From: Candidatus Latescibacterota bacterium
GTDB lineage: Bacteria; Latescibacterota; UBA2968; UBA8231
DNA length: 64,000 nt
Assembly: GCA_965242865.1 (NCBI GenBank)
Contig: CBDETK010000013.1
Coordinates: forward strand, 4,000,001 to 4,064,000
Direction of reading: 5' to 3'
Positions 1 through 64,000 of this stretch are shown here, piece after piece. The position numbers and the translations under genes are program-made. How positions within the stretch are numbered: the stretch's first letter is position 1; every line of letters starts with the position of its first letter. The notes below the pieces were generated by a model. It did no database searches and had not been told where the DNA came from. It worked only from the letters and a program-made list of their open reading frames with translations.

Positions 1-83
1 ACGGCGAGCCGGAACGGCGCAGCGGCCGCGAGGAAATGCTGGAAAACATCGTCAATAGCTATTTGTGAGGGGGTATTCCTTCC

Positions 84-815
84 CTAAGCGTCGATCATCG
101 CCTGCATCTTCGCGGCGACCCAGTCAATGGCCACATCGGCCATCACCCGGCCTTTCTTGGGTGTGGCCAAGTCGCGGCCCGCCTCAAAGTAGATCGGGTC
201 GCGCGGAGCGTAGCTTTCGCTCTTGATGTCGAGGTTGGCCGCTGCGTAATCAACCCCTTTCCACTGCACGTTCTCGGGAAACGCCGCCATGGCAAACGAG
301 GTCTCAAACTCGGCCGCATGCGCCGGGCAATCCCCCGAGTCCAGCACTTGGGCGACCAACTCCTCTGAATACGCGGCCCAATACGAATAAAACTGCACGT
401 CCATACCCAGCCCCTTGCTGAAGTCCTCGACTTGGCCGCCCAAGGGGCTGTTGCCGGCGTGGCCATTGCATATCAGGACGCGCTCAATCCCGTGCCGCTT
501 GAGCGACTCGCACACGTCGTAGGCTACGGCAAAGAAGGTCTCCGGCCGCAGGCTCAAGGTGCCGGGGAATTCCATCCAGTGCTCGGAGATGCCTACGGAC
601 AGGGGCGTGGCCACCACCACTTGCGGATAGAGCTGTAAGGCCGCTTGGTGCGCGACATGCGCCGCGCTGGCGGTGTCGTGCTCCATCGCCAAGTGCTCGT
701 TGTGCTGCTCCGTGCTGCCGGTGGGCAAAATCGCGCCCTTGATCAGGCCCTGTTCCAGCCGCTCGCGCATGTGGCGGCGGGTCAATTTCCACAGCCGTAC
801 TTCTTCGACGATCAT
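84..815 (-). CDS. Creatininase / mycofactocin-peptidase family amidohydrolase
   Basis: Motifs LPTGSTEQHxxHL, GxSxHWxxFPGT, NGHAGN, HAAEFETS. Start placed at MIVEE (ATG 815), in frame with the ORF track. Confidence 0.85.
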   Translation of the reverse strand: MIVEEVRLWKLTRRHMRERLEQGLIKGAILPTGSTEQHNEHLAMEHDTASAAHVAHQAALQLYPQVVVATPLSVGISEHWMEFPGTLSLRPETFFAVAYDVCESLKRHGIERVLICNGHAGNSPLGGQVEDFSKGLGMDVQFYSYWAAYSEELVAQVLDSGDCPAHAAEFETSFAMAAFPENVQWKGVDYAAANLDIKSESYAPRDPIYFEAGRDLATPKKGRVMADVAIDWVAAKMQAMIDA

Positions 816-957
816 CGTTTTACTCCTTTGGATTCGCGTTTGATAGGGCAACTTGCAGGGCCTATCATGCAAAATTAATCGACCGCAGACAACGCCCATG
901 CCCATCGCTTGCTGTTTTTTGCTCTTGGCCGCTCTGTATTGAGGGCCGACTAGCGGC

Positions 958-2433
958 TCAAGCCCGCCACAAGTCGAGCTGCGGTCGGTCGCCGATTTGG
1001 ATTAGCGATCCAGCCGCTTCAAAGGGCATGCGCCCGCCAATGCAGTACGTACACAAGGCGCGCTCGGGCAGGCCAGCCTGTGCAAAGGCATTGAGCATCC
1101 CCTGCTGCGACAAGTAAATCACCGGCATTCCCATTGCCTCGCCAATGGCCTCGGCCGTGCGCCCCCGTGCGATAAACTCGTCGCCCGGCGGCGGGTCTGG
1201 CGGCATATCCACCCCAAAGGTGCATCCCCTCGGTACGCCATCGTCGCCGATGATGCCAATCGGCGGCGTGTAACTCACCAAATAGGCTCGCTCAACGCCA
1301 GCCTCCTCGTAGAGCAGGTCGCAGGCCCGCTTGGAATTGTTGCCGCGCACGATGCTGTCGTCAATCAGGATCACGGTCTTGCCCTGGAGCTTTCGCGCCA
1401 TCCCGGGCAAAAGGTGCAAGTTCTGGCCAATCGAGTCCTTGCGATCGTCAGCGGTTGAACCTTGGAACGAGCGCTCGCCGCGCATCTTGTAGAACACGGG
1501 TTCAAAGGGCAATTCCGCCTGCTTGGCGTAGGCGCGGGCCGCCACCTCGGGACAGCGCGGCAGATACGTGACCAGATCGCCGTCGGGCGGCAGAAATTCC
1601 TCGCTGAGCATCTCGCCTAGGGATTCGCGGATGCGGCGCACGCTGACGCCGTTGATGATCGAGTCGAGGTCGGTGATGTAGTTCCATTCAAAAAAGCAAT
1701 AGGCCGGGTTGGTCTTGACCACGACTTCCTTGCGGTAATCCCCTTCGGGCGTGAGATAGTAGATCGCTCCCGGCTCCAAGTCCTCGACGTATTCGCCGCC
1801 GTTTTTGCGGAAGGCGATGTCCTCCGAGGCCATCACGTGCTTGCCGTCCTTCCAACCGAGGACTCCGGGTTTGATCCCGGTGCGATCGCGTATTGCGATC
1901 ACGTCGCGTTCGCGCTTGTCGGCAATGGCCAAGGTATAGGCTCCGGGCACCTCCTTGAGGAAGTTGTACGCGCCGCGCTCGCGGTAGAGGTACAGCAGGG
2001 CCTCTGTGTCGCAGCTCGAATACAAGTGCAAGGGCGCCGAGTCCTCGAAGAAGACCCGGTCGATTTGGCCGTTGTGGACAGCCGCTAGGTCGCAGTCCCA
2101 GATCAGGATGTGGTTGTCGCGGTGTTCGACCGTGCCGCCGATGACGTGCGGATGCGCCTCCTCGAGGATTTTGTCCTTTGAGCCGCGGGTGGCGTAGCGC
2201 ACGTGGGCCATGTACGTGTGGTAGTTGGGGCTGAGGAAAATTTTGTGGAGATCGGTTACGTCAAAGCGCGAAACCCCGCCCTTCCACTTGATCACGTCGA
2301 TGCGGTCGTCCCCGACAGCCGCAATGCCGGCCGCCTCGCGGCCTCGATGCTGGAGCGAATGGATAAAGCGGTAGGCGTCGTGGAGAGAGTGAGCTATGGT
2401 CAGACCACAGTTGTGGCGCACGACCTCGGCCAT
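958..2433 (-). CDS. purF: Amidophosphoribosyltransferase-like (Ntn glutamine amidotransferase + PRTase), divergent
   Basis: Short propeptide then CG; LQHRG, HVRYAT, HNG, DDSIVRG PRPP loop; Cys ligands CFFE, CTFG, CTYC. Confidence 0.75.
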   Translation of the reverse strand: MAEVVRHNCGLTIAHSLHDAYRFIHSLQHRGREAAGIAAVGDDRIDVIKWKGGVSRFDVTDLHKIFLSPNYHTYMAHVRYATRGSKDKILEEAHPHVIGGTVEHRDNHILIWDCDLAAVHNGQIDRVFFEDSAPLHLYSSCDTEALLYLYRERGAYNFLKEVPGAYTLAIADKRERDVIAIRDRTGIKPGVLGWKDGKHVMASEDIAFRKNGGEYVEDLEPGAIYYLTPEGDYRKEVVVKTNPAYCFFEWNYITDLDSIINGVSVRRIRESLGEMLSEEFLPPDGDLVTYLPRCPEVAARAYAKQAELPFEPVFYKMRGERSFQGSTADDRKDSIGQNLHLLPGMARKLQGKTVILIDDSIVRGNNSKRACDLLYEEAGVERAYLVSYTPPIGIIGDDGVPRGCTFGVDMPPDPPPGDEFIARGRTAEAIGEAMGMPVIYLSQQGMLNAFAQAGLPERALCTYCIGGRMPFEAAGSLIQIGDRPQLDLWRA

Positions 2434-2511
2434 GGACGGACCTCGCGAGAATTGAGCAGAGAATGTAGCAAAAAATTACAGGCGATGGCGCGGCGCGGCA
2501 AGGCCGCAGGG

Positions 2512-3882
2512 CTACAACGTCAGAATCAGCCCTTGTGCCAAGAGCGACTCAACCGTCTGGGCAAACGCCGCGGTCGATTCTTCGATGTCTTGGGCCGTGT
2601 GGGCCGACGAGAGTACGCCGCCGGTGGAGCTCATGTTATCGACCCCGTAAAAGCGCAAATTGCGCTGGTACTCTTCGATCAGCTTCCCCGGCATCCCCTT
2701 GAGCCGCTCAGCCTCGGTCGTGTGCAAATCCGCCCGGCTATGGGCCTTTTGTGCGTGCGGGTGCTCGGTTTCAAAATAGACGTGAAAGGTCGAACACGCG
2801 CCATATACGTACCCCGCGATGCCGCGGCGTTCCAAAACTTCGTCCCAAGCAGCGCGCAGGTCCGCGGCGCGGGCGTTGGCTTGGTCTATCGGCTCGCCCG
2901 TGGCCACGCGCTTGAGCACGGCAATTCCAGCCGCAGCCGAAAGCGGTGCTCCGTTAAAAGTCCCTTGGTGCGTCACGGGCGGGCGGGAATCGCCCGACAC
3001 ATCGAAGAGCTCCATAATGTCCGCTCGTCCCACCACAGCCCCGCCGGGCATGCCGCCGGCTACCACCTTGGCAAAACAAGATAGATCCGGCCGCAGCCCG
3101 TAGAGCACTTGGGCACCGCCCGGACTGAAGCGAAAGCCGGTGACGACCTCGTCGAAAATCAGCACCACCCCGCGGGCGCGGGTTATTGTTTGTAGATCGC
3201 GCAAAAACTCCGGTGCTAGGGGCACCCGGCCCCACGAGCCGCCCGATGGCTCAATGATCGCCGCAGCAATATCGCCCTCTGCATCGAGGACGTCGGCGAC
3301 TTGGGCTGCATCCCCGGCCGGTACGCAGACGATGCGGTCGCGCACCTGGGGGGGAATGCCCAACGAGCCATCCGCATCAAAGGGCGGCTGAACGCCGCGC
3401 ATCACGTCGTCGTGCCACCCGTGGAAGTGGCCGGCAAAGCGCAGGACTTTGGGGCGGCCGGTAAAAGCCCGCGCCAAGCGCAGCGCTAGCAAGGTCGCCT
3501 CCGTCCCCGAATTGACCAAACGCACTCGTTCGGCCGAGGGGACCAGGGCTTGGATGCGCTCGGCCCACTCGAGGTGCAATGGATGGTCGTTGCCAAAGTG
3601 CGTCCCGCGCTCCACCGCCGCGGCAATGGCCGCTACGACTTCGGCTGGCGCGTGTCCCAAGAGCAAGGCCCCGTTGCCGAGCAGAAAGTCGATGAACTCG
3701 TTGCCATCGACATCCCACTTGCGGCCGCCGCTCCCCCGCTCGATATAGAGCGGCACCGGCGTTGCGTAGCGCAGGTCGTGCCCGGCCTTGCCGCCGAGCA
3801 CCTTGCAAGCGCGAGCAAAGTACTCCTGCGACCGGGGACGCGCTGCGGCGTAGGCCGCGTATATTTCGCTGTGCATTGCCAT
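2512..3882 (-). CDS. PLP-dependent aminotransferase class III (glutamate-1-semialdehyde aminomutase-like)
   Basis: WDVDGNEFID, NSGTEA, FHGWHD, FDEVVTGFR, AKVVAGGMP, GTFNG. Lacks the typical HemL GVNSPVR, so no symbol. Start at MAMHS. Confidence 0.85.
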   Translation of the reverse strand: MAMHSEIYAAYAAARPRSQEYFARACKVLGGKAGHDLRYATPVPLYIERGSGGRKWDVDGNEFIDFLLGNGALLLGHAPAEVVAAIAAAVERGTHFGNDHPLHLEWAERIQALVPSAERVRLVNSGTEATLLALRLARAFTGRPKVLRFAGHFHGWHDDVMRGVQPPFDADGSLGIPPQVRDRIVCVPAGDAAQVADVLDAEGDIAAAIIEPSGGSWGRVPLAPEFLRDLQTITRARGVVLIFDEVVTGFRFSPGGAQVLYGLRPDLSCFAKVVAGGMPGGAVVGRADIMELFDVSGDSRPPVTHQGTFNGAPLSAAAGIAVLKRVATGEPIDQANARAADLRAAWDEVLERRGIAGYVYGACSTFHVYFETEHPHAQKAHSRADLHTTEAERLKGMPGKLIEEYQRNLRFYGVDNMSSTGGVLSSAHTAQDIEESTAAFAQTVESLLAQGLILTL

Positions 3883-3898
3883 AGCCTTTATAGCCTTT

Positions 3899-4471
3899 CT
3901 ACCTACGACCGTCCGCCGCAAGCGGTAATCGTCTGTCCGGTGATTCTTCTTTAGTGAACCTATTGAGTTCATCCGGGAACCATTCTACGAAAGCCTTCGC
4001 ATCAGAGTAGAGTTTGTATATTTCTTCGGAGGTTTTCTCAAGTGAGAAGCTGCCATAGTCGCCATGAACAAGACGATTTCTCTCACGACCAATTTCTAAG
4101 AATGCCTGTATAGATAGTTCTACGTCGTTATTCGTTTTCACCTTTTCCGTTATGTGATTCTTGAAGGAATCTCCAAATAGACTAAAAAACCTATTGGCAT
4201 TCTTCTTCTCCCAATCAAACCATGTGTGGTACTGGCGACTCACTGCTTTGTTTTGCACAAGCCACTTTATAGGATGATCTTTTCCAGTAACCTGTTCCAC
4301 AAAATTGACCACTACCTCCGTCATAGACCGTTCAAAATAGCTCGCGGCAGCTACCAACAATACTTTCCTGAAGTTTTCATCTGCAACACTGCGCCATGAA
4401 ATTTCGCCTGACTTGTACAAGAAGGTCAATATATCAGAGAAATCCTTGTATAAGCCATCAATAACACTCAT
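3899..4471 (-). CDS. HEPN-domain protein (RiboL-PSP-HEPN-like), putative RNase effector
   Basis: RNRLVH (Rx4H) motif and N-terminal AAASYFE helix. Low GC; translationally coupled to the DUF262 gene (overlap at 4471). Confidence 0.75.
   Translation of the reverse strand: MSVIDGLYKDFSDILTFLYKSGEISWRSVADENFRKVLLVAAASYFERSMTEVVVNFVEQVTGKDHPIKWLVQNKAVSRQYHTWFDWEKKNANRFFSLFGDSFKNHITEKVKTNNDVELSIQAFLEIGRERNRLVHGDYGSFSLEKTSEEIYKLYSDAKAFVEWFPDELNRFTKEESPDRRLPLAADGRR
3947..3959 (+). repeat. 13-bp direct repeat TTCTTTAGTGAAC, copy 1 (copy 2 at 5734-5746)
   Basis: Identical 13-mers close to both ends of the low-GC DUF262-HEPN block. Confidence 0.6.
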
Positions 4472-5643
4472 CAGAATTCGGCTCCCCCCACAAGTTCTCG
4501 TGCCCTATTCAGTCTCTTATGTACATTTGAGGTGGCCGTAGTGCCTACTCGGCTCGCTTCAGCGAACTCCTTGTCTTTTTCGAGTGCTTGCAGGTGCTCT
4601 ATGTCTATTTCACCAGCGACGACGCGTCGTTCTGCAAATGCCTTCTCACAGACAACCGTAAAAACTGACTCATAGAGCGCAACGTTAAACCGATTGTTTA
4701 TCTTATTTTTGAAAGCAATGTCCGGCAAATTGGAGCATGCCTCTAGGAAAGACTCAAAAAGTTTCCGGCAGTACACATTCTGCTCTGGACGTTGATCTTT
4801 ACATTTTCTAGAAAACTGGTTCAAGAATTTGGCCAGAGAAGGCGCGTAATTATCGCCATCGACAAGTGTGGCAAACCCACGAAGAAGAAATTCAATGTCC
4901 CTCATATGTAAATCAGGTATGGATTGTCCCAAAATTCTCCGCCACTTCGGCAGATTATTAATATCGTACAGTACATTGTAGAAATCCGAGTGATACATAC
5001 TAGTGCGAATTTCTTGTGGACTCAGGGTTATACCGCCCGTATTGAGTCGGTTAAATATCTCATATATTGAGGAGTCGTCGGAGGGCGTATTCTGTTTGAC
5101 GACAATATTTCTTATTGGTCGTAAATCGAACTGGGTCTTGTAGTCACCAAGCGTCGCGTAGTTCAGACCCTTAAACATATTTGGATGATTGGGAATTTTT
5201 TCAGGCAGCCGGAGGTTGAAAGGCTGAAAATAGCTAGCGTCGTGCAGTATTTCTTCTGGAATATATCCCTCTTTATCGAATATAGAGCGAAGTTTTACTC
5301 GCGTTTCTTTCCGCGGGAATCGCTTCTTGATAAAATAGTAAATCGACATCAGGCGCTGTTGGCCATCTATGACGAGAAACTTGTTATGATCCTGTTCGTA
5401 AAGGAACAGTTGTGGTACTGGTAGGCCGAGTATGAGGGATTCGATCAATTTAGAGGCACGCCCTAAATCCCAGACGAAGTTGCGCTGAAAGCCGGGAATG
5501 CGTACCGCACCAGATTCCACGAAGCTGTGCAATGTCATTACATTGAAATCGTTGGGAGATACGGTAATGTCGTACTCCTCGACTTGTACCTCGTCCGCGT
5601 CTTCTGCGTAATCATCAAACCAAGATTGTCCGTTTTCGTCCAT
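4471..5643 (-). CDS. DUF262 (GmrSD N-terminal / ParB-like) protein
   Basis: FQRNFVW, SLILGLPVP, IDGQQR and FNRLN are hallmark DUF262 motifs. Confidence 0.85.
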   Translation of the reverse strand: MDENGQSWFDDYAEDADEVQVEEYDITVSPNDFNVMTLHSFVESGAVRIPGFQRNFVWDLGRASKLIESLILGLPVPQLFLYEQDHNKFLVIDGQQRLMSIYYFIKKRFPRKETRVKLRSIFDKEGYIPEEILHDASYFQPFNLRLPEKIPNHPNMFKGLNYATLGDYKTQFDLRPIRNIVVKQNTPSDDSSIYEIFNRLNTGGITLSPQEIRTSMYHSDFYNVLYDINNLPKWRRILGQSIPDLHMRDIEFLLRGFATLVDGDNYAPSLAKFLNQFSRKCKDQRPEQNVYCRKLFESFLEACSNLPDIAFKNKINNRFNVALYESVFTVVCEKAFAERRVVAGEIDIEHLQALEKDKEFAEASRVGTTATSNVHKRLNRARELVGGAEF

Positions 5644-5692
5644 CTTATCCTCTTTCTGATGAAGGGCTCTTAAAGCCCATTTCGGGCTCGGG

Positions 5693-5718
5693 GCCGAAGA
5701 CCTTGCAAGGTCTTCGGC
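5693..5718. repeat. Perfect 26-bp palindrome GCCGAAGACCTTGCAAGGTCTTCGGC (REP-like)
   Basis: The sequence is its own reverse complement. Confidence 0.7.
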
Positions 5719-5872
5719 AGCGCGTCCCGCATTTTCTTTAGTGAACTGGCCCGGACGGAAAGCCGGGATGCTATCCCTGTACGCTCCGCTCCTTTCACGC
5801 CCTGCCTATTAGAAGAAAGCGGCCACACCCGCTATGGATGCAGCCGCGTCGTCGAACTTCTGGCGCCGGGTG

Positions 5873-6211
5873 CTAAACAGCCGCGTCGCCGGTCTCCCCG
5901 GTGCGGATCCGCACTACTTCATCTACCGATAGCATGAAAATTTTGCCGTCGCCGATGCGCCCGGTCTGCGCGGCCTCGCGCACGGCCCCCAAGCACTGCT
6001 CGGCGAGGTCGTCCCGGACCACCACTTCAACCTTGATCTTGGGGGTAAAATCGACGACGTACTCGGCGCCGCGGTATATCTCTTTATGGCCCTTCTGGCG
6101 GCCAAAACCCTTGACTTCGCTGACCGTGATGCCTTGGATGCCCAACCCGCTCAACGATTCCTTGATCGCGTCTAATGCGTTGGGCCGCACTACGCACATT
6201 AGCAGTTTCAT
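5873..6211 (-). CDS. glnB: Nitrogen regulatory protein P-II
   Basis: GFGRQKGHKEIYRGAEY T-loop, TGRIGDGKIF and RIRTGE; 112 aa. glnB versus glnK cannot be resolved. Confidence 0.9.
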   Translation of the reverse strand: MKLLMCVVRPNALDAIKESLSGLGIQGITVSEVKGFGRQKGHKEIYRGAEYVVDFTPKIKVEVVVRDDLAEQCLGAVREAAQTGRIGDGKIFMLSVDEVVRIRTGETGDAAV

Positions 6212-6331
6212 GTCGCCACCTCCTCGCGTGTCGGTGCTTAGGGAAGGGGAAGGTAGTTTGCCGCACTCTCTGGCGCAATAGGTGCAATCGCTTTAGACTG
6301 TTGGCTTTGCTTTTTCGCTACCTTCTATAAT

Positions 6332-8290
6332 ATGACGCTTGTGAATGCAGTGCCGGCCGGGTGCCTGCTGGTGCTCGTGGCCCTTCGGGCAAGTCAAGCG
6401 ACGCCCCCGCCGGCCGAGGGCGACATCCCTCGCACCGCGTGGCCCGAAAGCTGGTTCCACCCGCCGCGCACGGCCGCGGAAATCGGCTTGACGACCTTCG
6501 GCCAGTCGCCCATGCTCGACGAACTCGTGGCGGCCGGCGAACTGCCGCCGGTGGAGGAGCGGCTCCCGGACGACCCGATTGTCGTCGAGCCGCTCGACGG
6601 GATTGGGACGTATGGGGGCACCGCTCGGCTCTTCCTCGCCGGCGAGCAGCTCCTCAACGTGCCCGAAGGAACCCTGCGCCCAGGCCCGCAGCTCCAGCTA
6701 ACGCTGCCCAACTTTGCCGAGCGCGTCGAGTACCACGACGACGCCCACACCCTGACGGTCGCCCTCCGGCCCGGCCACAAGTGGTCGGATGGGCACCCGG
6801 TGACGGCCGACGACTTTGTCTTTTGGTTCGACCGCGTCCAGATGAACAAAAGCCTCACGCCCGTGGTGTCGCCGCGCTTTAAGGGGGCCCGCATTGAAAA
6901 ACGCGGTCCTCACCTCTTTAGCTATCACTTTCCCCAGCCGATGCCGCTTTTTGTCAAGCACCTCGCCCACAATAGCTCGCACCTGTCGGCCCCGGCGCAC
7001 TTTATGCGCCGCTACCATCCCGACTTTACCGACGCGGACCAGCTCGCACGCGAAGCAGCCGAGCTCGGCCTGCAAGACTGGCGCACGTACTTCCAAGCCG
7101 TTGTCAATACCCGCGACCTAATGGTCTTTCACAAGCCGGTGCAGACCGCTTATGTGGTGGTCAGCAAGACCTCGACGCGCGTCCGCTATCGCCGCAACCC
7201 CTATTACCCCAAAGTAGATCCAGCCGGCAACCAACTGCCCTACATAGATTACCTTGAAGTCCAGCGGGTTGACAGCCCCGAGATCATGGCGGCCAAGGCC
7301 GCCACCGGGCAGGTCGATTTTGCCGGGCGGCAGTTTAAGACCGCCGACATTCCGCTGTTTAAGCGCTTTGAACGAGACAATGGCTATGCGACGTACCTCT
7401 GGCCCCGTCCCTACGGCTCGGACGTGGCCCTGATGGTCAACATGACCCACCCCGATGCGCGTCTCAGGCAAATTTTTCAAGATGTGCGCTTTCGCCGCGC
7501 CCTCTCGCTGGCCATTGACCGCGCCGAGATCAACGACATTGCCTATTACGGGCAGGGCATGCCTCGGCAGTTGACGGTCGTACCGTCGAGCCGCTACTTT
7601 GAGCCGGCCTTTGCCACCGCTTGGGCCGAGCACGATCCACAGCGCGCCCGCGCCTTGCTCGACGAGATGGGGTTGGTAGATCGCGACGGCGATGGCCGGC
7701 GCGAGCATCCCGATGGCCGCCCGCTTGAAATCACGCTGGAGTACACGCTTGGGGAGACGCCTAAGCAAGTTACTGTGGATTTGGTAACGGCCCACTGGCG
7801 AGAAGTAGGGCTGCACATCAACCGCAAGCAAATAAGCGGCGCCCTGCAAGGCATCCGCACCCGAGGCGGAGTCATGGACATGAGCATCTGGCACGCCGAC
7901 CGCAACGCCGACATCCTCTTTCCCATCGAGCCTTTTTGGTACGTGCCCATGCACGTAGGGCAGGAGGTGACCCAGTGGCCGGAGTGGTCGCGGTGGTATC
8001 GGTCGGACGGAGGGCGCGGCTGGCTGCCGCCGGCCAAAGTCCGCGACCTAATCGCTTGGTGGGAGGTGCTCCGCCGCACCTCAGACCTCCAAGAGCGCAT
8101 TGCTATGGGCAAGAAAATTCTCCAGAGCCAAGCCGAAAACCTGTGGGCACTCGGCATCATCGGCCTAGGGCCACACCCGGTCATCGTCAGCAATCGGCTG
8201 CACAATGTCCCGCGCCAAGGCTATTGGGGGTGGGATTCGCGCTGGTCTTGGCCCTACTATCCAGAGACTTGGTATCTGCAACAAAACTGA
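6332..8290 (+). CDS. ABC transporter substrate-binding protein (peptide/nickel family 5)
   Basis: ELPPVEERLP, GTYGG, KWSDGHPVTADD and RNPYYxKVDxxGNQLPYID. Confidence 0.9.
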   Translation: MTLVNAVPAGCLLVLVALRASQATPPPAEGDIPRTAWPESWFHPPRTAAEIGLTTFGQSPMLDELVAAGELPPVEERLPDDPIVVEPLDGIGTYGGTARLFLAGEQLLNVPEGTLRPGPQLQLTLPNFAERVEYHDDAHTLTVALRPGHKWSDGHPVTADDFVFWFDRVQMNKSLTPVVSPRFKGARIEKRGPHLFSYHFPQPMPLFVKHLAHNSSHLSAPAHFMRRYHPDFTDADQLAREAAELGLQDWRTYFQAVVNTRDLMVFHKPVQTAYVVVSKTSTRVRYRRNPYYPKVDPAGNQLPYIDYLEVQRVDSPEIMAAKAATGQVDFAGRQFKTADIPLFKRFERDNGYATYLWPRPYGSDVALMVNMTHPDARLRQIFQDVRFRRALSLAIDRAEINDIAYYGQGMPRQLTVVPSSRYFEPAFATAWAEHDPQRARALLDEMGLVDRDGDGRREHPDGRPLEITLEYTLGETPKQVTVDLVTAHWREVGLHINRKQISGALQGIRTRGGVMDMSIWHADRNADILFPIEPFWYVPMHVGQEVTQWPEWSRWYRSDGGRGWLPPAKVRDLIAWWEVLRRTSDLQERIAMGKKILQSQAENLWALGIIGLGPHPVIVSNRLHNVPRQGYWGWDSRWSWPYYPETWYLQQN

Positions 8291-8293
8291 GCC

Positions 8294-9277
8294 ATGATCA
8301 ACTACATCATCCGCCGCGTCCTGATTATGATCCCCACGCTGCTGGCCGTGTCGGTGCTGGTCTTTGTCGTCATCCAGTTGCCGCCCGGGGACATCATCAC
8401 GTCGCGCCTGCAAGAGTTGCAGGCCGAGGGCCAAGACATCTCCGAGGAACAAATCGCCGCCTTGCGCGCCCGCTACCATCTCGACGACCCGCTGTTCATC
8501 CAATACTGCAAGTGGATGGGCGGCTTCCTACAGGGCGATATGGGCTATTCGGTGATGTATGGCCAGTCGGTCAACAACCTGATCTGGGAGCGGCTTGGCT
8601 ACACCTTGCTGATCACCTCGACCGCTACCTTGCTGACTTGGCTGGTGGCCTTCCCGGTGGGCGTCTATTCGGCCCTGCGCCAGTACTCAGCGCTCGACTA
8701 CACGGCCACGCTCGCGGCCTTCGTCGGCTTGGCCACGCCCAACTTCCTGCTCGCGCTGGTTTTGATGTACTTGGGATACGAGTGGTTTGGGATCGCCGTG
8801 GGCGGGTTGTTTTCGCCCGAGTACGCGAGTGCGCCGTGGAGCTTGGCCAAGCTCGCGGACTTGCTCGGGCACCTGTGGATCCCGGCCGTGGTCATCGGCA
8901 CGGCCGGCATGGCCGGGCTGATGCGGATCATGCGGGCCAACCTCCTCGACGAGCTGGGCAAGCCTTACGTGACGACCGCGCTGGCCAAGGGCTTGGGGCC
9001 GGTCCGCTTGGTGATTAAGTACCCGTTGCGCATTGCCATCAATCCCTTTATCAGCACCGTCGGCTGGATGCTGCCGCACCTGATCTCGGGCTCGGCTATC
9101 ACCAGCGTGGTGTTGAGCCTGCCGACGACCGGCCCCTTGCTGCTCGAATCCCTCCGCAACCAAGACATGTATTTGGCCGGCAGCTTCCTCCTCGTGCTCA
9201 GCGTCCTGACGGTCATCGGCACCTTGCTGTCGGACATTCTCTTGGCCATTGCCGACCCGCGCATCCGCTATGAGTGA
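8294..9277 (+). CDS. ABC transporter permease (DppB/OppB-like)
   Basis: YIIRR N-terminus, EAA-like YVTTALAKG and DPRIRYE end. Confidence 0.9.
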   Translation: MINYIIRRVLIMIPTLLAVSVLVFVVIQLPPGDIITSRLQELQAEGQDISEEQIAALRARYHLDDPLFIQYCKWMGGFLQGDMGYSVMYGQSVNNLIWERLGYTLLITSTATLLTWLVAFPVGVYSALRQYSALDYTATLAAFVGLATPNFLLALVLMYLGYEWFGIAVGGLFSPEYASAPWSLAKLADLLGHLWIPAVVIGTAGMAGLMRIMRANLLDELGKPYVTTALAKGLGPVRLVIKYPLRIAINPFISTVGWMLPHLISGSAITSVVLSLPTTGPLLLESLRNQDMYLAGSFLLVLSVLTVIGTLLSDILLAIADPRIRYE

Positions 9278-10376
9278 CGATCGCCCGGCCGCCCAACTGG
9301 CCGACGCCTCGCAGTGGCGGCTGATGTGGATGCGCTTCCGCCGCCATCGGCTGGCCCTAGCCGGTAGTGCGGCCCTGCTCGCACTCTACGGCCTCGCAGC
9401 CCTGTGCGAATTTATCTCGCCGTACCGGCCCGACCAGCGCCACGCCCAGTACGTCCTCTGCCCGCCGCAGTCGATCCGCTTCTTCGACGGCGAGGGGCGC
9501 TTTCACTGGCGTCCCTTTGTCCACGGCGTGCGGCGAGATACGACCGCCGGCCCGTGGCAGCGCGAGTACCGCGTCAACGCCGAGGCCGTGTATCCAATCC
9601 GCTTTTTTGTGCGCGGCCCGGCCTACGAGTTTTGGGGGCTTTTCAACGCGGACTTGCACTTGTTCGGCGCGGGTAGCGGGCCGTTGTTCCTCTTTGGCAC
9701 CGACGACTTGGGCCGCGATCTCTTCAGCCGAATCATACATGGGGCGCGCATTTCGCTCACCATTGGGCTGATCGGCGTGGCCTTGACCTTTCTCATCGGC
9801 ATCCTGCTGGGGGGGGTGGCTGGTTATTACAGCGGCTGGGTCGATGTGGTGGTGCAGCGCATGATCGAGGTCCTGATGGCCGTGCCGCAACTGCCCCTGT
9901 GGATGGCCTTGAGCGCGGCCCTGCCAGCGCATTGGCCGCCGCTGCGGATTTACTTTGGCGTCACCATCATTCTCTCGCTGATGGGCTGGACCGGGTTGGC
10001 GCGGGTGGTGCGCGGCCGCTTTCTGTCGTTGCGCGACGAGGATTTTGTGGTTGCCGCCCGCCTATCGGGCACCAGCGAGTTGAAAATCATTTTCAAGCAC
10101 CTGTTGCCGTCGTTCCTCAGCCACGTGATCACGTCGGCCACCCTAGCGGTGCCGGGCATGATACTCGGCGAGACCGCGCTGAGTTTTTTGGGGATTGGGT
10201 TGCGGGCTCCGGTAGTTAGCTGGGGCGTGCTGCTGCAAAAGGCGCAGAACTTTCAGGCCGTGGCCATGGCGCCGTGGCTGTTGTTGCCCGGGCTTTTCGT
10301 GGTCGTCGCGGTCTTGGCCTTCAACGTGGTCGGCGATGGGATGCGCGACGCGGCCGATCCTTACGCTAGCCGATAG
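9270..10376 (+). CDS. ABC transporter permease (DppC/OppC-like)
   Basis: FGTDDLGRDLFSRIIHGARISL, FVVAARLSG and GDGMRDAADP. ATG at 9270 overlaps the upstream stop. Confidence 0.9.
   Translation: MSDDRPAAQLADASQWRLMWMRFRRHRLALAGSAALLALYGLAALCEFISPYRPDQRHAQYVLCPPQSIRFFDGEGRFHWRPFVHGVRRDTTAGPWQREYRVNAEAVYPIRFFVRGPAYEFWGLFNADLHLFGAGSGPLFLFGTDDLGRDLFSRIIHGARISLTIGLIGVALTFLIGILLGGVAGYYSGWVDVVVQRMIEVLMAVPQLPLWMALSAALPAHWPPLRIYFGVTIILSLMGWTGLARVVRGRFLSLRDEDFVVAARLSGTSELKIIFKHLLPSFLSHVITSATLAVPGMILGETALSFLGIGLRAPVVSWGVLLQKAQNFQAVAMAPWLLLPGLFVVVAVLAFNVVGDGMRDAADPYASR
10049..10095 (+). repeat. 47-bp exact direct repeat, copy 1 (copy 2 at 19997-20043)
   Basis: GGTTGCCGCCCGCCTATCGGGCACCAGCGAGTTGAAAATCATTTTCA is present at both sites. 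Confidence 0.85.
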
Positions 10377-10415
10377 CGGCTGGGGCCGCCCCGCCGAATG
10401 CTGTGAACAATTACA

Positions 10416-13400
10416 ATGCCGCGGATTTTCGACAACATTGAACAATCGCTCCGTCCAGCCCTAGCGGAAACCATGGGAGTTGCCGACCGGGCAGACTTCT
10501 GCGTGGGCTACTTCAACCTCCGCGGCTGGCGATCCATTGACGAATACGTCGAAAAATGGGATGGTGGAGACGGTCATTGCTGCCGTCTGCTGGTCGGCAT
10601 GCAGCGGCTGCCCCATGAAGAGCTTCGCATTGCGAGAAGTCTCTCGGCAAATGAAGAGTCGCTAGACAACCAGACGGCGTTGCAATTGAAGCGCAAGCTG
10701 GCGGAAGAGTTTCGAGAGCAACTGACGATTGGCGCACCCAACAACGCGGACGAGGCGGGCCTTCGCAGACTAGCGCGGCAGCTTGAAGCAAAGAAGGTCG
10801 TGGTCAAGCTGTTCCTCAAACACCTGCTTCACGCCACGCTCTACTTGTTGTTCCGCCCGGATCCGATCAATCCGACCGTCGGATATTTGGGCAGCAGCAA
10901 TCTCACGCAAGCGGGACTAGCTGGTCAGGGTGAACTCAACGTCGATGTGCTAGAGCACGACGCCTGTCAGAAGCTCGCTAAATGGTTTGAGGAACGGTGG
11001 AATGACCGTTGGTGCGTCGATATATCGAAAGAGCTGAGCGAAATCATCAATGAGAGTTGGGCGCGAGAGGAACCAATCCCGCCGTACCATATCTACGTTA
11101 AGATAGCCTACCATCTATCACAGGAAGCACGGGCTGGCCTAACCGAGTTTCGCATTCCCACAGACTTCGGCAACAAACTGCTCGACTTTCAGATGGCTGC
11201 GGTAAAAATCGCGGCCCATCTCCTGAACAAACGCGGCGGCGTCATTATCGGCGATGTTGTCGGGCTGGGTAAGACGCTCATGGCAACGGCTCTAGCGCGG
11301 GTATTTGAAGACGATTACGGGCTTGAGACCTTAATCATTTGCCCGAAGAATCTCGTTCCAATGTGGGAGGATTATCGCGAGCAGTACCGCATGCAGGCTC
11401 GCGTACTGTCGATCAGCCGCGTGATTAAAGAATTGCCCAACATGCGCCGTTACCGGCTGGTACTCATCGACGAGAGCCACAATCTGAGAAACCGCGAAGG
11501 CAAGAGATACCGCGCTATCCAAGAATACATCACGGAAAATGACAGCAAGTGCATCCTGCTGTCGGCGACCCCATACAACAAGACTTACCTAGATTTATCT
11601 AGCCAGCTTCGCCTATTTGTAGCCGATGATGCAGATCTCGGCGTTCGCCCGGAACGCTTGCTTAGGCAGATGGGTGAGACCGAGTTCGTGCGCCAGCACC
11701 AAGCCCCGGTTCGGTCCTTGGCAGCATTTGAAAAATCTGAATACGCCGCCGACTGGCGGGAGCTAATGCGCCTGTATCTCGTACGTCGGACTCGCAGCTT
11801 CATCCAAGACAACTATGCTGCCACAGATGAGAACAATGGGCGAAAGTATCTGACCTTTGAAGACGGTACGCGCTCCTATTTTCCAGCACGAGTCCCAAGG
11901 ACGCTTAGGTTTGATATAGATGAGCAATACGCCCGGCTGTTCGCGGACAACGTCGTTGAGGCCATAAACGGCTTGGAACTCCCGCGCTACGGTCTGGGCA
12001 ATTATGTCAAATCATCGCCGCCTACGCCTCCCACCGATACCGAAACAAAAATTCTAGACGACTTATCGCGTGCTGGTAAGCGCCTGATGGGCTTTTGCCG
12101 AACCAACCTGTTTAAGCGTCTGGAGAGCAGCGGTCATGCCTTTCTGCTGTCGGTCGAACGACACGTTCTCAGGAACTTCATTTTTCTTCACGCCATTGAT
12201 AATGACCTGCCGCTCCCCATCGGAACGATCGATGCCGGACTCTTGGATACGCAATCCTTCGACAGAGATGCTGATGAGGACGTCGGCGACTTCTTCGATG
12301 CGGAAGAGGAGGCCGATAGTGAAGGGCCCGGCGGAGCAATCGCGCTGAGGACCGAGGCCGGTTTCCGCCAGCGAGCCGCCGAGGTATATGCGCTCTATAC
12401 CAACCGCTACAAGAAGCGATTTCGCTGGTTGTCGCCACGCTACTTCGCCGCGGACCTCGGCCGTGCCCTAAAGGCCGACGCCAAGACGCTTCTCGACCTC
12501 CTAGCCCAATTCGGCGAGTGGTACGCGGCCAAGGACGCCAAGCTGGACGCGCTGGAAGAGTTGCTGAGGGCTGAACATGCGGACTGCAAAGTCTTGGTCT
12601 TTACCCAATTCGCCGACACGGTGCATTACCTAGAAAGCGAGTTGAAGGGACGCGGAGTGTCGAGCGTGACCGCTGTGACCGGGAATACGCCGGACGTGAC
12701 AAAACTCGCTTGGCGCTTCAGCCCAAGGAGCAACGAGAAAGACAGCTTTGGCCAAGAGGAACTACGCATACTGATTGCGACCGACGTGCTCAGCGAAGGG
12801 CAGAACCTGCAAGACTGCGCTGTCGTGGTGAACTACGACTTGCCGTGGGCCATTATCCGGCTGATTCAGCGAGCTGGCCGTGTTGACCGCATCGGCCAAC
12901 AGGCCGCCGAAATCCTGTGCTATTCCTTTCTCCCGGCTGATGGAATCGAACGCCTGATCGGGCTGCGGGAGCGCGTGCGGGTGCGCCTCAACCAGAACGC
13001 CGAAGTAGTAGGAACGGACGAGGCATTCTTTGAAGATGAAGACCAACAGGCCGTACTCGACCTCTACAACGAGAAGGCCGGTATTCTCGATGGCGACGAC
13101 GATACAGAAGTTGATCTCTCATCCTACGCCTACCAAATCTGGAAAAACGCAACCGATGCCGACCCATCGCTCAAAAAGAAGATTGAGGACTTGCCATCTG
13201 TAGTGTATTCCTCGAAAGCCTACCATGAACGGCTAGAGCAACCGGAAGGGGCTCTCGTTTATATGCGTACCACACAGGGGAACGATGCGTTGGCTTGGCT
13301 TGACCGCGATGGTAGCAGCGTTACCGAGAGTCAATTCGAGATTCTGCGGACGGCCGAGTGCTCGCCCGACACGCCGGCCTTACCGCGTCGCGACACCCAT

Positions 13401-13778
13401 CACGATCTGGTCAGTAAGGCCGCAGAGCACATTGCCCGCGAGGAAAAACAGGTCGGCGGCCAACTGGGGCGACCGTCTGGAGCTCGGTTCCGCACTTACG
13501 AACGCCTCAAGAACCATGCCGAACAGGTAGAAGGCACCCTGTTCGATACAGGACCTCTACGTCGGGCAATTGACGACATCTATCGCTATCCCTTGCGCCA
13601 AGCTGCGCTGGATACCCTGAACCGGCAGTTGCGTAGCGGGATTGCCGATGAGGCACTGGCCGAATTGGTCATCACGCTCAGGGACGAGGACCGACTCTGC
13701 ATCGTCCACAAAGAAGATGAACGCCAAGAACCAAGCATTATCTGCTCGCTGGGCCTTATTAAACAGGACAGGATCTAA
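10416..13778 (+). CDS. PLD-family nuclease domain fused to SNF2-like SF2 helicase (restriction-type subunit)
   Basis: N-terminal VGYF...LHATLY...GSSNLT (PLD). Helicase motifs GDVVGLGKT, DESH, SATP, TDVLSEGQNLQ and QRAGRVDRIG. Confidence 0.85.
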   Translation: MPRIFDNIEQSLRPALAETMGVADRADFCVGYFNLRGWRSIDEYVEKWDGGDGHCCRLLVGMQRLPHEELRIARSLSANEESLDNQTALQLKRKLAEEFREQLTIGAPNNADEAGLRRLARQLEAKKVVVKLFLKHLLHATLYLLFRPDPINPTVGYLGSSNLTQAGLAGQGELNVDVLEHDACQKLAKWFEERWNDRWCVDISKELSEIINESWAREEPIPPYHIYVKIAYHLSQEARAGLTEFRIPTDFGNKLLDFQMAAVKIAAHLLNKRGGVIIGDVVGLGKTLMATALARVFEDDYGLETLIICPKNLVPMWEDYREQYRMQARVLSISRVIKELPNMRRYRLVLIDESHNLRNREGKRYRAIQEYITENDSKCILLSATPYNKTYLDLSSQLRLFVADDADLGVRPERLLRQMGETEFVRQHQAPVRSLAAFEKSEYAADWRELMRLYLVRRTRSFIQDNYAATDENNGRKYLTFEDGTRSYFPARVPRTLRFDIDEQYARLFADNVVEAINGLELPRYGLGNYVKSSPPTPPTDTETKILDDLSRAGKRLMGFCRTNLFKRLESSGHAFLLSVERHVLRNFIFLHAIDNDLPLPIGTIDAGLLDTQSFDRDADEDVGDFFDAEEEADSEGPGGAIALRTEAGFRQRAAEVYALYTNRYKKRFRWLSPRYFAADLGRALKADAKTLLDLLAQFGEWYAAKDAKLDALEELLRAEHADCKVLVFTQFADTVHYLESELKGRGVSSVTAVTGNTPDVTKLAWRFSPRSNEKDSFGQEELRILIATDVLSEGQNLQDCAVVVNYDLPWAIIRLIQRAGRVDRIGQQAAEILCYSFLPADGIERLIGLRERVRVRLNQNAEVVGTDEAFFEDEDQQAVLDLYNEKAGILDGDDDTEVDLSSYAYQIWKNATDADPSLKKKIEDLPSVVYSSKAYHERLEQPEGALVYMRTTQGNDALAWLDRDGSSVTESQFEILRTAECSPDTPALPRRDTHHDLVSKAAEHIAREEKQVGGQLGRPSGARFRTYERLKNHAEQVEGTLFDTGPLRRAIDDIYRYPLRQAALDTLNRQLRSGIADEALAELVITLRDEDRLCIVHKEDERQEPSIICSLGLIKQDRI

Positions 13779-13915
13779 AGTAATTACTCAGTACTTTGTA
13801 GCGATCCATTGGGCATATTTTGTCAAATACGCTATTCATAAGTTAATTTGTTGCGGATGCGGTCCATACCCGCCTCTAAAGGCTAAAAACGAACAGTTAA
13901 TCCGGGACATTCCCA

Positions 13916-16900
13916 ATGCCCACACACCTCGACCATAAGAAAATCAGAGAATATCTAGCGAATTTCGATCTCCAATCCTTGTTTATTGAGGAGCTCGGTT
14001 GGGACCGTGGCGGCGAGAATCTGGAAGTCCCCGTCGCTAATACGAGATATGCTCTCAAACCCATTGCCCATAAGCGCGGCTTGGTGGCCTACCAGTACGT
14101 CGCTAACGCGGACGACGTCCTCCCCGATCATCCCACTCGCCAGAAGATCGAAAGAGCTGTCGCCAAAATTGTTCGCGAGCACATCATCGTGTACGCCTCG
14201 CCCGACCGGAGTACGCACTATTGGCAATGGGTGAAGCGCGAACCCGGCCAGCCTGACCGCTCGCGCTCGCATCTTTACCAAAAGGGGCAGGCGGGAGAAG
14301 CACTGATTCAGAAGTTGGAGCGGATCGTCTTCACGCTGGACGAGGAAGACGATCTGACCATCGTCGATGTGTCGGGGCGGGTGCGGGCGGCCTTCGATGT
14401 TGAGAAGGTCACAAAGAGGTTCTACGACCGCTTCAAGAAGGAACACCTCGCTTTCCTCAGCTTCATCGAAGGAATCGAGAACGTAGCCGATCGCGAGTGG
14501 TACGCCTCGTTGATGCTCAACCGGATGATGTTCATCTACTTTTTTCAGAAACGGGGCTTTCTCGATGGCGACGCGGACTATCTACAAAACCGCCTACAAA
14601 AAGTGCAGCAACAGCAGGGTAACGGAAACTTCTACGGCTTCTACCGGCTATTCCTGTTGCGGCTGTTTCACGAGGGGCTGGGACAGCCGGAGGCTGACCG
14701 CACCCCCGAATTGGCGGCCTTGCTCGGGGAGGTTCCGTATCTCAACGGCGGCCTCTTTGAAGTCCATGACCTAGAACGCGACAACCAAAACATCCACATC
14801 CCGGATGAGGCGTTCCAGAAAATTTTCGATTTCTTCGACGCCTACCAGTGGCATCTCGACGACCGGCCGCTTCGCAACGACAACGAGATCAACCCGGATG
14901 TCCTCGGTTACATCTTTGAGAAATACATCAACCAGAAGCAGATGGGGGCCTACTATACCAAGGAGGACATTACCGGGTATATCAGCCGCAACACCATCAT
15001 TCCCTTCCTGTTCGACCGGGCGAAGAAAGAGTGCTCCATCGCCTTCAAGCCCGGTGGCGGAGTGTGGCGGCTATTGGCGGACGACCCAGACCGATATTTT
15101 TACGAGGCGGTTCGCCACGGTATTACCTATGACATCCATAAAGGGAAGCCCCTTGCGGACAAGCGCGAGTTGCCGCCTGCGATAGCTGTTGGCCTGAACG
15201 ACGTGTCCAAACGCGAAACTTGGAACAAAGCGGCCCCGCCCGACTATGCTCTGCCGACCGAGACTTGGCGCGAGCACGTCGCCCGCCGCCAACGCTATGA
15301 AGAAGTCTATGCCAAGCTGGCCGCGGGCGAAGTCGCGTCAATCAACGACCTCATCACGTATAATCTGGACATCGAGAAATTCGCTCAAGACGCAATCGCG
15401 GGAAGCGAGGGGCCTGAACTCATTCGCGCCTTTTGGAAGGCGATTACTCAGGTCTCTATCCTCGATCCCACCTGCGGTTCCGGTGCCTTCTTGTTTGCCG
15501 CGCTCAACATCTTGGAGCCGATATACACGGCCTGCCTAGAGGCCATGCAGGGGTTCCTCGACGATCTGAAGCGTTCGACGCGCAAGCACCATCCTGAGAA
15601 AATGAGTGATTTCCGCAAGGTGCTGAAACAGGTCGCTAAACACGCTAGCGAACCGTATTTCACCCTCAAGTCCATCATCGTCAATAACCTGTACGGCGTG
15701 GACATTATGGAAGAGGCCGTGGAGATCTGCAAACTGCGTTTATTTTTGAAGTTGGTCGCGCAGTTGGAGAGTTACGAGCAGATCGAGCCGCTGCCCGACG
15801 TCGACTTCAACATTCGTGCCGGTAACACCCTCGTCGGCTTCACTTCGTTTGAAGAAGTAGAAAACGCGCTGAGTTTTGATCTGAGAAAACTGCCGGAACT
15901 CCCAAAGATCAAGGAACGCGCCGAAATTGCCGACCACGCCTTCCGTAAGTTCCGCGAAATGCAGACCGAACACGACATGGAAGCAGGCAAGTTTGCCGGC
16001 GCGAAAGCTGAATTGCGGAGGCGATTGAACGACCTGCGGGACGAACTGGATCAGTATTTGGCGGGTGATTACGGCGTCAAAGTGGATGACAAAAAGGGTT
16101 ACGCTACATGGCGTGACAGCCACCAGCCGTTTCACTGGTTCGTCGAGTTTTATGGGATTATGGACGACGGAGGGTTCGACGTGATTGTTGGGAATCCGCC
16201 GTATCTGGAAATACGGGAGGTTCCTTACTCAACGCGGCATTTTGCCTGTGAGGAAAGTGGTGCCATTCACGCGATGTGTACTGAACGTAGCCTCGCCCTA
16301 TCTGGGAAGAGTGGATGCATAAGTATGATAGTGCCCCTAGCCTTAGTGTCTACTCAACGCATGACTATCTTGCAGGCCATGCTGGAGAAGGACCACGATT
16401 GCTGGTACTCGAACTTTTCTTGGAGGCCTAGAAAGCTGTTTGATACAGTGAATCGCGCTTTGACCATTTTCGTGATCACAAAGCCGCAAAATAAAAAAGA
16501 CACCTATTCCACAGCTTATCTCAAATGGAACTCTGATAATAGAGGTTATTTGACTTCAACTATAAGATATGCAGAGTGTCCAAGAGGTCGAAGATCATTT
16601 TGGGCACCCAAACTTGGAGAGAGTATCGAGAACTCGATACTACAAAAATGCATCTCAATTCACACAACAATGGGGACTTTTGTTGGGCGATCTAGGAACC
16701 TTGTATATTATCGCACAACGGGCGGCCTCTATTGGAAAGTTTTTACAAATTTTGCTCCAACATTCTGTGTCAACGGAGTAGTGGGAAAGTCGTCACGAGA
16801 AACGAGTTTTTCACTTGCGAACAAAGCACATGTTAAATCTGCTGTATCAATTCTAAGCAGTGACGTATTTTGGTGGTGGTACACAGTAACATCTAACTTG

Positions 16901-17335
16901 AGAGACCTTAATCCTTCTGATTGGAGGCATTTCCCCGTACCTGAATCCGCAATGAATGATTCCAAAGTACAGCGATTGGGAATAGAATATATTGCAGACT
17001 TACAAAGGAATAGCACTATTCTCATTCGTAACCAACGAAGTACTGGCGTGACAGAAACACAATCTTTCAAAGTTCAGAAATCCAAGCCTATCATTGAAGA
17101 AATAGACAAAATTCTTGCTGCACACTACGGCTTAACTGACGAAGAACTGGACTTCATCATCAACTACGACATCAAGTATCGCATGGGACTAAAAGCCTCT
17201 TTTGAAGCAAATACAAATACCAATGGCCTCCTCGAACTAGCGGCAAAGGTCTATGAGGGACTCTCCGATGCTGACTTGGACGATATGGAAGAAATCATTC
17301 ATGACCGTCGCAACTTTTTCGGAGATAGAACCTAA
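13916..17335 (+). CDS. N6-adenine DNA methyltransferase (Eco57I-like) with C-terminal TRD and antitoxin-like tail
   Basis: YLNGGLF, GAYYT, LDPTCGSGAF (motif I), GVDI, GNPPY (motif IV); extra ~48 aa after NYDIKYRMG. Confidence 0.88.
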   Translation: MPTHLDHKKIREYLANFDLQSLFIEELGWDRGGENLEVPVANTRYALKPIAHKRGLVAYQYVANADDVLPDHPTRQKIERAVAKIVREHIIVYASPDRSTHYWQWVKREPGQPDRSRSHLYQKGQAGEALIQKLERIVFTLDEEDDLTIVDVSGRVRAAFDVEKVTKRFYDRFKKEHLAFLSFIEGIENVADREWYASLMLNRMMFIYFFQKRGFLDGDADYLQNRLQKVQQQQGNGNFYGFYRLFLLRLFHEGLGQPEADRTPELAALLGEVPYLNGGLFEVHDLERDNQNIHIPDEAFQKIFDFFDAYQWHLDDRPLRNDNEINPDVLGYIFEKYINQKQMGAYYTKEDITGYISRNTIIPFLFDRAKKECSIAFKPGGGVWRLLADDPDRYFYEAVRHGITYDIHKGKPLADKRELPPAIAVGLNDVSKRETWNKAAPPDYALPTETWREHVARRQRYEEVYAKLAAGEVASINDLITYNLDIEKFAQDAIAGSEGPELIRAFWKAITQVSILDPTCGSGAFLFAALNILEPIYTACLEAMQGFLDDLKRSTRKHHPEKMSDFRKVLKQVAKHASEPYFTLKSIIVNNLYGVDIMEEAVEICKLRLFLKLVAQLESYEQIEPLPDVDFNIRAGNTLVGFTSFEEVENALSFDLRKLPELPKIKERAEIADHAFRKFREMQTEHDMEAGKFAGAKAELRRRLNDLRDELDQYLAGDYGVKVDDKKGYATWRDSHQPFHWFVEFYGIMDDGGFDVIVGNPPYLEIREVPYSTRHFACEESGAIHAMCTERSLALSGKSGCISMIVPLALVSTQRMTILQAMLEKDHDCWYSNFSWRPRKLFDTVNRALTIFVITKPQNKKDTYSTAYLKWNSDNRGYLTSTIRYAECPRGRRSFWAPKLGESIENSILQKCISIHTTMGTFVGRSRNLVYYRTTGGLYWKVFTNFAPTFCVNGVVGKSSRETSFSLANKAHVKSAVSILSSDVFWWWYTVTSNLRDLNPSDWRHFPVPESAMNDSKVQRLGIEYIADLQRNSTILIRNQRSTGVTETQSFKVQKSKPIIEEIDKILAAHYGLTDEELDFIINYDIKYRMGLKASFEANTNTNGLLELAAKVYEGLSDADLDDMEEIIHDRRNFFGDRT

Positions 17336-17337
17336 TA

Positions 17338-17751
17338 ATGGCCCGACAAAGCGTGGTATTGGACACGGATATTCTCTCCGCAATTATGCGCCAAAATCCT
17401 GCGGTCATATCTACAGCTCAAGCCTATCTCAGAGAGCACCACCAATTCCACTTTTCCATCATTACACAGTACGAGATTCTACGTGGTCTAAAAGTAAAGG
17501 AGGCGACTCAACAGATAGCAACTTTTGAGAATTTCTGTTCGCAGAATACCATCCTCCCTCTGAGTGAAGAAGTAATCTCAAAAGCCGCTGAAATATATGC
17601 AGATCTGCGAAAACGAGGAGAACCGGTTGGGGATGCAGATATTTTGATTGCAGCTACAGCAATAGTGAACAAATTCGGGATCGCCACCAACAATGAGAAC
17701 CATTTTCAAAGAATCTCCGGGCTTCATGTAGAGAACTGGTTAAAGGTTTGA
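17338..17751 (+). CDS. vapC: PIN-domain ribonuclease toxin (VapC family)
   Basis: VLDTDILS, ITQYEILRG, DADILIAATA and TNNENHF carry the PIN acidic residues. Confidence 0.88.
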   Translation: MARQSVVLDTDILSAIMRQNPAVISTAQAYLREHHQFHFSIITQYEILRGLKVKEATQQIATFENFCSQNTILPLSEEVISKAAEIYADLRKRGEPVGDADILIAATAIVNKFGIATNNENHFQRISGLHVENWLKV

Positions 17752-17772
17752 AGCTGTCTGATGAAATCAGCA

Positions 17773-17890
17773 ATACAATTTGTCTTAGTAGCCATTCGCC
17801 GCACTAGATGCTTAAAGACACAGGGCCACAAGAGGCACAAAAGACACAAAGATACAATCTGTCTTAGCAGCCATCGCCACACTAGACGCT
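17773..17890 (+). repeat. Two imperfect ~40-bp direct repeats (17773-17812, 17852-17890) around a 39-bp CACA-periodic spacer
   Basis: ATACAATTTGTCTTAGTAGCCATTCGCCGCACTAGATGCT versus ATACAATCTGTCTTAGCAGCCATCGCCACACTAGACGCT. Confidence 0.7.
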
Positions 17891-18532
17891 ATGAATTCTG
17901 AGAACCGAATTCTTTTAAGACCCGATAATTCTTGCTATCCGACGGCGTTGCGGCGTTGTTCCGATGCTGGGCGTCTGCGAACGGTCACAGCACAAGGCGA
18001 CCTCGGCATCCTTGACAGGACCCGAATAGGCTTCTTCTGTTCTGTGCGCTGTCCGGGCGACGCAATCCTCAAGACCTACGATCTTGCGCGGATGCTGCGC
18101 CAAACTGACGTGACGATTGTCGGCGGTTTCCAGTCGCCGATGGAGAAGGAGTGTCTAGACCTGCTGTTGCGCGGCTCGGCGTCCGTGGTGGTCTGTCCGG
18201 CGCGGGGGCTTGGCCGGATGCGGGTTCCGAAAAGCTGGAAGGAGCCGCTGGCTGAGGGACGTTTGCTGATTCTGTCCTTTTTTGACGACGGCATTCGCCG
18301 CCCCACCGCCGATCTCGCAGTCAAGCGCAACGCCCATATCGCCGCGCTCGCCGACCGCATCCTTATTGCCCACGCCGAAAAGGGCGGAAAAACCGAGGCA
18401 TTGTGCAAGGAAGCACTCGCCCACGGAAAGTTAGTGTTTGCCATAGACTCGCCAGATAACGCACACCTCGTAGAACTCGGCGTTGTGCCGGTCCATGTCG
18501 AAGACTTCACATCTTTGGTTGTGGGGAAGTGA
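17891..18532 (+). CDS. DprA/Smf-like SLOG-fold protein (short form)
   Basis: YPxxL...GDLGIL, IVGGFQSPME, RNAHIAALAD, AEKGGKT and A..GK.VFA. Confidence 0.75.
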   Translation: MNSENRILLRPDNSCYPTALRRCSDAGRLRTVTAQGDLGILDRTRIGFFCSVRCPGDAILKTYDLARMLRQTDVTIVGGFQSPMEKECLDLLLRGSASVVVCPARGLGRMRVPKSWKEPLAEGRLLILSFFDDGIRRPTADLAVKRNAHIAALADRILIAHAEKGGKTEALCKEALAHGKLVFAIDSPDNAHLVELGVVPVHVEDFTSLVVGK

Positions 18533-18581
18533 ATGCGATACTTGGCGTAGTCCCAGCCTTAACCCTATTTAGGAGGGAGCC

Positions 18582-19177
18582 ATGTTGCCGATAGTTGACA
18601 TATTCTCGAAACGCCAGAAGAGACTTCAGGGGAAGGTTCCTGAAGTCTATGTTTATGACAACTTGCCCGAGCCTCTCAGGTCGGCTATCAATTCGCCAAC
18701 GGGCAGATTATCCGCATCGACTCTGAGTTCACTCATGATGAAATTGTTAAGCCTGCGCTCAAGCTGCTCAATCAACAGCAGTATGCTGGAGCACAACAGG
18801 AGTTCTTAAAAGCTCATGAACACTATCGCAAGGGAAACGCTAAAGAAGCTCTCAGCGAGTGTCTAAAAGCATTTGAAAGCGTAATGAGAGCGATTTGTGA
18901 TAAGCGAGGCTGGAGTTACAGCAATAATGCAACAGCAAAATCCTTGATCCAAGCTTGTTTCGATAACGGGCTAATTCCATCGTTTTGGCAATCGCACTAT
19001 TCGTCCCTGAGAAATCTTTTGGAGAGTAGTGTACCTACCGGACGCAACAAGCTGAGCGGGCATGGTCAAGGCACAACTCCGGTCTCCGTGCCAAGTCACC
19101 TTGTCGCGTACATGTTGCACATGACGGCATCGGCTATTGTGTTTCTGACGGAAGCTGATATGAAAGGAAAATCGTGA
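18582..19177 (+). pseudogene. Abortive-infection (AbiJ-N/Abi_C-like) protein with internal deletion and frameshift
   Basis: N-terminus IFSKRQK...YVYDNLPEPLR, then from ~18680 another frame reads VGYQFANGQIIRIDSEFTHDEIVKPAL...KAFESVMRAIC...RNKLSGHGQG to the stop at 19177. Confidence 0.7.
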
Positions 19178-19244
19178 AACTGCATGTCAATAAGAATTCC
19201 GACGCGCTCTACCCTCTTCGGAATTCAAAACCGCTTAGCCGCTT

Positions 19245-19628
19245 ATGACCTCTCCCCTCCTTGACGTCCACGACCTGAGCGTCCGTATCACCCGCGACGA
19301 GGGCGTGGTGCGGCCGCTCAACGGCGTCAGCTTCCGCATCAACGCCGGCCAAGCCGTGGGCATCGTCGGCGAAAGCGGGTGCGGCAAGACCACGACGTCC
19401 AACGCCCTGCTGCAAATTTTGCCGCCGGCCGCCGAGATTACCAGCGACCACATCCGCTACCGACGCAAGCTGGCGCAAGCTGGACGAGCGCGAGATCGAC
19501 CTCGCTGCGCTCGCCGCGCATAGCGACGAGATGCACCAGATCCGCGTCGGCGACATTTCCATGATATCGCCGACGAGCCGACTACGGCCCTCAACGTGAC
19601 CGTGCAGGCGCGGGTGCTCAAGCTGATG
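19245..19628 (+). pseudogene. Peptide ABC transporter ATPase (DppD-like) remnant
   Basis: Walker A GIVGESGCGKT, a frameshift near 19470, then ISMI joined to Walker B IADEPTTALNVTVQARVLKLM; the middle and C-terminus are missing. Confidence 0.8.
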
Positions 19629-19663
19629 TCTATACCGGCGGCTACGCGGGAACCGGCCGGGGC

Positions 19664-19876
19664 TTGGACGAATTCATCCGCCAGACTGACGCCGATCTAG
19701 ATCAGCGGCTCAAGCGGGAAATCCAGACCGCCATTGACGAGATTGGCCGCATTGAGCAGCCCTTCCGCGACGCCATTGCCTCCGATCAGGACCAAATCGA
19801 AACGGCGCAGGCGGCCGTGGCCCGCATCCAGCAGACCTTAGAGGAGGATATCCTGCCGCTGGTGTTGGGGAACTAA
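19664..19876 (+). pseudogene. Orphan coiled-coil C-terminal gene fragment
   Basis: Helical, coding-like reading (DEFIRQTDADLDQRLKREIQ...) without a good start, in a rearranged zone. Confidence 0.35.
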
Positions 19877-20161
19877 GTACGCGACCCCTGCTTTAAGTCC
19901 GCCTTTTCTGCGGTTCCTGCTGAACCGGGATCCAAGGCGTCCCGCCCTCGACGAGGGCAAGATGCCCTCGATCCGTGGAAGGGGGCCGTTACGGTCGGTT
20001 GCCGCCCGCCTATCGGGCACCAGCGAGTTGAAAATCATTTTCAGGGTCCCCCAGCTAGGATATGGGCGTTCGTTCTGGTGAGTTGTCTGTTTGGACCCAA
20101 AAGTAGCGGCTTGTACAGCAGGGTGAAGCCAAAGTGCTTAAATGTTTGGCGGCATATCTAA

Positions 20162-21145
20162 TCAGCACACCATGCCCCGCTTGGCGCGGATGCCGTGCGC
20201 GGGCGGGTCGTTGCCGATCCAGCGCTCGTCTATGGGCTCGTGTGAACGCTGGTAGCGCGTATCGGCCGAGAGACGAATGCAGGCTGTCTGGTTGTCTGAG
20301 CTGGCATGCAGCAAATACATACTGAAGACCAGCAAATCCCCCATCTGGTACTCGGCCGTCAGCCAGCGGCCCCGTAGCTGCTCGCGCACGGCAATCGCGT
20401 CGGCCGAGTAGGCCCCGGACGAGTTCCAGCGAATTTGCTCGCGTTCTTGCTGGGTCAGTTCGCGGCCCTGTGCTTGGGCGGCCGCGACGATTTGGCGCGC
20501 GGTGGGGCCGTCGTTTTCGCAAAACGCATCCACATCGGTCTGGCCGTAGCCCTGCTTTAGGGCTTTGTTGCGGTGCGACCCCTCCAACACCATCAGCCCC
20601 CCCATCTCGTAGGGCACGTCGCTAAAGGGCGTCCACGACGTATAGAGGGCCTTGGTTCCTCGGCCCATATAGACGATGTCGCAATGCGGGGTCGTGGCCG
20701 TGGTGGTGCCCGGCTGCTTGGCGCGGAACCAAGTGTAGTCGTAATGCCGGACCGGGCCGCCCAAGAAGAATTCGTAAAAGGCCATCATCGGGCCGTCGTA
20801 GAGGACTTTGTCCAACGCCGGGTTGTTGCGGGCTAAAATGGGCATGAACGGGCCGGTGGCCGCCGGATTGACCGCCTTGCCCGAGGCCACTACGCCTTCT
20901 ATGGGCGGGTGCGCCGGGTCTAGCACCCCGAACTCAAAGAGGCGATCGCACAATACGGCCCGCGCCGCCACCACGGCGCGCCGGTCTAAATAGTGCGGCA
21001 AAAACAAATACCCGTCTTCTTCCATCCGCTCCCACAGCGCGTCCCGATCGTCGGTTATGTCGTCCGAGCGGCGGAGCTCGCCGACTTGCTCCATGGCGAG
21101 CGGCTGGCCGCTATACGTGAGTTGAGGTCTGGTTGCCGTAGTCAT
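20162..21145 (-). CDS. Phytanoyl-CoA dioxygenase family (2OG-Fe(II) oxygenase)
   Basis: EDGYLFL, TTPHCD (HxD), GGLMVLEGSH, GDLLVFSMYLLHAS and RLSADTRY. Confidence 0.85.
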   Translation of the reverse strand: MTTATRPQLTYSGQPLAMEQVGELRRSDDITDDRDALWERMEEDGYLFLPHYLDRRAVVAARAVLCDRLFEFGVLDPAHPPIEGVVASGKAVNPAATGPFMPILARNNPALDKVLYDGPMMAFYEFFLGGPVRHYDYTWFRAKQPGTTTATTPHCDIVYMGRGTKALYTSWTPFSDVPYEMGGLMVLEGSHRNKALKQGYGQTDVDAFCENDGPTARQIVAAAQAQGRELTQQEREQIRWNSSGAYSADAIAVREQLRGRWLTAEYQMGDLLVFSMYLLHASSDNQTACIRLSADTRYQRSHEPIDERWIGNDPPAHGIRAKRGMVC

Positions 21146-21312
21146 CGGTCGTCCTTTCTGGAGCTAAAACTATGCGGCGGATCCGCGCGGGCAAACCCCG
21201 CAGTGATTGATATAAAATGGCCGAGCTATTACATTTATAAGCACCCCTAAGCACCCCAATTTAGCATCCCCCGCGTTTTATGGTCCCCGTCCGCTTTTTG
21301 ATCGGAAGAACA

Positions 21313-22440
21313 ATGTACATCCGCTCACTGTGTGTCGCTCTATGCCTGTCGTATGTACCGCTGCAAGCCTCGGCCTTCAACCCCGGCCCGAACCCACCGT
21401 ATGCCGCGGCCATTTTGCTCGAAGCCGAAAGCGGTGCGGTGCTGTTTGCCCACAATCCCGATTTGCAGCGCTCGCCCGCCAGCACCCTCAAGCTGATGCT
21501 CGAGCTGGTGGTCATGGACTTGGTCAAAGCCGGTAAGATCGCGCTAGACGACCCGATCCAAGCCTCGCGCCGCGCCGCCCGAACCGGCGGCTCGCAGGTC
21601 TATCTAGCCCAAGGCGAAGTCTTTATGCTGGAGCAGCTCATGGAGGCTGTCGTCATTGTCTCGGCCAACGACGCCTGCGTCGCCATCGCCGAGCACGTTG
21701 GCGGCGCGACCGAGAGCTTCGTCGATCTGATGAACAGCCGCGCCCAAAGCCTCGGCTTGCAAAACACGCGCTACGTCAACGTCCACGGTCTCGACGATAC
21801 GCCGCGCAACAACAGCAACACCACGACAGCCCGCGACTTGTCCAAAGTAGCCCAGGCGCTCTTGGCATACCCCGAGATTTTGGCTTGGTCCTCCATTCGC
21901 TCCAAGCCGTTCCGCAACGGCAAATTTATACTCCGCGCCACCAACAAACTTTTGGGGAGGTTCCGGGGAGCGGACGGGTTTAAGACCGGCTATACCCGAC
22001 GCGCTGGGTACTGTCTAGTCGCCACGGCCGAGCGCCACGAGATGCGCCTGATCTCCGTGATCTTGGGTGCTCCATCGGCGCGCGTCCGCACCCGGGAGAC
22101 CAGTCGCCTATTGAGTTGGGGCTTTAATAGCTTCTCGCGCGTCCCCCTCGTCGAAACCGGCGAACTCATGGGCAAGGTCGTGCTCAGTTGGGGCATCGAG
22201 CCATCGGTGCGCGTTTTGGCCCAAGACACCGTAGTCGCCGTGCTCACGCCCGAACAGGAGCAACAGCTCGTCCGCCATCTAGAGTTGCCCGCGGAACTGC
22301 CCGCGCCGGTCGTTGCCGGCGACGAACTGGGCGAGCTAAGGGTCTCGCTGGGCGATAGCCTCTTGGCCGTGGTGCCCATCCACGCGGAAAAGAGCATCGG
22401 CCGCATGGGGCTTTGGGACAAACTAATGACGTACTTTTAA
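21313..22440 (+). CDS. dacA: D-alanyl-D-alanine carboxypeptidase (PBP5/S11)
   Basis: PASTLK (SxxK), SANDA (SxN) and GFKTGYT (KTG); signal peptide. Confidence 0.85.
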   Translation: MYIRSLCVALCLSYVPLQASAFNPGPNPPYAAAILLEAESGAVLFAHNPDLQRSPASTLKLMLELVVMDLVKAGKIALDDPIQASRRAARTGGSQVYLAQGEVFMLEQLMEAVVIVSANDACVAIAEHVGGATESFVDLMNSRAQSLGLQNTRYVNVHGLDDTPRNNSNTTTARDLSKVAQALLAYPEILAWSSIRSKPFRNGKFILRATNKLLGRFRGADGFKTGYTRRAGYCLVATAERHEMRLISVILGAPSARVRTRETSRLLSWGFNSFSRVPLVETGELMGKVVLSWGIEPSVRVLAQDTVVAVLTPEQEQQLVRHLELPAELPAPVVAGDELGELRVSLGDSLLAVVPIHAEKSIGRMGLWDKLMTYF

Positions 22441-22454
22441 GCGGGGCGGCTATT

Positions 22455-22883
22455 TTATTTGTGGTATCGCCCGCCGCTTAGAATGTCAAAGGAGCGGTAC
22501 AGGGCCTCCAACAACAGCAGGCGCGCAAGTTGGTGAGAAAAAGTTAGCGGCGACAGGGACCACCGCTCTTGTATTTGCGATTCGACCCCGGCCGGCATGC
22601 CCTCGGCCCCGCCGATTATTAGCACTAGGTGCGAGGGGCCTTGGTTCATGAGCCGCTGGAGCCGCTGCGCCAACTGCTCAGAGGTGAACCGCGTTCCTTG
22701 GACGTACAGACCGACGATATGCGTCCCTTTCAACAGCCGGTTCGGGAGGCCGCTGGATGCCTTGCCTTTTTGCGGACAGAGCGCGACCTGCGCCTGCCGC
22801 GAGAGACGCTTGATGTACTCCTGCTCGGCCGCGGCTAGCGCTGAGTTGCGATGTTTTTCGTAGGAGACAACGCTGATTTGCAT
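22455..22883 (-). CDS. rlmH: 23S rRNA (pseudouridine1915-N3)-methyltransferase
   Basis: IIGGAEG, SLSPLTFSHQLARLLLLEALYRS and GRYHK end. Confidence 0.85.
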   Translation of the reverse strand: MQISVVSYEKHRNSALAAAEQEYIKRLSRQAQVALCPQKGKASSGLPNRLLKGTHIVGLYVQGTRFTSEQLAQRLQRLMNQGPSHLVLIIGGAEGMPAGVESQIQERWSLSPLTFSHQLARLLLLEALYRSFDILSGGRYHK

Positions 22884-22908
22884 GGGTGCTGGAGCAATCG
22901 ACGCAACC

Positions 22909-22937
22909 TTGACGCCGTTGGGCTGCCGGGATATATT
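22909..22937 (+). promoter_or_regulatory. sigma70-like promoter of tRNA-Val
   Basis: TTGACG-17 bp-TATATT just upstream of the tRNA. Confidence 0.6.
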
Positions 22938-22952
22938 ATTGGCCCTTCTACG

Positions 22953-23029
22953 GGGCGATTAGCTCAGCTGGCTAGAGCGCCTGCTTGACATGCAGGAGGT
23001 CACTAGTTCAAGTCTAGTATCGCCCACCA
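22953..23029 (+). tRNA. tRNA-Val(GAC)
   Basis: Acceptor GGGCGAT/ATCGCCC-ACCA, anticodon arm CCTGC-TTGACAT-GCAGG, T-loop GTTCAAG; 77 nt. Confidence 0.95.
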
Positions 23030-23344
23030 TCTTCTAAGCCCCTGATTTTTCAGGGGCTTTTTTAGTTCTCTTGGTTTTGTACCGGGATTCGCGGATGCAG
23101 AGGCCGATCGCGGACCCTGAGCTTCCTCTGGAGCCGAGCTGGAGTCGCGGTGCAAACCTTCGAGCAAGCCTTCAATGCGGGCCACGCGCTCGCCTAGCAC
23201 CGAAATCCTATTGCCCAGCGCGATCTCGACGGCCCCGATGCGCTCGGTGAGTCGCCGATCCAAGGCGGAAATATCCCCGCGAATTTTCCACAGAAATCCC
23301 AGAATGGCCACGACGCCGCCAATCGTAATCAAATTACTCTCCAT
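23003..23344 (-). CDS. Small membrane-anchored coiled-coil hypothetical protein
   Basis: AGGAGG RBS, one TM helix and ERVARIEG coiled coil. The 3' end runs into the tRNA, so the C-terminus may be non-native. Confidence 0.5.
   Translation of the reverse strand: MESNLITIGGVVAILGFLWKIRGDISALDRRLTERIGAVEIALGNRISVLGERVARIEGLLEGLHRDSSSAPEEAQGPRSASASANPGTKPRELKKPLKNQGLRRWWAILDLN
23036..23063 (+). terminator. Intrinsic terminator after tRNA-Val
   Basis: AAGCCCCTG/CAGGGGCTT stem followed by a T-run. Confidence 0.7.
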
Positions 23345-23375
23345 CTTAGACCTCCTTGCGAAATTAGGTGCTTCG

Positions 23376-23927
23376 TCAGGGTGGGGCGAGCCTGAAGGAC
23401 GCGAAAAATCGCTCGATATCCGCCGGGTCGTCAAACGCTTGGGGAGCACCGACCGCCATTAAGCTGTAAAGCCGCTGGCCTACCTGTAAGCTCTGCAATC
23501 GCAAGCGGCTTTGGTCCGAGGCTTGGATCTGGGTCTGCCGAGCGGGATGCCCGGCCATCTCAACGGCGGCTTCCGACAGGATCGTCCCCTTCACCTTTTG
23601 CACGATGGCGTCGCGGCGTGCGGCAATCGCGCTGTCGGCTTGGACGGCCTCGGGCACGTCCCCGTAGGCAACGGCGTATTGCACGTCCGCACGCTCGAAC
23701 ATTAGGTATTGGAACTCTACCTCGCCAAAGGGCAACGGCTCGCGCAACTTGCGTAGATTGGGCCGACCGGCCATCTGCACGGCAAAGGCCCCCGCCTCAT
23801 AAGTCTGCGCCTCCCATTCCGGTGCGCCGCGCACCCAATCGACGATGTTGTAGGCGACGATGGCCCCTAGGACGACAAAGAAGAGCTTGACGGACCATAG
23901 GTCCGTTTTGGTTTTAGCTCGGCCCAT
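23376..23927 (-). CDS. Hypothetical membrane-anchored protein
   Basis: N-terminal TM segment and RFFASFRL end; in an operon with the epimerase and hpt. Confidence 0.65.
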   Translation of the reverse strand: MGRAKTKTDLWSVKLFFVVLGAIVAYNIVDWVRGAPEWEAQTYEAGAFAVQMAGRPNLRKLREPLPFGEVEFQYLMFERADVQYAVAYGDVPEAVQADSAIAARRDAIVQKVKGTILSEAAVEMAGHPARQTQIQASDQSRLRLQSLQVGQRLYSLMAVGAPQAFDDPADIERFFASFRLAPP

Positions 23928-23930
23928 TGG

Positions 23931-24749
23931 TCAGGCTAGCCCCAGCCTTTCTTCGGCGCTGTCGGCCGGAATATAGCCCAAGACCTCGCGCGGATGGTCG
24001 ATATCGACCCAACGCCAGCGGTTGTTGGACACTCCGTAGAAAATGTCAAAGCGCAAGTCCGCGGGAGCCTCGATGGCGCGTTGCACGAGTTGCACCACGT
24101 CGCGCTGGCTACACCAGATGGCACCGCCCCGCTCGTCGCGCGGGTGGTCCTCGGCATTGACCCAGCCGATGCGCAGACAGGGCACCGACATGGTGTGTAC
24201 GTCCGCGTAGTAGCGCGCTAGGGCCTCGCCCCAAATTTTAGTCGCCGGATAGAGGCCCGTCGGGCGCTGCGGCCATTCGTGGGTCACGCACTGGACCTGA
24301 CTGGCATCGACCGCGTCGAAGTGCCCTTCGGAGATGGCCTTGTACGGGTCTTCCTGCTGGTAGCCCCAAGACACCATGATCGAGCTCGCGAACACCACGC
24401 GCCCGACGCCAGCGCGGCGCGCGGCTTCCAGCACATTGCGCGGCCCGATGATATTGCTGCCGAGCAGGCTCTCCCAGCTCGCATCTGGCCGCGGATCGGC
24501 CGCGAGTTGCACGACCACGTCCATGCCCTCGACAGCTTGGGCCACCGCGTTGTAGTCGGTTAGGTCTGCGAGGGAAAGTTTTTCTTGGGGAATTTTCAAG
24601 GCGGCGTCTTTAGGGGTGCGCGCCGAAGGCTGGAACCGCCGAGCTAGGCCATAGAGGTCGTAGCGGTCGGGTTGGGTGTTCAGGTGCTGATACACGGCGC
24701 CGGCAATCAAGCCATAGACGCCGGTGATTAAGACTTTTTGGGGGGCCAT
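23931..24749 (-). CDS. NAD-dependent epimerase/dehydratase (uronate dehydrogenase-like SDR)
   Basis: VLITGVYGLIA, VFASS, YPATK and LRIGW. Start at MAPQK. Confidence 0.85.
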   Translation of the reverse strand: MAPQKVLITGVYGLIAGAVYQHLNTQPDRYDLYGLARRFQPSARTPKDAALKIPQEKLSLADLTDYNAVAQAVEGMDVVVQLAADPRPDASWESLLGSNIIGPRNVLEAARRAGVGRVVFASSIMVSWGYQQEDPYKAISEGHFDAVDASQVQCVTHEWPQRPTGLYPATKIWGEALARYYADVHTMSVPCLRIGWVNAEDHPRDERGGAIWCSQRDVVQLVQRAIEAPADLRFDIFYGVSNNRWRWVDIDHPREVLGYIPADSAEERLGLA

Positions 24750-25315
24750 TGCGCGGGGTCTCCTCTGGTGGGTTCGATGGCGGCGATGTGGGGCAGGGCG
24801 CGGTAGCACTGGTCGCAATCCATGCCGTAGCCGACGACGAACGCGTCTTCAATTTCAAAACCACAGTAATCTATCGGCACTGGAACCTCCCGGCGAGCGC
24901 GCTTGTCCAGCAGCGTACATACTCTGAGCGAACCGGGTTGCCGCGCCTTGAGCATGGCCAGCACAAAATCTAGGGATCGGCCCGTATCGACGATGCCATC
25001 GACGACGAGCACATCCCGGCCGGCCACGGCCACGACGAGGTCTTTGGCCTGTGCGATCTGCCCGGTGTTCTCCGTGCCCTGATAGCTCGAAACGTCGACG
25101 AAGTCGTAGGCCAACCGCGCCAACAGCTCCTCGGGCAGGCGGCTTATCAAGGCCATCATAAACGGCACTGCTCCGTTGAGGAGGCCGACAAATAAGGGAG
25201 CGGCCCCAGCGTAGTCGCTGGCTAGCTGCTGGGCCAACTCGTCGATGCGCCGCTCTACTTGCTCGCGCTCGAGCAGCACTTTTAAGGCTGGGGGTTCCAA
25301 TGAACTGCGGGGCAT
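24728..25315 (-). CDS. hpt: Hypoxanthine phosphoribosyltransferase
   Basis: GLLNGA, VSSY, VLVVDGIVDTGRS, LLDK and FVVGYGMD. Confidence 0.85.
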   Translation of the reverse strand: MPRSSLEPPALKVLLEREQVERRIDELAQQLASDYAGAAPLFVGLLNGAVPFMMALISRLPEELLARLAYDFVDVSSYQGTENTGQIAQAKDLVVAVAGRDVLVVDGIVDTGRSLDFVLAMLKARQPGSLRVCTLLDKRARREVPVPIDYCGFEIEDAFVVGYGMDCDQCYRALPHIAAIEPTRGDPAQWPPKKS

Positions 25316-25408
25316 ACCTTTGATTATACGGCTTGCGAGCTATTCTTTGCAAAACGCACAAAACGCAGCCGGGGCTTCAACGCTGAGTGCGGAAATAATT
25401 TTAGCTAG

Positions 25409-25816
25409 TTAGGTCAGATCCATAAACGGATTGTACGCAATTTCCCAAAGGTATTCGTCGGGGTCCGCAATGTAGCCGGAGTAGCCACCCCAGAACACCT
25501 CCTGGGGCTCCTTGAGCACTTTCGCGCCGGCCGAGGCGGCCAGCCGCACAACGGCATCCACTTCCTCTTTTGTTTTCACGTTGTGGGCGAGCGTGAACCG
25601 GGGAGCGTCTCCAGCCGATCCTGCTTCGCCAACGCCCTCACCGACAAACTGGTCTCTCGGGTATAGCGAGAGCCACGTGCCCTCCAATGAGAAGAAGGCG
25701 ATGCTCCCGTCGTCTTTTGAGTTGTACATCTCAAAGCCAAGGCCATCCCGATAGAACGATATAGATTTTTTTAAGTCGGCAACCAGCAGGGTGACGAGGC
25801 TTATTTTGCCCTTCAT
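25409..25816 (-). CDS. VOC/glyoxalase family protein
   Basis: ISLVTLLVADL..S..FY.DGLG and FWGGYSGYIADPD. Confidence 0.85.
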   Translation of the reverse strand: MKGKISLVTLLVADLKKSISFYRDGLGFEMYNSKDDGSIAFFSLEGTWLSLYPRDQFVGEGVGEAGSAGDAPRFTLAHNVKTKEEVDAVVRLAASAGAKVLKEPQEVFWGGYSGYIADPDEYLWEIAYNPFMDLT

Positions 25817-25823
25817 GGCTTGG

Positions 25824-26087
25824 TCAGGCGGCTTGACGGGTGTGGTTGTGTCGCATTTCCCGCCGATCTAAGAGAGCCTCGGCGGGGATGCTCGGTTGCT
25901 CGGGCACCTTCAGAGCGGCGGCCGCGACCAAGGCACTCAGCTCGTCGGCGCTGGACAAGTCGAGCGTTCCGCGCTGGTAGGCGGCGTCGATGTGCCCACA
26001 CAACACCTCTAAGTCGGCCCAAGAGCGGGCTTGCCCAATGCGCGCCTGCAAGGGGATGGCGGCGGGGCTTAGTTTGGCAGTCTGCAT
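25824..26087 (-). CDS. Hypothetical protein
   Basis: Strong AAGGAGGT RBS; 87-aa helical ORF. Confidence 0.55.
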   Translation of the reverse strand: MQTAKLSPAAIPLQARIGQARSWADLEVLCGHIDAAYQRGTLDLSSADELSALVAAAALKVPEQPSIPAEALLDRREMRHNHTRQAA

Positions 26088-26105
26088 GATGTTACCTCCT
26101 TGGGG

Positions 26106-26228
26106 AAGTTCAGGAGTTCGCGCGGATGCGATGGGCCTCGGTTGGGGCTAGCCACTGTGCCAGCCCAAGTGCCTTAGTTGGGGCTGGCCACTGTGCCAGC
26201 CCAAGTTCAGGAGTTCGCGCGGGTGCGA
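26106..26228. repeat. Interleaved direct repeats/hairpins downstream of recA (A: 26106-26131, 26203-26228; B: 26141-26170, 26177-26206)
   Basis: A = AAGTTCAGGAGTTCGCGCGG(A/G)TGCGA; B = GTTGGGGCT(A/G)GCCACTGTGCCAGCCCAAGT, itself a hairpin. Confidence 0.7.
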
Positions 26229-26294
26229 GGTGCTGGGCCACTTTAGCGTGGGGTCTCCAGCAGCCTTGGCACCTCGACCCGCGAGAGCGTAGGG

Positions 26295-27404
26295 CTAGGC
26301 CAGCGCGGCCTCTGCTTCTTTGCTTTCAATCCGCTCCTCTGCGCCAAAGCAAGGGGCGACTTCTGCGACCTTTAGGTTGAGGGCTTGGCGCACCTCGGTC
26401 TCTAGGCGCGTGCGGACCTCGTGGTTGTCGCGGAGGAAGACGCGGGCGTTTTCGCGCCCTTGGCCCAGCCGCTCGTCACCGTAAGAAAACCAAGTGCCGC
26501 TTTTGGCGACGCAGCCGCTGTGGACGCCCAAGTCGAGCAAATCGCCCTCGCGCGATATGCCCACGTCGTCGCCGCGGAACATGATGTCGAACTCGGCCTC
26601 GCGGAAGGGCGGGGCGACCTTGTTCTTGACGACCTTGACGCGGGTGCGCCGGCCGATGATTTCGTCGCCATCCTTGATCGCGCCAATGCCGCGGATGTCG
26701 AGGCGGACCGAGGAATAGAAGTTTAGAGCGCGACCGCCGGTGGTGGTCTCGGGGCTACCGAACATCACGCCGATCTTCATCCGCAACTGGTTGATAAAGA
26801 TCACCGTGGTCCCCGACTTCTGGGACGACCCGGTGAGCTTGCGCAGGGCTTGGGACATCAGCCGCGCTTGCAGCCCTACGTGAGAATCGCCCATATCGCC
26901 TTCGAGCTCGGCCTTGGGCACTAGGGCCGCGACCGAATCGATTACGACGAGGTCGAGGGCCCCGCTGCGCACCAGCGTGTCTGTGATCTCTAGGGCCTCT
27001 TCGCCCGAATCCGGCTGGGAGACGAGCAAGTTGTCGATGTCAACGCCCAGCCGGCGGGCGAAACTCACGTCGAGCGCGTGCTCGGCGTCGATGAAAGCCG
27101 CTGTGCCGGTCTGTTGCGCCTGAGAGACGATGTGCAACGCCAGCATGGTCTTACCCGCCGCTTCAGGCCCGAACAACTCGACGACTCGCCCTCTGGGCAC
27201 CCCGCCGACGCCAAGGGCCGCGTCGAGCGAAATGGCGCCCGTGGAAATGACGTCGATGTCCATGGCGGCTGCTTCGCCCAACCGCATGACGGCCCCCTTG
27301 CCAAACTGCCGTTCGATTTGGGCAAGCGCTAAGCCGATGGCCTTATCCTTATCCTCGCCTAAGTGCTTGCCGTTTGTACGAGCCCTGCTTTTACCCGCTG
27401 CCAT
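26295..27404 (-). CDS. recA: Recombinase A
   Basis: [35 protein letters not shown] and KNKVAPPF. Start at MAAGK with a GAGGAGG RBS. Confidence 0.97.
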
Positions 27405-27442
27405 GATTTCCTCCTCGGGTGTCAGAATGTAGCACACCGCCA

Positions 27443-27482
27443 ACCTGAACAAAAAGATAGTGCATCAATGTTCAGGTGTCAA
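27443..27482 (-). promoter_or_regulatory. recA sigma70 promoter overlapped by a 9-bp inverted repeat (candidate operator)
   Basis: Minus strand TTGACA (27482-27477), 17 bp, TATCTT (27459-27454); ACCTGAACA (27443-51) and TGTTCAGGT (27469-77). Confidence 0.65.
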
Positions 27483-27886
27483 GATTTTTTTTAATTGAAG
27501 TGGATTAAGCTACTCTACCCGTTTACAACAAATTCCGTGCCAAGGGGCAATAATTCGCGCAATTTGTTGTTTAATAACGTGTTATAAAAATGAAGGGGAT
27601 ACTGCGGAAAGCAAAATTGTGGGAACTGCGAGAAACAACGCTGTGTAACCAACCAGCCACAGCACAAGCCCCCGATTTCGCCGCCCTCGAAGCCGAGATG
27701 TTCTGCTCGGCCCATAATCAGCTTTACGCCTGCCGCCACTATCTGCTTACCCCCGGCGGCCCGGCGACGTCCACAACAGCTTGACAAGCCAGTTCCAACG
27801 CCGCGCCCAACGGCGTAGGCGTCTATGTCTCCGAACTGGTAGCTGGCCGCATCGTAGCCTACTGGGTCAATTTCTGGGTCCGGTTA

Positions 27887-28387
27887 ATGCGGCAAGACCA
27901 ATTACCCCTAGGGCTTCGATTCACCAATGCAGAAAAAGCAAAGGGCAATCGCCGTTCCGCTCGCAGCCGCGCCAAGACCGCCAACGCCTTAGCCTACCGC
28001 GCCCACGCCCTAAGACGGGCCGGGCTATCCACCAAGCAAATAGCCGCCGCGCTTGGGCGTTCCGAACGGTCCATACAATCCTACCTCGCAACCCCGTTCA
28101 GCACCGTGCAAGCCACGCGCCAACGCATCGCAAGACCGCGACCGCGCCCCATGCTATACCAGCCAGCCACCGCGGCCATTTGCTATCTGTTAATGCCGCC
28201 CACTAAAGAAAGTTCTGAGAAGAAGGAAGAACCTAAAGATAGCAAATTGCCAAACCACGCCGATATTGACCCGCTGGCCGAACTTCAAAAGCATTGGGAA
28301 GCCCAAGACCGCCACAAAAGCCACAATTCGCCTAGTCGAGCACCCGATAAACCCACGCCAGAAACAAAAATCACGGATGCGCCTTGA
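27887..28387 (+). CDS. Hypothetical basic protein with HTH-like segment
   Basis: GLSTKQIAAALGRSERSIQSYL fits an HTH pattern; the rest is low complexity. Confidence 0.4.
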   Translation: MRQDQLPLGLRFTNAEKAKGNRRSARSRAKTANALAYRAHALRRAGLSTKQIAAALGRSERSIQSYLATPFSTVQATRQRIARPRPRPMLYQPATAAICYLLMPPTKESSEKKEEPKDSKLPNHADIDPLAELQKHWEAQDRHKSHNSPSRAPDKPTPETKITDAP

Positions 28388-28465
28388 CCCGGTAAGCGAT
28401 TTTCACGTTCGTAATGCTGCTTTATGGCCAAATTAACCCACTATCAAAGGAGAAAAGAGAAAATC

Positions 28466-29497
28466 ATGTCAAAATCCCTCAAAACCCTGCTCGGGTTCGG
28501 CCTTTTGGGCTTCATCGGTGTTTGGATTGGCTGCTCGTCCGACTCCTCGCCAGTAGCCCCCCCCCATCCTGCTGGCAAAACCCACCTGACCTCGCAAGAC
28601 CCGACAGACCCGGCACCGACCTACGTTACGTTCGCCGACTCCAGTCTGGAGCGTGCGGTACGGACAGCACTAGGGGCCCAGGTGGGGGGGGACCCCACCA
28701 GCAGCTTGACGGACCCTACCGTGCCGCCCCTTAGAGTGACGGATCTGGCTACCCTGACCACGCTCAACGCGAGGAGTAGAGGCATTCAGAGCTTGGCGGG
28801 GCTTGAACATGCTACAAACTTGACCGCTCTGATGCTGGATAACAACAGCATTGCGGATATAAGCGACTTGGCCGGTTTGACCAAGTTGGAATATCTGAGT
28901 CTGATGGGCAACAGCATTGCGGGTATAGACTCTTTGGCCGATTTGCCCAAGTTGGAATATCTGTATCTGACGAGCAACAGCATTACGGATTTAAGCCCCT
29001 TGGCCGATTTGCCCAAGTTGAAACATCTGTATCTGACGAGCAACAGCATTACGGATTTAAGCCCCTTGGCCGGCCCCTTGGCCGATTTGCCCAAGTTGGA
29101 ATATCTGTATCTGGCGAGCAACAGCATTACGGATTTAAGCCCCTTGGCCAGTTTGACCAAGCTGAAAAGGTTGGCGCTAGGTGGGAATCCTTTTGGCGGG
29201 GATTTAAGCGACTTGGCCGGTTTGACCGAGTTGGAATGGTTAATGGTAAATTGGACCGGCGTTACGGATTTAAGCCCCTTGGAAGGCTTGACCAAGTTGA
29301 CATATCTGGACATAAGCAGTAACAGCGGGATTACGGATTTTAGCCCGTTGACATGCCTAGTGCCCACCTTGAAAAATCTGGCGCTTAGGGGTATGCCATT
29401 CTTTCAAATAGACGCGGCTGGGGGAAAAGTGCCTAAGCAGGACCAGACCGATCTCCTATACTTGGTAGCCAAAGGCGTCGCAATAAATTTCGAGTAA
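28466..29497 (+). CDS. Internalin-like leucine-rich repeat lipoprotein
   Basis: Lipobox WIGC, cap VTFADSSLERAVR, and 22-aa repeats LEYLYLTSNSITDLSPLADLPK. Confidence 0.88.
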   Translation: MSKSLKTLLGFGLLGFIGVWIGCSSDSSPVAPPHPAGKTHLTSQDPTDPAPTYVTFADSSLERAVRTALGAQVGGDPTSSLTDPTVPPLRVTDLATLTTLNARSRGIQSLAGLEHATNLTALMLDNNSIADISDLAGLTKLEYLSLMGNSIAGIDSLADLPKLEYLYLTSNSITDLSPLADLPKLKHLYLTSNSITDLSPLAGPLADLPKLEYLYLASNSITDLSPLASLTKLKRLALGGNPFGGDLSDLAGLTELEWLMVNWTGVTDLSPLEGLTKLTYLDISSNSGITDFSPLTCLVPTLKNLALRGMPFFQIDAAGGKVPKQDQTDLLYLVAKGVAINFE

Positions 29498-29562
29498 CAA
29501 CCCAATCCAAGCAGGACGCTGGCCGATACCGGCCACAAGGGGAAAAGCACCCTCTACTCATT

Positions 29563-29599
29563 GCTCCGTCTATCGTGCTAGCAGATAGACGGAGCTTTT
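29563..29599 (+). terminator. Intrinsic terminator after the LRR gene
   Basis: GCTCCGTCTATC/GATAGACGGAGC 12-bp stem followed by TTTT. Confidence 0.7.
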
Positions 29600-29647
29600 C
29601 TATGCCAAGCCCACGCCCAACAAAAACAAGAGCACCAAAAAGCGCAT
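29600..29647 (-). pseudogene. Signal-peptide-only relic (MRFLVLLFLLGVGLA*)
   Basis: Degenerate copy of the RBS and first codons of the ankyrin gene (CACGGAGGA...TAGTATGCG). Confidence 0.55.
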
Positions 29648-29720
29648 ACTAAAAATCCTCCGTGAATGAGTGAAAATACTGACCGATTTTGACGCCACAA
29701 ACTGGCTTGGAGCGGCAACG

Positions 29721-30056
29721 CTACCCGCCCCCCGACTCGAGATACGCCACGACATCGGTATGGCCGTGGCTGGCTAAGCCTTTAGGCGTATAGCCGTCGT
29801 TGGTCGTCGCCGTTAGGCTGGCCCCTTGCCCCACTAAATACTCCACCACCGCCAAATCACCAGCCTCCGCCGCAGAGTGCAGAGCCGTCTCGCCTTTGAA
29901 GTCCGTAGCGTTGACGTCCGCCCCCTGCTCAACCAAATACCGAACCACCGCCAATTGACCATAATGCGCCGCCCAGTAAAGGGCGACAGTTTTCCCTTTC
30001 TCGCCGCCCACGCCCGCCACGCCCAACCCCAACAAGAGCACCCAAAAATAACGCAT
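29721..30056 (-). CDS. Small secreted ankyrin-repeat protein
   Basis: Signal peptide MRYFWVLLLGLGVAG; ALYWAAHYG..VVRYLVEQGADVN and GETALHSAA..G...VVEYLV.QGA. Confidence 0.8.
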   Translation of the reverse strand: MRYFWVLLLGLGVAGVGGEKGKTVALYWAAHYGQLAVVRYLVEQGADVNATDFKGETALHSAAEAGDLAVVEYLVGQGASLTATTNDGYTPKGLASHGHTDVVAYLESGGG

Positions 30057-30335
30057 ACTAAATCTCCTCCGTGGTAGCTGGCGGCGATTGCCGCGCTTGG
30101 CCGCTCGCTGCCCATGCCGCCCCAGTACGGCCGCTGGCCGCGCTTGGGACCCTGTACCGAATGGCCCTTGACAGGCCCAAACCGCTCGGTCAAGTGACGA
30201 CTTTTTGCACAAAAACGGCCCGTCAATTGCCCCCCCGGCCCCATGACCACGGCGTCTATCGCGGAGTTCGGATGATAAAACACTAGCACCATTGGTTAAA
30301 TACCGCTAAGAACAGTTCGTAGGGATTGCGCCCGT

Positions 30336-31703
30336 CTAACCCAGTGCGAGTGCTTCGACCGCCTCCATCCCCCCGACCCCGACGACCTCCATCTCCGCTG
30401 GCCGCTTCCACCCCTGCAGGTTGCTCCGCGCCACTAAGCACCGCTCAAACCCCAAACTCCGCGCCTCAGCCACCCGCCGGTCAATCTGGTTCACTGGCCG
30501 GATCTCGCCCCCCAGCCCAATTTCGCCGATGGTCACGGTCTGCGCGTCGATAGGCTCGTTGCGGAAGCTCGAGACAATCGCCAGCCCCACCCCCATGTCC
30601 ACGGCCGGCTCGTCGAGGCGAATGCCCCCTACGACATTGACGAAAATGTCCTCGCCCGACAGGTCGTGGCCGCAGCGTTTTTCGAGCACCGCGATGATAA
30701 TGGAGAGCCGCTTGGCGTCAATGCCGGTCGCAACCCGCTGGGGATACCCAAAACTAGAGCGCGAGACTAGGGCCTGAATTTCAATTAAGAGCGGCCGAGT
30801 GCCCTCGATGCTACAGACGATGGCCGAACCCGACACGCCCTCAGCGCGCTCGGCCAGCAAAATTTTGGAGGGGTTGGCGACCTCCATTAGCCCTTGGTCC
30901 CGCATCTCAAAAATCCCGATCTCGTTGGTTGAACCAAAGCGATTTTTGGCCGCGCGCAGGATGCGGAAGTGATGGTGCCGCTCGCCCTCTAAATAGAGCA
31001 CGGTATCGACTAAGTGCTCCAGCACGCGCGGCCCGGCCACCGTGCCTTCTTTTGTCACGTGCCCGACCAAAAACGTGGGAATGCCGCTCTCTTTGGCCAA
31101 ATAGACGAGCCGCGCCGCGCATTCGCGCACTTGGGTCACGCTGCCGGGGGCGCTCTCCAGCTCGGGCATGTAAATGGTCTGGATCGAGTCGATGACGATG
31201 ACCAGCGGGCCAGCGGATTGTAACTGAGCGAGAATGGCCGCGAGACTCGTCTCGGCCAGTACGTGCAGGCTTTCGCACAACGCGCCCAAGCGCCCGGCGC
31301 GCAGGCGAATTTGCGCGGCCGACTCCTCGGCGGAAATGTACGCGATGCGAACATCAGAGGCCGCGAGCTGGCCGGCCATCTGCAACAGGAGGGTCGATTT
31401 GCCAATGCCGGGATCGCCGCCGACTAATACGACCGAACCGGGCATGATGCCGCCGCCCAAGACCCGGTCAAACTCAGAGATACCGATGGGCAGCCGCTCG
31501 TGGTCTTGGTCGTCAACTTGGGTGATGGGCTGCAACTCGGAGCGGGGCGCCCTCGCTAGATGTTCGCGGCGGCTGTCGGCTTCCTGGGGCCGCTCTTCGA
31601 CGCAGGTGTTCCACTCGCCGCACGCCATACAGCGCCCAAACCAGCGTGCGGCGCTGTGCCCGCAGGCCTGGCAGACGTACGTGGAGCGGTTCTTTTTAGC
31701 CAT
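30336..31703 (-). CDS. radA: DNA repair protein RadA/Sms
   Basis: C4 zinc finger, GGDPGIGKST and KNRFG. Confidence 0.95.
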   Translation of the reverse strand: MAKKNRSTYVCQACGHSAARWFGRCMACGEWNTCVEERPQEADSRREHLARAPRSELQPITQVDDQDHERLPIGISEFDRVLGGGIMPGSVVLVGGDPGIGKSTLLLQMAGQLAASDVRIAYISAEESAAQIRLRAGRLGALCESLHVLAETSLAAILAQLQSAGPLVIVIDSIQTIYMPELESAPGSVTQVRECAARLVYLAKESGIPTFLVGHVTKEGTVAGPRVLEHLVDTVLYLEGERHHHFRILRAAKNRFGSTNEIGIFEMRDQGLMEVANPSKILLAERAEGVSGSAIVCSIEGTRPLLIEIQALVSRSSFGYPQRVATGIDAKRLSIIIAVLEKRCGHDLSGEDIFVNVVGGIRLDEPAVDMGVGLAIVSSFRNEPIDAQTVTIGEIGLGGEIRPVNQIDRRVAEARSLGFERCLVARSNLQGWKRPAEMEVVGVGGMEAVEALALG

Positions 31704-32565
31704 GTACAGCCCTTTGCGCGACGACGACTCGGGGGATTTGGTTTAAGTCCGGTCGGACCTCAACCGCTGTCAAGCGTTCCGAGCGCGTAAGCAGGTCCGC
31801 TACGGCCGCGCTTTGGCCGTCCCCTACCTCTAGTAGTAAATAGCCGCCGGGGCGCATAAAGTCGGCGGCCTCCTGCGCGATGCGGCGGTGGTACGCCAAG
31901 CCGTCCTCGCCTCCGTCTAGCGCGAGCTGCGGCTCGTAGTCGCGGACTTCCGGCGCGAGTTGCGCCAAGTCGCCACGGCGCACGTACGGCGGGTTCGCCG
32001 CGATGAGGTCAAAGGGCGCGGCGCTGCTAAGGGGAGCGAACAGATCGCCGCAGTGCCACTCGACGCGCTCGGCTAGCCCGCAGCGGAGGCCGTTGGCCTT
32101 TGCTGCTGCTAACGCCGCGGCCGATACGTCGGCCGCGGCCACTTGGGCCGTGGCCGCCTCGTGGGCCAGCGACAGGGCGACCGCTCCTGAGCCGCAACAC
32201 AGGTCGAGAACTCGGCCGCCCTCGGGCAACAGCTCCAAGGCCACCTCGACGAGCACTTCGGTCTCGGGGCGCGGGATCAACACCGCCGGCGTCACGGTCA
32301 GCTCTAGGTGGCGAAAGGCCGCCACGCCCGTGATGTACTGCACCGGGACGCGCCGCAATCGCTGACGCACGTATTCTCGGTAGCGGTCCACTTCGCTGCG
32401 GTGCAAGGGGCGTTCAAATTGCAGGTAGAGATCGAGGCGTTTGACGCCGAGCACGGCGGCGAGCAGCAGCTCGGCTTGGAGACGGGCGTTTTCCAGCCCC
32501 TTTGACGCGAAGAACCGGCTCGTGTTTTCGAGGATGTCGAGCAGCCGCCAAGCGCGCCCGCTCAT
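31696..32565 (-). CDS. prmC: Release factor glutamine methyltransferase
   Basis: LIPRPETE, LDLCCGSG and NPPY; follows prfA. Confidence 0.93.
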   Translation of the reverse strand: MSGRAWRLLDILENTSRFFASKGLENARLQAELLLAAVLGVKRLDLYLQFERPLHRSEVDRYREYVRQRLRRVPVQYITGVAAFRHLELTVTPAVLIPRPETEVLVEVALELLPEGGRVLDLCCGSGAVALSLAHEAATAQVAAADVSAAALAAAKANGLRCGLAERVEWHCGDLFAPLSSAAPFDLIAANPPYVRRGDLAQLAPEVRDYEPQLALDGGEDGLAYHRRIAQEAADFMRPGGYLLLEVGDGQSAAVADLLTRSERLTAVEVRPDLNQIPRVVVAQRAVHG

Positions 32566-33629
32566 CGGGCTGACGCCAGCGCGTCCTGCTGAGAGGCGTG
32601 GGCCAATTGCTCGATGAATTTTTCAAAATCGCCGTCGAGGACTTCCTCTAGGCGATAGAGAGACAAACCAATGCGGTGATCGGTAACTCGGCCCTGCGGG
32701 AAGTTGTACGTGCGAATTTTCGCGCTGCGGTCACCGGAGCCGATCTGACCGGCGCGGGCGGCGTCGCGCTCGGCCTTTTGCTCGGCCTGCAATTTGTCGT
32801 AGAGCCGAGCGCGGAGAACCTTCAACGCCTTGTTCTTGTTCTTGAGCTGCGACTTCTCGTCTTGACAGGAGACGATAATGCCCGTTGGGATGTGGGTGAT
32901 TTTCACCGCCGAGTCCGTGGTGTTGACGCTCTGGCCGCCCGGCCCACTGGAGCGGTACACTTCGATTTTCAAATCCTCGGGGGCGATTGCCACCTCCACC
33001 TCCTCGGCTTCGGACAAGACCGCCACCGACGCGGCCGACGTGTGAATCCGGCCCGAAGCCTCGGTTTTGGGGACCCGCTGCACGCGGTGTACGCCGCTTT
33101 CAAACTTGAGTTGGCCGAAGGCGTCCGCGCCCGACACCAAAAACACCACCTCCTTCAAGCCGCCGGCCGGGTTCTGACTTGAAGAAAGCTCCTCGGTTTT
33201 TAAGCCCTTGCGCTCGGCAAAGCGGTGGTACATGCGGTACAGATCACTGGCGAAAAGCCCGGCTTCGTCGCCGCCCGTGCCGGCGCGGATCTCGACGATG
33301 GCGTTGCGACCGTCGTTGGGATCTTTGGGGATCAGCAGCACTTTGAGGGTTTCTTCTAGCCGCGCCACTTTTCCTTGCAATGGGTCGCGTTCGGCTGCGG
33401 CCAATTCGACGAGCTCTGAGTCGCTGCCCTCGGCGATGATCTCCTCGGCCTCTACGAGCTGTTCCAGCGCGGCGCGGTACTGGCCCGCTAAATCCACCAC
33501 TTCCTGCAAGTCGCCCATGTCTCGCGCCAATTTTTGGTACTGGGCCGGGTTTTGGCTGGTGGACGGATCGGCCATGAGCGCACTGAGCTCTTCGTAGCGC
33601 TGCTCGTATTCGCTCAATTTGTCTAACAC
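32562..33629 (-). CDS. prfA: Peptide chain release factor 1
   Basis: [17 protein letters not shown] (PxT) and GPGGQ. GTG start estimated. Confidence 0.95.
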
Positions 33630-33657
33630 GTTAGGGCGCGGCGCGCGAGGCGAATGG

Positions 33658-33915
33658 CTAGGCTTGCGTTTTGGTGCCGTAGCGGCGGTTGAACTGGTCA
33701 ATGCGCCCGCCGCGATCCATGATCTGCTGACGCTTGCCTGTGTAGAAAGGATGCGACGCCGAGCTGATTTCGACCCGAATCACCGGATAGGAATTCCCGT
33801 CTTCCCACTCCATCGTCTCTTTGGACTTCATCGTTGAACGCGATAGTATCTTGTAGTCGCAGCTAGTGTCGAGAAAAATAACCGTTTGGTACGGGGGATG
33901 CATGTCTTTTTGCAC
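33658..33915 (-). CDS. rpmE: 50S ribosomal protein L31 (long, Zn-independent type)
   Basis: HPxY...[14 protein letters not shown]...[11 protein letters not shown]; no CxxC pairs. Confidence 0.92.
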
Positions 33916-33964
33916 CGTTGCACTCCTCTCTTTTTGGGCGGTGACGAGTTAAAAAACAAGGCGG

Positions 33965-35239
33965 CTAGTCGTTCATGGCCTTGAGGAATTCCTCGTTGGA
34001 TTCCGTGCCCTGCATGCGCTCTTGGAGGAACTCCATGCCCTCAATGACTCCCATCTGATTGAGGATGCGGCGCAGTACCCACGAGCGATTCAATTCAAAC
34101 TCCGTGAGCAGGAGCTCTTCTTTGCGGGTGCTCGTCGCCGTCACATCTACGGCCGGATAGACGCGGCGGTTGCTCAACCGGCGGTCTAGCTGCACCTGCA
34201 TATTGCCCGTGCCTTTGAATTCCTCAAAGATCACCTCGTCCATGCGACTCCCGGTCTCGACCAAGGCCGTGGCGATAATCGTCAGGCTGCCGCCTTCTTC
34301 GAGGTTGCGGGCCGCAGCGAAAAAACGGCGCGGCCACTGCAAAGCCGTCGAGTCAACGCCGCCGGAGAGAATTCGGCCCGAGTGCGGCGTCACCGTATTG
34401 TAGGCCCGCGCCAAGCGCGTGATGCTGTCGAGCAGGACGACCACATCCCGCTTGTGCTCGACTAGACGCCGGGCTTTCTCGATCACCATGTCCGCCACCT
34501 GCACGTGCCGCGTAGCCGACTCGTCAAAGGTTGAACTGACGACTTCGCCTTGGACCGAACGCAGCATATCCGTGACTTCCTCGGGGCGTTCATCAATGAG
34601 TAAGACGATGAGAATCGCTTCGGGATGGTTGGTGGTAATGGCGTTGGCGACCTTTTGCAGAAGCATGGTTTTGCCGGTGAAAGGCGGCGCTACGATTAGG
34701 CCGCGCTGCCCCTTGCCGATGGGCGAGAGCAAGTCGAGAATCCGCGTCGTCATGTCCTTGGGATTGTGTTCCAACTTGAAGCGATCTGTGGGATGCAAGG
34801 CCGTCAGGTTCTCGAAGATCGTCTTGTTCTTGGTGACTTCTGGATCGTCGAAATTGATCGCCTCAACTCGCAGCAACGCAAAATACTTCTCGTCGTTTTT
34901 CGGCGGGCGGATCTGACCGGAGATCGTGTCGCCCGTGCGCAGGCTAAACCGCTTGATCTGCGAGTGGGAAACGTAGATGTCGTCGGGGCCGGGCAAGTAG
35001 TTATAGCTCGGCGAGCGGAGAAAGCCGAATCCCTCTTCTAGCACCTCCAAAGTGCCTTGGGCAAAGATCAGCCCACTGCGCTCGGTCTGGTGCTTGAGGA
35101 TGGAGAAGATCAGCTCCTGCTTGCGCAAAGAGGTGCAATCTACCACTTCCAATTTCTTGGCCAGCTCTTGGAGATCCAAGATGTTCATGCGCTGGAGTTC
35201 GACAATATTCATTTTCTGCGTTCTATTGGCAGGCGGCAT
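33965..35239 (-). CDS. rho: Transcription termination factor Rho
   Basis: [33 protein letters not shown] and EEFKGTGN. Confidence 0.97.
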
Positions 35240-35632
35240 CTTTTCCTTGCGACCTTTCTTGCGGTTAAAGTTGTAGGTTCTCAAAGCGGATATCTGGTTT
35301 GCGGCGGCACTAGAAGTACCATGGGCTATTGCGAGGATTGGATTGTTAAAAGCGGTAGTACCGCTAAAACACTAAAACCTAAGAGTATGCCGTATCTCGG
35401 CAAAATTCTTAATCGCTCAGGAGGTCTATCGCGAAGAATATATATCTAAAGGGAGAGTGGAATTTCAAGCGGGATAAACCGCTGAGGTATTTGCTTGGAA
35501 AAGATGAGGGGCGAAAGAGTTTAGAGGATACAGAGAACATCCTCGTTTGTCAAGACGTGATACCATAAAGATAGGACGCTCGCTCTTTGAGTGGGCGTCC
35601 TATCTTCGGCAACTTCTGCGATTTCTCGGCCC

Positions 35633-36322
35633 CTATCGATTGACACCGACGGTGATCGCCGTCCGGGATACATCTTCATTGGAAGCAAAAGGCGCGACAA
35701 CGCCCGTTTCGTTGTCGCCGTCAAAGGCTCTTACATCATAGACATAGGAAGAGCCGCTGACGACGTCGGCGTCGACAAATTCGGAGCTGCCCGGCCCCAG
35801 CGTGGCGATCAACTGTTCGCTGCCCTGTTCCTGAGTTACGGCCTTGCCAAAATCATCGGCGAAACGGAGAAAGTCATCGATGTCGATTTGGCCATTGGGC
35901 ACTATGTCGAAGAACAACTCAAAATCCGCATCGGCATCAGAAGTGCCGATGCGATCGGCCAAGAGGAAGAAGTCGTCAAAGTCAACTTTGGTCCCCTCGC
36001 GCGTAAACCAGCCGAGCACTACCTCGCCGCTATCGTCCGTGGGCAGAAAGAGATCCGTGCGATACACGCGATAGCCGTGTACGTCGCCCGTGGGCACCAC
36101 TTGGCTGCCAAAGGTCGTAAACGAACGAGCGTCGTCTGTTGATAGCGTCCAAGAGATCGACACGGATGGGTCGCCGCCGGAGGTAGCGAGCACTTGCAGG
36201 TCGGTCACAGGTGCCGGAGGAATATTATCGACGGAAGCTACGGGCCCGGAGGTGGTCAACTGAGCGGCCGCGGGAACAGCGCAAAAAGCGGCGAGCGCAA
36301 CGATGCGGAGATACTCTTTCAT
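35633..36322 (-). CDS. Secreted FN3-like protein with an internal dockerin/EF-hand-like insert
   Basis: Signal peptide; PPAPVTDL..ISW..GYRVYR; insert VDFDDFFLLAD...DIVPNGQIDIDDFLRFADDFG; then F.D.DV..G.SY.Y.VRAFD. Confidence 0.65.
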   Translation of the reverse strand: MKEYLRIVALAAFCAVPAAAQLTTSGPVASVDNIPPAPVTDLQVLATSGGDPSVSISWTLSTDDARSFTTFGSQVVPTGDVHGYRVYRTDLFLPTDDSGEVVLGWFTREGTKVDFDDFFLLADRIGTSDADADFELFFDIVPNGQIDIDDFLRFADDFGKAVTQEQGSEQLIATLGPGSSEFVDADVVSGSSYVYDVRAFDGDNETGVVAPFASNEDVSRTAITVGVNR

Positions 36323-36355
36323 CGAACTATACTCCTTTTGAAAGGATGGAATAAC

Positions 36356-37021
36356 CTAGTACAAGCTGGTGCCGAGGTTATCGGCCCAAAGGAAGAAGTC
36401 CTCGAGAGCAACCACGCCGTTGCCGTCGATGTCTGTGGCTGGATCGAATTCGGCTTGGCCGAAGTTGGCCTGAAAAATTCCGTAGTCGTCGAGGTCCACA
36501 TCGCCGTCGTAGTCAAAGTCGCCGAGGAGCAACATGTTCTTGACTTCGGCCGACTCGATGGGAGCGCTCTCGTTGCCGCTAGCATCAACAACCGAGACCA
36601 TGTAGAAATACCGCTTGCTCCCCTCCCCCACATCGATTGAGGCATCGACTAAGGACGTTACGCCAGCATTAGCAGTGCCGACTATGGCCAAGTTGCCGTC
36701 AGCGTCGTCGGCGAGACGACGCCATATATTGTAGCCTGCGACATCGTTGACGTTGGTAAAGGTGCCGCCCGACGTAAAGTCGCTGCTCGTCGGGGTCTGG
36801 CGCATGACATCGTCGCCGGACAAGGCCCAAGAGACGGTGATGCTCCGTCCGCCTTCGTCGAACTCAGCCTGTACTCCGCTGACGGGACTAGGTGCGAGAT
36901 CGTCTGTATCTGCCGCAGTCCCTGAGACCGCTAGCTGCGCTGCCGCCGGACTCGCGCACAGAAAAACGCTGAGGCCCAACAGGGCCAAATTCGCGATAGC
37001 TCTCTTTATGCCTTTCGACAT
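36356..37021 (-). CDS. Secreted FN3-like protein with a C-terminal dockerin/EF-hand-like domain
   Basis: Signal peptide; APSPVSGV..VSW..GYNIWR..Y.VSVVD.SGNES; GDFDYDGDVDLDDY...DIDGNGVVALEDFFLWADN. Confidence 0.7.
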   Translation of the reverse strand: MSKGIKRAIANLALLGLSVFLCASPAAAQLAVSGTAADTDDLAPSPVSGVQAEFDEGGRSITVSWALSGDDVMRQTPTSSDFTSGGTFTNVNDVAGYNIWRRLADDADGNLAIVGTANAGVTSLVDASIDVGEGSKRYFYMVSVVDASGNESAPIESAEVKNMLLLGDFDYDGDVDLDDYGIFQANFGQAEFDPATDIDGNGVVALEDFFLWADNLGTSLY

Positions 37022-37208
37022 ATCTGATATCCTCCTCTTAATGCTCAATGGGTCAAAATTCTGAAATACCAAAATACCAATAGTTTGCTGTAAACTCAAG
37101 GAATTAACGCAAATTAGCGGTGCTAACGGACTTTCTTGACCCGGTTAATGGGCTGCCATATCTTGCTCAACGGCCCTGTTAATATAGAGAAAAAGCCCCC
37201 TGCTAGCA

Positions 37209-39011
37209 ATGCCACGCAACCACGAAGCGGAAGCCGTGCGCGAGCGCATCCGCGACGCCACCGACATCGTCGATCTGGTCTCCGAACACGTCCAACTCGT
37301 CAAGAAAGGCCGCAACTTTTCCGGCCTCTGCCCTTTTCACGACGAAAAAACCCCCTCTTTCAGCGTCAATCCCGACCGCCAATTCTACCACTGCTTCGGC
37401 TGCGGCGCCGGCGGCGATGTCTTCAGGTTCGTCCAAGAGATCGATCGCGTCACTTTTGCCGAAGCGATCAAGTTCCTCGCCGAGCGGGCCGGCATCGCCC
37501 TACCCGAGCGTTCAGGGGGGCCATCGCACGAGAAGGCTGCGGCCGAAGACGAGCTCTACCGCGCCAACGACCTAGCACAAAAGTACTTTCACCATCTATT
37601 GCTCAACGACGAGGTTGGCGCTGGTGCCCGCACGTATCTACAGGCGCGCGGCCTCGCCGGCGAAACCATCGCGCGCTTCGGCTTGGGGTACGCGCCGCCG
37701 GCGTGGGATGCCTTGCTCAAAGTAGCCGGTCGCCGAGGCTTGAGTCCCCAGATCTTGGAGCGGGCCGGGTTGGCGTTGCCGCGCTCCAACAGCAGCGGCC
37801 ACTACGACCGCTTTCGCGCCCGGGTCACTTTTCCCATTGCCAATCTCTCCAATCGGACCATTGCCTTCGGTGCCCGCGCACTCCAGCCCGACCAAAACCC
37901 TAAGTACCTGAACTCGCCCGAAACGCCCATCTACCACAAGGGCCGGGTGCTCTATGGGCTATCCAGTGCCCGCGACGCCATCCGCCGCCAAGATGCCGTG
38001 CTAGTCGTCGAAGGCTACACGGACCTACTCAGCCTAGCGCAGGCCGGCATCCAGCACGTAGTCGCAACGGCCGGCACGGCCCTAACTGAGGACCACGGCC
38101 GCTTGTTGGCTCGCTTTGCCCGCCGATTAGTACTGCTGTTCGACGGCGACGCGGCCGGTTCCACGGCCGCCATGCGCGCCCTCGAAGTCCTCCTCGGCAC
38201 GAGCTTAGACGTCCGCGTCGTCTCGCTGCCTTCCGAGCACGACCCCGATACCTTCGTCCAAGCGCACGGCCCCGAAGCCCTGCTCAACCAAGCCGAAAAC
38301 GCCCCGTTGGTCCTCGACTTTTACCTCGGGCGACTCGCCCAACAGCACGACCTCTCCAGCATTGAGGGCAAGAGCCGCGCCGTCGAAACGGTCAAGCCGC
38401 TCATAGCCAAGCTGAACAAGCCCCAAGATGCGGTCCGCCGCGACTTGCTGCTGCGAGAAGTCGCCCAGCGTCTAGCGGTTGACGAACAGGCCCTGCGCGA
38501 CGGGGTGCAAGCCTCCATGCGCCGGCCCCAACGGTCGCGTCAAGGCGTTGCCGACCCGCCGCCAACGGCCGCGCCCGACCCGCCGCGCCACGAACTCGAA
38601 TTCATCGGCCTGTTGATCCACTTTCCGCAGTTCATACCCGAAACGGCCCAGGAATTCGCCGCTGACTCGCTGAGCGACGCCCGCACCCAGACGCTGTGTC
38701 GCGCGCTCTTCAGCCTCCATGCCCGCGGCAAAGCCATCGACCTAGGCGCGATTCTCAGCGAGCTAGCGGACGACGCACTCGCCCGCCTAGCCGCCCAATG
38801 TGCAGCCCAAGGTTTCGACGAGGAGCAAGTCGAGCGGCAATGGCGCGACTACTTGCTTTACTTTCAGAAAAATGCGCTGCAAAAGCGCATCGCCAATGCA
38901 CGGCAAGCCCTCGCCGCGACATCCGACGACAGCGAAATTGTCCGCATCAGCACCGAGCTCGTCGCGCTCAACCAACAGCGCCAAGCCATCGCGGCCCAAC
39001 AAAGCTCTTGA
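37209..39011 (+). CDS. dnaG: DNA primase
   Basis: CPFHDEKTPSF, CFGCG, KYLNSPET, VEGYTD and FDGDAAG; upstream TTGACC-17-TATCTT. Confidence 0.96.
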   Translation: MPRNHEAEAVRERIRDATDIVDLVSEHVQLVKKGRNFSGLCPFHDEKTPSFSVNPDRQFYHCFGCGAGGDVFRFVQEIDRVTFAEAIKFLAERAGIALPERSGGPSHEKAAAEDELYRANDLAQKYFHHLLLNDEVGAGARTYLQARGLAGETIARFGLGYAPPAWDALLKVAGRRGLSPQILERAGLALPRSNSSGHYDRFRARVTFPIANLSNRTIAFGARALQPDQNPKYLNSPETPIYHKGRVLYGLSSARDAIRRQDAVLVVEGYTDLLSLAQAGIQHVVATAGTALTEDHGRLLARFARRLVLLFDGDAAGSTAAMRALEVLLGTSLDVRVVSLPSEHDPDTFVQAHGPEALLNQAENAPLVLDFYLGRLAQQHDLSSIEGKSRAVETVKPLIAKLNKPQDAVRRDLLLREVAQRLAVDEQALRDGVQASMRRPQRSRQGVADPPPTAAPDPPRHELEFIGLLIHFPQFIPETAQEFAADSLSDARTQTLCRALFSLHARGKAIDLGAILSELADDALARLAAQCAAQGFDEEQVERQWRDYLLYFQKNALQKRIANARQALAATSDDSEIVRISTELVALNQQRQAIAAQQSS

Positions 39012-39051
39012 CCTGTTGGGGAAAAATCCTAGATTTTTAGCAGCGTTACAG

Positions 39052-39128
<77 letters not shown>

Positions 39129-39259
39129 TTACTTTTACTTTATGCGCGGTTACGAGGATTGGGGCCACCAATTTTTGTAGCCGTTTTTTATTTCTCAACC
39201 TATGTCCGCGCCCTTCCTTTGCGTCCGCATTGGATGGAAGGCGGGTGTGGGGGAGACGT

Positions 39260-41452
<2,193 letters not shown>

Positions 41453-41490
41453 CGCCGCAACCGTGGGGGGCTACCTTAGAAAATGCTCTT

Positions 41491-41567
41491 GGGCGATTAG
41501 CTCAGTTGGTTAGAGCGCCGGTCTCACATACCGGAGGTCCGCAGTTCAAATCTGCGATCGCCCACCA
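41491..41567 (+). tRNA. tRNA-Val(CAC)
   Basis: GGGCGAT/ATCGCCC-ACCA, CCGGT-CTCACAT-ACCGG; 77 nt; promoter TTGACG-17-TACCTT at 41449-41477. Confidence 0.93.
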
Positions 41568-41680
41568 TCGCCAAGGCCGTGCCAGCGCCTTTCAGCTCGC
41601 ACGGCCTTTCTCTTCTGCCAAAGCAACAGGCATCTACCCGCAAGTAGATGCCTGTTGTTGGTTCTGCAATCCGCGCCGCG

Positions 41681-42355
41681 CTATGGATACAGCTGCTCTT
41701 TTACCACAGCCCAAGACAGCGGTAAAATAGTCGTTTTCAGGACGCGCTCGGGCGCTGTGCCCGCGTCCGGCCGCAAGTGCGTGGGAATGGATCCCGGGGT
41801 GCCCAGCTCGCGGGCGCCCGCGTCCCAGCCGCTTTGTTGGGTGGCTGTCGCCCAGCTTTCGGGCTGGTTGCCGGGCTGGTCAAAGGCAATGCGAACCATG
41901 GCGCTTTTGCTGGCCGAGTCGCCGGCGAAAGGAGCCCCCCGGCCATCGTCGGCCACGTCCACGAGTTGGCCACCGGCCTGCGGGTCCCCATCGTACAGAT
42001 GCAGGAGCAGCTTGGTGTTGGGCAGCGAAACAGCGGCGTCAACGCGCTGCGGTTCAACTGCGAGGAGGGATTTTTTGTGATCGGCCGCATAGTTGGCGAT
42101 GAGAAAGGTCTGCTTAGGGAGAATCGCAGCGGCTTCGAGGACGATCATCACCTTGTCCTCGTTGCCACTGCGGTAGGTTAGGGTCCAGCCGGCCAGGTCA
42201 ACCGGCGCGTCGCCGGGATTGTAGAGTTCGACCCACTCGTCGGCAGTTGATGCCGTACTACCCGGCCACATCAGTTCGGAGATGACGACCGGGCCGGGTT
42301 GGGCCGAGACAGCAGCCGCGAAAGCGAAAAAGACTAAGGAGATAAAGGGGCGCAT
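41681..42355 (-). CDS. Secreted lamin-tail domain protein with a SWxxVK tail
   Basis: VVISELMW, DEWVELYN, VDLAGWTL and GTPG; signal peptide. Confidence 0.8.
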   Translation of the reverse strand: MRPFISLVFFAFAAAVSAQPGPVVISELMWPGSTASTADEWVELYNPGDAPVDLAGWTLTYRSGNEDKVMIVLEAAAILPKQTFLIANYAADHKKSLLAVEPQRVDAAVSLPNTKLLLHLYDGDPQAGGQLVDVADDGRGAPFAGDSASKSAMVRIAFDQPGNQPESWATATQQSGWDAGARELGTPGSIPTHLRPDAGTAPERVLKTTILPLSWAVVKEQLYP

Positions 42356-42400
42356 GGCAGCCTCCAGGTTGGGGTGAGATGGCAATTACCATGCGCTTAA

Positions 42401-42416
42401 TGCAATATGCGTACCT
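42401..42416 (-). promoter_or_regulatory. Candidate sigma54 promoter for the lamin-tail gene
   Basis: Minus strand AGGTACG-CATA-TTGCA with correct -24 GG / -12 GC spacing and an AT-rich IHF-like tract upstream. Confidence 0.4.
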
Positions 42417-42520
42417 AGGGGCGTTGCCTTTTATAACTTATTGTAAAACATATAAATATCGAATTTGCCCGGCGCGTCGCACCCGCGCTCAGCGCGTCTG
42501 ATAGGCCACAGTTCTGACAC

Positions 42521-43948
42521 CTAGCCGATACAGTCGGCGCGGGCAGCGAGTGCCGTGCATAGCTTCTGTTGCAGGCCGCCGAAACCGCCATTGCTCATAA
42601 AAACCACCAAATCGCCCGCCCGGGCTTCCGCAGCCAAAAAGGCGACCATGGCTTCGGCGTCGGGCAGGTAGTGCGCCGGTTTGCCGGTGGCGCACAAACG
42701 CGCCACCAAGCGCTCGGGCGAGAATGGCTCGTCGCCTCGGGCGCGTTCGGGACGCGGGACCGCGGTGGCCGCGAACACATCGGCCAAGGCAAACGCCTCG
42801 ACGTACCGGTCCGCAAACAGGGCGCGGGCGTTGGTCGCGCTGGCTGGCTCGAAAACCGCGAGGAGCCGGCGTCCGGGATGGGACCGCCGCAGCCCCGCTA
42901 GGGTGTGGGCTACCGCAGTGGGATGGTGGGCGAAGTCGTCGATCAGGAGCACATCGTCGATGAGGCCAATTTGCTCCTGCCGCCGCTTGACCCCGGCAAA
43001 GCGGGTCAGGGCCGCCCGCAGGTCGCCCGCCGTCAGGCCGGCGTGAAACCCAGCGGCCAAGCTGGCGAGCGCGTTGCAGACGTTGTAATCGCCGCTCAGG
43101 GGCAGGTCGAACACCCCGACCTCGCGGCCGGCCCGGCACAAGGTGAAGCGCGTACCCGCGGCACTCGCTTGAAGGTTGGCGGCGCGCCAAAAAGCCCCTT
43201 CTTCGAGGCCAAAGGTCTCCACCGGCGCCGGCGCGGCCGGGAGGAGTTCGGCGACATTGGGGTCGGCGTCATGGGCCAGAATCAGACCGTTTTGCGGCAC
43301 CATGTTGATGAGTTGGCCGAAGGCGTTGGCGATTTCGGCGAGGTCTTGGTAGATGTCGGCGTGGTCGAATTCAAGGTTGTTGACGATCAGCACCTCGGGG
43401 AGGTAGTAGAAGAATTTCGCCCACTTGGCAAAAAAGGCGCTGTCGTATTCGTCGCCTTCAACGATGAAGTGCGGGCCGCGACCCAGCCGGTAGGAGCGGT
43501 CGAAGTTTTGCGGCACCCCGGCCACTAGAAAGGAAGGGTCCAAGCCCCCGGCGGTGAAAAGGTGGGCGATGAGCGCGGTCGTGGTGGTCTTGCCGTGGGT
43601 TCCGGTCACCACCACCGAGTGCTTGCCGCGAATAAAAAAATCGCGCAGCACTTCCGGGAGCGACGCGTAGGGAATCCGCCGCGACAGCACGGCCTCGGCC
43701 TCGGGGTTGCCCCGCGAGACCGCATTGCCAATGACGACCAAATCCGGCGGCGGCTCCAAGTGCTCGGCCGAGAACCCGGCCCGCACGTCAATCCCCAAGT
43801 CCGCGAGCAAGGTGCTCATCGGCGGATAGACGTGGCTGTCCGACCCGGTGACGCGATACCCCCGCTCGCGCAACATGCTGGCCAAAGACCCCATGGCCGT
43901 GCCGCAGACGGCGATCAAGTGAATGTGGGCACTCAAGGGAAGCTGCAT
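42521..43948 (-). CDS. mpl: UDP-MurNAc:L-Ala-gamma-D-Glu-mDAP ligase (murein peptide ligase)
   Basis: IAVCGTAMGSLA, YPPMS, GTHGKTTT, EGDEYDSAFF, DDFAHHPTA and MSNGGFGG. Confidence 0.9.
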   Translation of the reverse strand: MQLPLSAHIHLIAVCGTAMGSLASMLRERGYRVTGSDSHVYPPMSTLLADLGIDVRAGFSAEHLEPPPDLVVIGNAVSRGNPEAEAVLSRRIPYASLPEVLRDFFIRGKHSVVVTGTHGKTTTTALIAHLFTAGGLDPSFLVAGVPQNFDRSYRLGRGPHFIVEGDEYDSAFFAKWAKFFYYLPEVLIVNNLEFDHADIYQDLAEIANAFGQLINMVPQNGLILAHDADPNVAELLPAAPAPVETFGLEEGAFWRAANLQASAAGTRFTLCRAGREVGVFDLPLSGDYNVCNALASLAAGFHAGLTAGDLRAALTRFAGVKRRQEQIGLIDDVLLIDDFAHHPTAVAHTLAGLRRSHPGRRLLAVFEPASATNARALFADRYVEAFALADVFAATAVPRPERARGDEPFSPERLVARLCATGKPAHYLPDAEAMVAFLAAEARAGDLVVFMSNGGFGGLQQKLCTALAARADCIG

Positions 43949-44066
43949 GGCCGTATATACCGCTGGAGAAATGCGGGTGTCAAGGGAAGCCGGCCGGTTT
44001 GTGCGCGGTCAGCGGCGATTGTTTTATTGTGAAGGCACTTGCTGGCAAGAGACAAGAGAGGAGATC

Positions 44067-45047
44067 ATGGGCCAAGAGAAAAAAGCGGCCGAGGAGATTT
44101 TTCTGTCCCTCGTCATCCCCGTCTTTAACGAAGCGGAAAGCCTGCCCCATCTGTGGCGTCAGATCGCGGAGGTGCTGGCGACCGCAGAATGGGCTTGGGA
44201 GGCCATTTTCGTAGACGACGGGAGCACGGACGCCTCGTTTGCGGTCTTGGGCGAGCTGGCCAACCAGCATCCGCAGGTGTGCGCCCTGCGCTTCCGCCGC
44301 AACTACCGCAAGGCCGCGGCCCTCGCGGCCGGCTTCAAGCAGGCCCGGGGCCAAGTCATCGTCACCCTGGACGCCGACCTGCAAGACGATCCCCGCGAAA
44401 TCCCGCGGCTGCTGGCCGAGCTAAACCGCGATTGCGACTTGGTCTCCGGCTGGAAGGCCAAGCGGCGCGACCCTTTGAGCAAGACCCTTCCCTCCCGCTT
44501 GTTCAACCGGATTACCTCGCTGGTCTCCGGCGTGCGCCTGCGCGATTTCAACTGCGGCCTCAAGGCGTATCGGCGCGAGGTGGCCGAAGACGCGCTGCCG
44601 TACCTCTATGGGGAATTGTATCGGTTTTTGCCCGCCATTGCCCACTGGCTGGGCTATCGGGTCGGCGAGATTCCAGTGCAGCACCATCCCCGCCGCTTCG
44701 GGCACTCCAAATTCGGCAGCAAGCGGCTGCTCAACGGGTTTTTGGACCTGCTGACCGTGACCTTCGTCCTGCGCTTTATGACCGCGCCCATGCACGTCTT
44801 CGGCAGCTTGGGGCTGGGGGCCACGCTTTGCGGGTCGGTCGTCTGCGCGTACGTGGCCTTGTTGCGCTACGAGCACGGCAACATCCAAAATCGCCATCCC
44901 CTGCTCATGCTGGGCATCCTGCTGATCATCGTGGGCATTCAGTGCTTTTCCATTGGCTTTTTGGGCGACATGATCGCCAGCATGCACCAGCGCGGCGGGC
45001 GCACCCCACCCATTGCCGAGCACCTAAACCGGGGCGAGCTCGGCTAG
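44067..45047 (+). CDS. Glycosyltransferase family 2 (polyprenol-phosphate, ArnC/DPM1-like)
   Basis: VIPVFNE, VDDGSTD, LDADLQDDP, DFNCGLKAY and two C-terminal TM segments. Confidence 0.88.
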   Translation: MGQEKKAAEEIFLSLVIPVFNEAESLPHLWRQIAEVLATAEWAWEAIFVDDGSTDASFAVLGELANQHPQVCALRFRRNYRKAAALAAGFKQARGQVIVTLDADLQDDPREIPRLLAELNRDCDLVSGWKAKRRDPLSKTLPSRLFNRITSLVSGVRLRDFNCGLKAYRREVAEDALPYLYGELYRFLPAIAHWLGYRVGEIPVQHHPRRFGHSKFGSKRLLNGFLDLLTVTFVLRFMTAPMHVFGSLGLGATLCGSVVCAYVALLRYEHGNIQNRHPLLMLGILLIIVGIQCFSIGFLGDMIASMHQRGGRTPPIAEHLNRGELG

Positions 45048-46088
45048 GGCTTGCAGCAGCGCGGCGATCTCGGCGTCTGTGCCCACCGAGATGCGCAGGC
45101 AGTCGGCCAAGCGCGGCGGCGCGGCAAAATAGCGCACCAAAATCCGGCGCTCCTTGAGCTGGGCGCAGAGTTCGGCCGCCGTGCTGCTCGCCCAGTGCGC
45201 CCCGAGCCGGGCCAGCACGAAATTGGCCTGTGAATCCCACACGTAAAAACCCAACGCCCGCAGCCGAGCGCTCAGGTGCGTGCGCGTCGCGCAGACCCGG
45301 GCGGCGTTGGCCCGCATCGCGTCGATGTCTTCTAGGGCCGCCTCGGCCGCGACCAAACTCAGCCGATTGAGGTTGTAGTGGTCCTTGACCTTCCACATGC
45401 CCTCGATCAGCGCGGCCGGCGCCAAGGCAAAGCCAATCCGCAGGCCGGCGAGGGAAAAGGACTTGGACATGGTGCGCACGACAATGGCATTGGGGTGGTC
45501 GGCGATGAGCTGCAGGCAGCCGCCCTGCGAAAAATCCACGTACGCTTCATCTACGACCAAGACGCCGTCGACCCGCGCACAGAGCGCGGCGACCTCGTCG
45601 TAGGGCACGAGGGTGCCCGAGGGCGCATTGGGATTGGCCAGAAAGGTGATGCGCGCCCCGGGCACGGCCAGCCCCTCGGGCAGGGAAAAATCCTCCCCGA
45701 ACTCAACCGGGGTGGCTGCGGCTCCTTGGATGTCGATTAGCGGTTGGTAGTAGCCGTAGGTGGGATGGGGATAGGCGATGGGGTCGCCCTCGCCGGCAAA
45801 GCTGCGGATGACGACGTTGAGCAACTCGTCCGAGCCATTGCCGACCATGATCTGCTCGGGAGCCACGGCGAACAGGTCGCCCAACTTGCGGCGCACGGCC
45901 CAAGCGTCCGGGTCGGGGTAGAGGCGCAGCTCCGCAGAGCAAGCGGCGCGCACCCGCGCCAGCACTAGGGGGGAGGGGGGATACGGGTTTTCGTTGGTAT
46001 TGAGCTTGATATAGCCCGGTTCGCGGGGCTGCTCCCCGGGGACGTACCCGCGCAGCCGGGCGATGTTGGGGCGAAACAGGTCCGACAC
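45024..46088 (-). CDS. hisC: Histidinol-phosphate aminotransferase
   Basis: KLNTNENPY, GNGSDE, NPNAPSG, DEAYVDF and RTMSKSFSLAGLRIG. Confidence 0.92.
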   Translation of the reverse strand: MSDLFRPNIARLRGYVPGEQPREPGYIKLNTNENPYPPSPLVLARVRAACSAELRLYPDPDAWAVRRKLGDLFAVAPEQIMVGNGSDELLNVVIRSFAGEGDPIAYPHPTYGYYQPLIDIQGAAATPVEFGEDFSLPEGLAVPGARITFLANPNAPSGTLVPYDEVAALCARVDGVLVVDEAYVDFSQGGCLQLIADHPNAIVVRTMSKSFSLAGLRIGFALAPAALIEGMWKVKDHYNLNRLSLVAAEAALEDIDAMRANAARVCATRTHLSARLRALGFYVWDSQANFVLARLGAHWASSTAAELCAQLKERRILVRYFAAPPRLADCLRISVGTDAEIAALLQALAELAPV

Positions 46089-46090
46089 GA

Positions 46091-48280
46091 CTAACCGCTT
46101 GCCGGGTCATCCACGCGCAGCACTTCCAACACGCCCTCGATGTGCTCGATTTGGTCTATGGCTTGGCGCAGTTGTTGGGTGTCGGCCACGTCGATCCAGA
46201 AGTCCTGTTCGGCGATGTGGCCGTCGGTGCGGGTGGTGGAGTCGCGGATGTTGGAGCCGGCGTCGCTGATCGCCCGCGCAATATCCGCGAGCAAGTACGT
46301 GCGGTCCCAACTGCGGGTGCGGAGCTGCACGGTAAAGGCCGGTTCGTCCTCCAGCTCCCACTCAACCGCGAGGAGGCGGTCTGGCTCGGCGGAAATCCGG
46401 CCGATGTTGGGGCAGGCCGTGCGGTGCACCGTGACGCCGCGCCCGCGCGTGACCAAGCCGACAATCTCGTCGCCCGGGATGGGGCCGCAGCACTTGCCAA
46501 AGCGGATCATCAGGTTTTGCAGGCCTTGGATGCGAATGTCGCGGCGGTCTTGGGGCCTAAGTGCGCGCCGCTTGGGCTGGACCGGAGCTATTTTGCCGAC
46601 GACCTTGCCGATGGATAGATCGCCGTTGCCCAAGGCCGCATAGAGGTGCTCGGCGTCGCTGAACCCGAACTCGGCCGCCACGGCGTTGAGGTCCGGGGGC
46701 GCGTCCGCCCGGTAGGGCTTTAACCGCCGGTCAAGCCCCTCCTTGCCGAGGCGCACGTTGTGGTCGTATTGCTCCTCCCGCAGCCAGCGGCGGATGGCTT
46801 GGCGGGCCTTGGCGGTCTTGACTTGGTCCAACCAAGCCAACTTGGGCTTTTGCTGCGGGGACGTGACGATCTCCAAGGTTTCGCCGCTGCTCAACGGCGC
46901 GCTCAGCGGCACGACTTGATCGTTTACTTTGGCCGTGGCGCAGTGCAGCCCGATGTCCGTGTGAATGGCAAAGGCAAAGTCAATCGGCGTGGCGCCCTTG
47001 GGCAACTGGTGGAGGTCGCCCTTGGGGGTAAAGACAAAAATTTCGTCCTGAGCCGCGAGCTCGGTCTTTAGGCTTTCCATGAACTCGACCGGGTCCGTGG
47101 CCTCCTGTTGCCAGTCGATAACTTGGTGTAGCCAGCTCAGGTGTTGGTCGAGGTCGCCGGGCGTCTTGTCGTTGGATTTGTAGCGCCAGTGGGCGGCAAT
47201 GCCGATTTCGGCCGTGTGATGCATCTGCGCGGTGCGAATTTGCACTTCGACGTATTGCCCGTTGGGGCCAATGACCGAAGTGTGCAGCGACTGGTACATG
47301 TTGCTCTTGGGAGTCGAGATATAGTCTTTGATGCGCCCGGGGATGGGGGTGTAGATGTGGTGGACCCAGCCGAGGATTTGATAGCATTCGCGCACGGTGC
47401 CGGTAATGATGCGCACGGCCAGCAGATCGTAAATTTCCTCAAAGGGCTTACCGCGCGCCTTCATCTTGTTGTAGATGCTGTAGAAGTTTTTGGCGCGGCT
47501 GGCAAACTCGGCTTTAATGCTGTTGGCGTGGAGGCATTCCTCGATCGGGACCTTGAATTCCCTGATGTAGTCCTCGCGCTCTTGGCGCGTCATGGCCACA
47601 TTGTCGCGCAGCTCTTGGTACATTGCGGGTTCGAGGAACTTGAGGCTTTGGTCTTCTAGCTGCCAGCGGATCCGCGCCAGCCCAAAGCGGTGGGCCAGCG
47701 GCGCGTACACTTCGAGCGTTTCGCTCGCGGTCCGCTGCCGGGACTTGGGGCTTAGGTGCTGGAGCGTCCGCATGTTGTGTAGGCGGTCGGCCAGCTTGAT
47801 GAGCATGACGCGGATGTCCTTGACCATAGAGAGCAGCATCTTGCGGTAGGTCTCGGCTTGGCGCGCCTCGCGGCTTTCGTAGGTTATCTGATCGATTTTG
47901 GTCACGCCGGCGATCAGCTCGGCGATCTTGTCGCCGAATAGCGCGGCGACCTCGGCATGCGTGGCCGGTGTATCTTCGATGACATCGTGCAAAAGCCCGG
48001 CTGCAACCGTGGTGTGATCCAAGCCGAGCTGGGCGAGCAGCCGCGCCACTTCAACGCAGTGCGATAGGAACGGCTCGCCGGACTTGCGGATCTGGCCTTC
48101 GTGGTGCTCTTTGGCGAAGTGGTAGGCGCGGTTGATCAGCGCGAAATCGGCTTGGTCGTTGCAGGAGGAGACCTCAATGAGCAGCATCGACAGCCGCAGC
48201 TCGTCGCCCCCCTGCTCGACGAGTTCGTCCAAGTAGGTATTCGGCAGGGCCGACAGCGGCGCGGGAGTGGTTTCGACCAT
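46091..48280 (-). CDS. spoT: Bifunctional (p)ppGpp synthetase/hydrolase (long RSH)
   Basis: Intact HD motif (LLHDVIEDT), KLADRLHNMRTL, RIKDY, YQSLHT, TGS and ACT domains. Confidence 0.92.
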   Translation of the reverse strand: MVETTPAPLSALPNTYLDELVEQGGDELRLSMLLIEVSSCNDQADFALINRAYHFAKEHHEGQIRKSGEPFLSHCVEVARLLAQLGLDHTTVAAGLLHDVIEDTPATHAEVAALFGDKIAELIAGVTKIDQITYESREARQAETYRKMLLSMVKDIRVMLIKLADRLHNMRTLQHLSPKSRQRTASETLEVYAPLAHRFGLARIRWQLEDQSLKFLEPAMYQELRDNVAMTRQEREDYIREFKVPIEECLHANSIKAEFASRAKNFYSIYNKMKARGKPFEEIYDLLAVRIITGTVRECYQILGWVHHIYTPIPGRIKDYISTPKSNMYQSLHTSVIGPNGQYVEVQIRTAQMHHTAEIGIAAHWRYKSNDKTPGDLDQHLSWLHQVIDWQQEATDPVEFMESLKTELAAQDEIFVFTPKGDLHQLPKGATPIDFAFAIHTDIGLHCATAKVNDQVVPLSAPLSSGETLEIVTSPQQKPKLAWLDQVKTAKARQAIRRWLREEQYDHNVRLGKEGLDRRLKPYRADAPPDLNAVAAEFGFSDAEHLYAALGNGDLSIGKVVGKIAPVQPKRRALRPQDRRDIRIQGLQNLMIRFGKCCGPIPGDEIVGLVTRGRGVTVHRTACPNIGRISAEPDRLLAVEWELEDEPAFTVQLRTRSWDRTYLLADIARAISDAGSNIRDSTTRTDGHIAEQDFWIDVADTQQLRQAIDQIEHIEGVLEVLRVDDPASG

Positions 48281-48388
48281 GGGAGCTTTCGTTCTCTAAG
48301 GCCCGTCAATATCGTCAATATAGAAAAAAAACAAGTACATACAAGCAGAATTCACCCACATGAAAAGAGGAAGAACCAAGGACGCAGA

Positions 48389-48778
48389 ATGGGGCGGCTA
48401 AAGACCCAAAACGCACCGGCGTTGACGGGCGCGGATAAAATCCTCGCCCTCGTCGTGGGGTTGAGTGCAATCGGGCTGGTGTTCTACGGTCGCTACACGG
48501 CCGAGGCCGGCGGTGTGCTCATCGTCGAGGCGACCGGGGCCGCACCGGCCCTGTACGACCTGTCCAACCACGGAGTCTGGTCGATTGCCGGGCCTTTGGG
48601 CGCGAGCGAGATCGAAATCGGCCCCCAGGGCGTGCGCGTGCTTTCCGCGCCCTGCGCCCGCAAAATCTGCATGCGGCCGGGCTGGCTGCAGCGAGCGGGC
48701 GACGTGACCGCGTGTGTGCCCAACGGCCTAGTGCTGCGGATCGCCGGCGTCGCCCCCCTAGACGCGCTGGTCCACTGA
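48389..48778 (+). CDS. NusG domain II-like (DUF1312) membrane-anchored protein
   Basis: GPLG...EI...VRV..APC..KIC...GWL......ACVPN; paired with a Gx transporter. Confidence 0.75.
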   Translation: MGRLKTQNAPALTGADKILALVVGLSAIGLVFYGRYTAEAGGVLIVEATGAAPALYDLSNHGVWSIAGPLGASEIEIGPQGVRVLSAPCARKICMRPGWLQRAGDVTACVPNGLVLRIAGVAPLDALVH

Positions 48779-49299
48779 TGTTTACGCGCCCTAGCGACGT
48801 GACCCGGTTGGGGCTTATGGCCAGCGCGGCCATCGTGCTCTTTGCCTTTGAATCGCTGGTCCCCAAGCCCTTGCCGTGGATGAAGTTGGGGCTTGGCAAT
48901 CTGCCGGTCTTGGTCGCGCTGGTGAGCTTTGGCGGGGGACCGGCCTTGGCCGTTAGTGCCACCAAGCTCGTCGTCGGCGGGTTGCTCAGCGGGGGATTTG
49001 CCGGGCCGGCCTTTGTCATCGGCGGCGGGGCTGGTTTGGCGAGTTGGCTGGTCATGGCGGCGGTGCGCCGCGTGGGTGGGCGGCTTTTCAGCGTGGTCGG
49101 CCTGAGTATCTGGGGCGCGTTGGCGCACCAACTCAGCCAACTCGTGCTGGCCTCTATCTATATCGGCCACAGCGGGCTGTTCGCGCTGGTGCCGCTGGCT
49201 CTGTTCAGCGCTTTGGTCAGCGGGGGGGCGATTGGCCTGTTGGCGTGGTGGACCTTGGCCCAACTAGCGAAAATAGGCTGGTTGGACCAAGCTCCGTAG
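48778..49299 (+). CDS. Gx transporter / heptaprenyl diphosphate synthase component I-like membrane protein
   Basis: ESLVP.PLPWMKLGLGN and S..GALAH...QL; multiple TM segments. Confidence 0.8.
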   Translation: MFTRPSDVTRLGLMASAAIVLFAFESLVPKPLPWMKLGLGNLPVLVALVSFGGGPALAVSATKLVVGGLLSGGFAGPAFVIGGGAGLASWLVMAAVRRVGGRLFSVVGLSIWGALAHQLSQLVLASIYIGHSGLFALVPLALFSALVSGGAIGLLAWWTLAQLAKIGWLDQAP

Positions 49300-49308
49300 T
49301 AAAAGGGG

Positions 49309-51003
49309 CTACCGAATACCCAACGCGATGAACGCTGGAAAACTCAATCCCATGTCCGCGGTGGTGAGGTCTTCGACGCCTGTGCCATCCAAGTTGGCCC
49401 GCTTTATCTTCTTAGTGCCCCCCCGGTCTGTCCAGTACATCTTTCCGAGTACCAAATCCAGCGCGATGCCCGTTGGATCAATCAATCCCATGTCCTCGGT
49501 GGTGAGGTCTCGGCGGCCTGTGCCATCTAAGTTGGCCCGCTGAATCCTATCCGTGCCAAATTCCGCCCAGTACATCTTTTCGTTCACCACATCCAGCGCG
49601 ATGGCCCCTGGATTCGTCAATGTGAGGTCTTGGGTGAGGTCTTGGACGTCTGTGCCATCTAAGTCGGCACGCTTTATCTTAGCCGGGGGTCCCCAGTCTG
49701 TCCAGTACATCTTTCTGTTCTCCACATCCAGCGCGATGCCAAATGGATTAATCAATCCCATGTCTGCGTTGGTGAGGTCTTGGACGCCTGTGCCATCTAA
49801 GTTGGCACACTTTATACTATCCGTGCCAGCGTCCACCCAGTACATCTTTCCGTTCTCCACGTCCAACGCGATGCCGTATGGCGTATTCAATCCCATGTCT
49901 GCGTTGGTGAGGTCTTCGGCGTCTGTGCCATCCAAGTTGGCCCGCTTAATTTTAGCCGATCCACTGACAGCGTGTGTCCAGTACATCTTTCTGCCCGCCA
50001 CATCCAGCGCGATGCCCGCTGGAAAATTCAATCCCATGTCTGGATTGGTGAGGTCTTCGACGCCTGTGCCATCCAAGTTGGCCCGCTTAATCGTATTATT
50101 GCCCCAGTCCGTCCAGTATAGGGTAGTCACTCGTACTGCGGGTGGTCCCGTCGGTTCCTCTAGTTCTGGTAGTTCTGGATAGACTTGGACGGTTTCGACG
50201 CGGGGGTATTTTTCTAGTACCGCTACGACGCGGAGGCCGCTTGTTATCGCGGCGGCGAGTTGTTGGTTGGCCGCATGCTGGCTGAGGGCGTTTTCCATCA
50301 CGCCCAGCCATTGCAGGTTGGTCAGGCTCGCCAAGGGACTGATATCCGCAATCGCGTTGTCTCCTAGCTGGAGAAATTGCAGGTTGGTTAGGCGAGCTAA
50401 CGGCTGCACATCGGTAATCGCGTTGCCCCACATATCCAGCTTGCGCAAGCGGATCAGGCTGGCCAGCGGACTCGCATCCGCCACCTTGTTCCCCCACAGC
50501 GACAGCGTGTGCAGATTGGTCAGACTGGCCAGCGGACTGACGTCGGTAATCTCGTTGCCCCGCAGATACAGCGTTGTCAGTGCTGTTGCGTATTCGAGGC
50601 CGGCCACGCTCTCAATGTCTTTATAGCTCGCGTCGAGTTCGGTCAGGGATGCCAAGTCCGCCGGGGTCAGTGCCCCTTGCGGGCGATCCAACGCCTCCCG
50701 CACCGCCTGCTCCAGATTGGCGTCGGCAAACTCCACGGTGGCCGATTGGGTGCTGTCGGCGTCAGCGTCAGCGTCGGTCTGGGTGCTATCGGCGTCGGTC
50801 TGGGTGGTGTCGGGGCTTTCGGGGGCGGGCAGCCCGTCGGTAGCGGTGTAGGTGTCGTCGCCCAAGAATTCGCATAGCGAACAGGTGGCTTTGCCGGCTG
50901 GCCGAGAGGCGACCGGCGCGGAGTCCGAGCAGCCCGTCCAAGCACTGACGACGCCCAAAAGGACGAACCCAAGCAGGGTTTTGAGAGATTTCAACGAAAG
51001 CAT
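49309..51003 (-). CDS. Lipoprotein with internalin-like LRRs and a YWTD (LDL-receptor class B) beta-propeller
   Basis: Lipobox WTGC, LRRs, then six repeats such as KMYWTD...KIKRANLDGTGVEDL...P.GIALD. Confidence 0.88.
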   Translation of the reverse strand: MLSLKSLKTLLGFVLLGVVSAWTGCSDSAPVASRPAGKATCSLCEFLGDDTYTATDGLPAPESPDTTQTDADSTQTDADADADSTQSATVEFADANLEQAVREALDRPQGALTPADLASLTELDASYKDIESVAGLEYATALTTLYLRGNEITDVSPLASLTNLHTLSLWGNKVADASPLASLIRLRKLDMWGNAITDVQPLARLTNLQFLQLGDNAIADISPLASLTNLQWLGVMENALSQHAANQQLAAAITSGLRVVAVLEKYPRVETVQVYPELPELEEPTGPPAVRVTTLYWTDWGNNTIKRANLDGTGVEDLTNPDMGLNFPAGIALDVAGRKMYWTHAVSGSAKIKRANLDGTDAEDLTNADMGLNTPYGIALDVENGKMYWVDAGTDSIKCANLDGTGVQDLTNADMGLINPFGIALDVENRKMYWTDWGPPAKIKRADLDGTDVQDLTQDLTLTNPGAIALDVVNEKMYWAEFGTDRIQRANLDGTGRRDLTTEDMGLIDPTGIALDLVLGKMYWTDRGGTKKIKRANLDGTGVEDLTTADMGLSFPAFIALGIR

Positions 51004-51667
51004 TTTTTGCTCCTTTGTATGGTTGGGGAAGAAATGGTATGGAGGTGTGGAAGAGGGACATGACGCCCCGAAAGAGGCGGAGTTAGCCCTAGGGCTAACG
51101 TGGAGTGCTCAGGACGCGCCCCTTGCTGTGGGTGCGCCTTTGCGAGTGTTCTCGCGGTGTTCGGGTTGCGGGGATTCCGCTCTCGGTCCTTGGCAGACGA
51201 GTTGCGGGGGTGGTGCAGGAAACGTGGATCAGCATAAAGGCCGCACGGCAGTGTGCGCTTGGGGCCACGCGGCCAGATCGACGCGACACCCAATGGCCGC
51301 GCACGAGCCGTCGGCCGATGCTGAGAAGTAGCGAGTTTAGTGCTTGGTGCTAGCGGAGAATTTTCGGGGGGGGGGGGGTAAGTCGTTGTTTTTCAAGGAC
51401 TTACGACACATTAAATCCGACGATGAATCCAAGCACCCAACAGGGTTTTGCCCCACAGCAAGGCCCCTGCCTGATATGAAATGCTTAACCATCGTCTCGT
51501 TCATTTGCCAATCGGCGACGCCAAATTTGTCGCCAAAATGCGGTTTACAAGGCCACCACGAAACAACCGGACGCTGCGTTGTGGTACGGCCCTGATTTAG
51601 ATTTATTGTAAGCACCCAAATTAAACGCTAAAAAAAGCCCTCATGCAAGGGGCACTATCCCACAACC

Positions 51668-53638
51668 ATGCGTTCCTTCCATACGGCCAGCCCGATTAAG
51701 CCGGAACGAGCCGAGCCGGTCTTCAGCGTCAAAGCACTGGTGGGCGGCACCCTAGGGTCGCTGTGCATCGCCGTGGGTGCCCCATACGGCAACATGGTCA
51801 TCCGCGGCTCGTACATGTCCATTGATTTCAGCGCGGCGGGTGCTCTGTTCCTCTTCTTCCTGCTGACAGGCTTGGTCAACGCCTTGCTGACTCGCTTGGC
51901 CGCTCCCGTGGCCTTGGGCCGCTGCGAGCTCATCGTCGTGTACATCATGATGCTCGCGGCCTCGGCCATCCCCACGATGGGCCTCAGCGAGTACTGGCTG
52001 ACGATCATCACCGGCGCCCAGTACTACGCCACCCCGGAAAACGAGTGGGCCTTGCACATCCTGCCGCACCTGCCCGACTGGATCGCGCCGCAGAATCCCG
52101 AGGCGATCCAGTGGTTTTACGAAGGAGCACCGCGCACCGCTGGCATCCCTTGGGCGGTGTGGATCGGCCCGCTGTGCCATTGGGCCGTGCTGATCGCGGC
52201 ACTGTACTTGGTCATGATCTCGTCGATGGTCATTCTGCGCCGCCAGTGGGTGGAGCGAGAGCGGCTGGTCTATCCGCTGGTGCAAGTGCCCTTGGCCATG
52301 GTGGAGGGCAAAAGCCGCGGACAGGCCCTAGGGCCTTTCTTCAAAAACCCGATTCTCTGGATCGGATTTGCCCTGCCCGCCCTCGTCAGCAGCCTCAACG
52401 CCCTCCACGCGTACTTCAACTTCATCCCCGCCATCCCGCTCGTCGCCTCAGTGCCAGTCCTGCGCAACACCGTCAGCCTGATCTTCCGCCTGAGCTTTCC
52501 CATGGTCGGGTTCGCCTATCTAATCAACCTCGACATCGCCTTCAGCCTGTGGTTTTTCAACACCATCGCCAAGCTGATCCGAGGAGGGCTGGGGGTTTTA
52601 GGGGTCGGCAGCACCGAAAAGCTGGGCATTTACGGCGCACCGAGCGAGCCTATTCTCGCCCACCAAGGGCAGGGGGCGATGATCGTCTTGGTGCTCTTCG
52701 GCCTGTGGATTGGCCGCGAACACCTGCGCGACGTGCTCCGCAAGGCCCTCAAGGGCGACGACCGCATCGACGATAGCGGCGAGATGCTGTCCTATCGGGC
52801 CGCAGTTTTCACGTGGCTCGCCGGGGTGGCGGTGATGACGGTCTGGCTGTGGCAGTCCGGCTTGCCCCTGTGGGCGTCCTTTTTGACCCTGCTGTTGGCC
52901 CTTCTTATCTTCGTCGGCTTGACCCGAGTAGTCGTAGAAGGGGGCGTGGCCGCGGCGGTCGGGCCGATGATTTCTTCGTCGGCCTTAGTCTCGGCCGTTG
53001 GCTCTTCAGCGCTCGGGCCGGCCGGTATGGTGGGCCTTGCGTACACCTATGTATGGGCGGCGGACATCCGCACGTTTGTCATGGCTTCCTGCGCTCACGG
53101 ACTCAAGTTGGGCGAGGAGCTGGGGCCGCGGCTGCGGCCGCTTTTTTGGTACATGCTGCTGGCGATTTTTGTCAGCATCGTCGGCTCGGTCGCGGCGATT
53201 TTGTACCTCGCCTACGAATACGGCGGCATCAACCTCAACGGGTGGTTTTTTGGTGGTGGAACCCGCGCCCCTTTTGATTATATTACCACCAAGTTAAGTG
53301 CGCCCACCGAGCCGAATATAGACGGCTGGATTCACACGGTTGTCGGCGGGGGCATCATGGCCCTGCTCATGTGGGCGCGCCAGCAGCTCTTGTGGTGGCC
53401 CCTGCATCCCATCGGATACCCCATTGGTGCTGTATGGCTGATGGACCAATTGTGGTTTAGCATTGCCCTTGCTTGGCTCTTAAAGTTGGTGGCAATGAAA
53501 TACGGCGGCCCCGGCCTCTTTCGCCGGGCGCGGCCCTTCTTTTTGGGCCTAATCGTCGGTCAGTTTTTTATCGCCGGGCTTTGGTTGATTATCGACTTTT
53601 TTACCGGCATGACCGACAATGTGGTCTTCTGGATTTGA
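51668..53638 (+). CDS. Polytopic membrane protein of unknown function (DUF6785/DUF6784-like)
   Basis: Many TM helices; RRQWVERERLVYPL, WWPLHPIGY and K...YGG......PFFLGLI.G. Confidence 0.7.
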   Translation: MRSFHTASPIKPERAEPVFSVKALVGGTLGSLCIAVGAPYGNMVIRGSYMSIDFSAAGALFLFFLLTGLVNALLTRLAAPVALGRCELIVVYIMMLAASAIPTMGLSEYWLTIITGAQYYATPENEWALHILPHLPDWIAPQNPEAIQWFYEGAPRTAGIPWAVWIGPLCHWAVLIAALYLVMISSMVILRRQWVERERLVYPLVQVPLAMVEGKSRGQALGPFFKNPILWIGFALPALVSSLNALHAYFNFIPAIPLVASVPVLRNTVSLIFRLSFPMVGFAYLINLDIAFSLWFFNTIAKLIRGGLGVLGVGSTEKLGIYGAPSEPILAHQGQGAMIVLVLFGLWIGREHLRDVLRKALKGDDRIDDSGEMLSYRAAVFTWLAGVAVMTVWLWQSGLPLWASFLTLLLALLIFVGLTRVVVEGGVAAAVGPMISSSALVSAVGSSALGPAGMVGLAYTYVWAADIRTFVMASCAHGLKLGEELGPRLRPLFWYMLLAIFVSIVGSVAAILYLAYEYGGINLNGWFFGGGTRAPFDYITTKLSAPTEPNIDGWIHTVVGGGIMALLMWARQQLLWWPLHPIGYPIGAVWLMDQLWFSIALAWLLKLVAMKYGGPGLFRRARPFFLGLIVGQFFIAGLWLIIDFFTGMTDNVVFWI

Positions 53639-53654
53639 GAAAGGCACTACAATT

Positions 53655-56600
53655 ATGCCTAAGTTCGCGGTGAGGTGGATGGCCCTCGGCCTAATGTTGG
53701 CCAGCGCGGCCCCGGCTTGGACCGAGGTCGATTTTACCGAATTGGCGCGCACGACCCCAGTTGAGCGCGTGCAGCAGACGATGGACACTTTTGCTGGCTT
53801 GGGGTCTAGAGTGGCTGGCTATCGAGGGGCCGACCAAGCGGCCCAAATCGTGCAGGAACGCTTCCGCGCCATCGGCCTCGACGACGTCGCAGTCCACGAA
53901 TACGATGTCTCGATTCCCGTGGATAAGGGTGGGTTTTTGCAAGTCGTCGGCAGCGACCAACGAGTGCCCATCCACGGCCTCTGGCCCAACCTCGTCAAGA
54001 CCTCAACGCTGCCCGAAGGCGGGATGACCCAGCGCCTAATCGACGCCGGCGCCGGCGAGTACGCCGACATGGATGGCCAGCAAGTCGAAGGGGCCGTGGC
54101 CCTGATGGACTTCAATTCGGACGACGCTTGGCTCAATGCCGCGTACCTCGGGGCGCAGGCCATCGTCTTCATCGAGCCGGATTCCACCGTGTACTTGGAG
54201 GGCGAAAAGAAGTTTCTCACCATGCCGCTCGACCTGCCGCGGTTTTGGGTCAATCGCCAAGCCGGTCAGCTCTTGCGCCGCCAGTTGGCCACCGAGGGCG
54301 AGCAAACCCTGCACCTAGAGTACCGCATGGATTGGGAGCGGCGGCCCGCTTGGAACATCCTCGGCTCGATCCCCGGGTACGATCCTCTAATGAAAGAGGA
54401 CGTCATCGTGCTGGAGGCGTACTACGACGCCATGTCGGTCGTGCCGGCCCTCGCCCCGGGGGCCGAGCAGGCCTCCAGCATTACGGCGTTGTTGGAACTG
54501 GCGCGCTATTTCCGCGCCAACCCGCCGGCGCGCACCATCGTCTTTCTCGCCACTTCGGCCCACCACTTGGGCTTGCGCGGGGTCGATGATTTCATTCAGC
54601 GTTACCTACGCAAAGAGGACCCCTTTATCGAACACATGCTGGTCCGGCGGGTCGTCGATGCGGCCCTCGCGCAGGAGATGATCGCCCAAGACGGCATTCA
54701 CTACGCCATCGGCGAGGACAAATTCACCGGCAAGGAAGCCTTGGTGCGGGGCATTGCCGACGGGCGCACCAACTTGGCCGTGCGCGTTGCGGACGCCGCC
54801 CTCGCCGAAGGGCTGCTGGCCGAAGCCGAAGACCCGGCGCGCAGCTCGTGGGGCTTGTGGAAGAAGACCATAGAATGGGTCCGGAGGCTGCTGAGCCGCG
54901 AAGAAGGCTCCCTGCACCTCGCTGGCAAGCAATTCAAAGACCGCCATGAACTGGTCGAGCGGCTCGACGCGGACGACGACTTGCGCTTGGCCCTGTACAA
55001 GCGCTGGGCCGACCCCAAAATCGATTCGCTCGCGGTCAAGCTCTTTATCAGCCTCGACCTTTCGTCGCAGACCGACGAGCTCGGGGTGTGGAATAGCAAT
55101 ACCAGCTTTTACTACAAGCGTTACTTCGCGCCCTTCGGCAAAAACTTTATGGCCTATGCGCGCACGATCAGCCGCGAGCTGGGCTACCAGCAGCGCGATG
55201 TGCTGGTCAACGGCATCAGCCCCGAAGGCGGGATGAGCTGGCAGACCTTTGTCCCCGGCGAAATATCGGTCAACAGCGAATTGGTGTTGGCAACCGGCAC
55301 TCCGGCGTTGGCCTTTGTCACGGTCAACGACGCACGCTTCCTCGTCGATACGCCCCTAGACCGCGCCGAGCGCGTCAACCACGCCAATCTCGCCAAGCAG
55401 ATCCGGGTCTTGGCCGGCATGTTCGAGATGGCCTTTGAAGACCCCGAGCTGTTCCCAGACTTCAAGATGCGCCTGCGCGACAATCTGCGCTCGCTCCGCG
55501 GCCGGACCATGGTCTTTCCGCGCCGCAGCATCATCCCCGACCTGCCGCGGGCCGACGCCGTGGCCGTGGTGCGCAACGGCAAGAAAAAGTCGTATAAAGG
55601 CGTGCGCGGCGAGTACTACGAAGTCGTCGATGACAAGGGGGCCTTTTACGTCAATCGGGTGCGGGTCAACAACGTCCAGATCGAGGGCTACTACATGGAC
55701 CCGATCACCGGCCGCATCACCTACGCCCCGGACCGCGGTGTGCAAGGCGACGAGAGCTACCCCATGAAGGTCGCCATGGACTGGCGCGACAAGCAGTGGA
55801 TGGTCATTCTCTTCCCCTGCGTGCCTTACAACTTTTTCGACATCGTCGATCCGCGCTATCTCACCAAGCTGTCCAACGTGCAGGTCTTCGACGAGACTAA
55901 CAGCGCCCCGGTAGAATACGGTTACACCATTGGCGAAGGCCCCTCGGCCCAAAACGAGCCGGTCGGCGTGCTCTTTGCGCGGCCCGGCTCGCGCATCAAG
56001 ATGGGATTCGGCGCCGGCCTGCTCGGCTTCCGCTCGCTCCTGCTCAACGCCACCAGCGTAACCGACAAGGAAAAAGCCGAGGGCGAGGGCTTTGAGATTC
56101 GCCCCGGCACCTCCTTTGCCCGCACGACCTTCCAAGCTGCCCAAGACATGTGGAACCTCGACGAGTCGCGGATGCGCGAGTTGCGGAGCTTTGCCATTGA
56201 GAACCAGCGCCTCAACGACCTCCACTATCGGGCCGAAACCGAGTTGGACCAAGCGGCCGCGGCCGGCGCCGAGCAGCGCTGGGGCGATTTCGTGCGCCAC
56301 ACGCGCGCGGCCTTCGGCCTAGAATCGCGCGCCTATCCAGACGTCAAATCCACCCAAAACGACGTCATTCAGGGCATCATTTTCTTCATGGCCCTGGTCA
56401 TTCCCTGCGCCTTTTTCACCGAGCGGCTCCTGTTTACGGCCGCCACCATCCGCAATCAGATCATCGGGTTTGTCGGGGTTTTTGTCGCGATCTGGAGTGT
56501 GTTGTGGATGGTGCATCCGGCCTTTCAGTTGTCCAATCCCTTCGTCATTCTGCTCGCTTTTGTCATCATCGCGCTGGCCGTGCTCGTGATGTCGATCATC

Positions 56601-58481
56601 TCCGGCCGCTTCAACGAGCAGATGAAAAAGCTCCGCACCGAGGTGGCCGTGATCCACGACACGGACGTCAGCCGCTCTTCGGCCTCGCTAACGGCTTTCC
56701 AGCTCGGGATTTCCAACATGAAGCGGCGCAAGACGCGCACGGTCCTCACCTTTACCACGCTCTTGCTGCTGACCTTTACCGTCCTCTCCTTCACCTCCAT
56801 CCGCACGGGCCTGCGGTTCAATCAAATCAGCCGCGACAACGAGGGCCTCTACGAGGGCATCCTAATCCGCAGCAAGGCGTGGAACCCAATGGAGGATTCA
56901 GTCCTCGAATACGCGCGCAGCAATTTCGGCGATCGGGCCGCGGTCGCGCCGCGCAGTTGGTACAGCAACAAGGCCAAGGCGCACATCAAAATAAAAGCCG
57001 GGGAAAAAGCCCATAACGCGCTCGGCGTCTTGGGGTTGACCCCGGAGGAAACCGAGGTCACCGGGCTAGACCAAGCCCTCGTGGCCGGGCGGTGGTTCGC
57101 GCCGGGCGAGGACAAGGTCTGCATCCTGCCCATCGACATGGTCAAGGAGGCCCATCTCGACATTGATCTCGCCGAGGTCGGCCAAGCGCAGGTCCGCATC
57201 TTCGGCGACTTGTTCACGGTCGTTGGCGTCCTCGACTCCAAGCGGATGAAGGACCTCAAAGACCTCGACGACGAAATCCTGACCCCGGCCGACTTTGCCG
57301 TCACCGGCGGCCAAGCCGTGCAGGAAATCGCCGAGGAAGAAAAGCGCGAGAAGCAGGGCTTGGAGGACGCCAAGGTCGTCATCAAGCCCTTTGTCCATCT
57401 GGAGCCGGCCAACATCCTCATCGTGCCCTACCACACGCTGCGCAACGTCGGCAGCGGCAACCCCTTGCAGTCTGTGGCCGTGCGCTTTCCGGCCGGCAGC
57501 GATGTGCGCGGCGAGGTCGAGGAATTTCTCTCGCGCCTCGCGGTGACCCTGTTTGCTGGCATCAAGGAGCCCGGCGACGAATACATCAAGGTGGCGATTT
57601 ACTCATCGCTGGGGCTGACCTCCTTTTCCGGCATGAGCAACTTGTTCATTCCCATGCTGATTGCCTCGCTCATTGTGCTCAACACCATGATGGGCAGCGT
57701 GTACGAGCGCTTCCGCGAAATTGGCATCTACTCTTCGGTGGGCCTCGCCCCCGGCCATATCTCTTGGCTGTTTATCGCCGAGAGTTGCGTCTATTCGGTA
57801 TTGGGCGTCGTCGCCGGGTATCTCAGCGGCCAAGTGATCGCCAAGGTGCTCATCGAGTTCGACCTGCTGGGGGGCTTCACCCTCAACTACTCTTCCGTGG
57901 CCGCGGTGCTCTCCTGTATGCTGGTGATGGCCGTGGTCATGCTCTCGACGATTTACCCGGCGCGCAAGGCTTCGCAAATGGCCGTGCCGGACGTGACCCG
58001 CAAGTGGAAGCTGCCGCCGCCCGACGGCGACCAGTGGGATTTTGAGTTCCCCTTTACGGTGAGCGGCCACGAGGTTTTGGGCTTGAGCGTATTCCTCATC
58101 GGCTACTTTGATTCCTACAGCGAAGAGTCCATCGGCACCTTCTACACCGACGGCGCCCGACTACGCCGCGAAGAGACGCCCAACGGCGAAGGGTATCTCA
58201 TCGACATGAACATCTGGCTGGCTCCCTTCGACTTGGGCGTCAGCCAACACGTCACCGTGCGGGCCCTGCCCGAGGACGAGCACAACATCTACTCCGTCGG
58301 TCTGCAAATCAAGCGACTCAGCGGCGAGGACGCGTCGTGGCGTCGGGTCAACCAGCGCTTTATGAACGTCATCCGCAAACAGTTCCTTATATGGCGCACG
58401 GTGGATACCGAGGCCAAGGAAGGCTACCGCCAACAGGGCGCGGAAATTCTGCAAGGGCTGCGCAGCGAAGTGTCGGCGTAG
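53655..58481 (+). CDS. Large exported M28-peptidase-like / FtsX-MacB permease fusion
   Basis: Signal peptide, PA-like insert, M28-like AYYD...APGAEQASS...LELAR, TM block, N..RRK.RT.LT and FtsX-like VYERFREIGIYSSVGL. Confidence 0.8.
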   Translation: MPKFAVRWMALGLMLASAAPAWTEVDFTELARTTPVERVQQTMDTFAGLGSRVAGYRGADQAAQIVQERFRAIGLDDVAVHEYDVSIPVDKGGFLQVVGSDQRVPIHGLWPNLVKTSTLPEGGMTQRLIDAGAGEYADMDGQQVEGAVALMDFNSDDAWLNAAYLGAQAIVFIEPDSTVYLEGEKKFLTMPLDLPRFWVNRQAGQLLRRQLATEGEQTLHLEYRMDWERRPAWNILGSIPGYDPLMKEDVIVLEAYYDAMSVVPALAPGAEQASSITALLELARYFRANPPARTIVFLATSAHHLGLRGVDDFIQRYLRKEDPFIEHMLVRRVVDAALAQEMIAQDGIHYAIGEDKFTGKEALVRGIADGRTNLAVRVADAALAEGLLAEAEDPARSSWGLWKKTIEWVRRLLSREEGSLHLAGKQFKDRHELVERLDADDDLRLALYKRWADPKIDSLAVKLFISLDLSSQTDELGVWNSNTSFYYKRYFAPFGKNFMAYARTISRELGYQQRDVLVNGISPEGGMSWQTFVPGEISVNSELVLATGTPALAFVTVNDARFLVDTPLDRAERVNHANLAKQIRVLAGMFEMAFEDPELFPDFKMRLRDNLRSLRGRTMVFPRRSIIPDLPRADAVAVVRNGKKKSYKGVRGEYYEVVDDKGAFYVNRVRVNNVQIEGYYMDPITGRITYAPDRGVQGDESYPMKVAMDWRDKQWMVILFPCVPYNFFDIVDPRYLTKLSNVQVFDETNSAPVEYGYTIGEGPSAQNEPVGVLFARPGSRIKMGFGAGLLGFRSLLLNATSVTDKEKAEGEGFEIRPGTSFARTTFQAAQDMWNLDESRMRELRSFAIENQRLNDLHYRAETELDQAAAAGAEQRWGDFVRHTRAAFGLESRAYPDVKSTQNDVIQGIIFFMALVIPCAFFTERLLFTAATIRNQIIGFVGVFVAIWSVLWMVHPAFQLSNPFVILLAFVIIALAVLVMSIISGRFNEQMKKLRTEVAVIHDTDVSRSSASLTAFQLGISNMKRRKTRTVLTFTTLLLLTFTVLSFTSIRTGLRFNQISRDNEGLYEGILIRSKAWNPMEDSVLEYARSNFGDRAAVAPRSWYSNKAKAHIKIKAGEKAHNALGVLGLTPEETEVTGLDQALVAGRWFAPGEDKVCILPIDMVKEAHLDIDLAEVGQAQVRIFGDLFTVVGVLDSKRMKDLKDLDDEILTPADFAVTGGQAVQEIAEEEKREKQGLEDAKVVIKPFVHLEPANILIVPYHTLRNVGSGNPLQSVAVRFPAGSDVRGEVEEFLSRLAVTLFAGIKEPGDEYIKVAIYSSLGLTSFSGMSNLFIPMLIASLIVLNTMMGSVYERFREIGIYSSVGLAPGHISWLFIAESCVYSVLGVVAGYLSGQVIAKVLIEFDLLGGFTLNYSSVAAVLSCMLVMAVVMLSTIYPARKASQMAVPDVTRKWKLPPPDGDQWDFEFPFTVSGHEVLGLSVFLIGYFDSYSEESIGTFYTDGARLRREETPNGEGYLIDMNIWLAPFDLGVSQHVTVRALPEDEHNIYSVGLQIKRLSGEDASWRRVNQRFMNVIRKQFLIWRTVDTEAKEGYRQQGAEILQGLRSEVSA

Positions 58482-58737
58482 GTGCAGCCCAAGTAGATAG
58501 CCTAGCTGCCCGGCGGTAGCGGGTTTCTCTACAGCTCCATTTCCAGATCAACGGCTGCATGACAGCATCGGCCGACGCTCGTCGTGTGGTTCGTCCAGTT
58601 CCTTCTTTCTATGCTCAAATAGTGTGCTGAGGGGGATGCCGTCGGAGGCGCGTCCCGAACAATCGAGCGATACGCCGGGGTCTGGGGACATCCCCCGAAC
58701 TTGTGGGGCGCGTGGCAGACGCGGTGGAGGACACAAA

Positions 58738-59568
58738 ATGTGGACGTATCGAGTGATCATCATTGCGTTGTTCGCCCTATTGCGGATGGGGGATGCGTAT
58801 GCGGAAACGGAGCCAAAAGAAATCACGATTCACATCCGTGGAGAGTACAACAAGGCGGTGATTCCGGCTCTGTTGGCGGCGGCTGACGCGAAGACGACGA
58901 GGACCGGGATCGCCGAGTTGGATTCTCTTGCAGCCACTTATGGCCTGATGGGGATATATCACAAGTCTGGCTTTTATGGGTATCAGTTTCGGCTGACGTT
59001 TCCGCCGGGTGCGGATGGGGCCGCCATTGCCGGAGCTTATAGGAACGTATCCTATATACAGGCGGTCGTCGGAGAGGCCGAGAAACTCCCGGTTCTTTTA
59101 GATCATCGTACAGCGAATGGTCTCCGTTCTTTTACCATGGAAAACCCGAGATTCCGGTTGCTCGCAAAGGTGGGTGCTGGAACGGCTTCGGGAATCATTG
59201 TTACAGCCATGGCCGCTAGTGCTATAGCAAACGCGGATAACTTTATGGGAGGTCATATTTTAGCGGGATCAGTCTTCGGCTGTAGTGTCGGATTCCCGTT
59301 GGGTGTGAGCATGGTTGATCATTATGATTCTTTACTCATTACCCTACTCGGTGGTGTCATACCGCTATCGGCCGGCGCTTACTTAGTAGGACACGAGATC
59401 GAAAGTATTAGGGTACTAGGGGCAACGGCTATATTTGTCGGCCCTATTATTGGTTCGCTCTATGCTTCGGAGAAATGGCGCCAGCTTCCTCAAGCCCGCC
59501 GCGTCTCCTTCGCGTTATCCCCTACCCTCAACGGCGGCCTTTCTGCCGTAGCCCAACTGCGCTTTTGA
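58738..59568 (+). CDS. Array gene 1: signal + module A (subtilase-prodomain-like) + Gly-rich TM core + constant C-terminus
   Basis: GGAGG RBS; ends WRQLPQARRVSFALSPTLNGGLSAVAQLRF. Confidence 0.75.
   Translation: MWTYRVIIIALFALLRMGDAYAETEPKEITIHIRGEYNKAVIPALLAAADAKTTRTGIAELDSLAATYGLMGIYHKSGFYGYQFRLTFPPGADGAAIAGAYRNVSYIQAVVGEAEKLPVLLDHRTANGLRSFTMENPRFRLLAKVGAGTASGIIVTAMAASAIANADNFMGGHILAGSVFGCSVGFPLGVSMVDHYDSLLITLLGGVIPLSAGAYLVGHEIESIRVLGATAIFVGPIIGSLYASEKWRQLPQARRVSFALSPTLNGGLSAVAQLRF
58807..59060 (+). repeat. Module A DNA repeat (second copy ~61268-61524)
   Basis: Long identical tracts, e.g. GGGATCGCCGAGTTGGATTCTCTTGCAGCCACTTATGG and GTTTCGGCTGACGTTTCCGCCGGGTGCGGATGGGGCCGCCATTGCCGGAG. Confidence 0.9.
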
Positions 59569-59589
59569 CCTTGCAACAAGAGAAAGGCT
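59475..59589 (+). repeat. 115-bp near-identical direct repeat (copy 2 at 60164-60278; diverged copies at ~62694-62809 and ~61880-61969)
   Basis: One mismatch between copies 1 and 2; spans the last ~30 codons, the stop and the next RBS. Confidence 0.92.
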
Positions 59590-59594
59590 CCCCG

Positions 59595-60257
59595 ATGCCC
59601 ATTGCCATTGTGCTCACTGTGCTCACATTGCTCATCGGCATGGTCTCGCCCCTTTTCGCCAACTCCCCAGCGCAGTCTCCCTACTGGACGGGTCGGCTCG
59701 AACAGGACGCGACGTGGCGCGACACGGTGTCTGTCGGCGGCGATGTGACGATTGCAGCCGCGGCGACGGTGGCTAGCGACAGTGTGCAGATGGATACTGG
59801 CCGCGCCATTGGTGGATCCAGAGAGAATCCAGATGGTCTTGGGCCGAGATTGGGGAGAACTGCCCGAAAGTTGATTTTCGGTACTCTTGGAGGCATTGCT
59901 TTAGGGATTGTGGTGGGTGCCAGTGCCAGTGGAGGCTACAGCGGTGACGCTATCGGTGGATATAACAGTGCATTGGCAGGCTTCTTTTTGGGATATGGAG
60001 CCGGAACGGTGCTTAGCGTGTACTTAAGCGATCGACAGGCTCGTTTTAGCGGGGTACTGGCTGGCGGTACGGTGGGGATATGGGTAGGTGCTAAGACGAT
60101 AAGTAAGACCGAAGTGCCCATGTTAATCTGTCCTGTTGCCTTTGCGACAATTGCGTCTGAACTATGGCGCCAGCTTCCTCAAGCCCGCCGCGTCTCCTTC
60201 GCGTTATCCCCTACCCTCAACGGCGGCCTTTCCGCCGTAGCCCAACTGCGCTTTTGA
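59595..60257 (+). CDS. Array gene 2: signal + truncated module B + Gly-rich TM core + constant C-terminus
   Basis: MPIAIV...PYWTGRLEQDATWRDTVSVGGDVTIAA; C-terminus identical to gene 1. Confidence 0.75.
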   Translation: MPIAIVLTVLTLLIGMVSPLFANSPAQSPYWTGRLEQDATWRDTVSVGGDVTIAAAATVASDSVQMDTGRAIGGSRENPDGLGPRLGRTARKLIFGTLGGIALGIVVGASASGGYSGDAIGGYNSALAGFFLGYGAGTVLSVYLSDRQARFSGVLAGGTVGIWVGAKTISKTEVPMLICPVAFATIASELWRQLPQARRVSFALSPTLNGGLSAVAQLRF

Positions 60258-60299
60258 CCTTGCAACAAGAGAAAGGCTTGAAACAGAAAGGACTGTGAG

Positions 60300-60983
60300 A
60301 TGCGCTTTATTTTGCTGGTCTTATGGCTACTGCTCGCCCTTTGGGAGCCAGTGGCGGCTCGGACGATTCGGGTCTCAGAAAAGGAATCAGAACACGGGCA
60401 CTTGGCCTTGTTTTGGGCTCTGATAGAGGCGGCTCCGCACGATACGTTGCTCGTCGCTGCCGGGGATTATGAGGGGGGTCGCATCGATAAACCCCTGACG
60501 CTCATTGGGGCCGGAGCCGATAGCACTAGAGTGGTAAGTTGCGGCGGCGGGGGATTCGGGATAGGAGCCGAAGGGGTAACCATTGAAGGATTTTATATAC
60601 AGAGCCACTTTGATAAATGTCGTGGGGCGAGAGCTATTGTGTGTAATAATTGTTCTGCGACACTCAAGCACAACATTCTCGAAGGGTGTTACTCGGCGAT
60701 TACCACCCTTGATAATGCTCGACTAACCGTCAACTACAACCAACTAATAGGCAACTTCGCCTTTGAGATTTTCCTCTCTGACCCTCCGAGCACTATTGAC
60801 GCTCGCTTCAACTGGTGGGGGACGACGGTTGAACAGGAGATACAGGCCAAGATAGCCGCGACGATGGACCAGGTGGTGTTGGTGTATCGGCCTTGGCTGC
60901 GAGGTCCCGAGGAAATCTTCCGTGATTTCCCTACCTTTATATCCCTGCTCAGTTGGGGTCAATTGAAACAGAAAGGACGATGA
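60300..60983 (+). CDS. Secreted right-handed beta-helix (pectin-lyase-like) protein with a SWGQLK tail
   Basis: A.PHDTLLVAAG.Y...IDKPLTLIGAG, VTIEGFYI and IDARFNWWG. Confidence 0.75.
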   Translation: MRFILLVLWLLLALWEPVAARTIRVSEKESEHGHLALFWALIEAAPHDTLLVAAGDYEGGRIDKPLTLIGAGADSTRVVSCGGGGFGIGAEGVTIEGFYIQSHFDKCRGARAIVCNNCSATLKHNILEGCYSAITTLDNARLTVNYNQLIGNFAFEIFLSDPPSTIDARFNWWGTTVEQEIQAKIAATMDQVVLVYRPWLRGPEEIFRDFPTFISLLSWGQLKQKGR

Positions 60984-60984
60984 C

Positions 60985-61122
60985 ATGCGCTTGGTCCTCC
61001 TGCTCTTTCTGTTGGGAGTCGGCTTTGCGGCCAGCGACGCCACCGAGGCGGGCTACGTTACGGGTCTAATTGTCGTCTTTTATATGTTCTCTGGGGTCTT
61101 TCTGGGTGTTCCAGGAATGTAG
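60985..61122 (+). pseudogene. Relic: signal peptide + first codons of module B
   Basis: MRLVLLLFLLGVGFAASDATEAGYVTG; CTACGTTACGGGTC (61053-66) is identical to 63553-66. Confidence 0.5.
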
Positions 61123-61204
61123 CTTATCCTGAGCTCGGCACCAAGGTTTGTCGGCTGTCGCCATGCTGTGCTTTTAATCCCTCAATAACGGGAGGATACG
61201 CTTT

Positions 61205-61969
61205 ATGCCGCTTATGATCGTTGCTACCCTGTTCGCCATACTCATGGTAGAGGGGGCAGAAGCAGAGACGGAGCCAAAAGAAATCACGATCCGCATCCGT
61301 GGCGAGCACAAAGCGGTGATTTCGGGTCTGTTGGCGGCTGTTGACGAGGGGACGACGGTTACGGGGATCGCCGAGTTGGATTCTCTTGCAGCCACTTATG
61401 GTCTGATAGAGTATGGTACGGGTCGATCCTCTGTCTTTTATGGGTATCGGTTTCGGCTGACGTTTCCGCCGGGTGCGGATGGGGCCGCCATTGCCGGAGA
61501 TTATGGGAACGTACCCTATATACAATTGGTTCGTCAACGCGCCAATTTGGGTAAGCGAGTTACGGGTAAGTTACTCGTTGGCACTCTTACTGGTAGCGTT
61601 GTCCTTGTGGGGGTGGGTGTTCCTCTGAGAACATTGACTTCTGATAGCGTCGCTACCATCGCTTGGGTTGGCTATCCGATTGGAGTGGGGCTCGGGACCA
61701 GTTTATTGGATAGACACGATTATTATCGATCCTTGGTATTTTCAATAGGTGGCAGCTTCTTAGGGGCTGGGATTGGCCTTGCACTAATCCCCATAGATCC
61801 ATGGAGGAATCCCATCAGTGCCGTTGGGCTCATTATGATCATGCAGTCTATCACGGCCACGTTGGTGTCCGAGTTGTTTCGCAAGCCCCCAGAGTCTGAC
61901 CGCTTCTCGGTAGGTCTGGTGCCAGACATCGGAGGGAACTGGTCGGCCGTAGCTACCCTGCGGTTTTGA
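61205..61969 (+). CDS. Array gene 3: signal + module A + Gly-rich TM core + diverged constant C-terminus
   Basis: ETEPKEITIRIRGE...; ends SELFRKPPESDRFSVGLVPDIGGNWSAVATLRF. Confidence 0.78.
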   Translation: MPLMIVATLFAILMVEGAEAETEPKEITIRIRGEHKAVISGLLAAVDEGTTVTGIAELDSLAATYGLIEYGTGRSSVFYGYRFRLTFPPGADGAAIAGDYGNVPYIQLVRQRANLGKRVTGKLLVGTLTGSVVLVGVGVPLRTLTSDSVATIAWVGYPIGVGLGTSLLDRHDYYRSLVFSIGGSFLGAGIGLALIPIDPWRNPISAVGLIMIMQSITATLVSELFRKPPESDRFSVGLVPDIGGNWSAVATLRF

Positions 61970-62026
61970 ACCGAGCCGCAAGATAGGCTCTAAACACCTA
62001 ACTGTTGGAAAGTCAACGTCTCACGG

Positions 62027-62788
62027 ATGGAGAGTACAAAGATAAAATATAGCCGACACACATGGCACTCTATCCAATATCGGCGGTATCGAGTGCTGTG
62101 GTTTGTCTTGATCCTGCTGGGAATTGGCTCTGCGGCCGAGGCCAGTGCTCCGGTTCCCTCGCGGTCCTACTGGACGGGTCGGATCAAACAGGCCACCACG
62201 TGGCGCGACACGGTGTATGTCGGCGGCGACGCGACCAAGCGGGGTGGGCGCGTCATGGTGGACTCGACTGGTGATTCAGGAAGCGGCGCGATGTCGGATA
62301 GTCTTGCGGAGAGTAAGAGTAATATGAGTACTGGTAAGCGAGTTGCTCTCAAGTTAATCGCTGGTACTCTTGGGGGAGTGGTAGGATTCGCGATGGTCAT
62401 CTCCAGCTTACCTTGCTTTCCCGACGACTATCCAGACGGTTACGATCCCATCTTTTGTAAATCAGCAGAAGCAGCTCTTCGATACGGCTATCCGGTCGGA
62501 ATTGCTATTGGTGTCAGTTTGGTTGGTCCACGCGACCGCCCTATCACATCCTTCATCAGGCCCCTAGTCCTATCCCTAGGCGGCAGTGCAGTAGGATTAA
62601 TCGGAGGTATTTGGTTGACAAATGTTGATAGCGAGGTGTTCTGGCCATCCATCCCTGTCTTTCCTATCGTCGGTGCGACGCTGGCGTCTGAACTATGGTG
62701 CCAGCCTCCTCAAGACCGCCGCTTCTTTTTCTTTTTAGCTCCCACCCTCAACGGCGGCCTCTCCGCCGTTACCACGTTACGCTTTTGA
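62027..62788 (+). CDS. Array gene 4: signal + internally deleted module B + Gly-rich TM core + constant C-terminus
   Basis: YWTGRIKQATTWRDTVYVGGDATKRGG; ends LAPTLNGGLSAVTTLRF. Start uncertain. Confidence 0.72.
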   Translation: MESTKIKYSRHTWHSIQYRRYRVLWFVLILLGIGSAAEASAPVPSRSYWTGRIKQATTWRDTVYVGGDATKRGGRVMVDSTGDSGSGAMSDSLAESKSNMSTGKRVALKLIAGTLGGVVGFAMVISSLPCFPDDYPDGYDPIFCKSAEAALRYGYPVGIAIGVSLVGPRDRPITSFIRPLVLSLGGSAVGLIGGIWLTNVDSEVFWPSIPVFPIVGATLASELWCQPPQDRRFFFFLAPTLNGGLSAVTTLRF

Positions 62789-62814
62789 CCCTTCAATGAG
62801 AGAAAGACTCCCCT

Positions 62815-63450
62815 ATGCCCATTTTGATCGCGGTAATCGCGTCGTCTTTGGCTTTCGTTCTGATGATTTTTTCGCTGAGTTCCACAAGTAATTCATCGTT
62901 GTCGCGGTCGAAGCAGCCATGTCTTTGGCCGCGTTGTGTCGTACTCAGTCTTCTTATGACGGTAGCTGCTCTTTGGGCTGGCTGTGGAAATGAAAAAGTC
63001 ACCGCACTAAGAGACGGGGCGATTGTTGTAATGGGGGCGATCAGAGATAAGGAGACCTTGGAACCGCTGAACAAGACTCTTGTGGGAGTCGTGTACTCGG
63101 GAATACCAGATAGTGTACTCATCGACTCATCGGCATTTTTGATTGTAACGCCTGAGCAGAAAGAAACCGGACGTCATCCACAAACCGCCTTGTGGACAAT
63201 TGAACAACCTCTGGTCCTCAACTATGAAGTTATGGAGTTTTTCACGGAAACCAGCGAGAACGGACTTTTTGAAATATATGAGTTTCCAAGTACCTGCGGC
63301 TCACACTATGACTGCGCTATAGAGCGTATCAGCAGATTGGTTGCTTGGAGGTCCGGCTACAGGTTATGGAAATACGACGTCCGGCGTGATACGGTCTCGA
63401 ATAATACCCCTCTTAATGTCTCTATTTACATGGAAAAAATCGAGAACTAA
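62815..63450 (+). CDS. Hypothetical lipoprotein-like protein
   Basis: Internal lipobox LWAGC. The MPI start derives from the array junction, so the true start may be downstream. Confidence 0.55.
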   Translation: MPILIAVIASSLAFVLMIFSLSSTSNSSLSRSKQPCLWPRCVVLSLLMTVAALWAGCGNEKVTALRDGAIVVMGAIRDKETLEPLNKTLVGVVYSGIPDSVLIDSSAFLIVTPEQKETGRHPQTALWTIEQPLVLNYEVMEFFTETSENGLFEIYEFPSTCGSHYDCAIERISRLVAWRSGYRLWKYDVRRDTVSNNTPLNVSIYMEKIEN

Positions 63451-63469
63451 CGCGATGGAAGTACACACC

Positions 63470-64000
63470 ATGAAGAGATCATTCGTTTCCACGGCCTTGT
63501 TGCTCCTCGGCATGGCCTCGCCTCTTTTCGCCAGTTCCCCAGCGCAGCAACCCTACGTTACGGGTCGGCTCGAACAGGCCACCACGTGGCGCGACACGGT
63601 GTATGTCGGCGGCGACGTGACGATTGCAGCGGGAGCGACGCTGACGCTGGACCCCAACACGCAGGTTTTCTTTCTGCCCTACCGCGATGAGACCCGAGGC
63701 GGCTTGGACACCACCCGTGCGGAACTGATCGTCAAGGGGCGACTGCATGCCCACGCCGGCGGCATCGTCTTTCGTTCCGCGGATGCGGCTTCGTTGGGAG
63801 CCGATTGGTATGGCCTCGTCGTCGAGCGGGGCGGGCGAGCCGATGTATCCTACGCTGCGATTCGCGATGGGCTGCGTTGCGTGTATGCCAAGCGGGGTGG
63901 GTTCGTCAGGATGGACGCTGTCGCCTTTGCCAACTGCGGAAAGCCGACCGCGCCAGCGGGTAGGGACAGTACGCTGACCGCAGGGGGCGTTGAGTTGGTG
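63470..64000 (+). CDS. Array gene with full-length module B (G8/beta-helix-like); runs off the window
   Basis: Read manually: MKRSFVSTALLLLGMASPLFASSPAQQPYVTGRLEQATTWRDTVYVGGDVTIAAGATLTLDPNTQVFF...ELIVKGRL...IVFRS...WYGL; no stop before 64000. Confidence 0.78.
   Translation, partial: MKRSFVSTALLLLGMASPLFASSPAQQPYVTGRLEQATTWRDTVYVGGDVTIAAGATLTLDPNTQVFFLPYRDETRGGLDTTRAELIVKGRLHAHAGGIVFRSADAASLGADWYGLVVERGGRADVSYAAIRDGLRCVYAKRGGFVRMDAVAFANCGKPTAPAGRDSTLTAGGVELV

Follow-up and report, generated by a model that had tools for sequence, protein, structure and literature searches.

Toxin-antitoxin (TA) modules and restriction-modification (RM) systems cluster in defence islands, and a direct physical link between the two had been lacking. 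The pairing of COG2880 antitoxins with PIN-domain toxins appears among the predictions of Makarova et al. (2009, PMC2701414), while PIN toxin genes coupled to type I RM genes, sometimes with 'antitoxin elements missing', were reported by Matelska et al. (2017, PMC5499597), whose passages on these couplings state that a direct TA-RM interaction had not yet been demonstrated. The anticodon nuclease PrrC, latent on the type IC RM complex EcoprrI, is described in a review (PMC12707154). A fusion of a methyltransferase to an antitoxin was not found described in the literature searched, a search whose scope left many subscription-journal papers outside. Here we present a locus in which the methylase itself probably keeps a VapC toxin in check, since an antitoxin tail ends the methylase and the matching VapC gene directly follows.

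The locus lies in a 64,000-nt stretch of DNA from a Candidatus Latescibacterota bacterium (hereafter the window, whose numbering is used throughout) and comprises the following features, given with the evidence on which each was placed:

10416..13778, + strand: PLD(HKD)-SNF2 helicase/nuclease gene, 1120 aa (PADLOC and Pfam)
13916..17335, + strand: methyltransferase-antitoxin-tail fusion ORF, 1139 aa plus stop (Pfam, PADLOC, motifs in the translation)
16210..17122, + strand: variable target-recognition domain (TRD) cassette of low G+C (GC drop, identity drop, contig joins)
17123..17188, + strand: conserved C-terminus shared by the methylase family, ...EELDFIINYDIKYRMG (homolog alignment, end of contig likeness)
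17183..17185, + strand: in-frame ATG, M1090 of YRMG, a possible internal start without support (sequence reading)
17189..17332, + strand: 48-residue antitoxin-derived tail, with a polar linker LKASFEANTNTNG and then a conserved LLELAAKVYEGLS...DRRNFFG motif (phmmer, alignment A1, complex model, dN/dS)
17321..17324, + strand: GGAG in the last tail codons, a weak Shine-Dalgarno sequence 13 nt before the PIN ATG (sequence reading)
17338..17751, + strand: VapC-type PIN toxin gene, 137 aa, intact (Pfam PIN, PF01850)
17773..17890, + strand: direct repeat of ~40 nt in two copies, spacing 79, in the spacer between the PIN and DprA-like genes
17891..18532, + strand: DprA-like (PsyrA-like) gene (Pfam DNA_processg_A, E 7.1e-9; PADLOC PsyrA, E 2.8e-15)

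The fusion is encoded by one uninterrupted ORF, in which an Eco57I/MmeI-type N6-adenine methyltransferase runs directly into the tail: the M of YDIKYRMG (residue 1090, ATG 17183) is followed by G1091 and 48 in-frame residues (LKASFEANTNTNGLLELAAKVYEGLSDADLDDMEEIIHDRRNFFGDRT), then by the TAA stop at 17333-17335, the dinucleotide TA and the PIN ATG at 17338. The ORF list has no separate antitoxin ORF between the methylase and PIN genes, the upstream frame being that of the methylase, and ORF reading thus bears out the arrangement first noticed in a sequence-only reading of this DNA, namely an in-frame tail of 48 residues whose stop lies 2 nt before an intact PIN gene. The methylase body matches the Pfam families Eco57I (E 1.3e-21) and MmeI_Mtase (E 1.3e-7) as well as the PADLOC profile PDLC03628 (1069 bits), the latter over residues 5-1092 only and with the tail outside the profile, and motifs I and IV of the gamma-class N6-adenine methyltransferases can be read in its translation as DPTCGSG and NPPY. 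Pfam matched no nuclease family in the N-terminal 500 residues. The PLD-SNF2 protein encoded 138 nt upstream (PADLOC PDLC01075 'HKD+Snf2', E 3.1e-48; Pfam Helicase_C, SNF2-rel_dom, PLDc_2 and RE_NgoFVII) is likely the restriction partner of the methylase.

Sequence variation within the methylase is concentrated in the TRD cassette, where G+C drops from ~0.55 to ~0.41 near 16300. Residues ~780-1020 are 13-46% identical to those of the other fused methylases, against 61-98% for the remainder of the protein, and pairwise TRD identities distinguish about eight unrelated TRD types across the twelve fused clusters introduced below. Contigs from other sequencing runs join 16204/16210 to 17122, leaving the intervening TRD part unmatched, and the likeness of other contigs to the DNA of the window ends at 17187 in all four sequencing runs compared. 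None of the runs listed as containing this stretch is recorded as RNA.

Homologous methyltransferases had been said to end soon after YDIKYRMG, and they do: among the best 120 of 3704 homologs (E<=0.001), 118 end 0-13 residues beyond this motif, the tail being present only in the window protein and in P0002. The fusion, always at the same junction, is shared by twelve clusters (90% identity) of full-length methylases, whose tails are 79-94% identical to that of the window; eight fragments come in addition. The sequence-only reading had looked to independent fusions as evidence; the tail does recur in these twelve clusters, but the twelve fused methylases form one clade (SH-aLRT 100 in a quick tree of residues 1-770), and the fusion arose once. 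An assembly error is ruled out, as the twelve clusters come from separate assemblies; a single contig of run X4 covers tail, PIN and DprA-like gene. In three clusters (P0184, P0187 and P0188) the tail is instead fused to a transposase fragment, without the ATG of YRMG.

Searched separately against 1.84 billion representatives (phmmer), as first suggested from the sequence, the tail returned 30 matches at E<=1e-3, with small proteins among them; 27 of the 30 were inspected, with the long P0137, P0143 and P0144 (four to five matched stretches each) left out. The DUF104 motif A(V/I)(Y/F)E.G.F.P opens at least nine of these 27, and Pfam PF01954 is matched by all six free-standing tail relatives tested. 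The tail aligns with the C-terminal half of DUF104 antitoxins only, the methylase body replacing the N-terminal DNA-binding domain: the 50-aa tail has no PF01954 match at E<=1 and lacks the N-terminal beta domain with its YENGVF(K/R)PL motif, Pfam on the tail alone gives only Ten1_2 at chance level (E 0.14), and the solved AF2212 chain (2nwt) covers profile positions 28-63 only, that is, the N-terminal part. In alignment A1, L19, A20 and R42 are invariant and V23, Y24, G26, S28, E36, F45 and F46 are kept at 90% or more; the window tail retains every one of these invariant and nearly invariant columns, the segment LxLAxxVYxGLS...(E)...DRxxFF of the PIN-linked subfamily, and is 80% identical over 35 residues to a free-standing antitoxin (L012). 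Sequence comparison establishes homology between the tail and the C-terminal half of AF2212-like/DUF104 antitoxins paired with close PIN homologs, so that the resemblance noticed earlier reflects real homology, and to that half only (phmmer, PF01954, A1).

Outside methylases, tail-like loci have an intact PIN gene directly downstream in 8 of 20 cases, its product 52-71% identical to the window PIN, and a truncated PIN in three more, with 12 of the 20 lacking an intact PIN; the same tail also terminates DUF433-type antitoxins ahead of PIN (L021 and L025). Within the 6.0-Mb assembly no other antitoxin of the tail family was found, since searches with the tail at E<=10 and with the A1 profile at E<=1 both matched this place only. 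A scan of genome contigs with the PIN gave three loci only, and a scan of metagenome contigs with the tail gave at least three, with no fusion among the matches listed; one metagenome tail match (L006) was a false positive and was dropped from later counts.

Across the methylase clade the tail is under purifying selection as estimated from codon substitutions, with dN/dS of 0.16-0.47 overall and 0.18-0.24 for PIN-linked copies (Sd 8, Nd 6-8), values that rest on the few substitutions available in 48 codons. Flanking DNA behind the methylase covers three of the twelve fused clusters, and the methylase-tail ORF is directly followed by PIN in L008 and L009 as well. Elsewhere this slot has turned over. 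Within the same genus, L011 keeps an intact tail with the PIN replaced by an MNT-HEPN pair, and L010 has a small open ORF with a tail relic, neither methylase nor PIN being present; L030 carries another small cassette in the slot behind the methylase, and some relatives have a DUF2283 ORF and no tail. Behind the variable slot, every related island seen (L003, L008, L010, L011 and L030) has a DprA-like gene. The ~40-nt repeat, of which L008 has one copy and L010, L011 and L030 none (blastn-short), was considered as a cassette border and ruled out, being limited to the window and L008. Replacement of the PIN with the tail left behind looks like typical cassette turnover rather than the behaviour of an integrated sensor, and the pattern of the slot in L011, L010 and L030 fits a deletion-fusion, which had initially been offered only as the alternative. 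As the tail persists in L011 and L010 without PIN, its intactness is not proof of current function.

The downstream gene encodes a PIN protein (PF01850, E 4.2e-13; profile against solved VapC chains, E 1.2e-18) whose closest VapCs are named tRNA(fMet)-specific endonucleases by their depositors. In alignment with VapC 3tnd, its D9, E46 and D101 fall on acidic residues, whereas the fourth acidic active-site position, which we take to be E119 of Shigella VapC, is occupied by H122. In the structure model of tail plus PIN, envisaged from the outset as a check, binding is predicted with a median ipSAE of 0.75 versus 0.00 for the best control, where the mark applied is attained by 116 of the 157 solved complexes and by 2 of the 215 mismatched pairs, and where a tail-PIN model may score well through likeness to solved VapBC complexes. 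At least 96% of contacts are common to the runs, with partner pLDDT of 71-73. The modelled interface involves PIN residues 10-11, 46-47 and 98-101, adjoining D9, E46 and D99/D101, and tail residues 19-27, 42 and 45-46, which are conserved positions; the model thus supports binding of the tail across the active-site face of the PIN.

The histidine at the fourth acidic position could also mark a decaying relic, with an inactive or harmless PIN and a leftover tail of no present function, in keeping with a PIN dN/dS that spans 0.29-0.55 and is highest between the window and L008, with the tails that outlive their PIN in L010 and L011, and with orphan antitoxins and truncated PINs being common in this class (the 12 of 20 loci above). 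We consider this unlikely: H122 is invariant in 10 of 10 aligned PINs, eight of which keep their own intact upstream antitoxin (six free-standing, two DUF433-fused), the reading frames of tail and PIN are unbroken over several species and twelve clusters with dN/dS below 1, and every nearly invariant tail position is kept. As histidine holds the fourth position across the PIN subfamily, activity of the PIN is assumed here.

The in-frame ATG at 17183 raises the question of whether the tail might be made separately, by internal initiation or by cleavage, with a free peptide of ~50 aa as the real antitoxin and the fusion only a frame overlap. The small tail ORF without methylase in L010 would agree with such a peptide, as would a weak promoter-like site at 17066-17094. 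However, most listed family members, tailed or tail-less, keep the M of YRMG, which is therefore not a dedicated start; no purine-rich Shine-Dalgarno sequence lies just upstream of ATG 17183; the promoter-like sites number 6 against 4.9 expected from shuffled sequence, within chance, and promoter and terminator scans alike gave chance level only; and the transposase-tail fusions dispense with this ATG altogether. Separate production of the tail thus seems to us quite improbable. At the other end of the tail, the closeness of stop and start is kept among relatives, as a 2-nt gap in L008 and as a TAATG overlap in L009, and translation of VapC would be coupled to that of the methylase, given the 2 nt between stop and start and the weak Shine-Dalgarno sequence.

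We favour, with reasonable though not high confidence, a deletion-fusion of a vapBC cassette to the methylase, in which the tail still neutralises VapC and VapC translation is coupled. In the proposed course of events, an AF2212-like(DUF104)/PIN vapBC cassette would once have stood directly behind the methylase gene of a two-gene restriction-like system (PLD-SNF2 plus methylase), and one deletion would have taken the methylase stop codon and the antitoxin N-terminal AbrB-like domain, joining the C-terminal toxin-binding segment of the antitoxin in frame to ...YRMG. The tail, on its 13-residue polar linker, would wrap the VapC PIN over its active-site face and hold it inactive. VapC would be translated only by ribosomes fresh from completing a methylase-tail chain, such that the antitoxin, on this proposal, would never be in deficit. 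The result would be an ordinary addiction effect tied to the methylase gene, with the RNase set free once the methylase ORF is lost or truncated, or once proteases degrade the exposed tail.

From the sequence it had also been proposed that the methyltransferase neutralises the RNase as a guard of the RM system. The first part stands as the best reading, because of the tail homology, the modelled binding, the purifying selection and the absence of any other family antitoxin from the genome, but the guard function is neither supported nor refuted. Under such a guard, the methylase tail would hold one VapC per methylase, and a phage that inhibits, degrades or titrates the methylase or the restriction complex would free the RNase, whether through an anti-restriction protein, through proteolysis of the exposed tail, or through a host translation shut-off that stops resupply; the outcome would be translation shutdown in the infected cell (abortive infection), like PrrC release from EcoprrI, in a clade that keeps the tether while exchanging DNA specificities. 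The predicted physical tether between RNase and RM subunit, the retention of the fusion through about eight TRD swaps in a defence island, the closeness of the PIN to depositor-named tRNA(fMet)-specific endonucleases and the guardian role for RM that a review (PMC12707154) gives PrrC are all consistent with this scenario. Against it, the fusion arose once, so that its association with an RM system carries no statistical weight; relatives exchange the PIN for MNT-HEPN and leave the tail, or have a DUF2283 ORF and no tail, as in cassette turnover; the same addiction effect is expected from any toxin-antitoxin pair; and no trigger is in evidence. We regard a guard role as an unlikely rival to the deletion-fusion reading.

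If the deletion-fusion reading is correct, a methylase with or without its tail, in the presence or absence of VapC, would offer a simple system in which to ask whether an antitoxin segment can function as a movable tail of an unrelated protein, and whether a restriction system is stabilised or guarded by such a tether. The reading would also indicate that a 'missing antitoxin' beside a PIN gene can be concealed in the last part of a neighbouring gene.

Overall, the locus resembles VapBC modules with AF2212-like (DUF104, COG2880) antitoxins in that the PIN gene lies immediately downstream, starting at the antitoxin stop, and in the family C-terminal motif of the tail, but it differs in having neither a separate antitoxin gene nor the N-terminal AbrB-like domain, the putative neutralising segment being the C-terminus of a 1139-aa DNA methyltransferase. 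As in the Eco57I/MmeI-family (type IIG-like) N6-adenine methyltransferases, the profile match is full-length and the TRD varies among close relatives, whereas the window methylase extends by 48 C-terminal residues that derive from an antitoxin, and its nuclease appears as a separate PLD-SNF2 protein rather than as a domain of the same chain. With PrrC-EcoprrI it shares an RNase gene within an RM locus and an RM protein presumed to hold the RNase. Homology to PrrC/RloC was not found, the RNase here being a PIN-domain protein that PADLOC left unmatched; PrrC itself bears no relation to PIN, lacks a covalent antitoxin segment and responds to a known phage trigger, Stp, whereas here the hold would be a borrowed VapB tail and no trigger is known. 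Finally, the cases in Matelska et al. (2017, PMC5499597) concern type I hsd operons; the authors saw none of type II, and the passages that present the cases describe no fusion, while at this locus, if our reading is true, the TA-RM link would be covalent, a VapB-type neutralising segment within a DNA methyltransferase, conserved in a TRD-swapping clade.

The open reading frame at 13916..17335 encodes 1139 residues of an Eco57I/MmeI-type N6-adenine DNA methyltransferase (Pfam Eco57I, E 1.3e-21; MmeI_Mtase, E 1.3e-7), and the DPTCGSG and NPPY motifs are present in its translation. The PADLOC profile PDLC03628 ('REase_MTase_IIG') matches with 1069 bits over protein residues 5-1092 and profile positions 3-1096 of 1100, which puts the end of the methylase family profile near residue 1092. 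Beyond ...YDIKYRMG, a motif whose M1090 is the ATG at 17183, lie 48 extra residues (the tail, 17189..17332), followed by the TAA stop at 17333-17335, the two bases TA and the ATG of a VapC-type PIN gene. Inspection of the ORFs of the junction revealed no antitoxin candidate between methylase and PIN, so that the in-frame tail directly 5' of PIN and lacking a separate antitoxin ORF, as claimed in the sequence-only reading, is borne out by the ORF anatomy with its 2-nt gap.

Features of the island and its surroundings (window coordinates)
4471-5643, minus strand: GmrSD-type gene (Pfam GmrSD_N, E 4.7e-30; PADLOC NsnA, E 9.6e-61)
6332-10376 and 19245-19700: peptide ABC-transporter operon
10416..13778: PLD-SNF2 gene
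13916..17335: methylase with tail
17338..17751: PIN-domain ORF, start ATG 17338, 137 aa (Pfam PIN, E 4.2e-13)
17773-17890: ~40-nt direct repeat, two copies, spacing 79, between PIN and the DprA-like gene
17891-18532: DprA-like gene (Pfam DNA_processg_A, E 7.1e-9; PADLOC PsyrA, E 2.8e-15), 63% G+C
18884-19177: 97-aa ORF at the right edge of the island, probably a gene fragment lacking its 5' part; it matches Pfam DUF7014 over positions 43-133 alone (E 1.1e-25)

The defence island (10416 to ~19200) is inserted in the transporter operon, in the order solute-binding protein, two permeases, island, ATPase. The downstream ATPase gene looks decayed, with a frameshift after ...IRYRRKL and an apparent deletion between the ...ISMI region and ...ADEPTTAL; in genome G134 (locus L030), where the island occupies the same place, the first 125 ATPase residues lie in one frame. 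The GmrSD-type gene, ~5 kb upstream, makes a second defence gene in the region.

A search with methylase residues 800-1139 returned 3704 proteins at E<=0.001, and in 118 of the best 120 of these YDIKYRMG or a variant lies 0-13 residues from the C-terminus, confirming the earlier claim that homologous methyltransferases stop shortly after this motif; among the same best 120, the tail occurs in the window's protein and cluster P0002 only. When residues 1092-1139 were scored alone in proteins of 626-1994 aa, 12 of 17 candidates carried the tail, all of them full-length methylases with the common junction YRMG-L-E/K-x-S-...-LL-E/K-LAAKVYEG, and 30 member sequences fall in 10 fused clusters (window's protein and P0002 not counted). 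Among 54 candidate proteins longer than 88 aa, 24 matched the tail: the 12 full-length fusions, 8 methylase-tail protein fragments (including P0186, which reads through into PIN sequence), one DUF104 protein and three 185-aa clusters (P0184, P0187, P0188) in which a transposase-like protein contributes the N-terminal portion. In these three clusters the antitoxin tail continues the frame of ~137 transposase-like residues (...TKADTNGLLELAAKVYEG...); should their genes precede an intact PIN, selection for tail translation after methylase destruction would be shown.

Homology assigns the tail to a known antitoxin type. A phmmer search of 1.84 billion representatives with the 50-aa stretch gave 30 matches at E<=1e-3, of which 27 were analysed, three long multi-stretch matches being left out; fragments or relics of methylase-tail proteins account for three of the 27, and the remainder are mostly proteins of 47-95 aa, at least nine of these small proteins bearing the DUF104 signature A(V/I)(Y/F)E.G.F.P at the start and LxLAxxVYxGLS...DRxxFFG at the end. 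Free-standing tail-like proteins lie directly 5' of PIN genes 52-71% identical to the window's, and Pfam PF01954 (AF2212-like, formerly DUF104) is matched by all six free-standing antitoxins tested. At 20 tail-like loci outside methylases, counted after exclusion of the false positive L006, the downstream PIN is intact in eight (L001, L002, L004, L005, L021, L022, L024, L025), truncated in three (L015, L020, L027) and absent in nine. The same tail stands behind a 140-aa region of no assigned family in P0146 and behind a DUF433 domain in L021 and L025 (genomes G072 and G074), the latter forming 129-130-aa proteins encoded directly 5' of PIN genes that share 66% identity with the window's. The DUF433 fusions argue for a toxin-binding segment common to separately classified antitoxin families, and the recurrence of the tail on several N-terminal domains identifies it, at the level of sequence, as a portable C-terminal module. 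Passages of Makarova et al. 2009 (PMC2701414) predict COG2880/DUF104 and COG2442/DUF433 each as PIN-toxin antitoxins.

In an alignment of 30 tail-like sequences, the window's tail retains all invariant columns (L19, A20, R42) and all nearly invariant ones (V23, Y24, G26, S28, E36, F45, F46), and over 35 residues it is 80% identical to the free-standing antitoxin of L012. Similarity to class-level antitoxins extends back to ...SFE(A/E)..., just past their last beta strand, so the N-terminal domain is missing in full, with scarcely anything beyond it. The proposed likeness to the C-terminal half of AF2212/DUF104 antitoxins thus holds by the phmmer relatives and the alignment columns, the N-terminal domain being absent. 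AF2212 (2nwt) is the only solved relative and aligns with the N-terminal part of the profile alone; a sequence search of solved structures found none in which an antitoxin of this type is bound to a PIN protein.

On the toxin side, a search of solved structures with the PIN profile found VapC chains (best E 1.2e-18), the majority deposited under the name tRNA(fMet)-specific endonuclease. D9, E46 and D101 align with acidic residues of 3tnd that we take to be the Shigella VapC active-site residues D7, E42 and D98; the fourth position, presumably E119 there, is H122 in the window's PIN and invariant in 10 aligned subfamily members. Since eight of these ten keep their own intact upstream antitoxin (six free-standing, two DUF433-fused), the subfamily with H122 is predicted to be active. 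A complex modelled from the PIN and tail alignments scored 0.73, 0.76 and 0.75 (median 0.75; best control 0.00), against a mark reached by 116/157 solved complexes and 2/215 mismatched pairs, with contact agreement across runs of at least 96% and partner pLDDT of 71-73. The modelled interface comprises PIN residues 10-11, 13-19, 46-66 and 98-101 and tail residues 12-13, 16-27, 31-40, 42 and 45-46, placing conserved tail positions against the PIN surface that bears the acidic residues. The model supports binding of PIN by the tail, and its pass may partly reflect likeness to solved VapBC complexes, which are abundant among solved structures.

Of 30 further genomes in the genus, four contain the tail, and a search with the methylase C-terminal end added a fifth related island, that of G134; DNA context is available for three fused clusters out of 12 and for one additional contig.

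Gene content behind the methylase in related islands
G130 (L008): methylase-tail, PIN (85% identical), DprA-like gene
G125 (L009): methylase-tail, PIN, cut by contig end
G118 (L011): methylase-tail, MNT nucleotidyltransferase, HEPN, DprA-like gene; PIN absent
G136 (L010): no methylase; 91-aa open frame of decayed ...CRMG plus tail, internally deleted MNT remnant, DprA-like gene
G134 (L030): methylase interrupted by a transposase gene, unfused end ...YRIGRESGK; small ORF (DUF2283-like by eye), DprA-like gene, the ABC ATPase gene that the window also has

In L011 (775-1495) the replacement of PIN by MNT-HEPN coincides exactly with the gene border, the ATG of MNT overlapping the tail stop (ATGA). 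These differing cassettes show that the slot directly behind the methylase turns over and that the tail can outlive PIN. The DprA-like gene lies 3' of the slot in every related island seen (L003, L008, L010, L011, L030), including a Latescibacterota contig (L003) where it follows a PIN fragment of 85% identity, and may be a constant component of the PLD-SNF2/methylase system. The ~40-nt repeat, single in L008 and not found at other cassette borders, is a local duplication.

A quick maximum-likelihood tree was built from residues 1-770 of 57 proteins, comprising all 12 fused ones and the first 45 unfused ones >1000 aa returned by the residue 800-1139 search. In it the fused methylases form one clade (SH-aLRT 100) with unfused P0003/P0004 as sister; the unfused rows were chosen by likeness to the window's target-recognition domain (TRD, 16210..17122), so the sample may lack closer unfused relatives whose TRD differs. 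Among the fused proteins, identity is 61-98% in the catalytic body and 79-94% in the tail. Over residues ~780-1020 the window's protein is 13-46% identical to 10 of the other 11, P0002 having its TRD; ~8 TRD types occur among the 12, and the window's is common to P0003/P0004 (83-91%). G+C falls from ~0.55 to ~0.41 at ~16300, the TRD start, and stays low until ~17900. In four other sequencing runs, contigs resemble the window in the catalytic part and across 17123-17187 and have 16204/16210-17122 replaced, the likeness stopping exactly at 17187 (6, 4, 4 and 3 loose ends); one contig of run X4, with 36 differences and 30 gap letters, spans 17153-18608. Taken together, identity, G+C and contig breakpoints indicate a modular locus of body, swappable TRD, conserved end and slot. 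Synonymous divergence between same-genus copies (small counts) is 0.55-0.84 in the final 33 methylase codons; the corresponding ranges are 0.22-0.45 for the tail, 0.12-0.40 for PIN and 0.18-0.46 for the DprA-like gene. PIN-linked copies give a tail dN/dS of 0.18-0.24, against 0.16-0.47 when all pairs are taken, a difference not significant at these counts.

In the 6.0-Mb assembly (93.6% complete), the tail (E<=10) and its alignment profile (E<=1) match this place alone, revealing no substitute antitoxin, and the PIN profile finds the window's gene plus one distant PIN (E 2e-5). We propose that a DUF104-type vapBC cassette was joined to the methylase by deletion-fusion, and that the tail, on a polar linker, would neutralise VapC. 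VapC would be translated by ribosomes terminating the methylase ORF, a coupling suggested by the 2-nt gap (window, L008), the TAATG overlap (L009) and a lone GGAG 13 nt upstream. With the antitoxin's autoregulatory domain gone, expression would follow the methylase operon, the outcome being addiction tied to the methylase gene. That VapC sits latent on the methylase as a restriction-modification guard, the design that the sequence-only reading had offered beside addiction, and is freed on phage attack is an analogy to PrrC (as portrayed in passages of PMC12707154) that we regard as improbable. PIN genes next to type I restriction-modification genes, some without an antitoxin, are described in passages of Matelska et al. 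2017 (PMC5499597), by which date, according to the same passages, direct interaction between toxin-antitoxin and restriction-modification systems had not been shown. Full-text literature searches found no methyltransferase-antitoxin fusion; all parts of the present system are already known, and what is new is their covalent combination and its conservation.

Follow-up and report, generated by a model that had tools for sequence, protein, structure and literature searches.

The end of the 64,000-nt window (the whole stretch of DNA analysed here) raises the question of what a row of small, partly similar genes encodes and how their differences arise. The sequence-only reading described tandem genes with a common C-terminus, swappable N-terminal modules, and a variable Gly-rich core. 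The genes form a tandem cluster that belongs to an undescribed, lineage-specific paralogous gene family of Latescibacterota. The cluster contains four complete members (genes 1, 2, 4, and 5) and a fifth one, gene 7 (Table 1), and no further family copies were found in bases 1–58,000. The shared tail ...SE(L/K)(W/F)(R/C)...P..(N/G)G(G/N)(L/W)SAV..LRF, directly followed by the stop codon, closes all four complete ORFs and is most divergent in gene 4. As that reading proposed, the N-terminal modules are of two types, recognised by the DNA repeats D2–D6: module A in genes 1 and 4, and module B in genes 2, 5, and 7. Gene 7 had been called truncated, but it is the window end that cuts the gene, and its module B is full-length. 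Nor is every gene of the row a family member: genes 3 and 6, inside the array, are non-members.

Table 1. Features of the array and its repeated DNA blocks.
Feature	Position	Strand	Description
Gene 1	58738..59568	+	276 aa; signal peptide, module A (alpha/beta), linker, putative C-terminal anchor domain ending LRF
Gene 2	59595..60257	+	220 aa; signal peptide, module B shortened by in-frame deletion, C-domain
Gene 3	60300..60983	+	227 aa; exported NosD-like right-handed beta-helix protein; embedded non-member
Relic	60985..61122	+	45-codon ORF; module-B type signal peptide fused to unrelated tail
Gene 4	61205..61969	+	254 aa; signal peptide, module A, divergent C-domain (tail ...PDIGGNWSAVATLRF)
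Gene 5	62027..62788	+	253 aa; signal peptide, doubly deleted module B, C-domain
Gene 6	62815..63450	+	211-aa ORF; non-member, lowest array GC (0.47)
Gene 7	63470..64000	+	cut by window end; signal peptide and full-length module B (all-beta, beta-helix-like)
3' tail/stop/intergenic block (D1)	59436..59603	+	copies 60125–60292 and 62656–62823; 73–79% identical
Module B 5' block (D2, D3)	59628..59771	+	copies 63500–63643 (86%) and 62166–62235
Module A DNA blocks (D4–D6)	58754..59060	+	copies 61215–61524; 73–95% identical
Junction block (D8, D9)	61550..61588	+	start of C-domain, GKRV..KL..GTL; copies 62333–62376 and 59861–59893; 73–79%

The expected conserved DNA blocks at the module borders, running through the stop codon into the next ribosome-binding site, are present as D1 and D8/D9. 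The 3' block extends about 35 nt beyond the stop codons via the Shine-Dalgarno-like stretch AGAGAAAGG into the next start, and in an alignment with six tails from the relative L001 its mean column identity is 75%. The D2/D3 repeats of genes 2, 5, and 7 are 86–91% identical. The lower GC of the array was also borne out: GC is 0.47–0.58 and GC3 is 0.51–0.58 in the array genes, versus 0.62 and 0.83 in the adjoining M28-FtsX gene.

Genes 2 and 5 carry in-frame deletion derivatives of module B. P0002 is the full-B form of gene 2. The deletions in gene 5 were read by comparison with the relatives P0004, P0009, P0013, and P0014, and its B end-piece (62235–62263) matches 63888–63916 (DNA repeat D10). 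Gene 7 is 79% identical in amino acids to the N-terminal part of L001 8648–9997, and by homology a C-domain should follow past position 64,000. Relics between genes had been reported, and one lies after gene 3 (DNA repeat D7). Its first 29 and last 16 residues align with the two ends of the 135-aa relative P0053, of which it is, on this alignment, a deletion derivative; it was also aligned to P0004 and resembles the start of L001 gene 8648. The low GC3, the relics, and a frameshifted family copy in L002 would fit genes with weak expression or in decay.

Gene 3 matches the Pfam family Beta_helix (E 3.8e-4, 20.6 bits, under the 25.9 cut-off) and an NCBIfam NosD subfamily (E 8e-9, 34.5 bits, far under the cut-off of 300), and has an orthologue at L001 7972–8646 with 80% amino acid identity. 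Gene 6 is possibly a lipoprotein, judging from its LWAGC motif. Its sole Pfam/NCBIfam match is a weak one to YgdI/YgdR lipoprotein (E 0.05), and it has no counterpart among L001–L003.

The C-terminal domain (C-domain) defines the family. It has no Pfam or NCBIfam match and a PDB-sequence profile search returned no matching family, in line with the earlier statement that no named system has this architecture. At least 228 cluster representatives (E ≤ 1e-3) carry it, nearly always at the extreme C-terminus; one search gave 75 matches and another 293 clusters at E ≤ 1e-5. The envelope proteins of the family are small (about 125–494 aa) and consist of a Sec-type signal peptide, an interchangeable N-module, a low-complexity linker, and the conserved domain of ~140 aa. 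The N-termini, judged by eye, are signal-peptide-like with AxA sites. The N-module can be A (small alpha/beta), B (small beta-helix), both, or neither, and in relatives also fn3, cadherin, or LRR. Fn3, fn3 with cadherin, and LRR exceed the Pfam cut-offs in 3 of 138 representatives, which speaks for extracytoplasmic N-domains; that recognisable adhesion-type domains are confined to these 3 counts against the reading favoured here. Some short representatives (e.g., P0125, P0185, and P0140) lack a signal peptide and start straight at the C-domain; provided that their sequences are complete, they imply the opposite orientation. The family occurs in Latescibacterota genomes and many metagenome contigs. 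All three genome loci recovered (L001, L002, and L003) are Latescibacterota by title, from a scan that relied on one narrow peptide pattern and sampled the taxonomic range poorly. One relative carries the label of a Gemmatimonadota MAG.

AlphaFold2 predicts the C-domain as four glycine-zipper helices (pLDDT about 90) and a terminal beta-hairpin. In gene 1, strands and helices at residues 27–112 are followed by helices at 137–166, 172–193, 199–217, and 222–246 and the hairpin at 257–273; pLDDT is 77–94 per 10-residue helix block and 53–71 in the hairpin. In an independent paralog, L001 8648–9997 (96 sequences), the helices span 299–419 (blocks mostly 90–97, one at 71) and the hairpin 430–446 (71–85). 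The helices contain GxxxG and GxxxGxxxG zippers, and a basic stretch precedes the amphipathic hairpin ending LRF-COOH. Two glycines, G148 and G185, never vary, and three more (G152, G181, and G189) are kept in ≥90% of sequences, with i+4 spacing. Among 300 family proteins, 279 end in Phe and 248 in RF. Helix hydropathy reaches 1.5–2.0 in 19-residue windows. In 195 members, Lys and Arg gather at both ends of the bundle (2.5 in the N-flank, 2.65 at the start of H1, and 3.4 in the tail), while loops 1-2 and 3-4, variable in length and sequence, hold 0.2–0.3. Fold and topology are predictions throughout.

Are the genes assembled from exchangeable pieces? Between genes 1 and 4, module A has dS 0.22, whereas the core is saturated (dS 3.0). 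The core that had been described as variable and Gly-rich is a single homologous domain; identity is 21–50% among the measured pairs, and the predicted fold is conserved. In their tails, genes 1 and 2 agree at 30 of 30 residues (dS 0.04). Gene 1 and its L001 orthologue form a mosaic, with dS 0.19 in module A, 0.48 in the core, and saturation in the linker; a backbone gene compared between the window and L001 has dS 0.21 and dN/dS 0.07. P0001 joins the signal peptide of gene 7 (23/23 residues) to the body of gene 2 (187/188), and P0004 joins the relic's signal peptide to the core of gene 5 (134/140) and a gene-1-type tail (29/30). Among relatives, one core type is found with module A, full B, short B, other N-parts, or none, and the core type of gene 4 is also paired with full B, short B, and other N-parts. 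L001 is syntenic, with its flank 94.6% identical. It has six members, which differ from those of the window in order and combination, including B+A+C. In the suggested comparison of cassettes, gene order and content both differ. Recombination has clearly exchanged these pieces, and the modules within one gene have separate histories. These results support the combinatorial, recombination-driven diversification first proposed.

The proposal that this is an antigenic-variation or polymorphic-effector system is not supported. In programmed antigenic or phase variation, a dedicated mechanism would often rewrite one expressed locus from neighbouring donor cassettes; conserved blocks around variable segments, chimeric alleles in other samples, and recent gene conversion between neighbours fit this. 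However, no copy lacks a start codon or signal peptide of its own, and Shine-Dalgarno-like stretches precede the starts inspected, so none of the four complete copies is a silent cassette, nor was one found elsewhere in the window array. The repeats are 73–95% identical rather than exact. The array lacks long inverted repeats (only three weak ones were found), homopolymers above 6 nt, and relevant tandem repeats. The 34 window ORFs of ≥150 aa, scanned up to position 64,000, include no integrase, as had been noted, and no reverse transcriptase, recombinase, or invertase. Programmed variation is thus very improbable. Even less credit is due to mis-assembly of a strain mixture or to non-functional, decaying remnants. 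The relics, in-frame deletions, frameshifted copy, low GC3, and dN/dS of 0.5–0.85 in parts of the array genes could be read in that way. Against it, the copies have diverged and are not exact repeats that were collapsed or duplicated, the reading frames are unbroken, residue conservation spans hundreds of clusters, and comparable arrays exist in an independent complete chromosome. The C-tail, with dN/dS 0.14, is under purifying selection.

Where do the proteins reside? An outer-membrane anchor or pore would have the whole C-domain exported, the LRF hairpin as a BAM-type beta-signal, and the N-module or variable loops displayed on the surface, either as a multi-subunit hairpin barrel or with glycine-zipper helices in the outer membrane like SlyB-type proteins. 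Hydrophobic and polar residues alternate in the terminal hairpin before its conserved Phe, the zippers are conserved, two loops vary, and a few relatives have adhesion-type N-domains. The bundle-end charges lie on the side of the exported N-domain, so an inner-membrane bundle behind a signal peptide violates the positive-inside rule; the pattern suits insertion from the periplasmic side better. An Atlas feature-neighbour cluster, 18% with Gly-zipper_YMGG (score 0.89), is a lead only. We nevertheless regard this explanation as unlikely. The beta-barrel or pore first read into the C-terminus is not supported by either AlphaFold2 run: both predict helices instead of strands, with pLDDT about 90, and, per chain, just one hairpin with 6-residue strands. 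Helices with hydropathy up to 2.0 are expected to be held in the inner membrane, there is no lipobox, and Pfam gives no match to an OMP, autotransporter, or glycine-zipper family. Glycine-zipper helices are also a hallmark of several membrane-active toxins, such as Caulobacter Cdz, Tde1, and an S. suis LXG toxin (PMC5380434, PMC10240207, and PMC12955049, respectively). The C-domain could then kill or form a pore while the N-modules target cells or bind receptors, and the small size, signal peptides, multiple copies, and atypical GC3 are in keeping with toxins or bacteriocins. This is quite improbable: the constant rather than the variable part would be toxic, no interleaved immunity-like genes are evident (the non-family genes are only the beta-helix protein and the lipoprotein-like ORF), no secretion system adjoins, PADLOC, plasmid, and phage matches are absent, and the PDB-sequence profile search gave nothing significant (pyocin S5, E 2.6). 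An equally small chance is given to accessory subunits or substrates of the adjoining 1620-aa M28-peptidase/MacB-FtsX-type membrane machine (53619–58481). Both here and in L001, the array follows the gene for this machine immediately downstream, on the same strand, and FtsX chains lead the Foldseek list for both models. These matches are weak, however (E 1e-3 to 4e-2, TM 0.11–0.23, rmsd >20 Angstrom), comparing profiles with the FtsX region of the neighbour gives a probability of 0.2%, the L002 and L003 members do not adjoin such a gene, and a terminator-like hairpin (58505–58520) follows the big gene.

Known systems share single traits with the array. Type Va/Vc autotransporters also carry a Sec signal peptide, vary in their N-terminal passenger, end in a conserved membrane anchor with C-terminal Phe, and occur as multigene families. 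Their anchor is either a 12-stranded barrel or made of four strands from each monomer, whereas four helices and one hairpin are predicted here, and the array proteins match no Pfam autotransporter or YadA-anchor family. Glycine-zipper envelope proteins (SlyB/Pcp, YfgH; Gly-zipper_Omp, Gly-zipper_YMGG, and Rick_17kDa_Anti) share Gly/Ala/Ser-rich GxxxG/GxxxGxxxG helices and a weak Atlas feature resemblance with the array family, which differs in having four helices instead of a helical hairpin, an extra LRF hairpin, and neither lipobox nor Pfam match. Helicobacter Hop/Bab, Anaplasma msp2/p44, Ehrlichia OMP-1/P28, and Neisseria opa are paralogous families that diversify via gene conversion at conserved ends. 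Like the array, they consist of paralogs, in tandem or dispersed, with conserved blocks at the 5' and 3' ends, alleles of mosaic structure, and variation among strains; the array differs in fold, has no expression-site/silent-cassette organisation, and swaps or deletes whole domains rather than hypervariable loops. LPXTG, PEP-CTERM, GlyGly-CTERM, and T9SS CTD also place one conserved C-terminal element on many exported domains within one lineage. The array element is, however, 140 aa with four helices and ~20 structured residues after the basic cluster, it has no NCBIfam/Pfam match, and no sortase-like gene is among the window ORFs scanned. FtsX/MacB-type permease subunits resemble the array proteins in the order of hydrophobic N-terminus, alpha/beta extracytoplasmic domain, and helical bundle, in addition to the Foldseek ranking and the neighbouring gene; the low TM, the negative profile comparison, and the lack of an FtsX Pfam match in any member separate them. 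Polymorphic toxins (CDI, Rhs, and similar) have cassette-like arrays, conserved recombination blocks, and relics. The polarity of the array is reversed relative to theirs, with a variable N-terminus and a constant C-terminus, and it lacks immunity genes and a delivery domain.

The analysis shows the protein architecture, the family, its predicted fold, the mosaic gene histories, and the strain differences; we infer the membrane location (inner versus outer), the topology, the biological role in anchoring or display, and any link to a sponge host. The C-domain would anchor the protein in a membrane, most likely the inner one, since its helices have sufficient hydrophobicity to stop transfer, and would hold the variable module either in the periplasm or at the envelope. 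A simple anchor role leaves the strongly conserved LRF hairpin unexplained. Surface exposure of the array proteins is plausible. Three conserved DNA blocks (the signal-peptide/N-module, the junction at the C-domain start, and the 3' tail with the intergenic region) are the probable sites at which general homologous recombination, gene conversion, and unequal crossing-over create the diversity, to which in-frame deletions add. It is with modest confidence that we consider the family to be lineage-specific, membrane-anchored, domain-displaying envelope proteins that diversify by ordinary recombination and in-frame deletion rather than by programmed switching. Such diversification would proceed on evolutionary and population timescales without a dedicated switching device.

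Seven ORFs follow one another on the plus strand of the window past position 58481, with spacers of 19–82 nt. Five of them (genes 1, 2, 4, 5, and 7) are members of one family, and genes 3 and 6 are embedded non-members. A C-terminal region ending in SAV..LRF is common to genes 1, 2, 4, and 5; the conserved C-terminal ~140 aa are here called the C-domain. Two interchangeable N-modules are seen, module A in genes 1 and 4, and module B in genes 2, 5, and 7. No further family copies were found in bases 1–58000.

Features of the array on the window, with their coding content
Feature	Coordinates	Strand	Length	Content
Gene 1	58738–59568	+	276 aa	module A, C-domain
Gene 2	59595–60257	+	220 aa	module B, C-domain
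Gene 3	60300–60983	+	227 aa	NosD-like right-handed beta-helix, non-member
Relic	60985–61122	+	45 codons	
Gene 4	61205–61969	+	254 aa	module A, C-domain
Gene 5	62027–62788	+	253 aa	module B, C-domain
Gene 6	62815–63450	+	211 aa	
Gene 7	63470–window end	+		module B

The DNA repeats described in the sequence-only reading were recovered by a repeat comparison within the window. A 168-nt block that spans the tail and stop codon and reaches over the following ribosome-binding region is present in three copies with 73–79% identity. The blocks of module B show 86–91% identity and those of module A 73–95%; a short block is also found where the C-domain begins. When the tails of the four window genes are aligned with six tails of a related genome (locus L001, which is syntenic with the window), the conservation runs past TGA and the stretch AGAGAAAGG and into the next start codon.

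The array (58738–63450) is a compositional island. Its genes have GC of 0.47–0.58 and GC3 of 0.51–0.58, against 0.62 and 0.83 in the adjacent backbone gene. The GC minimum (0.47) is in gene 6, while gene 7, with a full module B, is intermediate and near the backbone (GC 0.64, GC3 0.73). The island may stem from a foreign origin, from relaxed selection, or from low expression. The backbone gene encodes a 1620-aa fusion of an M28 peptidase, a MacB periplasmic core, and an FtsX permease, with 97% identity in L001. Its start is overlapped by 20 nt by the gene for a DUF6785/DUF6784 membrane protein (656 aa), and the two (51668–58481) look like an operon. Gene 3 ends in SWGQLKQKGR (60936–60983), and SWGRLKQKGR is encoded at 8599–8646 of L001. 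A lamin-tail protein (41681–42385) ends in LSWAVVKEQLYP. Judging from these sequences, the two ends may be instances of one C-terminal motif that exported proteins of this lineage have in common.

Genes 1, 2, 4, 5, and 7 belong to a real but unnamed protein family, and for none of them did Pfam or NCBIfam give anything above noise at E ≤ 1. A search with gene 2 returned 75 proteins. Compared with every cluster representative, gene 5 matched 228 at E ≤ 1e-3 and 69 at E ≤ 1e-10; these representatives are clusters at 50% identity, and 228 is a lower bound. A profile search found 293 clusters at E ≤ 1e-5 among 8000 candidates scored. Nearly all the listed matches extend to the last residue of the protein. 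The C-terminal residue is F in 279 of 300 stored members, and the last two are RF in 248. Members are ~125–494 aa long; no longer fusions of 484–2000 aa were found, which is weak evidence. The N-terminal parts of 138 representatives are mostly without Pfam matches. Adhesion-type domains are above the Pfam cut-off in three of the 138 (fn3; fn3 and cadherin; LRR), and Big_9/cadherin is below it in one further representative.

The taxonomic range of the family appears narrow. Source names were given in two of the 120 rows listed, both as "hypothetical protein"; one MAG of origin is assigned to Latescibacteria and the other to Gemmatimonadota. A genome scan, which relied on one narrow peptide pattern, found eight matching stretches, five of which encode relatives, at three loci; all three are titled Candidatus Latescibacterota. 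Atlas neighbours are unnamed clusters only, dominated by Myxococcota, with scores of 0.89–0.91. A profile search of PDB sequences gave nothing below E 0.7. There were zero matches for the array in PADLOC, for 58000–64000 in Rfam, and in tblastn against plasmids and phages. In the literature searched, the family, its anchor domain, and whole-domain shuffling around the anchor are not described.

Two AlphaFold2 models give a similar picture of the C-domain. In the model of gene 1 (39 sequences), a hydrophobic helix at the N-terminus is followed by module A as an alpha/beta domain (residues 27–112, pLDDT ~80–94), a disordered linker, four helices (137–166, 172–193, 199–217, and 222–246; block pLDDT 77–94), and a hairpin (257–262/268–273; pLDDT 53–71). 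The other model is of a different paralog with modules B and A before the C-domain (L001 8648–9997; 449 aa, 96 sequences). Here, module B is all-beta, built from short strands, and module A is alpha/beta as before. The four helices are at 299–419, with block pLDDT mostly 90–97 and 71 in one block, and the hairpin is at 430–446 (pLDDT 71–85). Kyte-Doolittle means of the helices are 1.5–2.0 in 19-residue windows. In the family alignment, R140, K144, G148, G185, S244, E245, R255, L260, P262, S269, A270, and F276 are invariant, and G152, G181, G189, V190, D194, and D197 reach at least 90% conservation. Among these positions, the glycines give helix 1 a GxxxG and helix 2 a GxxxGxxxG motif. Modelled in this way, the C-domain resembles a membrane bundle of four helices that carries a small amphipathic beta cap.

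The sequence-only reading had likened the C-terminal end to the BAM beta-signal of outer-membrane proteins. The two models predict four helices (pLDDT ~90) and one hairpin, and Foldseek searches of PDB with both gave nothing at E < 1e-3. Because the models are helical and the Foldseek and profile comparisons negative, the C-terminus is not a beta-barrel by prediction. A homo-oligomer fold of four copies of residues 133–276 scored 0.00, which counts in neither direction. BAM-dependent barrels have at least eight amphipathic transmembrane strands, whereas in the array family two short strands are predicted and the rest is helical. Autotransporters (type V) share with the family an N-terminal Sec signal and a C-terminal aromatic residue; however, they have a 12-strand barrel or four strands per monomer, unlike the predicted four helices and one hairpin, and no autotransporter Pfam model matched the window members at E ≤ 1.

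The comparison also covered C-terminal sorting signals, glycine-zipper lipoproteins, and FtsX permeases. The T9SS CTD is a beta-sandwich, unlike the four helices predicted here. LPXTG, PEP-CTERM, and GlyGly-CTERM signals consist of a short motif, a single helix, and a basic tail, whereas the array C-domain has 140 aa, four helices, and a structured tail; sorting-signal models of NCBIfam and Pfam did not match the window members. SlyB/Pcp lipoproteins have a lipobox Cys, but the four window proteins are without Cys at their predicted cleavage sites. A GxxxGxxxG of the Gly-zipper type is present, with G185 invariant and G181 and G189 at 90% or more. Pfam Gly-zipper families did not match window genes or the 138 representatives. 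FtsX chains topped both Foldseek lists with TM of 0.11–0.23. Kinship to FtsX was dropped as a candidate because of these low TM values and an hhalign probability of 0.2% against the neighbouring FtsX region; Pfam FtsX did not match window members or the 138 representatives.

Inner-membrane anchoring is most likely for the modelled C-domain because the helices are hydrophobic; this placement is favoured, not settled. The N-termini are hydrophobic with AxA-type sites and, judged by eye, resemble Sec signals. Among 195 members, Lys/Arg per protein number 2.5 in the N-flank of helix 1, 2.65 at its start, and 3.4 after helix 4, against 0.2–0.3 in loops 1–2 and 3–4. The conserved acidic loop 2–3 (VDPYD) shares its side of the bundle with the termini. 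If the signal peptide is cleaved and the N-module exported, the charged face would be periplasmic. A positively charged periplasmic face is unusual among inner-membrane proteins. Conserved acidic residues could neutralise this face, or the domain could insert into a membrane from the periplasm. In a few short representatives, which may be fragments, the sequence begins right at the C-domain. Two unexplained features, the strongly conserved hairpin whose LRF terminus is free and the inverted distribution of charge, make a role of the C-domain in the outer membrane or in docking to a partner possible.

Sequence comparison shows that signal peptide, ectodomain, membrane core, and tail have separate histories within these tandem paralogs. 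The backbone gene and its L001 orthologue show dS of 0.21 and dN/dS of 0.07. Gene 1 and its positional orthologue in L001 are mosaic: dS is 0.19 in module A and 0.23 in the tail, and the helices show dS of 0.48 and dN of 0.41, with a saturated linker. Between genes 1 and 4, dS is 0.22 in module A and 3.0 in the helical cores, which are 21% identical. Genes 1 and 2 have the same residues in the last 30 codons (dS 0.04) and deeply different cores. Some family proteins from other samples are chimeric relatives of these genes. P0001 combines the signal peptide of gene 7 (23/23 residues) with the body of gene 2 (187/188). P0002 corresponds to gene 2 with module B undeleted; therefore, ~134 residues are missing in frame from gene 2. 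The tail of P0002 differs from that of gene 2 (12/28 identical, versus 120/137 just upstream). P0004 joins the signal peptide of the relic, the core of gene 5 (134/140), and a tail of the gene 1 type (29/30, versus 22/30 to gene 5). A, full B, and short B each occur with the core types of both gene 4 and gene 5; the gene 4 type is also joined to other N-parts, and the gene 5 type also stands without any recognised module.

The related loci also differ in content. The flank of L001 is 94.6% identical over 4.1 kb. L001 has six members in an order unlike the window: four of A-type, one B+A+C, and one short-B+A+C. Its array also holds the gene 3 orthologue and an unrelated 180-aa ORF (10163–10705), which lies between two members, shows a weak GapR-like match (E 0.003), and is absent from the window. 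L003 has two members side by side. On their 3' side, 11062–16764 contains genes labelled by eye as a TolC-like outer-membrane protein and a 797-aa RND/MMPL-like transporter, with two further ORFs. L002 has one intact and one frameshifted member. The latter (9947–10640, A-type), with module A at 9947–10315 and the C-domain at 10248–10640 in another frame, can be explained as a pseudogene or by a sequencing error. The M28-FtsX gene is not beside family members in L002 or L003.

The array had been likened to antigenic-variation or polymorphic-effector systems. Antigenic-variation systems have one expression site and promoterless or truncated silent cassettes, unlike the four complete window copies, each of which has a start codon and a signal peptide. 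Shine-Dalgarno-like stretches precede genes 1 and 4 and also occur within the conserved 3' block. A sigma-70 promoter scan found 0 sites, a result that is uninformative for this phylum. The absence of an integrase from the window, already observed, holds among the 34 larger ORFs scanned up to the window end at 64000, and no invertase or reverse transcriptase was found there. Only three inverted repeats, all weak, are present, and no homopolymers >6 nt, meaningful tandem repeats, or slippage tracts were found. Programmed antigenic variation is thus disfavoured by the lack of silent cassettes, recombinase, strong inverted repeats, and slippage tracts in the window. Polymorphic toxins have a constant N-terminal delivery part, a variable C-terminal toxin, and a cognate immunity gene. 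The polarity of the array is the reverse, and no immunity-like genes were seen in it, which argues against the effector-like reading. Copies with their own start and signal peptide, together with the absent devices, fit ordinary homologous recombination among tandem paralogs rather than a dedicated device for switching cassettes. The window encodes RecA at 26295–27452.

The most economical interpretation is a lineage-specific envelope family with swappable modules. One conserved C-terminal membrane domain would bear interchangeable extracytoplasmic modules, and gene conversion, unequal crossing-over, and in-frame deletion would act on the tandem arrays. Paralogous envelope-protein arrays that recombine at conserved ends are of a known kind. 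What is new relative to these, as far as the literature searched goes, is the anchor domain and the shuffling of whole domains around it.

The remaining window is ordinary chromosome, with recA, radA, prfA, rho, dnaG, relA/spoT, and a Mur-ligase family gene. Defence-type genes occupy 3899–5643 and 10416–17335, including an HEPN (RiboL-PSP) gene beside a GmrSD-like gene, and a 1120-aa SNF2/PLD helicase-nuclease adjoining a 1139-aa Eco57I/MmeI-type methyltransferase. Between the two groups lies an oligopeptide ABC transporter set (6332–10376). Eukaryote-like repeat proteins are encoded at 28424–29497 (LRR), 39230–41452 (FG-GAP/ASPIC), 41681–42385 (lamin-tail), and 49309–51003 (LRR and LDL-receptor class B), two of them with lipoprotein-like N-termini (…GCS). 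Eukaryote-like proteins and domains of such kind are listed for sponge-associated Latescibacterota in passages of PMC12993501 that do not mention the array family. Because the window proteins match the kind listed there, a role of the array family at the host or neighbour interface is plausible.

It can be speculated, as an unlikely reading, that the C-domain is a previously unrecognised envelope anchor or sorting module, a four-helix glycine-zipper bundle that ends in a beta-signal-like LRF hairpin. Its destination would be the outer membrane, or a dedicated partner that receives it via the free C-terminus. The C-domain would then be a universal socket for swappable surface domains in host-associated Latescibacterota, with arrays generating new combinations. 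If so, the modules of the socket would include eukaryote-like fn3, cadherin, and LRR domains, and the arrays would be a recombination workshop.

The combination of helices and a beta-signal-like end in one anchor raises a testable question on the insertion route. This is a sizeable domain family, absent from curated models and from the literature searched, and the array is a clear bacterial case of domain shuffling. If the N-modules face outside, the family is a candidate for interaction with hosts or neighbours.
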